From sequence record SRR20825006_934: a stretch of 32,217 nucleotides of DNA; one strand, 5' to 3'. This document shows, one piece after another, positions 1 to 32,217 of this stretch. How positions within the stretch are numbered: position 1 is the first letter of the stretch; every line of letters starts with the position of its first letter. The notes under the pieces were generated by a model that saw nothing but the letters and a program-made list of their open reading frames with translations, did no database searches and had not been told where the DNA came from. Both the position numbers and the translations under genes were made by a program.

Positions 1-1531
1 GCAGATGTTCTTCGGCTGGGAAGGCGTGGGCCTTGCGTCTTATCTTCTCATCGGCTTCTGGTTCAAAAAACCAAGCGCCAATGCGGCTGCTATCAAGGCT
101 TTTGTTGTTAACCGTGTCGGTGACTTTGGTTTTGCCCTCGGCATCTACGCTTGTTTTGTGCTCTTTGGTTCCGTGCAGTTTGATGTGATCTTCGCTAACG
201 CAGAAGAACTGCAAACAGCGACGATGACATTCCTTGGTCACGAATATAACGCGCTGACAGTGATCTGTTTGCTGCTGTTTGTTGGCGCCATGGGCAAATC
301 TGCACAGCTGGGGCTTCACACTTGGCTTCCTGATGCTATGGAAGGCCCAACACCGGTATCAGCCCTTATTCATGCAGCTACGATGGTAACGGCAGGTGTG
401 TTCCTTGTGGCGCGCTTTAGCCCGGTGTTTGAATTTGCACCCGATGCCCTTGTGGTTGTAACTATTGTTGGTGCCGCGACGGCCTTCTTTGCAGCCAGTG
501 TTGGCCTTGTGCAGAACGACATCAAGCGGGTGATTGCATATTCTACCTGTTCGCAGCTTGGCTATATGTTCTTCGCTCTCGGTGTTGGCGCATATGGCGG
601 CGCGGTGTTCCACTTGTTCACGCACGCTTTCTTTAAGGCATTGTTGTTCTTGGGGGCAGGCTCGGTCATCCATGCGATGCACCACGAACAGGACATGCGC
701 AACATGGGCGGTCTTCTCAAGAAGATCCCGCTGACTGCGGCGGTTATGTTTATCGGTAACCTTGCAATCACCGGTGTGCCATTTCTGTCGGGCTACTACT
801 CGAAAGACATGATTATTGAGGCAGCATATGCTTCGCTTGCTTCAGGCGCCGAGTTCGCCTTTGTGATGGGTGTTGCGGCAGCGCTGATGACCAGCTTCTA
901 TAGCTGGCGGCTTTGGTTCATGACCTTCATGGGTGAGACGCGCGCTGACCATCATACGTATGACCACGCGCATGAAGGTCCCTGGACGATCCGTTTCCCG
1001 CTTATCGTGCTCGCGATCGGTGCGGTGTTTGCGGGCTTCGTTGGCCACGAATTCTTCATTGGTGTTGACCGTGTATCCTTCTGGAATGGCTCACTTGTGA
1101 CATCTGCGAATGACATTATGGAAGAGGCCCATCATGTACCACTTGGTGTGAAACTGGCGCCAATGGTTGCGATGTTGATTGGTCTCGCCTTGGCGGCTTG
1201 GTTCTACCTCCGCAAAACTGACCTGCCACAGCGCACGGCTGAGATGTGGGACGGTCTTTATGCCTTCCTTCTCAACAAGTGGTATTTCGACGAGCTTTAT
1301 AACTTCGCGCTTATTCGCCCGGCCTTTTGGCTTGGCCGCGTGTTCTGGAAACGTGGTGACGAACAGACGATCGACGGCTTTGGCCCGAACGGTGTGTCGT
1401 CCACTGTGGCGCTTGTGGCGGCTAAAGTTAGAAAGCTTCAATCAGGGTATGTTTATCACTATGCGTTTGCGATGATTATCGGCCTTGCGCTCGTGGTGAC
1501 GTGGTTTATGGCCCATGGTGGCGGACACTAA
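1..1531 (+). CDS. nuoL: NADH-quinone oxidoreductase subunit L (5' truncated by window edge)
   Basis: ND5/NuoL motifs [52 protein letters not shown]; the frame is open from the window start; followed by nuoM. Confidence 0.98.
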
Positions 1532-1549
1532 GGGCAGGGGATATTTAAG

Positions 1550-3082
1550 ATGATTTTTCTGGAAAATTACCTGCTCTCGCTGATGATGCTGGTACCTATG
1601 ATTGGGGCAGCTTTTGTCCTGATCGTGCGCCACCAGGACAAGGAAATTGAGAAGCGTAATATCCGTTGGGTGACGCTTTTGGCGACGCTTTTTACCTTTG
1701 CGCTGAGCATTGTGCTTTGGATGGGTTTTGACGGCTCAACCGCAGACTTTCAGTTTGTGGAGAAGTATGACTGGGTTGGCGATAGCATCAGTTATCACGT
1801 TGGTGTGGACGGTATTTCCATGCTGTTTGTGGTGTTGACTGCCTTCCTGATGCCGATTGTTGTGCTGTCGAGCTGGGAATCGATTGAGACCCGCGTGAAG
1901 GAATACATGATTGCTTTCCTGCTGCTTGAGACGCTGATGATTGGTGTCTTCTCCGCGCTTGATATCTTTCTCTTTTATGTATTCTTCGAGGGCGGCTTGA
2001 TCCCGATGTATCTTATCATCGGCGTTTGGGGTGGCCTGAACCGCATTTATGCGAGCTTCAAGTTCTTCCTCTACACGCTTCTTGGCTCTGTCCTGATGCT
2101 GGTCGCGGTGTTCTATATGTTCATCGAGACGGGTACGACTGACATTCCGGCGTTGATGAACCATCACTTTGATGCGGACATACAGAATCTTTTATGGCTC
2201 GCCTTCTTTGCATCATTTGCAGTAAAAATGCCTATGTGGCCAGTACACACTTGGCTTCCTGACGCGCACGTTCAGGCGCCAACGGCTGGCTCCGTGATTC
2301 TGGCTGGTGTGCTTCTAAAAATGGGCGGTTACGGCTTCCTGCGGTTCAGCTTGCCGATGTTCCCTGATGCATCACAGCATTTTGCATGGTTAATTTTTGG
2401 TCTGTCGATTATCGCGATCATCTACACCTCACTCGTTGCACTGGTGCAGGAAGATATCAAGAAACTGATCGCGTATTCATCCGTTGCCCACATGGGTTTT
2501 GTGACCATTGGTATCTTTGTGTTGAACGCAAATGGCATTGAAGGTGCGATCTTCACAATGTTGAGCCACGGTATTGTTTCTGGCGCGCTCTTCCTTTGTG
2601 TTGGCGTTATTTACGATAGGCTCCACACGCGGGAAATTTCCCGGTATGGCGGCCTTTCGGTCAACATGAAGATATATGCGACAACGTTTGTTATCTTCTC
2701 GATGGCGTCGGTCGGTTTGCCAGGTACCAGCGGTTTTGTTGGCGAGTTCCTCGTTCTCAATGGCTCCTACACCTACAATAGCTGGGTTGCCTTCTTTGCA
2801 ACAACCGGTGTGGTGTTGGGTGCAGCGTACATGCTTTACCTCGTTCGCCGGCTCGTGTTTGGCGAGTTGGATAAAGATGACGTGAAGGCAATGCCCGACC
2901 TTAGCCTGCGTGAGAAGATGATCTTCCTGCCGCTTATCATTGTGGTGTTCTGGATGGGTATTTATCCGAACAGCTTCCTCGATCCGATCCATGCATCGGT
3001 TGAGAACCTGATTGAAACCAAGTTTCCCGTCGTAGCCGCCGAAGTTGTTGCTGAAGAAGCAACAGCGGCTGCGTCGCACTAA
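1550..3082 (+). CDS. nuoM: NADH-quinone oxidoreductase subunit M
   Basis: 510-aa hydrophobic protein; [56 protein letters not shown]; lies between nuoL and nuoN. Confidence 0.98.
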
Positions 3083-3096
3083 GGAGTATTTGAGAC

Positions 3097-4551
3097 ATGA
3101 CTGGTGATATGCCAATCCTCCTGCCTGTATTGCCCGAGTTGATTATGGGCATTGGTGCAATGCTCCTGCTCATGCTTGGTGTTTTCCAAGGCGACAAAAG
3201 CTATAGCCAGATGGCGAACCTTTCGGTTCTTCTGCTGATTGTGACGGCTTTTGTGATGTTCACTCAAGTGGGAGGCGATCGCCAGCTCACCTTCGGGGCC
3301 ATGTTTGTAACAGATGCCTTTGCGGTATTTTCCAAGACCTTGGTCTTTGTTGGTTCCGGCGTGGCTATCTTGATGTCGTCGGCTTATCTCAAGCAAATGA
3401 ATATCGCCAAGTTCGAGTATCCTATCCTGATCCTCCTTGCCACGCTGGGCATGATGATCATGATTTCAGCTAATAACTTGATGAGCCTTTATGTTGGTTT
3501 GGAGTTGCAGAGCCTGTCACTCTATGTGCTTGCTGCAATGAACCGTGACCGCTCAAGGTCAACCGAAGCGGGTCTCAAGTATTTTGTTCTGGGCGCGCTC
3601 TCAAGCGGTATGCTGCTTTATGGCGTTTCGTTAGTTTATGGTTTTGCAGGTACAACAGATTTCGAGCTATTGTCGGAGACGATTAAAGCTGCTCACGAAC
3701 CACAGATCGGTATCATTGTTGGTATGGTCTTCCTGATGGCAGGGCTCGCATTCAAGGTTTCTGCGGTACCGTTCCATATGTGGACACCAGATGTATACGA
3801 AGGTTCACCAACACCGGTAACAGCCTTTTTTGCCGCAGCACCCAAAGTGGCGGCACTTGCGCTTTTCGTACGCGTGATGTTGACCGGTTTCCCGGCGATG
3901 ACGGCAGAGTGGCAACAGGTGATTGTGTTTATCTCTATCGCCTCCATGCTGGTGGGTGCGTTTATTGCCATTGTGCAAACCAACATCAAACGCCTGATGG
4001 CCTACAGCTCTATCGGCCATATTGGCTATGCACTCGTTGGTTTGGCAGCGGGAACACAGGCGGGTGTTGAAGCCTTGTTGATCTATATCGCGATTTACGT
4101 GACGATGACGCTTGGCACATTTGCCGCAATCCTGACGATGCGCCGGTCTGAAGGTATGGTTGAAGATATCTCGGACCTTTCCGGGCTGTCGCAAACCAAC
4201 CTGCCGCTTGCTATTGCGGTTGCCATTTTCATGTTCTCGCTTGCGGGTATTCCACTACTCGCCGGTTTCTGGGGTAAGTGGTATGTATTCCTCGCGGCCG
4301 TAGAAGCCGGGCTTATTCCGCTTGCGATCGTTGGGGTGCTGACAAGTGTGGTTGGTGCGTTTTATTACCTTCGTATCATCAAGGTAATGTTCTTTGACGA
4401 ACCTGCTCCAGCGTTTGAAAACGGCCATGGCCGTGCGGTTTCTGGCGTGATTGCGATTGCGGCAATTGTGAACTCACCGGTTAGCTATTTTGTGCTGATT
4501 GGCCCATTGGTGGCAGCAGCAAGCTGGGCAGCCGGTTCGCTGTTATTCTAG
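3097..4551 (+). CDS. nuoN: NADH-quinone oxidoreductase subunit N
   Basis: EAGLKYFVLGALSS, FKVSAVPFHMWTPDVYEGSPT, KRLMAYSSIGH; AAGGAG RBS upstream. Confidence 0.98.
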   Translation: MTGDMPILLPVLPELIMGIGAMLLLMLGVFQGDKSYSQMANLSVLLLIVTAFVMFTQVGGDRQLTFGAMFVTDAFAVFSKTLVFVGSGVAILMSSAYLKQMNIAKFEYPILILLATLGMMIMISANNLMSLYVGLELQSLSLYVLAAMNRDRSRSTEAGLKYFVLGALSSGMLLYGVSLVYGFAGTTDFELLSETIKAAHEPQIGIIVGMVFLMAGLAFKVSAVPFHMWTPDVYEGSPTPVTAFFAAAPKVAALALFVRVMLTGFPAMTAEWQQVIVFISIASMLVGAFIAIVQTNIKRLMAYSSIGHIGYALVGLAAGTQAGVEALLIYIAIYVTMTLGTFAAILTMRRSEGMVEDISDLSGLSQTNLPLAIAVAIFMFSLAGIPLLAGFWGKWYVFLAAVEAGLIPLAIVGVLTSVVGAFYYLRIIKVMFFDEPAPAFENGHGRAVSGVIAIAAIVNSPVSYFVLIGPLVAAASWAAGSLLF

Positions 4552-5327
4552 TGAACGCTGATTTTGAAGATTGGGGAGCCTCGGCACCAGCGGGTGTCGG
4601 GGCTCGCTTTTTTAGCGAATGCGACAGCACAAACGCCGTCGCATCGGCTTTGGCGCATGCAGGTGAGAGCGGCCCGCTATGGGTGATCGCCGGACGTCAG
4701 AGTGCTGGTCGTGGTAGACGAGGCCAGGTGTGGACGTCCGATACCGGCAATCTATACGCGTCCCTTCTGTTTAGGCCTGCGATCAAGCCTGTGGAAATGG
4801 CAGCGGTGCCCTTCATTGTGGCACTTGCGGTGCGGGATACTTTTGTGGACCTTGGGGCCAATGCCGTCCAATGCAAGTGGCCGAACGATGTGCTTATCGC
4901 TGGCTCAAAGGCGAGCGGTGTATTGATCGAGAGCAGTGCACGAAACGCAGACAAGCTTGAATATGTCGTGATAGGTATTGGTTTGAATCTGGCACATTCT
5001 CCGAGTGACGCACGGTTTCCTGCCACCAGTCTTGAAGCTGTGACAGGGACGGCGCCGAACGTGCGGCTTGCATTTCAAACACTTTCGCACCATTTGTTTG
5101 AGCGCCTAACAAACTGGAAAACTGACGAACTCGCCCCAATTGCACAAGAGTGGGCGGCAAGCGCTTGGGGTTTAGGCAAGCGGTGCGTGCTAAGGACTGC
5201 GGCGGAAACCTTTGAAGGAACGCCTCAAGAACTCGGGAGCGACGGCGGGCTTATTGTCCGTCTCGATGACGGGCAGGAACGCCGTATATATGCCGGGGAT
5301 ATCTTTCCTGTTGGCGGAATGGAGTGA
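4551..5327 (+). CDS. birA: Biotin-[acetyl-CoA carboxylase] ligase, class I (no N-terminal HTH)
   Basis: DSTN, QSAGRGRRG, GNLYAS, KWPNDV, KASGVLIE, VIGIGLN motifs; GTG start overlaps the nuoN TAG by 1 nt. Confidence 0.95.
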   Translation: MNADFEDWGASAPAGVGARFFSECDSTNAVASALAHAGESGPLWVIAGRQSAGRGRRGQVWTSDTGNLYASLLFRPAIKPVEMAAVPFIVALAVRDTFVDLGANAVQCKWPNDVLIAGSKASGVLIESSARNADKLEYVVIGIGLNLAHSPSDARFPATSLEAVTGTAPNVRLAFQTLSHHLFERLTNWKTDELAPIAQEWAASAWGLGKRCVLRTAAETFEGTPQELGSDGGLIVRLDDGQERRIYAGDIFPVGGME

Positions 5328-5331
5328 AAGC

Positions 5332-6105
5332 ATGCTGTTGACGATTGATGCAGGGAACACAAACACTGTTTTTGCCCTTATTGAAGGCGAGAGCATTGTC
5401 GAGCAGTGGCGTATTTCTACCGGCGATCAGCGAACAGTTGATGAATATATTGTATGGGTTAGCCATCTTATGGCGCTTCATGGACGTGACCCAAACACTG
5501 TAACGGGCGCTATTATAGCCAGCGTTGTGCCACAAGTCGTGTGGCCACTTACCCAACTGTGTAAAAAATACTTTGGTTGCGAGCCACTTATCGTGGGGGC
5601 ACCGGACGTTGAGCTAGGCGTTGATATTCGCGTGACCAACCCGGCGGAGGTTGGGGCAGACCGCCTTGTTAACGCTGTTGCGGGGCACGAACTTTATGGC
5701 GGCCCTTTGGTGGTGGTTGACTTTGGTACGGCAACCACATTTGATGTGGTGGGGGCTGACGGTGCCTATCTGGGCGGGATCATATGTCCCGGCATCAACT
5801 TGTCGCTTCACGCTCTCCACCAGGCGGCTGCGAAGCTTCCACGCATTGCGGTCAGTGCACCTTCGACAGACAGGGTAACCGGAAAGTCAACGCTTGAGGC
5901 GATGCAGTCGGGCATCTTCTGGGGCTATGTTAGCATGATTGAAGGACTGGTAGTGCGCTTGAAGCGCGAGCATGGTGAAGACATTAAAGTACTCGCGACA
6001 GGCGGTCTTGCGCCTGTATTTGCAAATAAAACAGATGCGATTGGTGAAGTCGTGGGCGACCTGACCCTTCAGGGCCTGCGACTGATATACGACCGCAATA
6101 ACTAG
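5332..6105 (+). CDS. coaX: Type III pantothenate kinase
   Basis: LTIDAGNTN, GADR, VVDFGTATT, GGIICPG, ATGG motifs; start moved to ATG 5332 (GGAG RBS, just after the birA stop) instead of the ORF-track start at 5212. Confidence 0.95.
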   Translation: MLLTIDAGNTNTVFALIEGESIVEQWRISTGDQRTVDEYIVWVSHLMALHGRDPNTVTGAIIASVVPQVVWPLTQLCKKYFGCEPLIVGAPDVELGVDIRVTNPAEVGADRLVNAVAGHELYGGPLVVVDFGTATTFDVVGADGAYLGGIICPGINLSLHALHQAAAKLPRIAVSAPSTDRVTGKSTLEAMQSGIFWGYVSMIEGLVVRLKREHGEDIKVLATGGLAPVFANKTDAIGEVVGDLTLQGLRLIYDRNN

Positions 6106-6113
6106 GACGCTTT

Positions 6114-7793
6114 ATGCCCTATATGAAACCAGACGATCAGCGCCTGTTGTTTGTACCCATTGGTGGTTCAGGCGAGATCGGTATGAACCTCAATCTATAT
6201 GGGCATCGTGGTAAATGGCTGATGGTGGACTGCGGCATGAGCTTCGCGGATAATCATTTGCCGGGCGTCGATCTTATCTTTCCTGATCCCGAATTTATCG
6301 AGGATGAGCGCGAAGATCTGATTGGGCTTGTACTGACACACGGTCATGAAGACCATATCGGCGCAGTGCCTTATCTTTGGTCGCGGTTCAAATGCCCGGT
6401 GTACGCAACACCGTTTACTGCGGCACTAGTGGAAGACAAGCTCCGCGAAGCGGGATTGCTTGATCAGGTCGAGTTGCATGTTGTTGATGCGCTGGAGACG
6501 TTGGAGCTGGGTCCCTTCAGCGTACGCTATGTGCCGCTCGCGCACTCAATCGCGGAAGGGCATGGCCTCGCGATAACCACGTCCAAGGGCACGTTATTTC
6601 ATACCGGTGACTGGAAGTTGGACGATCGACCTCTTATCGGCCCCGCGTGCCCCTCACCAGTTTTGACAGAGCTTGGTGAAAAGGGTGTTCTTGCGCTGAT
6701 CGGTGACAGCACAAACGTGTTTAATGAGAGCGAATCCGGCTCCGAAGCGGCTGTGCGGGAGAGCCTCAAGGAACTTGTTGCGGGCCTGAAAAACCGTGTG
6801 GTGATTACGACCTTCGCGTCCAACGTGGCGCGTTTGGAGACGATTGGAGAAGTCGCGAAGGCTAGCGGTCGCAGACTGGTGCTTCTTGGCAGGTCCATGG
6901 AACGGATTGTGAAGGCCGCGAAGTCTACGGGCTATCTTAAAGATTTCCCCCCGCTCGTGGATGAAGAAGACGCAGATTACCTGCCTAAAGACGAAGTATT
7001 GATCGCCTGCACTGGCTGCCAGGGCGAACCTCGTGCGGCAATCGCCCGCATAGCACGTGATGACCACAAGCATTTACAGTTAAGCCCTGAGGACAATGTG
7101 ATCTTTTCATCAAAGATCATTCCGGGAAACGAGCTCGTGCTTGGTCAATTGTTTAATACGCTAGCTAGCAAACATATCAATGTGATCACTGAGAAAGACG
7201 CCTTTGTACATGTTTCCGGCCATCCGGGCAGAGCAGAGCTAAGGAAGATGTATGGCTGGGTAAAGCCTGAGTGCGTGATCCCTGTGCACGGGGAAGCACG
7301 GCACTTGATGCGCCACGCAGCGCTGGCTCGAGAGATTGGCATCAAACACACCATAGTGCCCAAAAACGGCGATATTATTCAGATTAGTTCTAAAGGCTTG
7401 AAGCTAATTGACGAGGCACCGGTTGGGCGGTTCGCATTAGACGGTACGGAAATCGTCTCTGTTGCCGATGAATCTATTGCGGATAGACGCCGTGCGGCTG
7501 TTCAGGGGTTCATAACTGTAAGCGTTGTGTTTGATGACGACGGAACGCTTGCCGCTGAGCCGCTGTTGGCCATATTGGGCGTGCCGCGAGGCGATGATGA
7601 TGTCTTCTATGACGGCATGTTGGACGCCATTGAAACAGGTATAGAACGTATGCCGAAGCAGGCGCGCCAGTCGGATACGATGGTTGAAGAAGCCGTGCGT
7701 ATCGCGACAAGACGGTTTTGTCGCCGCGAAGTAGGCAAGAACCCCGGTGTTGCGACGTTGATTAATCGTAGAAACGAACTTGAGTTTCGGTAA
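6114..7793 (+). CDS. rnj: Ribonuclease J (metallo-beta-lactamase/beta-CASP)
   Basis: GGSGEIGMN, THGHEDHIG, HTGDWK, DSTN, FASN, HVSGH, PVHGE motifs. Confidence 0.96.
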   Translation: MPYMKPDDQRLLFVPIGGSGEIGMNLNLYGHRGKWLMVDCGMSFADNHLPGVDLIFPDPEFIEDEREDLIGLVLTHGHEDHIGAVPYLWSRFKCPVYATPFTAALVEDKLREAGLLDQVELHVVDALETLELGPFSVRYVPLAHSIAEGHGLAITTSKGTLFHTGDWKLDDRPLIGPACPSPVLTELGEKGVLALIGDSTNVFNESESGSEAAVRESLKELVAGLKNRVVITTFASNVARLETIGEVAKASGRRLVLLGRSMERIVKAAKSTGYLKDFPPLVDEEDADYLPKDEVLIACTGCQGEPRAAIARIARDDHKHLQLSPEDNVIFSSKIIPGNELVLGQLFNTLASKHINVITEKDAFVHVSGHPGRAELRKMYGWVKPECVIPVHGEARHLMRHAALAREIGIKHTIVPKNGDIIQISSKGLKLIDEAPVGRFALDGTEIVSVADESIADRRRAAVQGFITVSVVFDDDGTLAAEPLLAILGVPRGDDDVFYDGMLDAIETGIERMPKQARQSDTMVEEAVRIATRRFCRREVGKNPGVATLINRRNELEFR

Positions 7794-7805
7794 GGGAGAG
7801 TAGAA

Positions 7806-8210
7806 ATGATCGGACGGCTCAACCATGTGGCTATTGTAGTGCCTGACCTTGCGGCTGCGGCAGCCACCTATAGGGATACGCTCGGCGCTAAGGTAACTGA
7901 CCCTGTTGATCTTCCAGATCACGGGGTGACGACGGTCTTCATCGAACTTCCCAATACCAAGATTGAGCTTTTGCATCCGTTAGGCGAGGGGTCGCCAATC
8001 GCGAAATTCCTGGTGAATAATCCATCCGGTGGCATGCATCATATATGTTACGAGGTTGAAGATATCATTGCAGCACGAGACAAGTTGAAGGAGGAGGGTG
8101 CCCGCGTATTGGGGGACGGTGAACCGAAAACTGGCGCGCACGGGAAGCCTGTACTTTTCCTGCACCCCAAGGACTTCTGCGGCACGCTTGTTGAAATTGA
8201 GGAAGTGTAG
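7806..8210 (+). CDS. mce: Methylmalonyl-CoA epimerase (VOC family)
   Basis: LNHVAIVV, IELLHP, GGMHHICYEV, GAHGKPVLFLHPKDFCGTLVEIE; conserved position after rnj in alphaproteobacteria. Confidence 0.93.
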   Translation: MIGRLNHVAIVVPDLAAAAATYRDTLGAKVTDPVDLPDHGVTTVFIELPNTKIELLHPLGEGSPIAKFLVNNPSGGMHHICYEVEDIIAARDKLKEEGARVLGDGEPKTGAHGKPVLFLHPKDFCGTLVEIEEV

Positions 8211-8213
8211 ACC

Positions 8214-8468
8214 ATGAATATTGCAACGGTCATTCTCGTTTATGTTATTGCATGGTGGATGGTGTTTTTCTGCATGTTGCCGATTGGTATTCGCTCTCAA
8301 AGCGAGAGCAATGTGCAAGAGGTTGAGGGCGTTGACCCAGGTGCGCCAGTTAACCCAAACCTGAAAAAGAAAATCCTGATCACCACGGTGATCGCGTTGG
8401 TACTGACTGTGGCGTATTATTTCCTGGCGACATCAGAGCTCATCACGTTCAGAACACCACGTTCATAG
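8214..8468 (+). CDS. DUF1467-family small membrane protein
   Basis: 84 aa, two hydrophobic segments, WWxxFFxxLPxG and GxDPGAP motifs; typical position between mce and proS. Confidence 0.85.
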   Translation: MNIATVILVYVIAWWMVFFCMLPIGIRSQSESNVQEVEGVDPGAPVNPNLKKKILITTVIALVLTVAYYFLATSELITFRTPRS

Positions 8469-8494
8469 CCGCTCAATATCGCACAGGCCTAAAT

Positions 8495-8629
8495 TGAAAA
8501 AGCAAGGCTGTTGAGCCCTGCTTTTCCTAATTAATTAACAGGCAACTTTTCTCGAGCCCGCTATATTTATAACGCAAAGTCCTCCCTGAGCGTGGGCCAC
8601 GTAAGGCGTGAACCGTTCAGCTCTGCGCA
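8495..8629 (-). ncRNA. Candidate small RNA (~135 nt), alpha-r9 (Smr9C)-like by synteny
   Basis: Lies between the DUF1467 membrane gene and proS, the context I recall for the alpha-r9 family; bounded by a sigma70-like promoter and a strand-specific terminator; contains AGGGAGGACUUUGCG; ends are approximate. Confidence 0.6.
8497..8525 (-). terminator. Intrinsic terminator of the minus-strand sRNA candidate (may also act on the + strand nuo-DUF1467 transcript)
   Basis: Minus-strand RNA AAAAGCAGGGCU-CAAC-AGCCUUGCUUUUU is fully paired with one G.U; the same position on the + strand is an A.C mismatch. Confidence 0.75.
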
Positions 8630-8635
8630 CCACTG

Positions 8636-8664
8636 AAGCTATGTAAAGCCCGGCGAGCTGTCAT
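8636..8664 (-). promoter_or_regulatory. Putative sigma70 promoter for the sRNA candidate
   Basis: Minus strand ATGACA (8664-8659), 17-nt spacer, TAGCTT (8641-8636). Confidence 0.5.
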
Positions 8665-8680
8665 CAAATTAGAGACAATC

Positions 8681-8698
8681 AACACAACATATTGTGTT
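8681..8698. promoter_or_regulatory. Palindrome matching the NrdR-box consensus
   Basis: AACACAA-CATA-TTGTGTT; the core ACACAACATATTGTGT fits acaCwAtATaTwGtg; only a single copy seen. Confidence 0.45.
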
Positions 8699-8711
8699 TG
8701 TTTGTGTGGAA

Positions 8712-8729
8712 TGTTGCAGCCGTGCAACA
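8712..8729. promoter_or_regulatory. Perfect inverted repeat, putative transcription-factor operator
   Basis: TGTTGCA-GCCG-TGCAACA, starting 31 bp after the start of the first palindrome. Confidence 0.4.
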
Positions 8730-8914
8730 ATGAGCGCGCAGTGCACCTTTAAATTGCGCATTTGGGTTCAAATATTGCGCGCTGTATCTGTGAAATTTAA
8801 GAAAGCCGTTGCTATTCCGGACGCCCCCCGGCAAAAGAAGCGAAGAGCCCGTGGCGTGAAAGACTCTATCGACACAGGCAAATTGATCAACCAACAAGCA
8901 TATATGAGTAAGCC

Positions 8915-10225
8915 ATGCGCCTAAGCCGCTATTTCCTGCCAACCTTGAAAGAAACCCCTGCTGAGGCACAAATTGCGTCTCACCGCTTGATGCTGCGGGC
9001 GGGCATGATCCGGCAGGGTGCGGCTGGCATATACAGCTGGCTGCCATTGGGTCTCAAAGTTCTTAAAAAGATCGAAAAGATTGTCCGGGAAGAGCAGGAC
9101 CGTGCGGGTGCGCAGGAAGTACTCATGCCCACAATCCAATCTGCTGATTTGTGGATTGAGAGTGGGCGATACGACGACTATGGCAAGGAAATGCTTCGCA
9201 TCGAAGACCGTCATGGCCGGCAAATGTTGTATGGCCCAACAAATGAAGAAATGATCACCGATATTTTCCGTCGTGAGATCAAGTCTTACCGAGACTTACC
9301 CAAAAACCTCTATCATATTCAGTGGAAGTTCAGAGATGAGATTCGTCCTCGTTTCGGCGTGATGCGGGGCCGTGAGTTTCTAATGAAAGACGCTTATAGC
9401 TTCGACCTGACGGAAGAAGACGGTGTTAAGTCATATAACTCCATGTTTGTGGCATACCTGCGCACCTTTGCGCGGCTTGGTCTGAAGGCAATACCGATGC
9501 GGGCTGATACTGGGCCAATTGGGGGTGATTTGAGCCATGAGTTCATCGTTCTTGCCGATACTGGCGAAAGCGAGGTTTTCTTCGACGCGGGCTTTGATGG
9601 CCTAGACCCAATGATTGATGCCGAAGCCGATGCTGATCTGCAGCCGATTGTTGACGAATGGACGAGCATGTATGCGGCGACGGATGAAATCCATGATGCG
9701 GATAACTGCCCGGTAGATGTCAGCAAGCTTGTGACAGGCCGCGGTATTGAAGTTGGGCATATCTTCTTTTTCGGGGAGAAATACTCCAAACCTTTGAATG
9801 CTGCAGTCCAAGGTCCTGATGGCGAAACAGCGGTTGTGCAGATGGGTTCCTATGGTGTTGGGGTGTCGCGTCTCGCGGGTGCAATAATCGAGGCTTGCCA
9901 TGACGAGAATGGCATTATTTGGCCAGAATCTGTGGCGCCGTTCAAGGTTGGTTTGATGAACCTGCGAACAAAAGATGACGAGTGTACTACGGCCTGCGAC
10001 AAAATGTATGCGGAACTCAGCACAGCAGGTGTTGACGTGCTTTATGATGACCGCGATCAAAGTGCAGGCGCGAAATTCGCCAACATGGACCTGATCGGTT
10101 TGCCCTGGCAGTTGGCGATAGGGCCTCGAGGCCTTAAAAATGGCATTGTTGAGCTTAAAAACAGGAAAACGGGCGAGCGGGTCGAACTCTCGCCCGAGGA
10201 CGCTGTAGCGATGCTCAGCGCTTAA
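8915..10225 (+). CDS. proS: Proline-tRNA ligase, short alphaproteobacterial type without INS editing domain
   Basis: [62 protein letters not shown]; 436 aa. Confidence 0.98.
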
Positions 10226-10246
10226 AGGGCTTACAAGGAGGTAGCG

Positions 10247-11494
10247 GTGATAGCACGGGGATTTGAGTGGTCTGTAGCCATGCGGTATATGCTGGCCAGA
10301 AAACGAGACCGGGTGATCTCTGTAACCGCTGTGCTTTCTGTAACAGCTATCGCGCTAGGCGTGACAGCGCTCATCGTTGTGATGGCTGTTATGAATGGCT
10401 TCCGCGCTGAGTTGATGGATAAAATCCTTGGTTATCATGGTCATATCCTGATTCAAGGGTATGGCGGCAAGCTTTCCGGCTATGAGCAGATTATTGATGA
10501 TCTGAAGGACACGAAGGGCGTTACCAAAATAATGCCCTTCAGTGAAAATCAGGTCATGGTCACTAATGAAGGTGAAGCTTGGGGTGCAATCGTACGAGGT
10601 TTGCCGAACGACTTCTTCAGCGTGGAAAAACTTGGCCTTGTGGGCGTGAAGGCTGGGAAGTTGGGCAATGTAGTGGAAGCAAACGGCCTTGTCCTGGGAT
10701 ACCAGTTGGCCAACAAGCTACGCGTGACGGCGGGTGACAGGGTGACGATTGTGAGCCCGAAGTCAGTGCCCACACCGTTTGGTTCCACGCTACGATATTT
10801 ATCCTATCCCGTTGCAGCAGTGGTAGAAATTGGCGTTTATCAGTTTGATGAAAGCTTTATCGGCATGCCGCTTGAGGAAGCTCAACGTTTCTTTCGCCTT
10901 GAAGGAGCGGTTGCGAATATTGAACTGATGTTGACCGAGCCCGAGGCGGTAGACACTGTTGGCCCAGTGATCGCTGAGATCGTTGGTGAGCGGGCGTATG
11001 TTCGATCCTGGCGGTCGCTAAACCAAAGTCTGGTTGGTGCGCTTCAGACCGAACGCGTGATGATGTTCCTTATAGTGGGGCTGATCATCCTCGTTGCGGT
11101 GTTCAATATTTCTTCCAGCCTGTTCATGCTGGTAAAAGACAAAGCCCCAGACATAGCAATTCTGCGCACCATCGGTGCTACGCAAGCGTCTATTAAGCGC
11201 ATTTTTGTGACCATCGGACTGTTTGTTGGGTCTGCTGGCATTATCTTCGGCAGCCTGCTGTCCTGGCTTATTATTGCCAATATTGAAGCAATCAAGGCCT
11301 TTATCGAACGCGCTTTTGGTCTGAATATGTGGGACCCGTCCGTGAGGTTTATCACCAACCTTCGGGCCGAGGTGAATTTAACTGAAGCAGGGCTTACTGT
11401 CGGACTCGCACTTCTACTGTCCTTTATCGCCACGATTATTCCAGCCCGCCGTGCCGCCAAAATCGATCCTGTGGAGGTACTGCGTTATGAGTAA
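10247..11494 (+). CDS. lolE: Lipoprotein-releasing ABC transporter permease LolE/LolC (single LolF-type subunit)
   Basis: GIALGV-like AIALGVTALIVVMAVMNGF, DIAILRTIGA, PARRAAKIDPVEVLRYE; AAGGAGG RBS, GTG start. Confidence 0.93.
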   Translation: MIARGFEWSVAMRYMLARKRDRVISVTAVLSVTAIALGVTALIVVMAVMNGFRAELMDKILGYHGHILIQGYGGKLSGYEQIIDDLKDTKGVTKIMPFSENQVMVTNEGEAWGAIVRGLPNDFFSVEKLGLVGVKAGKLGNVVEANGLVLGYQLANKLRVTAGDRVTIVSPKSVPTPFGSTLRYLSYPVAAVVEIGVYQFDESFIGMPLEEAQRFFRLEGAVANIELMLTEPEAVDTVGPVIAEIVGERAYVRSWRSLNQSLVGALQTERVMMFLIVGLIILVAVFNISSSLFMLVKDKAPDIAILRTIGATQASIKRIFVTIGLFVGSAGIIFGSLLSWLIIANIEAIKAFIERAFGLNMWDPSVRFITNLRAEVNLTEAGLTVGLALLLSFIATIIPARRAAKIDPVEVLRYE

Positions 11495-12167
11495 TCCAGT
11501 GCTAAAGCTTGCAGGTATCGAGAAATCATTCCGGCAGGGCCATAAGGTTGTCGAAGTCCTAAAGGGCATTGACCTTACCATCAAGGCTGGAGAATTGGTT
11601 GGGCTGGTTGGGGCTTCAGGCTCAGGCAAGTCTACATTGCTGCAGATATCTGGCTTGCTGGACCCAACAGATGCGGGAACAGTTTATATTGGCGGCAATG
11701 ATGCAACGAGCCTGAAGGATGACGCGCGCTCGGGCCTTCGGCAGAGCCAGCTTGGCTTTGTGTATCAGTTCCATCACTTGCTTCCTGATTTCACGGCTGT
11801 TGAGAACGTGGCTATGGCACTCAGAATTGGTGGCGTCGCGGAAAAAGCAGCAAATGAACGCGCGCAGGAAATATTGGTGCGCGTTGGGCTCGAGGAGCGC
11901 CTTGAGCACACGCCAAGTGAGCTTTCAGGTGGTGAGCAGCAGCGAGTAGCGATTGCTCGAGCGCTTGTCGGAAATCCGATGCTGTTGCTGGCTGACGAGC
12001 CTACGGGAAATCTGGATGAAAGCACCGCAGGGCGCGTATTTGATCTGTTCGTCGAGCTTGTCCGGGAGCGTGGCCTTTCGGCGCTCATCGCAACCCATGA
12101 TACCACCCTGGCCGCCAAAATGGACTGGCGCATGACCCTACGGGAAGGGACCCTCCACGATACTTGA
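11487..12167 (+). CDS. lolD: Lipoprotein-releasing ABC transporter ATP-binding protein
   Basis: Walker A GASGSGKS, GFVYQFHHLLPDF, LSGGEQQRVAIARAL, LADEPTGNLD; start set at ATG 11487, overlapping the lolE end. Confidence 0.95.
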   Translation: MSNPVLKLAGIEKSFRQGHKVVEVLKGIDLTIKAGELVGLVGASGSGKSTLLQISGLLDPTDAGTVYIGGNDATSLKDDARSGLRQSQLGFVYQFHHLLPDFTAVENVAMALRIGGVAEKAANERAQEILVRVGLEERLEHTPSELSGGEQQRVAIARALVGNPMLLLADEPTGNLDESTAGRVFDLFVELVRERGLSALIATHDTTLAAKMDWRMTLREGTLHDT

Positions 12168-12219
12168 GTATGACGCTCAGTCGGGGTAGTCTGAAGAGTA
12201 TTTCCTAGGGGAGGGACTT

Positions 12220-12645
12220 ATGGAAAATCTTTCAGATATCAATTGGATCGCAGTGTTGCTTGGCGGTGTCATCTACATGGCTATTGGCAGTGTTTGGTAT
12301 GGTCCGATAGCAGGTAAAGCCTGGATGGCAGAGATGGGCTTGACGGCGGAGGAGCTCAAACAAGCGTCCAACAATCCAATGAAAGCAATGTTGATGAGCT
12401 TTGTGGCCTCTCTGTTCATGAGCTTCGGTTTGGCGTTTGTGCTATCTATGCCCGGTTTTGCCGGCGGCGGCTGGATGGGCGGCTTAAAGGTTGGGCTCAT
12501 CTTGTCTGTGCTGATTATCGGCGGCAGCACATTTGCGAACTATGCCTTTGAAAGCAAATCTATCCGCCATTTCCTGATCCATATGGGAAATATCACGCTC
12601 AGCATGATGGCGATTGGCGCTATGATGGGCGCCTGGGGCACCTAA
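12220..12645 (+). CDS. DUF1761-family integral membrane protein (about 4 TM helices)
   Basis: INWIAVLL...IGSVWYGP...GKAWM N-terminal signature; strong GGGGAGGG RBS. Confidence 0.75.
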   Translation: MENLSDINWIAVLLGGVIYMAIGSVWYGPIAGKAWMAEMGLTAEELKQASNNPMKAMLMSFVASLFMSFGLAFVLSMPGFAGGGWMGGLKVGLILSVLIIGGSTFANYAFESKSIRHFLIHMGNITLSMMAIGAMMGAWGT

Positions 12646-12671
12646 AACCACCTGTTTGGAGTTAATGGCAC

Positions 12672-15600
12672 ATGAGCCACGCTGATTTCGTGCATCTTCG
12701 CGTGCACACTGCTTATTCGCTTTCTGAAGGAGCCATACACGTCAAGGACCTCGTAAAGCAGTGTGTTGGGCATAAGATGCCAGCCGTTGCGATGACGGAT
12801 ACTGACAACATGTTTGCGGCGCTCGAATTTTCGAGCTATGCGACAGAAGCTGGTGTGCAGGCGATCATTGGCGTGACGCTTCATGTGCGAAATCCCTATA
12901 AGGACCATCAGGCAAAAGGAAAGCGCGCGGCGAAACCTGACCAGTTGGTGCTTCTGGCGCAATCTGACGCTGGTTATCGCAACTTGATGAAGATTGTTTC
13001 CAAGGCTCACTTGGAAAGTGATGTTCAGGAAGGGGTGCAGTTTCCATTTTCAGCCTTTGAGGGCCTGACCGAAGGGGTAATTTGCCTGACAGCTGGTATT
13101 ACGGGCCCGGTGGGGGCTCTTCTTCTGGAAGGCAATAGGGACGATGCTGAAAAGTGTCTTCTTGATTTGAAAGCGCTGTTTGCTGATCGGCTTTATGTCG
13201 AGATTGCACGCCACGGCTTGAAAGAGGAAGAGGCCACAGAAGAAGACTTCTTGGATTTCGCCTACACCCACAGCCTGCCAATCGTTGCGACTAATCAGCC
13301 CTTCTTTGTAGGGCCGGATATGTATGAGCCCCACGATGCGTTGCTCTGCATGGCGGAAAGTACGTATGTGGCGGTGCAGGACCGACGGAAACTGAACCCT
13401 GAGTTCAGGTTCAAAAGCGCGGAAGAGATGATAAATCTCTTTAATGACATTCCTGAAGCTATTGAAAATACAATAAATATATCAATTAGGTGCGCCTATA
13501 AAGTCGACAAGATTGATCCTCTGTTACCGAACTTCACCAGCGGCATGGACGTCTCTGAGGCAGACATGCTTCGCGACGAGTCTATTAAAGGCCTACGCGA
13601 GAGGCTGGACTTCAAGGCTAGGGAGGAGGGCCTTGTCGCAGGTCAGGATGAAGAGTGGGAAAAGGAGTACTGGGATCGGCTTGATTATGAGTTAGGGATC
13701 ATTAACCAGATGGGCTTTCCCGGCTACTTCCTGATCGTTGCCGATTTTATCCAGTGGGCCAAGGATAACGATATCCCTGTGGGGCCGGGGCGGGGTTCTG
13801 GCGCGGGTTCTGTTGTGGCCTGGGTTCTGAAGATCACAGACCTCGATCCTTTGCGTTTCTCGCTGCTCTTTGAACGCTTCCTGAACCCAGAGCGTGTGTC
13901 CATGCCTGACTTTGACGTTGACTTTTGCCAGGACAAGCGGGAACAGGTGATCCGCTACGTGCAGGATAAATACGGTTACGACCGGGTGGCACAGATTATT
14001 ACCTTTGGAAAGCTGCAAGCCCGTGCGGTTGTCAAAGCCTGTGGGCGCGTGATGCAGCAACCACACGGCCAGACCGACCGCCTATCCAAAATGATCCCGA
14101 ACGACCCAGGCAATGCCATGACGCTCCGCGAAGCAATCGACAGCGAACCCAGGCTGCAGAGCGAGATCAATAGCGATGAACTGACCCGCAGAGTGATGGA
14201 GCGAGCGCTGAAGCTTGAGGGTTTCTACGCGCATTCCTCTACCCATGCTGCGGGCGTTGTAATTGGCGATAGACCACTCGACCAGTTGGTGCCGCTTTAC
14301 CGGGACCCAAAATCTGACATGCCGGTTACCCAGTTCAATATGAAATGGGTGGAGCTTGCGGGGCTGGTGAAGTTTGACTTTCTTGGCCTCAAAACGCTGA
14401 CGGTTCTCGACCGTGCTGTGGACTATATCAGGGAGCGCGGCATTGAAATCGACCTCCCAGCAGTGCCGCTGGACGATGGCCCATCATACAAACTGTTGGC
14501 AGCCGGTGATGCAGCGGGTGTGTTCCAGCTTGAGAGTACGGGCATGCGCTCGGTCCTGAAGGGCCTGCGTCCAGATAAATTTGAAGACATTATCGCTATC
14601 GTGGCGCTCTATCGCCCCGGCCCGATGGACAACATCCCGACATACGTGAACCGAAAACACGGCCGGGAGAAGGTGGAATATCCGCATCCAATTCTGGAAG
14701 AAATACTGTCTGAAACTTACGGCGTGATCATCTATCAGGAACAAGTGATGCAGATCGCGCAGGTTATGTCTGGCTACAGTTTGGGGGAAGCCGACATCCT
14801 GCGTCGCGCGATGGGTAAAAAAATTCAGGCGGAGATGGATAAACAGCGCGGCCGTTTTTGTGATGGCGCCGTTGAACGCGGCATCGACGCAGAGAAAGCC
14901 AGCTATATCTTTGATCTGGTTACTAAATTTGCGAGCTATGGATTTAACAAGTCTCATGCGGCCGCATATGCACTGGTTGCCTATCATACAGCCTTTCTGA
15001 AAGCGAATTATCCTGTGGAGTTCATGGCTGCGATCATGACACTTGATATGGGGAATACCGACAAACTCGCGGCGTTCAAACAAGAATTGCAGCGCGCAGA
15101 AATTCCGCTGCTGCTTCCCAACATCAATCGTTCTGACGTGGCTTTCGTTGTTGAGAAAGTTGATGAGGCTTATTGCGAAGAAGAGGACCCCAGGTTTAAC
15201 CAGGGTGTGCGATATGCACTTGGAGCCATCAAGGGTGTTGGCGAAAAGGCCATGGAAACCATCGTTGCCGAGCGGAAAGCAAACGGTGAATTCAAGGATA
15301 TTTTTGATTTCGCAGAAAGAGTTGATCCCAGGCTTCTGAACAAACGTCAGATGGAGCGTTTGGCCGCTGCCGGTGCCTTTGACTGCTTGCTTGAAAATCG
15401 TGCGCAGGCATATGCCGCCGCAGACATTGTGATGCGCCTGGCCCAAATGCAAGCTAAGGAGCGTGAGAGTGATCAGGTAAGCCTCTTTGGTGGCGAGATG
15501 GCAAAGGCTGTTGACCGTCCCAGTTTGCCGACAGTGCGCGCCTGGACAGACACCGAGCAGCTCGAGAGCGAGAAAAATGCTGTCGGGTTTTATATATCGG

Positions 15601-16181
15601 CCCATCCGCTAGATGCCTATGAAACTATACTTGAGCGTGAGCGGATCATTCCGGCACGTGAGGTATATCACGATCCCGGCTTGGTTGGCCAAACTGTGCG
15701 AATGGCGGGTGCCATTGCTGGCTATCGTGAGGGTAACACCAAACGTGGCAGTCGGTTTGGTAGGCTTACACTGTCGGACAGGTCAGATGCTTTTGAGATT
15801 ATGGCGTTTGAGGATGACCTTGACGGTATTCGTGCGTTGGTGGAGGAGGGGGCGCCAGTTGTTGTCTCTGTCCAGATCCGGAAACGGGATGACGATGACA
15901 CGGTTGGTCTCTCTTGTCGGGGTATTGAGAGCTTGGAAACGGTAGCCTCGCAGTCAAGCAAAGGCCTGTTTATCGAAATTGAGGAAAGCAAGGCGTTTGT
16001 CCCGATCAAATCAACGCTTGACCGTAAATCGGGAGGCAAAGGCAAGGTTACGATACGCGTTCCAGTGTCTGACAGTAGCCGCTTCGCTGAATTCCGCCTA
16101 AGCGGCCGTTATAAAATTACACCGGAGCTTAAGCAGGCTGTAGCCGCAGAGATTGGTGTTCTGTCGGTGGAGGAAGTGTGA
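12672..16181 (+). CDS. dnaE: DNA polymerase III alpha subunit
   Basis: PHP domain FVHLRVHTAYSL, GPGRGSGAGS, FERFLNPERVSMPDFDVDF, THAAG, GLVKFDFLGL, YGFNKSH; 1169 aa, no intein-sized insertion. Confidence 0.98.
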   Translation: MSHADFVHLRVHTAYSLSEGAIHVKDLVKQCVGHKMPAVAMTDTDNMFAALEFSSYATEAGVQAIIGVTLHVRNPYKDHQAKGKRAAKPDQLVLLAQSDAGYRNLMKIVSKAHLESDVQEGVQFPFSAFEGLTEGVICLTAGITGPVGALLLEGNRDDAEKCLLDLKALFADRLYVEIARHGLKEEEATEEDFLDFAYTHSLPIVATNQPFFVGPDMYEPHDALLCMAESTYVAVQDRRKLNPEFRFKSAEEMINLFNDIPEAIENTINISIRCAYKVDKIDPLLPNFTSGMDVSEADMLRDESIKGLRERLDFKAREEGLVAGQDEEWEKEYWDRLDYELGIINQMGFPGYFLIVADFIQWAKDNDIPVGPGRGSGAGSVVAWVLKITDLDPLRFSLLFERFLNPERVSMPDFDVDFCQDKREQVIRYVQDKYGYDRVAQIITFGKLQARAVVKACGRVMQQPHGQTDRLSKMIPNDPGNAMTLREAIDSEPRLQSEINSDELTRRVMERALKLEGFYAHSSTHAAGVVIGDRPLDQLVPLYRDPKSDMPVTQFNMKWVELAGLVKFDFLGLKTLTVLDRAVDYIRERGIEIDLPAVPLDDGPSYKLLAAGDAAGVFQLESTGMRSVLKGLRPDKFEDIIAIVALYRPGPMDNIPTYVNRKHGREKVEYPHPILEEILSETYGVIIYQEQVMQIAQVMSGYSLGEADILRRAMGKKIQAEMDKQRGRFCDGAVERGIDAEKASYIFDLVTKFASYGFNKSHAAAYALVAYHTAFLKANYPVEFMAAIMTLDMGNTDKLAAFKQELQRAEIPLLLPNINRSDVAFVVEKVDEAYCEEEDPRFNQGVRYALGAIKGVGEKAMETIVAERKANGEFKDIFDFAERVDPRLLNKRQMERLAAAGAFDCLLENRAQAYAAADIVMRLAQMQAKERESDQVSLFGGEMAKAVDRPSLPTVRAWTDTEQLESEKNAVGFYISAHPLDAYETILERERIIPAREVYHDPGLVGQTVRMAGAIAGYREGNTKRGSRFGRLTLSDRSDAFEIMAFEDDLDGIRALVEEGAPVVVSVQIRKRDDDDTVGLSCRGIESLETVASQSSKGLFIEIEESKAFVPIKSTLDRKSGGKGKVTIRVPVSDSSRFAEFRLSGRYKITPELKQAVAAEIGVLSVEEV

Positions 16182-16954
16182 TGCCTGATAAACCCGGTAG
16201 GTATGTCAAAGCGCTTCCAGCTTCTTCCATAATGCTTGTCAGAGACGGTATGGGTGGCGTCGAGGTTCTGATGATCGAGCGCGCAAAAACCATGAAATTT
16301 GCACCGGGAGCGTTTGTTTTTCCGGGCGGGAAGGTTGACTCGGCTGACCAGCAGAATTGGCGCTGGCAAGGTATCACTACAGGACGGGGTGTCTTTCGTG
16401 ACTTCAGCTATAGGGTAGCGGCGCTCAGGGAGCTATACGAGGAAGCTGGCGTGCTACAGATCGATCGGCCGCGTCGGCAAACCTTATACGCAGGTCTGCC
16501 GTTTGCTGATCTGGTTCGCTACTCTGGCGGAAAACTTGATATCGCGAATATGGTGCCATTTGCTCACTGGGTAACGCCGGAGCCCTTGCCTCGGCGGTTT
16601 GATACCCATTTTTATCTGGCGGAGCACAATGGTCAGGTTGCGCAGCATGATGGTAACGAGGCGGTATCGCTGAGATGGGTGAGCCCAAGGAAGGTGCTGA
16701 GCGACTGGGAAGAAAACAAAGTACCGCTGATGTTCCCGACACGGCTCAACCTAATGAAGTTGGCGCGAGCTAGCACCGCGGCGGGGGCGATACAACAAGC
16801 TCGGCGTTCTCCCGTAGTGCGTACCTTGCCGGTCGTGAATATGAGCGCAGCGGGTGTTAAACTCGAGATCGAAAAGGCTGCCGGGTTCGGCGTAACTTCC
16901 GCTACAGAGAAAGAATTAGCGGTTGAAGCAGGCGCCCGCCAAAATAAGCCTTGA
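16178..16954 (+). CDS. Nudix hydrolase, NUDT19-like (possible acyl-CoA diphosphatase)
   Basis: FVFPGGKVD...AALRELYEEAG (split Nudix box), WVTP...RRFDTHFY, LMFPT; GTGA overlap with the dnaE stop. Confidence 0.85.
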   Translation: MMPDKPGRYVKALPASSIMLVRDGMGGVEVLMIERAKTMKFAPGAFVFPGGKVDSADQQNWRWQGITTGRGVFRDFSYRVAALRELYEEAGVLQIDRPRRQTLYAGLPFADLVRYSGGKLDIANMVPFAHWVTPEPLPRRFDTHFYLAEHNGQVAQHDGNEAVSLRWVSPRKVLSDWEENKVPLMFPTRLNLMKLARASTAAGAIQQARRSPVVRTLPVVNMSAAGVKLEIEKAAGFGVTSATEKELAVEAGARQNKP

Positions 16955-16979
16955 TATTCCTTGGAAACAGGCCTATACG
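16951..16979 (+). promoter_or_regulatory. sigma70 promoter of rpsB-tsf
   Basis: (C)TTGATA, 17-nt spacer, (C)TATACG, then GC-rich GCCGCG discriminator; alphaproteobacterial housekeeping pattern. Confidence 0.65.
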
Positions 16980-16987
16980 AGCCGCGA

Positions 16988-17105
16988 CTTCACACGTGGG
17001 GTAGGCTACTTACTGTGTTGGTAAGGCGCCATCCGGTGTCGAAACCCAAATTCATGGGTTGCGGCGCACACTCCACGGAGGCTTAACCGGAAAAGGAGTA
17101 GTATT
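16988..17105 (+). ncRNA. rpsB 5' leader (t44-like S2 autoregulatory cis-element)
   Basis: CACACG 5' motif; stem CGUGGGG/CUCCACG; internal hairpin AACCCA...UGGGUU; conserved GGAGGC(U)UAACC before the AAGGAG RBS. Confidence 0.7.
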
Positions 17106-17999
17106 ATGGCAATGCCGCAAGTCGATATGCGCGCGCTTCTCGAAGCAGGCGTACACTTTGGTCACCAGACCCACCGTTGGAACCCGAAAATGGCGCCGTT
17201 TATCTTCGGCGAGCGTAACGGTGTTCATATCGTAGACCTTTCACAAACAGTTCCTTACATGACACGCGCACTGCAAGCTATTCGTGACGTAGTGGCTGGT
17301 GGTGGTCGTGTTCTCTTTGTTGGTACAAAGCGTCAAGCTTCACCAATCATTGCAGAAGCTGCGAAGCGTTGTGGACAGTATTATGTAAATCACCGCTGGC
17401 TCGGCGGCATGATGACAAACTGGCAAACTATCAGCCAGTCCATCAAGCGCCTGAAGCAGTTGGATGAGCAGCTCAACCAAGAGCACACTGGTCTTACCAA
17501 GAAAGAAACTCTGCAGCTTACACGTCAGCGTGACAAGCTTGAACTTTCCCTTGGCGGTATTCAGGACATGGGCGGTCTTCCAGACATCCTCGTTATTGTT
17601 GACGTTATTGGCGATGACCTGGCGATTGCGGAAGCTAACCGTCTTGGCATTCCCGTTGTTGGCGTGATCGACACCAACTGTAAGCCTGATGGTGTTGACT
17701 ATCCGATCCCTGGTAACGATGATGCGACCCGTGCGATCCGTCTTTATTGTGATCTTGTTGCTGAAGCCGCTCTTGACGGTATTCAGGCTGAACTTACAGC
17801 ACAGGGCGTTGATCTTGGTGCCTCTGAAGCCCCGGTTGAAGAAGCCGCTGTTGCTGAAGAGCCTGCACCAGCTGAAGAAGCTGCTCCTACAGAAGAAGTT
17901 GCACCTACTAAAGAGGCAGCTACTGCCAAAGAAGCCGCGCCTGCTAAAGCTGCAAAAGCTCCTGCGAAAAAAGCAGCTAAAGCTGCAACTGCAGAGTAA
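17106..17999 (+). CDS. rpsB: 30S ribosomal protein S2 with Ala/Glu/Lys/Pro-rich C-terminal tail
   Basis: [34 protein letters not shown] motifs. Confidence 0.99.
17838..17945 (+). repeat. Imperfect 18-nt tandem repeat (6 units) encoding (E/K)E-x-A-x-x in the S2 tail
   Basis: gaagaagccgctgttgct / gaagagcctgcaccagct / gaagaagctgctcctaca / gaagaagttgcacctact / aaagaggcagctactgcc / aaagaagccgcgcctgct. Confidence 0.8.
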
Positions 18000-18095
18000 C
18001 ATTTCTCATTTAATGCTCTCGGTAGGCTGTGCGCGTACCGGGGGCACCATGTTATCTACACTTAGGCCTACATCTGGGCTGTAAGGGGAATACCA

Positions 18096-19022
18096 ATGGC
18101 ACAAATTACCGCCGCTCTCGTAAAAGAACTGCGCGAACAATCTGGCGCAGGCATGATGGATTGTAAAAAAGCACTGGCAGAAAATGACGGTGACTTGGAA
18201 GCCGCTGTTGATTGGCTCCGTACCAAAGGCCTTGCTGCTGCTGCGAAAAAATCTGGTCGCGTAGCTGCCGAAGGCCTCGTGGCTGTAAAAGCTGCAGGCA
18301 CAAAAGCCGCTGCGATTGAAATCAACTCAGAAACAGACTTCGTTGCACGCAATGACAAGTTCCAACAGTTTGTTGGTGATCTCGCTGGTGTTGCTCTGGA
18401 AGTTGGTACAGACGTAGAAGCTATCAAAGCTTCCACATACCCAGGCAAAACCAAGCCTGTAGGTGAAGTGCTGACCGACAATATCGCCACTATCGGTGAA
18501 AACATGAACATCCGCCGCGCGTTTGTACTTGAGGTCGAGAACGGCCTTGTTGCGACATATGTTCATAACGCTGTTACTGATGGCATGGGCAAGATCGCTG
18601 TTCTTGTTGCACTGCAGTCTGAGGCGTCTGAGGAAGTTCTCGCTAATCTCGGCAAGCAGCTGGCCATGCATGTGGCAGCCGCCAACCCAGCGTCACTTTC
18701 TGAAGCCGATCTTGACCCAGAGCTTGTAGAGCGTGAAAAACAAGTTCAGATCGAGAAAGCTAAAGAATCAGGCAAGCCAATGGAAATCATCGAAAAGATG
18801 ATCGTGGGCCGCATGCGCAAATACTATGAGGAAGTTGTTCTTCTCAATCAGGTGTTTGTAATGGACGGTGAAAGCAAGGTTTCCGACGTTATCGCGAAAG
18901 CTGCTAAAGAAGCTGGCACCTCTATTGAACTCACTGCTTATGCCCGCGTTGAGATGGGTGAGGGGCTGGAGAAGAAAGAAGACGACTTCGCCGCAGAAGT
19001 TGCCGCTGCTGCTGGCGTTTAA
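18096..19022 (+). CDS. tsf: Translation elongation factor Ts
   Basis: [42 protein letters not shown]. Confidence 0.99.
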
Positions 19023-19045
19023 GCCAACACAGTATGAGTGGTTGG

Positions 19046-19075
19046 AAGCCCAGGAGGTCTCTCCTGGGCTTTTTT
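19046..19075 (+). terminator. Rho-independent terminator after tsf
   Basis: AAGCCCAGGAG-GTCT-CTCCTGGGCTT followed by a T-run. Confidence 0.9.
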
Positions 19076-19205
19076 ATGAGCAAAAATAGATTTAGGTAAT
19101 TTCTGCTTAAGTCTCGGAATAAATTTAGATAAAACTACGGTAGCCATTACATGCCCAAGCGGATAAGCTGCGGCGGGCTGAATGGCGTAGGGGAGAGTTC
19201 AGGCG

Positions 19206-19931
19206 ATGTCCAGTGGGCCTAAATATAAGCGTGTATTGCTAAAATTGTCTGGTGAAGCGCTGATGGGCGGCGGTAGTTACGGCATCGACCCAGAAACCGC
19301 TGCGCGTGTTTCGCGCGAAATCAAGCAGGCGCGTGAGATCGGTACAGAGGTCTGTGTTGTCGTTGGGGGAGGAAACATTTTCCGTGGCCTCAAAGGTGCT
19401 GCCGAAGGCTTGGACCGGTCCACTGCGGACTATATGGGCATGTTGGCCACTGTAATGAATGCCCTGGCGCTTCAAAACGCGCTTGAAAAGGCTGGCGTCG
19501 ATACGAGGGTGCTGTCGGCTATCCCAATGGCAAGTGTAAGCGAGCCGTACATTCGTCGCCGTGCAATCCGCCATTTGGAAAAGGGTCGTGTAGTAATTTT
19601 TGCTGCGGGCACTGGAAATCCTTTCTTTACAACTGATACAGCTGCAGCGCTGCGGGCCGCCGAAATGAACTGCAATGCTCTCCTGAAGGGCACACAGGTT
19701 GACGGTGTTTATAACGCTGACCCCAAGAAAGATCCATCTGCTGTGCGCTACGAAAGCCTGAGCTACATGGATGTTCTGACCCAGGACCTTAAGGTTATGG
19801 ATGCATCCGCGATTTCGCTTAGCCGCGAGAATAACATTCCGATCGTTGTCTTTTCCATCCACGCCCAGAACGCGCTTGTTGACGTTCTGCAGGGAAAGGG
19901 CATCTGTACCACTGTAGGTGAGGAGCAATAA
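19206..19931 (+). CDS. pyrH: Uridylate kinase
   Basis: [43 protein letters not shown]. Confidence 0.98.
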
Positions 19932-19932
19932 A

Positions 19933-20496
19933 ATGAGTGATGAAGATCTAGATTTGGGCGACATTGAGCGCCGCATGAAGGGCGCCGTTGATGCTTTGAA
20001 GCATGAGTTCGCGGGTTTGCGCTCCGGTCGTGCAACAACGAATATGCTCGACCCTGTGACGGTTGATGTTTACGGCTCAAATATGCCTTTGAATCAGGTA
20101 GGCACTGTATCTGTCCCCGAGCCGCGTATGCTGAGTGTACAGGTTTGGGACAAAGCCAATGCCTCTGCTGTTGAAAAGGCTATCCGTAATGCGGGGCTTG
20201 GACTTAACCCCATGCTCGATGGTCAATTGGTTCGTATTCCTATTCCTGAACTGAACGAAGAACGGCGGGCGGAGCTGGCAAAAGTTGCCGGTAAATATGC
20301 GGAGCAGGCTCGGATTGCAATCCGGAACGTACGTCGCGACGGTATGGATCAGTTGAAGCGCATGGAAAAAGACAAGTCTATCAGTGAAGACGATCACAAA
20401 ATGTATGCAGATGAAGTGCAGGACCTGACCAACAAGTTTGTTGGCGTGATTGATGACCAGCTGCAAAGCAAAGAAAAAGAGATCATGCAGGTTTAA
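19933..20496 (+). CDS. frr: Ribosome recycling factor
   Basis: [32 protein letters not shown]; start set at ATG 19933 (GAGGAG RBS). Confidence 0.97.
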
Positions 20497-20497
20497 T

Positions 20498-21241
20498 ATG
20501 GCTGCTAGTGTGCACCAATGTGCTGAAGATACGTCTGGCGTCTCGTCTCTTTCTCACGTCGCCATCATCATGGATGGCAACGGCAGATGGGCTACGAAGA
20601 ATGGTAAGTCACGTTCTTTAGGGCACAAAAAGGGTGCCGAGGCGGTGCGGGAAGCCATTGAGGGCGCGCTTGATTGTGGTGTTAAGTGTTTAACGCTCTA
20701 TGCCTTCTCTAGTGAAAACTGGAATAGGCCAGTGGAGGAGGTCACTGACCTTATGGCGCTCCTTAAGCTTTACCTGCAACGTGAGGTTAAGACTGTTCAT
20801 AAGCAAGGGGTACGCCTGCGTGTCATTGGGCGAAGGGATCGTTTATCAGCCGATATTGTCAAGATGATTGACAAAGCAGAGAAACGAACTGAAGCGAACA
20901 CACGCATGACACTGGTGATAGCCTTAAGTTATGGTAGCCGCGATGAAATTATTGAAGCCGCTAAGGCATTTGCAGTTTCCGTGGCGGAAGGAAAAGAAGA
21001 TCCTTCACAATTGGACGAAGAAAAGTTTTCCAAAGGTTTGTGGACAAACGATATTCCTGACCCAGACCTGATTATTCGCACGAGCGGCGAACAACGTCTG
21101 TCGAATTTCCTTCTTTGGCAGGCAGCCTATGCTGAATTTTTGTTTCTGGATTTGCTGTGGCCAGACTTCAGCAAGATGGACTTCAGAGCTGCGGTAGATA
21201 ACTATCTTGGCAGGAACCGGCGTTTTGGCGCCCGGCCATGA
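20498..21241 (+). CDS. uppS: Undecaprenyl-diphosphate synthase (isoprenyl transferase)
   Basis: HVAIIMDGNGRWA, YAFSSENWNRP, DLIIRTSGEQRLSNFLLWQ, RRFG; start set at ATG 20498. Confidence 0.97.
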   Translation: MAASVHQCAEDTSGVSSLSHVAIIMDGNGRWATKNGKSRSLGHKKGAEAVREAIEGALDCGVKCLTLYAFSSENWNRPVEEVTDLMALLKLYLQREVKTVHKQGVRLRVIGRRDRLSADIVKMIDKAEKRTEANTRMTLVIALSYGSRDEIIEAAKAFAVSVAEGKEDPSQLDEEKFSKGLWTNDIPDPDLIIRTSGEQRLSNFLLWQAAYAEFLFLDLLWPDFSKMDFRAAVDNYLGRNRRFGARP

Positions 21242-21252
21242 TTGGATAATTA

Positions 21253-22065
21253 ATGCCACTCGGCCTTTCAGATAATCTCTTTCAGCGTATTGTATCGGCG
21301 CTCTTGCTGTTACCGCCAGTTTTGTGGGCCACCTATGAAGGCGGTGCTTGGTTCGCGGGCCTTCTTGCACTAGGCGGGGCGCTGATGACGCTAGAATGGT
21401 GCCAGCTTACGGCACGGAATAGTGCTCTCGAACGCATTGCAGCTCTGCTTGTGATTGTTGCACTTGCTGGTGCGCTTGAGATGCGCACGATAGATATCAG
21501 CTTCACATACGTCATTCTGGGGTTGTTGTTCCTGGTCTTGCTGGGTGTCGGAGCGGTTAGGGGGGGCGTTTCATTCGGGTGGTGGATCATCGGCGTTGCT
21601 TATGTAGCTCTGCCTATTTCATCACTATGGTTTATTAGGGATGCCAGCGGTCTGCTTGTTTTATGGGTCTTCCTTGTGACCTGGGCTACAGATGTTGGTG
21701 GCTATTTCGCAGGTAAAGGGATCGGTGGTCCTAAACTTGCTCCAAAGATCAGCCCCAAGAAAACCTGGGCTGGGTTGTTAGGTGGTATGGGGTTGAGTGT
21801 AATTGTGTCTGTGGTGATGCACCAAATTGTCCCCTTTGCCGCAGGTTTGGGAATGATCTCACTTTTGTCAGGCCTTCTGGCGGTTTGGGCGCAGGTGGGG
21901 GATTTGCTTGAAAGTGCCGTTAAGCGCCATTTTGATGTGAAGGACTCCGGTGGGTTGATACCTGGGCACGGCGGGTTGCTTGATCGTGTTGACGGCTTGG
22001 TGTTTGTGGCACCGGCAGTGGCAGGAGTTCTGATCGTTTCCTCTGTTATTGGTTTTGAGTTTTAG
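21253..22065 (+). CDS. cdsA: Phosphatidate cytidylyltransferase
   Basis: WATDVGGYF, ISPKKTWAG, GDLLESAVKRHFDVKDSGGLIPGHGGLLDRVD. Confidence 0.97.
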   Translation: MPLGLSDNLFQRIVSALLLLPPVLWATYEGGAWFAGLLALGGALMTLEWCQLTARNSALERIAALLVIVALAGALEMRTIDISFTYVILGLLFLVLLGVGAVRGGVSFGWWIIGVAYVALPISSLWFIRDASGLLVLWVFLVTWATDVGGYFAGKGIGGPKLAPKISPKKTWAGLLGGMGLSVIVSVVMHQIVPFAAGLGMISLLSGLLAVWAQVGDLLESAVKRHFDVKDSGGLIPGHGGLLDRVDGLVFVAPAVAGVLIVSSVIGFEF

Positions 22066-22068
22066 CAA

Positions 22069-23238
22069 ATGGATATCGTTAAAAAGCGAATAACCGTACT
22101 TGGCGCCACGGGGTCTGTGGGATTAAGTACACTTGATCTGGTTCGGAGGAATTCGAGTAAATTCAGTATAGTATCCCTTACTGCTTATAGTAAGGTTGAG
22201 GAACTTGCCGCGCTAGCAGTAGAGTTTGGAGCTGAGCTGGCAGTTATCGGTGACGAGACAAAGCTTGCGACGCTTCGGAACCTGCTTGCGGGTACGAGTA
22301 TTGAGGCTGCGGCCGGCGAAGGCGGATTAATTGAGGCAGCAGATCGAGATGCTGAGGTCGTTATGGCAGCAATCGTGGGTGCGGCCGGTTTGAGGCCGAC
22401 CATGGCTGCGGTGCGCCGAGGGGCGACCGTAGCACTTGCTAACAAAGAATGTCTCGTATGTGCGGGCGATTTGTTGATGCAGGAGGTGAAAGCTCACGGC
22501 GCTACACTTCTGCCAGTTGACTCTGAGCACAACGCCATCTTTCAGGTATTTGACGTCAAGCGTGCAAGTAGCGTCGAGAAGGTGATATTGACAGCGTCCG
22601 GCGGGCCGTTTCGTGGCAGGTCATATGACAGTTTGAAGTCTGTTACTCCGGCGGAGGCTATCGCTCATCCAAATTGGGATATGGGTGCCAAGATATCGGT
22701 TGATTCTGCAACGATGATGAACAAAGGCTTGGAAGTCATTGAAGCTTATCATCTTTTCCCGATTAAAAAGTCGCAGATCGATGTTCTGGTACATCCGCAA
22801 TCGGTTATCCACTCCATGGTTGAATATTCGGATGGTAGCGTGCTCGCCCAGTTGGGCTCACCAGATATGCGCACACCAATAGCCTATAGTCTTGCATGGC
22901 CGGAGCGTATGAGCGCGCCTGTGAAGCGGTTGTCATTGGCAGAGATAGGCTCGCTGACGTTTGAAGAGGTAGACTTGAAGGCTTTTCGGTGTTTGGCACT
23001 GGCACGTGACGCGATGGAGGCTGGCGGTGCAGCACCTGCGATCTTGAATGCTGCAAATGAAGTGGCTGTGGCCGCTTTTCTCTCGGAAAAGCTTCGTTTT
23101 GTTGATATTTCATCTGTGGTAAGTGACACTTTGGCGGCGTGCGACATTAAAGCGCCACAATCACTTTCGAATGTGCTTGAAATTGATAGGATTGCCCGAG
23201 AGGCTGCAGAAAACCAACTGGCACTGCGCGCACAATAG
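22069..23238 (+). CDS. dxr: 1-deoxy-D-xylulose-5-phosphate reductoisomerase
   Basis: LGATGSVG, LANKE, PVDSEH, TASGGPF, HPNWDMGAKISVDSATMMNKGLE. Confidence 0.98.
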   Translation: MDIVKKRITVLGATGSVGLSTLDLVRRNSSKFSIVSLTAYSKVEELAALAVEFGAELAVIGDETKLATLRNLLAGTSIEAAAGEGGLIEAADRDAEVVMAAIVGAAGLRPTMAAVRRGATVALANKECLVCAGDLLMQEVKAHGATLLPVDSEHNAIFQVFDVKRASSVEKVILTASGGPFRGRSYDSLKSVTPAEAIAHPNWDMGAKISVDSATMMNKGLEVIEAYHLFPIKKSQIDVLVHPQSVIHSMVEYSDGSVLAQLGSPDMRTPIAYSLAWPERMSAPVKRLSLAEIGSLTFEEVDLKAFRCLALARDAMEAGGAAPAILNAANEVAVAAFLSEKLRFVDISSVVSDTLAACDIKAPQSLSNVLEIDRIAREAAENQLALRAQ

Positions 23239-23304
23239 AATGATGGTGCTTTTGGTGTGTAGCTTTATGGAAACGATGAATAAGAATAAGGACCGAGGAT
23301 AGTC

Positions 23305-24414
23305 ATGGAAACCGAAGGCCCGGGGCTTCTGTTTACGATAGCCGCTTTTGTTGGCGGGTTTAGTATACTTGTCTTCATACATGAATGGGGACATTACGCC
23401 GTAGCACGCCTTTTTGGTGTGAAGGTTGATACGTTTTCAATTGGTATGGGCCGCGAGGTCATCGGGCGTACCGATAAGAACGGCACACGATGGAAAGTTA
23501 GCATTCTACCTCTGGGTGGTTATGTAAAGTTTTTTGGTGATGCTTCTGCCGCGAGTAACCCTGGCGATATCCCAGAAGGTATGAGCGCTGAGGACAGGGC
23601 GGTTTGTTATCATTTCAAACCCCTCTGGCAGCGTGCGCTGATCGTTTTCGCTGGCCCGGCGATAAACTTGATCGCGGCAGCCTTGGTTTTTGCATCTTTC
23701 TTTTACAGCTACGGTATTGGGATATCAGAACCCGTTATCGAAACGGTGGTTGAGGATTCAGCTGCCTTTGAGGCAGGTCTGGAGCCGGGAGACCGCATTC
23801 TCAGCATCAACGGCGAAGAAATTGAACGCTTCTCTGACGTTGGGGGTATTGTTCGCCTCTATCCAGGTGGCAACATCACAATGCTCGTCGAGCGTAACGG
23901 CCGTGAACTTAGTAAGGTTGTGACGCTGGGCATCGCCTATATGGAGGATAGGTTCGGTAATCGGTATCCATATGGCCGCCTAGGTATTAGTTCTCCTGCG
24001 GTCGAGCGTGTTGAGCTAGGCCCAATTGGAGCCCTTGCCGAAGGGGGGCGCCAGACGGTTGAGATGACCGATACGATCTTCACAACCCTGGGCCAGATGA
24101 TTATGGGCCTGAGGTCTGTCCGCGAACTTGGTGGGCCAGCCCGTATAGCCAGTATGGTTGGTGAGGCAGCGCACATTAGTGCGCAGAACTTTATCTGGTT
24201 GCTGGCGCTCTTGTCACTCAACCTTGGAATTCTGAATCTTTTGCCGATCCCTGTGCTGGACGGCGGCCATTTGCTCTATTACGGGCTGGAGGCAGTTAAG
24301 GGTTCACCACTAAGCAAGAAGGCCCAAGAAGCGGGTTTCGTGGCGGGTTTCGCCTTAATGGTGATTTTTATGCTTCTTGTAACACTGAATGACTTGCAAT
24401 CCATGGCACTCTAG
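23305..24414 (+). CDS. rseP: RIP metalloprotease RseP (single PDZ domain)
   Basis: HEWGH zinc motif, PLGGYV, AGPAIN, NLLPIPVLDGG. Confidence 0.96.
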   Translation: METEGPGLLFTIAAFVGGFSILVFIHEWGHYAVARLFGVKVDTFSIGMGREVIGRTDKNGTRWKVSILPLGGYVKFFGDASAASNPGDIPEGMSAEDRAVCYHFKPLWQRALIVFAGPAINLIAAALVFASFFYSYGIGISEPVIETVVEDSAAFEAGLEPGDRILSINGEEIERFSDVGGIVRLYPGGNITMLVERNGRELSKVVTLGIAYMEDRFGNRYPYGRLGISSPAVERVELGPIGALAEGGRQTVEMTDTIFTTLGQMIMGLRSVRELGGPARIASMVGEAAHISAQNFIWLLALLSLNLGILNLLPIPVLDGGHLLYYGLEAVKGSPLSKKAQEAGFVAGFALMVIFMLLVTLNDLQSMAL

Positions 24415-24463
24415 GCCAATTTCACCGCCAAAGTTGCCGAAAAGATAAGAATGGGCTGAAAAG

Positions 24464-27025
24464 TTGCGTTTAAATAAACTGAGTTTGACGTGGCGCTTTA
24501 TACTAGCGCTCACCATCGGGGGGATTTCGTTTACTGGGTCGGTTTCGGCTCAGCAACAAGCGGCCCAACAGGTACCAATCATCCGCCAGATCAGCGTGGT
24601 CGGAAACGAACGCGTTGAGCCTGAGACCATCGCGTCCTATCTATCAGTCTCACCGGGTGAACCGTTTGATCCAGTAAAACTAGATGAAAGCCTGAAAGCA
24701 CTTTTTGCGACCGGCCTGTTCTCTGATGTTGAATTATCAGAGGTACAAGGCGCACTGCTGGTGCGTGTGGTTGAGAATCCCATCATTAACCGGATTGTTT
24801 TTGAGGGGAACAAGCGTCTTGACCGCGAAGAGTTACTTGAAGAAGTAAGGCTTCGCCCTCGCATGGTATTTACGCGCGCTAAAGTACGTTCTGATGTCCA
24901 GCGCATGCTTGAGCTCTATCGTCGCTCTGGCCGCTTTGCTGCGATTATTGAGCCAAAAGTTGTGCAGTTAGAACAAAACCGTGTTGATCTTTTGTTTGAA
25001 GTGCAGGAGGGCCCAAAAACTAAAGTCAGCAGCATTAAATTCATTGGCAACAAGAAATTTAGTGATGGTGACCTTAGGGATGTACTCGCTACAAAGCAGG
25101 CTCGTTGGTGGAAGCTGTTTACCTCAAACGACACATTTGATCCTGATCGGCTTGCATATGACCAGCAGATATTGCGCCAGCATTACCTGAACGAGGGCTA
25201 TGCAGATTTTCGCACGGTTTCGGCGGTATCTGAACTTACACCTGACCGTAAGGACTTCTTCATTACTTTTACGGTTGATGAAGGTGAGATTTATAACTTT
25301 GGCAAGATTGACGTTGAGAGTGAAATTAGGGACGTAAACGTTAACTTGTTCCGGGCTTTCCTTCTGATGCGTGAAGGCGATACCTACAACGCTGAAGCAA
25401 TTGAAAAAACAATTGAAGCGCTATCAAACGCAGCTGGTCTTCTGGGCTATGCGTTTGTTGATGTTCGGCCTCAAATCAACAGGAACCGTGAAGAGCGCAC
25501 AATTGATATCAACTTCCGAGTGCTTGATGCGCCAAGGGTATATGTTGAGCGCGTTAACATTACGGGTAACGTTCGTACGCTGGATAGGGTTATCCGCAGG
25601 GAGTTCCGCCTGCAAGAAGGCGATGCCTTCAACTCCGCATTGGTAACGCGTTCCGAGAACCGCCTGAACCGTTTGAACTTCTTCCGTGAAGTTGAGGTCG
25701 AGCAGGTGCAAGGTAGTCAGCCCGACCGTATGGTGCTGGAGGTGGGCGTGGAAGAGCAGGCTACGGGTGAATTGAACCTAGGTGCCGGTTTCTCCAGCCT
25801 TGAGAATTTTATCTTTGACTTCTCTATCCGTGAGCGGAACCTGATGGGTAAAGGTCAGGACCTTCGACTTGGACTTCGCCTTTCAGGTACACGTCAAGAA
25901 ATTGATCTAGGCTTTACTGAACCATATTTTATGGGCAGGAACGTGGCTGCGGGTGTTGACCTCTTCGCTCGGAAGATTGATAGCAGCAGCTATGGCTCAT
26001 ACTTTGATACCAAATCCATCGGTTTCTCCCTGCGGGCAGGGATGGCAATCAACGAGTTTTGGACACTGTCCACCCGCTATACGCTTCGTCAGGATGATGT
26101 GTCCTTGCTCGATAGCTATCTTAATGCGGTGTACAACACATACTTCGACGCGCGCACGACAAATGGTATTACCGATCAAGACGAATTCGATCGGCGAGTT
26201 AGCCGCTTCGATAACAATAACGACGGTGTCGTTAATCTTGATGATTTTGACACCGATGGAAATGGGACTATTAGTCAGGAAGAAAAGCAAGTTGCGCTGA
26301 GCCGCGGTGTACAGGACTCTATTGGCAAGCGGTATCAGTCTATCGTTGGCTACACCGTGGGTTTTGATACGCGGAACAGCATTATTCGTCCTACACGAGG
26401 CCACAACTTCTTCTTCAGTCAGGATTTCGCTGGCCTTGGCGGGGATGTTCGCTATCTTCGATCAACCATAACCACGGACAACTACTGGACTCCCTGGGAG
26501 GGCTGGACATTCCGGTTGGGCGGTGAAGCAGGCATTATCCATGGCCTTGGGCAAGACGTACGGCTGTCCGACAAGTTCTTTATCGGTGGCCCTCGTATTC
26601 GCGGGTTTGATACCGCCGGTATGGGCCCGAGAGACTTTGCTAACAACCAGTCGATTGGTGGTACAGCATACTATATCGGCCGAGGTGAATTGTTCTTCCC
26701 TCTCGGTGATGCTGCCCTTGAGAGTGGTATCAATGCCTCAGCCTTTGTGGACGTGGGCTCGCTGTTCAGAGCACAAGAAGATGCTTTGGCACCGTGTACC
26801 TTCAGCCGGGCAGAGTATGACGCAGCGGTTGTGGATAATGACTTTTCGGGCCTCGACCTGAACTGTATGTCAGGAAATAGCGCCAAACCGCGTCTGTCTG
26901 TTGGTATTGGCTTCTCATGGCAGTCGCCATTTGGCCCGTTCCGGATTGACCTATCCAAACAGCTGCGTAAACAGCTTGGTGACCGGACACAAACGCTGCA
27001 GTTCAATGTCGGTACGACATTCTAA
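24464..27025 (+). CDS. bamA: Outer membrane protein assembly factor BamA with enlarged barrel loops
   Basis: Signal peptide, POTRA repeats (GN motifs, LFATGLFSDV, VIRRE), TEPYF, IRGF lid-lock motif, SPFGP, C-terminal FNVGTTF; TTG start is uncertain. Confidence 0.97.
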   Translation: MRLNKLSLTWRFILALTIGGISFTGSVSAQQQAAQQVPIIRQISVVGNERVEPETIASYLSVSPGEPFDPVKLDESLKALFATGLFSDVELSEVQGALLVRVVENPIINRIVFEGNKRLDREELLEEVRLRPRMVFTRAKVRSDVQRMLELYRRSGRFAAIIEPKVVQLEQNRVDLLFEVQEGPKTKVSSIKFIGNKKFSDGDLRDVLATKQARWWKLFTSNDTFDPDRLAYDQQILRQHYLNEGYADFRTVSAVSELTPDRKDFFITFTVDEGEIYNFGKIDVESEIRDVNVNLFRAFLLMREGDTYNAEAIEKTIEALSNAAGLLGYAFVDVRPQINRNREERTIDINFRVLDAPRVYVERVNITGNVRTLDRVIRREFRLQEGDAFNSALVTRSENRLNRLNFFREVEVEQVQGSQPDRMVLEVGVEEQATGELNLGAGFSSLENFIFDFSIRERNLMGKGQDLRLGLRLSGTRQEIDLGFTEPYFMGRNVAAGVDLFARKIDSSSYGSYFDTKSIGFSLRAGMAINEFWTLSTRYTLRQDDVSLLDSYLNAVYNTYFDARTTNGITDQDEFDRRVSRFDNNNDGVVNLDDFDTDGNGTISQEEKQVALSRGVQDSIGKRYQSIVGYTVGFDTRNSIIRPTRGHNFFFSQDFAGLGGDVRYLRSTITTDNYWTPWEGWTFRLGGEAGIIHGLGQDVRLSDKFFIGGPRIRGFDTAGMGPRDFANNQSIGGTAYYIGRGELFFPLGDAALESGINASAFVDVGSLFRAQEDALAPCTFSRAEYDAAVVDNDFSGLDLNCMSGNSAKPRLSVGIGFSWQSPFGPFRIDLSKQLRKQLGDRTQTLQFNVGTTF

Positions 27026-27047
27026 AAAAGATCATAGGGAATATAAA

Positions 27048-27635
27048 ATGGGTACGTTTTTAAAAACACTTAAACTTGGCATGGTAGCTGTTGCTGCGAT
27101 GGTTGGCATTAGTGCGGTATCATCAGCACAGATATTGACCGTAGATGATGAACGGGTTGAGCGTGAAGCTGCGGCTTATAAGGACTTCAACCTGCAGACT
27201 AATGAACTGCGCCAAAGCATATTGCAGCGTCGCCAGATGGTAACGCGTGGCGGAGCAATCGAGCAGCAGCTTGCAGACCTTGAGAAACGCAAGGCGATCA
27301 TTGGCAACGATAAATACGAAGAAGAAAAGCGGAAGCTGGAGCAAACTTATGTACGCTTTCAACAAGAACTTGCTCAGCTTGAGTATGTTTTTGACCAGCT
27401 TCGTCAGGAAGCTATGGTGCAAGTTGAGCGTGCGCGCCAACCGGTTATCCGTAGCCTGCTCGCGGAACGCAATGCTCAGGTCATTATGATGAAGCGCCTT
27501 CTCCTCGGTTCAGCTGCGGGCATTGATGTAACCACACAGTTTATTGAAAAGCTGGATGCTGAACTGCCAAACGTGACGCTGAATTTGCCAAAGGCGGGTG
27601 ATGCTCCTGCTGCTGAACAACCAGAACAGCAATAA
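27048..27635 (+). CDS. skp: OmpH/Skp-family periplasmic chaperone
   Basis: Signal peptide (SSA-Q), coiled-coil body, C-terminal IDVTxxFIEKLD motif, position directly after bamA; start set at ATG 27048. Confidence 0.85.
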   Translation: MGTFLKTLKLGMVAVAAMVGISAVSSAQILTVDDERVEREAAAYKDFNLQTNELRQSILQRRQMVTRGGAIEQQLADLEKRKAIIGNDKYEEEKRKLEQTYVRFQQELAQLEYVFDQLRQEAMVQVERARQPVIRSLLAERNAQVIMMKRLLLGSAAGIDVTTQFIEKLDAELPNVTLNLPKAGDAPAAEQPEQQ

Positions 27636-27657
27636 CATTTAGATTGGCGCATCGAAG

Positions 27658-28095
27658 ATGACATTCGATATCGAGAAAATCATGGAACTGATACCACACC
27701 GGTATCCGTTCCTGCTTGTGGATAAGGTTGTTGATATTGTGCCGGGCGAAAGCGGAACCGGGATCAAGAATGTCACGATGAATGAGCCATTTTTTCCAGG
27801 TCATTTCCCACAGAAACCTGTGATGCCGGGCGTTTTGATCCTTGAGGCAATGGCCCAAACAGCCGGGGCGCTGGCGATCGATTTTCTTGGAGACGATGCC
27901 AAGGGCAAAGTTGTTTACTTCATGGCGATTGACGGAGCAAAGTTCCGTAAACCGGTTGTGCCGGGCGACCGCCTTGAAATGAAGCTCGTGAAGGTCCGGG
28001 GGCGTGGCGCGGTTTGGAAGTTTGATGCGAAAGCTTATGTCGACGATGAGTTGACAACGGAAGCGACATTGACAGCGATGCTTGGTGGAAACTAG
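27658..28095 (+). CDS. fabZ: 3-hydroxyacyl-ACP dehydratase
   Basis: IPHRYPFLLVD, KNVTMNEPFFPGHFP, MPGVLILEAMAQ, FRKPVVPGD. Confidence 0.98.
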   Translation: MTFDIEKIMELIPHRYPFLLVDKVVDIVPGESGTGIKNVTMNEPFFPGHFPQKPVMPGVLILEAMAQTAGALAIDFLGDDAKGKVVYFMAIDGAKFRKPVVPGDRLEMKLVKVRGRGAVWKFDAKAYVDDELTTEATLTAMLGGN

Positions 28096-28120
28096 CTCCA
28101 AGGTATTTCTAAATTCATGG

Positions 28121-28145
28121 AAGGCGGCCTATTGGCCGCCTTTTT
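28121..28145 (+). terminator. Rho-independent terminator directly after fabZ
   Basis: AAGGCGGCC-TATT-GGCCGCCTT followed by a T-run, about 25 nt after the fabZ stop. Confidence 0.9.
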
Positions 28146-28274
28146 CATTTGGGTCATAAAGCTCCAGTATACTGGATGATTAGCAATGACATTTTGATCT
28201 AGGCGTATATTGGGCTATCTTATGCCAGAGAGGCGGCACAGAACGAAGGCCGTTCCGTGTGCGAGGTCGGCCAT

Positions 28275-29321
28275 ATGTACAAGTTCCCCGTTAATGATCT
28301 AACCCGCATATATGCGGGTTTTAACGATAACTTCCAAAGCAAAACTACGCCTTATGACTTCTTTAAGGTAGGCGAATCTGCGTCCGCGAACGGCGTACGT
28401 CTGGAGTTGAATGACCGGGTTGCCTCGGGCTATTGGGAACTTTTTCGCCCAGATAGCGGTATACTTATTTGTGTAGCTGATGGTTTATATCACCGTGCAT
28501 ATCAGGAAGTCATCACACCAAAACAAGATGTGATTACGGTACGGTTTGTGCTCTCAGGTAAGATGTCTGTTCGTCTGGCGGGAAAACGTAGCATTGACAT
28601 CCCACAGTGCAGCGCTTCTGTTCTACATATTAAGCAGTCCGAAGACTTCGAACTCACCATTAGCGGCAACAGTCATCTATGTTCCGTCAGCTTCCATCTT
28701 GAACCGGGAATTCTACGAGACAGGTTTCACTTGGAAGGAGATCGTCTGCCACCTCTCTTGCGTGATTTGGTGTTTGGGGCAGGTGGGACCCGGCCTCCGT
28801 ATAACTTTCCCATGTCGGCTCATACCATCAATGTTGTCAACGATGTGTTGAAGATGCGGTTTGAGGGAGGGCGTCGGAGCGCATATGTACAGGCCAAGAT
28901 GGTGGAACTTCTGTGTCGCCTGTTTCAAGAGGTGGAGGATGAATACCTGGGGAACAGGCAAATACTGACAGGCCCAAAGCAGAGTGTGCGCAAAAAGGTA
29001 CACCGTGCGCATCAGATCCTTATCGCAAACTATATGAAGCCGCCGCCTATAGCCTCTCTGGCGAGGGAAGTGGGGCTCAACCGCAGCACGCTGAGCGCGG
29101 AATTCAAGAAGGTGTTTGGAATCAGTATATTTTCCTTCTCCCAAGACTATCGGCTTGATAAAGCGCGTGAGCTTCTGGGGAACCGCGACCTTTCCATTCA
29201 GGAGGTAGCAGAGATAGTTGGCTATGATTATGCTGCGAATTTTACGGCTGCTTTCAAGCGAAAGTACGGATTGCTTCCAAAGGATATACGCGTCGCTCCG
29301 CAGGTAGCTATCCTTCAGTAG
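28275..29321 (+). CDS. AraC-family transcriptional regulator (PchR/YbtA-like architecture)
   Basis: C-terminal double HTH: LAREVGLNRSTLSAEFKKVFG...RLDKARELL...SIQEVAEIVGYDYAANFTAAFKRKYGLLP; ATG 28275 has GAGGT RBS (alternative GTG 28257). Confidence 0.92.
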   Translation: MYKFPVNDLTRIYAGFNDNFQSKTTPYDFFKVGESASANGVRLELNDRVASGYWELFRPDSGILICVADGLYHRAYQEVITPKQDVITVRFVLSGKMSVRLAGKRSIDIPQCSASVLHIKQSEDFELTISGNSHLCSVSFHLEPGILRDRFHLEGDRLPPLLRDLVFGAGGTRPPYNFPMSAHTINVVNDVLKMRFEGGRRSAYVQAKMVELLCRLFQEVEDEYLGNRQILTGPKQSVRKKVHRAHQILIANYMKPPPIASLAREVGLNRSTLSAEFKKVFGISIFSFSQDYRLDKARELLGNRDLSIQEVAEIVGYDYAANFTAAFKRKYGLLPKDIRVAPQVAILQ

Positions 29322-29357
29322 GCTGAATTCGCCGATAAATTACTGTCATGCGGAATT

Positions 29358-29418
29358 GACGATCTCAGTATTATTTTGGACGACCTCATAATTCCTTGTC
29401 AGAAAATTTCAATATTAT
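29358..29418 (+). promoter_or_regulatory. Putative AraC-activated promoter: two 21-bp-spaced direct repeats plus a -10 box
   Basis: GACGATCTCAGTATT (29358) and GACGACCTCATAATT (29379); TATTAT at 29413-29418 with no consensus -35 at the 17-nt position. Confidence 0.55.
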
Positions 29419-29464
29419 CTCTCAAGCAATAACAGGATTGCTCTGACAATGAGGGTTAACAGCC

Positions 29465-31738
29465 ATGAATAAAAAATTAGATGCCTACGCGAAACAGCGT
29501 AGCATTTTCAGGGAAGGATTGGCGGCATCTACCGCTATTTCACAGTGTCTTGCTCTTGGTCTTTTAGGAGGAATCGCATTTAGCGGTGCGGCTTCTGCGC
29601 AACAAGCTGAAAGTAGTGACATGACGTTCGAAGAGATCGTGGTTACGTCTCGAAAACGTTCAGAATCGATGATGGATATTCCCATGAGTATCAACGTGGT
29701 CTCAGAAGGCCTGATTGAGAAGATGGGTGCCTCCAACTATACAGATTTGCTTGCATCAGTTCCCAGCCTGACAGCGTATCAGAACGGGCCGGGGCGTACT
29801 CGCCTGGTTATCCGTGGTGTTGCGAACACTTCAAGCGGGGCGAATGATAACGATACACAGAACCAGGAAACAGTGGGCATCTATCTTGATGAAATTCCTA
29901 TTTCGACCGGGGCGCTTAATCCGGAACTAGGACTGTTTGACCTGGAACGTGTAGAGGTTTTGCGCGGACCGCAAGGAACGCTATACGGCGCAGGTTCCAT
30001 GACAGGAACGATCAGGCTTGTGTCCAAGAAACCGAACTTGCGGGAATTTGAAGGTAAGGTGGACGCGTCGCTTTCGACCATCAATAAGGGCAGCGAAAAC
30101 TACGACGTTAAAGCGCTCGTGAATATTCCTGTGGTTGAGGATAGGTTCGCGCTTCGTACATCCGCCTACTACGAGAAGAACGGTGGATACATCGATAACG
30201 TTCTGACCGGCGAAAAAGACATTAACCATGGACGGGCTGTTGGTGCTCGCGTTTCCGCTAGACTTCAGTTAAGCGAGGCCTTCACGGCGGATTTTTCCTT
30301 CTTCCATCATGATTATTCCGACAATGGCCGCCCTGAAGATCTTGACCATACGCCACTGTTTTCGCGCGATTATCCATCAAACGATGGATATGACGACGAG
30401 ATGCAAATCTATAACCTTACGCTCAATTATGATTTGGGCTGGGGGGAGATAGTATCTTCAACGTCGTATTTCGACCGCAAGGTGGTAAACCGTCGTTCGC
30501 TTGATCTCCTTTTTGAAACATTGCCTCCACAGATCGTGCCGCATGAGTTGATCGACACAACGGATACTGATGTGTTTGTTCAGGAAATTCGCTTGGCTTC
30601 GCAGACGGAATCGCCACTTCAGTGGACCGTTGGGGCCTACTTGGACAAGAAGGATGTACTCTATCTGAATACATTTCCGGTTCCAGGTGCGGACGCTATT
30701 CTCGGCGATTCGAGCAACTTTGGCGCACCGAAAGACCATCTCTACTATGGTTATGATGACCTTGAGGTTAAAACATACGCATTGTTTGGTGAAGCTTATT
30801 ATACTTGGGATAAGTTTACATTTACCGCGGGCTTGCGCTACTTCAACTGGAAGCAGGACATTGAGTTCTATCAGTCTGGCCTTTTCAATGGGGGCGCCAA
30901 CAGCGATGTGCGACCACAAAGTACGGTCGATGGCGTGAACCCCAAGTTCAATATCTCCTATCAGATAAATGACGATAATCTGGTCTATGTACAGATGGCC
31001 AAAGGTTTCCGTTATGGGGGTATTAATGGTGCCATTCCTGAGGCGGTGTGTGCCGATGAACTAGCACAGGTTGAACGCGAAGGAGGAGACACGCGGTTCT
31101 TTAACCCTGATAAAACCTGGAACTATGAAATTGGTAGCAAAAATTCGCTGGCTGATGGACGGGTAACGTTGAACGCCAGCTACTTCCATATCAAATGGCA
31201 GGACATGCAAACGTCACGCGGCTTTGAATGTGGCTTTGGCTTCAAGGAGAATGTGGGCGAAGCGACGAGCCAAGGTATCGAGCTTGAGCTGAATGCCCGG
31301 GTTACAGAGAACTTGAGCCTCTACCTGGGTGGTACCTACATCAACTCGGAACTGGCACAAGATGTACCAAATCTGGGCGCGGAAGAGGGCGACAAAGCGC
31401 CGTTTGTCCCTGAATTTGCGTTCAATACGTCAGCAGACTATGTACGTCCCCTCACTGACACAATGGATGGCTTCATCTGGGCCAACGTTCAGTATGTGGG
31501 TGAAAGAAACAGCCATTTCTCGGATGATGACGCCAATTTCCGGGCTATGGATGGCTATTTCGTGTCAAACCTTCGTGTTGGTACCCGTTGGGACAATCTG
31601 GAACTCTCTGTGTTTGCTAACAATTTGTTTGATGGGCGAGGTGTTATTCGCGCAATGCGTAGACCACCATTCGACCCCGATGCGACTATCAAGGTTGAGC
31701 CACGTACGATTGGTGTTTCACTACGCGCCAATTTCTAA
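29465..31738 (+). CDS. TonB-dependent outer membrane receptor, substrate unknown
   Basis: Signal peptide (ASA-Q), TonB box EEIVVT, plug motif DLERVEVLRGPQGTLYGAG, NNLFD, PRTIG, C-terminal Phe. Confidence 0.95.
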   Translation: MNKKLDAYAKQRSIFREGLAASTAISQCLALGLLGGIAFSGAASAQQAESSDMTFEEIVVTSRKRSESMMDIPMSINVVSEGLIEKMGASNYTDLLASVPSLTAYQNGPGRTRLVIRGVANTSSGANDNDTQNQETVGIYLDEIPISTGALNPELGLFDLERVEVLRGPQGTLYGAGSMTGTIRLVSKKPNLREFEGKVDASLSTINKGSENYDVKALVNIPVVEDRFALRTSAYYEKNGGYIDNVLTGEKDINHGRAVGARVSARLQLSEAFTADFSFFHHDYSDNGRPEDLDHTPLFSRDYPSNDGYDDEMQIYNLTLNYDLGWGEIVSSTSYFDRKVVNRRSLDLLFETLPPQIVPHELIDTTDTDVFVQEIRLASQTESPLQWTVGAYLDKKDVLYLNTFPVPGADAILGDSSNFGAPKDHLYYGYDDLEVKTYALFGEAYYTWDKFTFTAGLRYFNWKQDIEFYQSGLFNGGANSDVRPQSTVDGVNPKFNISYQINDDNLVYVQMAKGFRYGGINGAIPEAVCADELAQVEREGGDTRFFNPDKTWNYEIGSKNSLADGRVTLNASYFHIKWQDMQTSRGFECGFGFKENVGEATSQGIELELNARVTENLSLYLGGTYINSELAQDVPNLGAEEGDKAPFVPEFAFNTSADYVRPLTDTMDGFIWANVQYVGERNSHFSDDDANFRAMDGYFVSNLRVGTRWDNLELSVFANNLFDGRGVIRAMRRPPFDPDATIKVEPRTIGVSLRANF

Positions 31739-31785
31739 CCATCCGGTAGGGTGCTTCTATGACGTCCTACCTATCAGAAACAAAG

Positions 31786-31813
31786 AAAGGGCTGCGAAAT
31801 TCGCAGCCCTTTT
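31786..31813. terminator. Bidirectional intrinsic terminator between the TBDR gene and gltA
   Basis: AAAGGGCTGCGA-AAT-TCGCAGCCCTTTT; A-rich flank on the left, T-rich on the right; between convergent genes. Confidence 0.88.
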
Positions 31814-31831
31814 GCTTTACTTTTGGTCCAA

Positions 31832-32217
31832 TTATCCGCGTTCTGCAACCGGCACATAATCTCGTTTTGGTGCGCCAGTATATAGCTGACGTGGGCGTCC
31901 GATTTTCTGCGTTGGATCCTCAACCATTTCTTTCCACTGCGCGATCCAACCTGCCGTGCGCGCGAGCGCAAACAGTACTGTGAACATTGCTGTCGGGAAG
32001 CCCATCGCTTTCAGGATAATGCCTGAATAGAAATCCACGTTCGGGTAGAGCTTTTTCTCAACAAAATATGGATCTTCGAGAGCAATCTTCTCAAGCTCCA
32101 TGGCAACATCGAAGAGAGGATCGTCAACACCCAGTTCTTGCAGAACCCTGTGTGCCGTGTCGCGCATCACGGTCGCCCGTGGATCAAAGTTTTTGTAAAC
32201 GCGGTGACCAAAGCCCA
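31832..32217 (-). CDS. gltA: Citrate synthase, C-terminal part (5' end beyond the window)
   Basis: Frame reads [14 protein letters not shown] from the window edge, then [34 protein letters not shown]. Confidence 0.97.

Follow-up and report, generated by a model that had tools for sequence, protein, structure and literature searches.

The DNA analysed here (the window) is a stretch of 32,217 nucleotides from sequence record SRR20825006_934, read on one strand, and derives from a marine Kordiimonas whose genome forms one contig of 4.18 Mb that is 100% complete. Towards its end lies bamA (24464–27025, + strand), which encodes the outer membrane protein assembly factor (731.9 bits on TIGR03303, whose cut-off is 297) with five POTRA domains and one Omp85 domain, a marker of the diderm envelope. 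The next ORF (27048–27635, +) encodes a skp/OmpH-like periplasmic chaperone of 195 aa, with a Pfam OmpH score of 22.1 bits that is below the gathering score of 32.4; the ATG at 27048 is a plausible start, followed by a signal-peptide-like N-terminus, and the ORF occupies the same place between bamA and fabZ as in comparator genomes. Exactly 22 nt (27636–27657), as the earlier note had it and as read directly from the sequence, separate the skp stop from the ATG of the retained fabZ (27658–28095, +; 193.3 bits on NF000582, cut-off 113), a 3-hydroxyacyl-ACP dehydratase gene whose product is 96% identical to FabZ of K. gwangyangensis. The intrinsic terminator claimed directly after fabZ is borne out by a GC-rich hairpin with a T-run at ~28119–28150 (+; −24 kcal/mol, z = −3.82 versus shuffles), which was missing from the list of a consensus terminator scan. 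Between this hairpin and the convergent gltA we found by profile matches, again as claimed, no genes other than an AraC-family regulator (28257–29321, +; HTH_18, 74.2 bits) and a TonB-dependent receptor (29465–31738, +; Plug and TonB_dep_Rec barrel, with a TIGR01783 score of 181.6 bits under the cut-off of 223.5). The window holds the 3' part of gltA (31832–32217, −; citrate synthase, NF004126, 238.9 bits, model positions 305–430). In the gap before it, a hairpin with a 13-pair stem (31785–31813) is terminator-like on both strands; it was listed by the consensus scan and corresponds in place to the hairpin that other Kordiimonas have on the gltA side.

The arrangement against which this locus had been judged, skp-lpxD-fabZ-lpxA-lpxI-lpxB with gltA convergent, was seen in Thalassospira (L010) and in a Sneathiella metagenome-assembled genome (MAG; L057). 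The site of the 22-nt spacer holds lpxD in these LPS-making relatives, and the post-fabZ hairpin, which is kept in K. gwangyangensis and K. lipolytica, stands where they have lpxA-lpxI-lpxB. The distance from fabZ to gltA is ~170 nt in K. gwangyangensis, K. lipolytica and one Kordiimonas MAG, and neither the AraC gene nor the receptor gene is present in the spacer of these three genomes. Since the window retains both hairpins of that spacer, we regard the AraC–receptor pair as an insert, specific to this genome, that lies between the two. No lpx remnants were found in the window by tblastn (E ≤ 10) with LpxD, LpxA, LpxI and LpxB of the Sneathiella MAG and Thalassospira as queries, in agreement with the earlier note: matches were scattered inside other genes, with a best E of 0.035 versus 2e-51 for the FabZ control. 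The idea that the missing genes are an artefact of assembly or of the window, with junctions of no biological meaning, has practically no chance of being right and is refuted by independent assemblies of four relatives, since the skp–fabZ junction without lpxD recurs in K. gwangyangensis, K. lipolytica, the Kordiimonas MAG and Eilatimonas, and the window keeps the hairpins seen in the fabZ–gltA spacers of K. gwangyangensis and K. lipolytica. The bamA-skp-fabZ-gltA arrangement is probably the scar of an old loss of the Raetz pathway.

Searches of the complete single-contig genome with HMMs for LpxC, LpxB, LpxK and the WaaA domain (PF04413) gave zero matches; the same HMMs were positive in control genomes of E. 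coli, Caulobacter, Synechococcus and Bacteroides. LpxA, LpxD and LpxH yielded sub-cut-off matches only (33.6, 44.4 and 51.3 bits, respectively), LpxI was not found by tblastn, and genome-wide tblastn with LpxD, LpxA, LpxI and LpxB of two relatives returned a single weak hexapeptide-repeat match. The window by itself would be compatible with lipid A genes that had moved elsewhere, diverged past recognition or come to lie on an unassembled replicon, and weak hexapeptide-repeat matches to the LpxA and LpxD models do occur at four to six places. We rejected these matches as lipid A enzymes, as they correspond to GlmU, to sugar acetyltransferases resembling NeuD, to an acetyltransferase resembling Vat and to a gamma carbonic anhydrase. 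Relocation, divergence or an unassembled replicon would, moreover, have to account for seven enzyme families gone simultaneously from a complete contig, under models that perform in all four controls, and for the absence of LpxC from 13 of 13 other genomes of the genus; it is highly improbable and close to refuted. No intact lpx or kdtA gene was found elsewhere in the genome, and the loss of lipid A at the level of the pathway, as proposed in the earlier note, is supported over relocation.

The same genome carries a sphingolipid locus at ~3.741–3.754 Mb of the contig (G000:C1). Its serine palmitoyltransferase (Spt) passes NF047599 with 610.2 bits (cut-off 500) and scores 613.8 bits on the alphaproteobacterial model NF047603, 56 bits under the cut-off of 670. 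Around spt, Pfam and NCBIfam models recognise genes for an ACP, a reductase of the epimerase family and a fatty acyl-AMP ligase that scores 807 bits, along with a DAGK_cat kinase, a GNAT protein and the LptF/LptG pair. The genes are ordered GNAT (in the bCerS position), LptG, LptF, kinase (CpgB position), an ORF with no domain (CpgC position), spt, acp, cerR and acyl ligase, and the locus additionally contains a DUF2141 gene and a gene for a 10-segment membrane protein. The bCerS, CpgB and CpgC assignments are candidates drawn from the class of domain, the place of each gene and leads from the Atlas. The protein in the bCerS position (378 aa) has a weak GNAT match of 24.2 bits and is conserved in the vicinity of spt at 53 of the 80 loci compared. 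The kinase in the CpgB position (354 aa; DAGK_cat, 54.8 bits) is an LCB5/DAGK catalytic-domain kinase that adjoins both the CpgC-position ORF and spt, and its predicted substrate is ceramide. The ORF in the CpgC position (313 aa) has no Pfam match at E ≤ 1; its Atlas lead reads 'phosphatidate cytidylyltransferase family', and 10% of one cluster carries Tam41. Taken together, the acyl-AMP ligase, CerR-like reductase, dedicated ACP and serine palmitoyltransferase would produce a long-chain base, the GNAT-type protein would convert it to ceramide, and the DAGK-type lipid kinase and the Tam41/CDP-DAG-synthase-like protein would probably add an anionic phospho-ceramide head group. The nature of that head group is uncertain because no CpgA-type (PgsA-domain) gene is found within the locus and the DUF2141 gene occupies its place.

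Exactly two proteins in the genome match PF03739, and both are encoded inside the sphingolipid locus, 3–5 kb from spt. In a tree of 71 LptF/G domains, two clades (SH-aLRT 98.5 and 91.2) hold the spt-linked copies from genomes with two LptF/G pairs. The 12 genomes without lipid A contribute 27 copies, every one of which fell into these two clades and none into the two canonical LptF/G clades (SH-aLRT 99.5 and 100). The Kordiimonas LptF/LptG pair is of the sphingolipid type (LptF2/G2), and the canonical pair is absent. Among 80 related loci, 67 have LptF/G within 9 kb of spt. Of the Lpt components and the serine palmitoyltransferase and ceramide genes that the earlier note had singled out, spt, LptF/G, LptB, LptA and LptD are present, the last in an LptD-surA-pdxA-ksgA cluster; LptF (229.5 bits versus a cut-off of 230) and LptA (68.9 versus 71.7) score just under their cut-offs, and a candidate LptC is a positional guess. 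The outer-membrane biogenesis set is kept, with BamA, the Skp-like protein, LolCE/LolD and the TonB-dependent receptor in the window and LptD-SurA, LptB and LptA in the genome; given BamA, Skp, SurA, LolCDE, TonB-dependent receptors and LptD, the cell is still diderm. Export would proceed through the sole LptF/LptG pair, powered by LptB, with the lipid handed to the retained LptA and LptD. In Caulobacter, according to a 2026 preprint (10.64898/2026.04.12.717747), LptF2/G2 bind LptB and are required when anionic sphingolipids are made.

How far the finding is new depends on where the organism belongs. NCBI taxonomy places Kordiimonas in the order Kordiimonadales, outside Sphingomonadales; Table 1 of PMC8879329 gives the GTDB placement of its family within Sphingomonadales, and the same source favours separate orders for the two groups. 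The placement by DnaE, one of the markers named in the earlier note, joins Kordiimonas and Sphingomonas in a 20-row clade of a single-gene tree (SH-aLRT 97), and a two-gene DnaE and RpoB tree recovers the clade with an SH-aLRT of 100. In the marker-gene trees Iodidimonas, too, belongs to the clade of Kordiimonas and Sphingomonas, and LpxC is absent from all three. The earlier proposal that an organism other than a sphingomonad could be a diderm with an alternative outer-leaflet lipid applies with reservations: Kordiimonas is outside Sphingomonadales under the NCBI order, but inside it under the GTDB order and in one clade with Sphingomonas here.

Across the GTDB order, none of the 101 genomes sampled yielded LpxC, the 13 further genomes of the genus included, whereas Spt was present in 97 of them and in all 87 of those of high quality. 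Among named genomes, LpxC was detected in 0 of 11 (three Kordiimonas, Pseudokordiimonas, Eilatimonas, Yunchengibacter, two Iodidimonas, two Sphingomonas and Hephaestia) and in nine of nine comparators. In our sample of the class, 12 of 21 LpxC-less families have Spt, and the eight listed of the nine without it have genomes of ≤ 2.0 Mb. Other alphaproteobacterial families also combine loss of lipid A with Spt, and such losses probably occurred at least twice independently.

Loss of the lipid A genes does not extend to those for Kdo. The earlier note had listed KdsABCD and WaaA among the genes to be sought; WaaA is indeed absent, but kdsA-kdsC-kdsB are retained as a cluster beside a KpsC-like gene. 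Because these genes are present, a Kdo assay would be expected to be positive and would mislead. A further Kdo-bearing surface glycolipid may accompany the sphingolipid in the outer leaflet. We considered whether sphingolipids might be minor components of a lipid-A-free leaflet composed mainly of ornithine or other aminolipids, of glycerophospholipids or of a Kdo glycolipid made by the KpsC-like protein. The Kdo cluster without WaaA would fit such a leaflet, as would the OlsB homologues reported for Kordiimonadales (PMC12971839), the four unidentified aminolipids seen on thin-layer chromatograms of Iodidimonas (PMC10556733) and the small share of extractable CPG lipids in the Caulobacter lipidome given in PMC9393093. 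This composition is nonetheless unlikely, given the occurrence of Spt in every high-quality genome of the LpxC-less order, its absence chiefly from families with small genomes, the retention of a sole LptFG pair that is of the sphingolipid type and lies within the spt locus, and the apparent essentiality of sphingolipid synthesis in LPS-less Sphingomonas koreensis described in PMC11324152. Indirect chemical support for the replacement of lipid A by sphingolipids comes from a relative: for three Iodidimonas strains, Table 5 of PMC10556733 lists 2-hydroxy acids only, with no 3-hydroxy acids, together with unidentified aminolipids; our literature search for 3-OH fatty acids of Kordiimonas found nothing relevant.

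The analysis shows which genes are missing and which are kept, how they are ordered and to which clades they belong, and on this basis we favour, with a probability of roughly 0.82, the reading that the lineage lost the whole Raetz pathway and that its outer leaflet consists of sphingolipids exported via the sole LptF/LptG pair. From these data we infer the chemistry of the lipid, its place at the surface and its route of export: sphingolipids from this single locus would fill the leaflet, and the outer membrane is most likely built in the style of Sphingomonas, with sphingolipids in place of lipid A. Since sphingomonads, too, have a sphingolipid where Kordiimonas is predicted to have one, the finding holds but enlarges a group already known: to judge by its genes, Kordiimonas is a diderm that naturally lacks lipid A in the manner of Sphingomonas and does not represent a new kind of envelope. 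Our literature search found no report of the absence of lipid A for the Kordiimonas lineage.

Sphingomonas reportedly has a natural LPS-free outer membrane with glycosphingolipids (Kawahara, 1991, and Kawasaki, 1994, as cited in PMC9393093). Kordiimonas resembles it in lacking LpxC (two Sphingomonas genomes and one Hephaestia genome tested), in having Spt with ACP and CerR and with LptF/G nearby, in its single LptFG pair of the sphingolipid type and in its marker-gene clade. It differs in its NCBI order and in the ceramide-kinase-like gene, CpgC-position gene, DUF2141 gene and 10-segment membrane protein gene of its spt locus, none of which was found by tblastn next to spt in nine listed Sphingomonas, Hephaestia and Stakelama loci. 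Because these four extra genes are missing beside spt in those nine loci, a phospho-sphingolipid head group appears likelier for Kordiimonas than a glycosphingolipid. Sphingomonas is described as lacking LpxC, LpxB and WaaA and keeping LptA, LptE and LptD (preprint 10.64898/2026.04.12.717747).

The Kordiimonas gene order matches, by published gene numbers alone, that of the Caulobacter crescentus locus CC_1152-1168 / CCNA_01212-01223, which directs the synthesis of ceramide phosphoglycerates via CpgABC (PMC9393093; PMC11324152), and what the Atlas suggests for the ORF in the CpgC position agrees with the CDP-DAG-synthase-like domain given for CC_1161 (PMC11324152). Caulobacter exports these lipids by LptF2/G2 but, according to the same preprint (10.64898/2026.04.12.717747), makes LPS and has a canonical LptFG as well, and it is described as able to do without lipid A only when fur is mutated (PMC9393093; PMC11324152; preprint 10.64898/2026.04.12.717747). 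Kordiimonas, in contrast, has no Lpx genes, only the sphingolipid-type LptFG pair and no PgsA-domain CpgA gene in its locus.

Sorangium cellulosum So ce56 is said (Keck, 2011, as cited in PMC11324152) to be a diderm without LPS that also uses sphingolipids. The spirochaetes Borrelia and Treponema have lipoproteins and glycolipids instead of sphingolipids. Both genera are named as diderms without LPS in PMC9393093. Kordiimonas shares with Sorangium, Borrelia and Treponema a double membrane without lipid A, but these belong to unrelated phyla.

At the 3' end of the window the genes run in the order cdsA, dxr, rseP, bamA (24464-27025), an OmpH/Skp-like gene (27048-27635), fabZ (27658-28095), an AraC-family gene (28257-29321), a TonB-dependent receptor gene (29465-31738) and, convergent with these, gltA (from 31832). 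The earlier note had read this locus as one from which lpxD, lpxA, lpxI and lpxB are missing, and its particulars were borne out: skp and fabZ are separated by 22 nt, and the gene calls between fabZ and gltA are those of the AraC-family protein and the receptor only. The terminator that it placed after fabZ is a hairpin with a T-run at about 28119-28150; it is absent from the list of a consensus terminator scan, and folding, used as the check, confirmed it (-24 kcal/mol, z = -3.8). The order that the note gave for many alphaproteobacteria, skp-lpxD-fabZ-lpxA-lpxI-lpxB with gltA convergent, is present in Thalassospira and in a Sneathiella metagenome-assembled genome (MAG). With LpxD, LpxA, LpxI and LpxB of these two as queries and FabZ as the positive control, tblastn at a threshold as loose as E <= 10 returned no trace of lpx genes in the window.

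The fabZ-gltA spacer is only about 170 nt long in K. gwangyangensis, K. lipolytica and a Kordiimonas MAG. Because both hairpins of this short spacer are conserved in the window, with the AraC-receptor pair (28257-31738) lying between them, the pair is a later insertion and is unrelated to the loss of the lpx genes. Elsewhere in the window, two open reading frames flanking dnaE, at 12220-12645 (141 aa) and 16178-16954 (258 aa), have no NCBIfam match at E <= 1e-20.

The genome that carries the window, that of a Kordiimonas, is a single contig of 4,179,304 bases rated 100% complete, in which the window occupies G000:C1:4031428-4063644. The earlier note had called for a genome-wide profile search, and this search found no match to LpxC, LpxB, LpxK or the WaaA N-terminal domain (PF04413) in the complete genome. 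LpxA, LpxD and LpxH were matched only far below cut-off (best scores of 33.6 against 231, 44.4 against 242.5 and 51.3 against 190 bits, respectively), and the same Lpx and WaaA models matched the control genomes. That the weak LpxA- and LpxD-like matches are diverged enzymes was ruled out, as they belong to other hexapeptide-repeat proteins: a NeuD-like acetyltransferase pair, GlmU, a Vat-like acetyltransferase and a gamma carbonic anhydrase. A move of the lpx genes to another site is likewise excluded by the profile searches together with genome-wide tblastn using comparator LpxD, LpxA, LpxI and LpxB, which gave one weak hexapeptide-repeat match only. Among the hexapeptide-repeat genes of this genome is one resembling Vat-family streptogramin A acetyltransferases (L004:1135-1791, G000:C1:741843-742499; 277 bits, below the cut-off of 300).

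The nearest named relative of the organism is K. gwangyangensis (FabZ 96% and DnaE 89% identical), and its own serine palmitoyltransferase (Spt) shares 98% identity with the Spt of a Kordiimonas MAG. NCBI taxonomy places Kordiimonas in Kordiimonadales. According to Table 1 of PMC8879329, GTDB includes Kordiimonadaceae, Emcibacteraceae and Rhodothalassiaceae (with Iodidimonas) within Sphingomonadales, a merging of orders that the authors oppose in the available part of that paper. In a DnaE tree (61 rows, 1162 columns, LG+C20 PMSF, quick search) the window falls in a clade of 20 rows (SH-aLRT 97) comprising Kordiimonadaceae, Iodidimonas, Sphingomonas/Hephaestia and eight further families of the GTDB order, with LpxC-positive, Sneathiella-like rows as sister; a fast LG+F+G4 tree gave the same split. 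A DnaE+RpoB tree (29 rows, 2490 columns, LG+F+G4, fast search with SH-aLRT) joined Kordiimonas, Eilatimonas and Iodidimonas to Sphingomonas at SH-aLRT 100. These one- and two-gene trees are suggestive of a placement of Kordiimonas with Sphingomonas that is not final. We note that rpoB of one genome (G121:C2:1781473-1785529) is split into two overlapping frames at model position 769, by a frameshift or an assembly error. The Kordiimonas genome also encodes a CqsA-type alpha-hydroxyketone autoinducer synthase (G000:C1:291103-292347, L096:1321-2565; NF005526, 451.9 bits, cut-off 428), which suggests CAI-1-like quorum sensing.

The absence of LpxC is not peculiar to this genome. The GTDB order of the window was sampled with 101 genomes (10 families, 46 genera): LpxC was found in none and Spt in 97, including all 87 of high quality. 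LpxC was also missing from all 11 named genomes that were traced from their Spt loci (K. gwangyangensis, K. lacus, K. sediminis, Pseudokordiimonas caeni, Eilatimonas milleporae, Yunchengibacter salinarum, Iodidimonas muriae, I. nitroreducens, Sphingomonas azotifigens, Sphingomonas sp. Sphisp66 and Hephaestia caeni), whereas nine of nine comparators carried it (Thalassospira, Caenispirillum, the Sneathiella MAG, Nitratireductor, Cognatishimia, Terrihabitans, strain SO-S41, Acetobacter and Thalassobius). The loss at the locus is therefore an old character common to a clade that includes the classical sphingomonads.

We extended the survey to the class with 151 alphaproteobacterial genomes, one per GTDB family and each at least 90% complete; the sample includes G132, flagged as unpublished and counted as LpxC-positive and Spt-negative. 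LpxC was present in 130 and Spt in 22, with 12 genomes carrying Spt without LpxC, 10 both, 9 neither and 120 LpxC only, a table given without a statistic since shared ancestry makes these genomes non-independent. Ten of the 12 LpxC-less, Spt-positive families lie outside the window's order, and LpxB above cut-off was found in none of their ten genomes (one sub-cut-off match, 93 bits) in a search that matched both LpxC-positive controls. Of the nine families with neither gene, the eight with listed handles are represented by genomes of 0.5-2.0 Mb. In G107, a genome of 1.6 Mb, LpxC survives only as fragments with internal TGA stops.

A single clade of all LpxC-less rows was rejected on DnaE (delta lnL 156.8, p-AU 0.0002; fast LG+F+G4 searches, with the long-branch row G158 excluded) and on DnaE+RpoB (delta lnL 176.5, p-AU 3e-7). 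A group of four families, represented by G128, G211, G173 and G165, falls outside that of Sphingomonas and Kordiimonas. The DnaE tree alone requires five changes; an estimate of four to five losses from DnaE was dropped, as G180 shifted into the Sphingomonas-Kordiimonas clade once RpoB was added. We conclude with moderate confidence that lipid A was lost independently at least twice in Alphaproteobacteria.

The Kordiimonas genome encodes five alpha-oxoamine synthase paralogues, one of which is Spt (610.2 bits on NF047599, cut-off 500; 613.8 bits on NF047603, below its cut-off of 670). Its gene lies on the minus strand of the sphingolipid locus L098 (9572-10774, C1:3749572-3750774), with genes for an ACP (10781-11026), an epimerase-family reductase (11096-12049) and a fatty acyl-AMP ligase (12062-13810) on the same strand. 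On the plus strand are genes for a DUF2141 protein (6861-7424) and a DAGK_cat lipid kinase (7497-8561) and a 313-aa open reading frame without Pfam domain (8568-9509); the minus strand resumes with lptF (5504-6694), lptG (4350-5504), a protein of 514 aa that has 10 or more hydrophobic segments and matches MatE weakly (2809-4353) and a 378-aa GNAT-like protein (1257-2393). In the accessible parts of PMC9393093, PMC11324152 and a 2026 preprint, the Caulobacter genes are numbered CCNA_01212 (bcerS), 01213 and 01214 (lptG2, lptF2), 01217-01219 (cpgA, cpgB, cpgC) and 01220-01223 (spt, acp, cerR, ACP synthetase); judged from these published numbers and not from sequences, the two loci have a common order. 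For the 313-aa frame, the Atlas lead was 'phosphatidate cytidylyltransferase family', with Tam41 in 10% of one cluster, which agrees with the CDP-DAG-synthase-like domain that PMC11324152, in the part available, describes for Caulobacter CpgC (CC_1161). Such a gene set would phosphorylate ceramide and then decorate it further, yielding an anionic sphingolipid. No CpgA-type gene was found in the L098 locus, so that the end product need not be the ceramide phosphoglycerate CPG2. By tblastn, the kinase and the 313-aa frame adjoin spt in 41 of 80 related loci, among them the printed ones of Kordiimonadaceae and Iodidimonas and some from MAGs; neither was found beside spt in the nine printed Sphingomonas, Hephaestia and Stakelama loci.

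The lptF and lptG genes of this locus are the only two matches to PF03739 in the genome, and LptF/G lies less than 9 kb from spt in 67 of the 80 related loci. PF03739 was counted in 27 genomes. LpxC-positive, Spt-positive genomes have four matches, that is two pairs, in eight of nine cases (two in the ninth, G186); the other LpxC-positive genomes have two (5/5), and so do 10 of 13 LpxC-less genomes, the remainder being K. gwangyangensis with three, Eilatimonas with four and G165 with none. In a tree of 71 domains (LG+F+G4, fast search), all 10 copies of LPS-only genomes, together with 18 of two-pair genomes, fall into two canonical clades (SH-aLRT 99.5 and 100). Most of the spt-linked copies of two-pair genomes and all 27 copies from 12 LpxC-less genomes belong to two further clades (98.5 and 91.2), and two long-branch copies from G160 lie just outside these. 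It follows that lineages without lipid A lost the canonical LptFG and kept the sphingolipid-type pair alone. This rule has at least one exception: G165, one contig of 5.4 Mb, has Spt, lacks LpxC and LpxB, and gave no LptF/LptG match at E <= 1e-10. Its outer-leaflet lipid may be exported by another route.

Extra sphingolipid-type LptF/G copies occur in two lipid-A-less genomes, Eilatimonas milleporae (C8:71457-73783) and K. gwangyangensis (C5:17432-18487). In Eilatimonas, the second pair clusters with the pair linked to spt in G239, an LpxC-positive genome that is unrelated (SH-aLRT 100 and 93.5), which suggests acquisition by transfer. As for the rest of the Lpt bridge, the Kordiimonas genome keeps LptB (369.7 bits, beside rpoN), LptA (PF03968; 68.9 bits on TIGR03002, below the cut-off of 71.7) and LptD (with surA-pdxA-ksgA), and a 266-aa one-segment open reading frame occupies the LptC position.

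The earlier note had also proposed a search for KdsABCD, and here the outcome differed, ruling out Kdo loss as part of the syndrome. A kdsA-kdsC-kdsB cluster (kdsA 376 bits) with a gene for a 695-aa KpsC-like Capsule_synth protein lies outside the window (G000:C1:3033538-3037730, L240:7538-11730), between a flagellin gene, which it directly follows, and genes for TPR and pyruvyl-transferase proteins. With a KpsC-like gene in the cluster and WaaA absent, Kdo probably serves a capsule-type linker or another glycoconjugate, so that a Kdo assay would be uninformative about LPS. Upstream of the flagellin and Kdo genes lie two genes for RTX-repeat proteins, of which one carries an M10 protease domain of the serralysin type (L240:1793-5579, G000:C1:3027793-3031579). 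Fatty-acid data for Kordiimonas were not found in the literature searched. Of the hydroxy acids that Table 5 of PMC10556733 gives for three Iodidimonas strains, all are 2-hydroxy and none is 3-hydroxy, acids below 1% being unlisted, and the accessible text reports four unidentified aminolipids on TLC for strain Q-1. These data fit a sphingolipid-bearing, lipid-A-free envelope.

The usual view is that almost all Gram-negative bacteria have and require lipid A; the molecule is an antibiotic target (through LpxC and Lpt) and the main innate-immune signal, and natural exceptions to it show what can replace it. LPS-free Sphingomonas, the CPG pathway and LptF2/G2 are already published, as is, in the available part of PMC10411912, SPT in Kordiimonas pumila and the 'SERIK' orders. 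The literature searched, to which the supplements and figures of three key papers may add, contained no statement that lipid A genes are missing from any Alphaproteobacteria other than sphingomonads, Kordiimonas and Iodidimonas included, or that LPS-less lineages have retained no LptFG but the sphingolipid-type one; nor did the literature searched describe an LPS-free Kordiimonas or Iodidimonas. Our findings extend a known type of LPS-free diderm. They carry the predicted range of the sphingolipid-based envelope past the classical sphingomonads to Kordiimonadaceae, Iodidimonas and several further alphaproteobacterial families, whose genomes, bar the one without any LptFG, kept the sphingolipid-type pair alone along with the rest of the Lpt bridge. 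They also bring a practical warning: in these marine bacteria, Kdo assays and 'LPS export' annotations will falsely suggest LPS.

Taken together, we give about even odds (roughly 0.5) to the reading that lipid A loss is a repeatable alphaproteobacterial transition, made at least twice in free-living lineages that already produced sphingolipids, with the canonical LptFG dropped and LptF2/G2 and LptB kept in most lineages tested. If so, an (anionic) sphingolipid locus and LptF2/G2 would be a sufficient natural replacement for LPS. In the part of the 2026 preprint available, the Caulobacter LptF2/G2 pair binds LptB and tolerates deletion only in cells lacking spt or cpgB, and Sphingomonas is described as keeping the Lpt system without LPS. 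By analogy, the transport route in Kordiimonas would be that of the Caulobacter LptF2/G2 model, here in a genome where it would be the sole option. The surface transport of bacterial sphingolipids, a question that preprint raises in its available part, is now testable in a wild-type organism: if our reading is correct, a cultivable Kordiimonas with a complete genome would serve as a natural wild-type model for a condition that in Caulobacter is confined to fur suppressor mutants.
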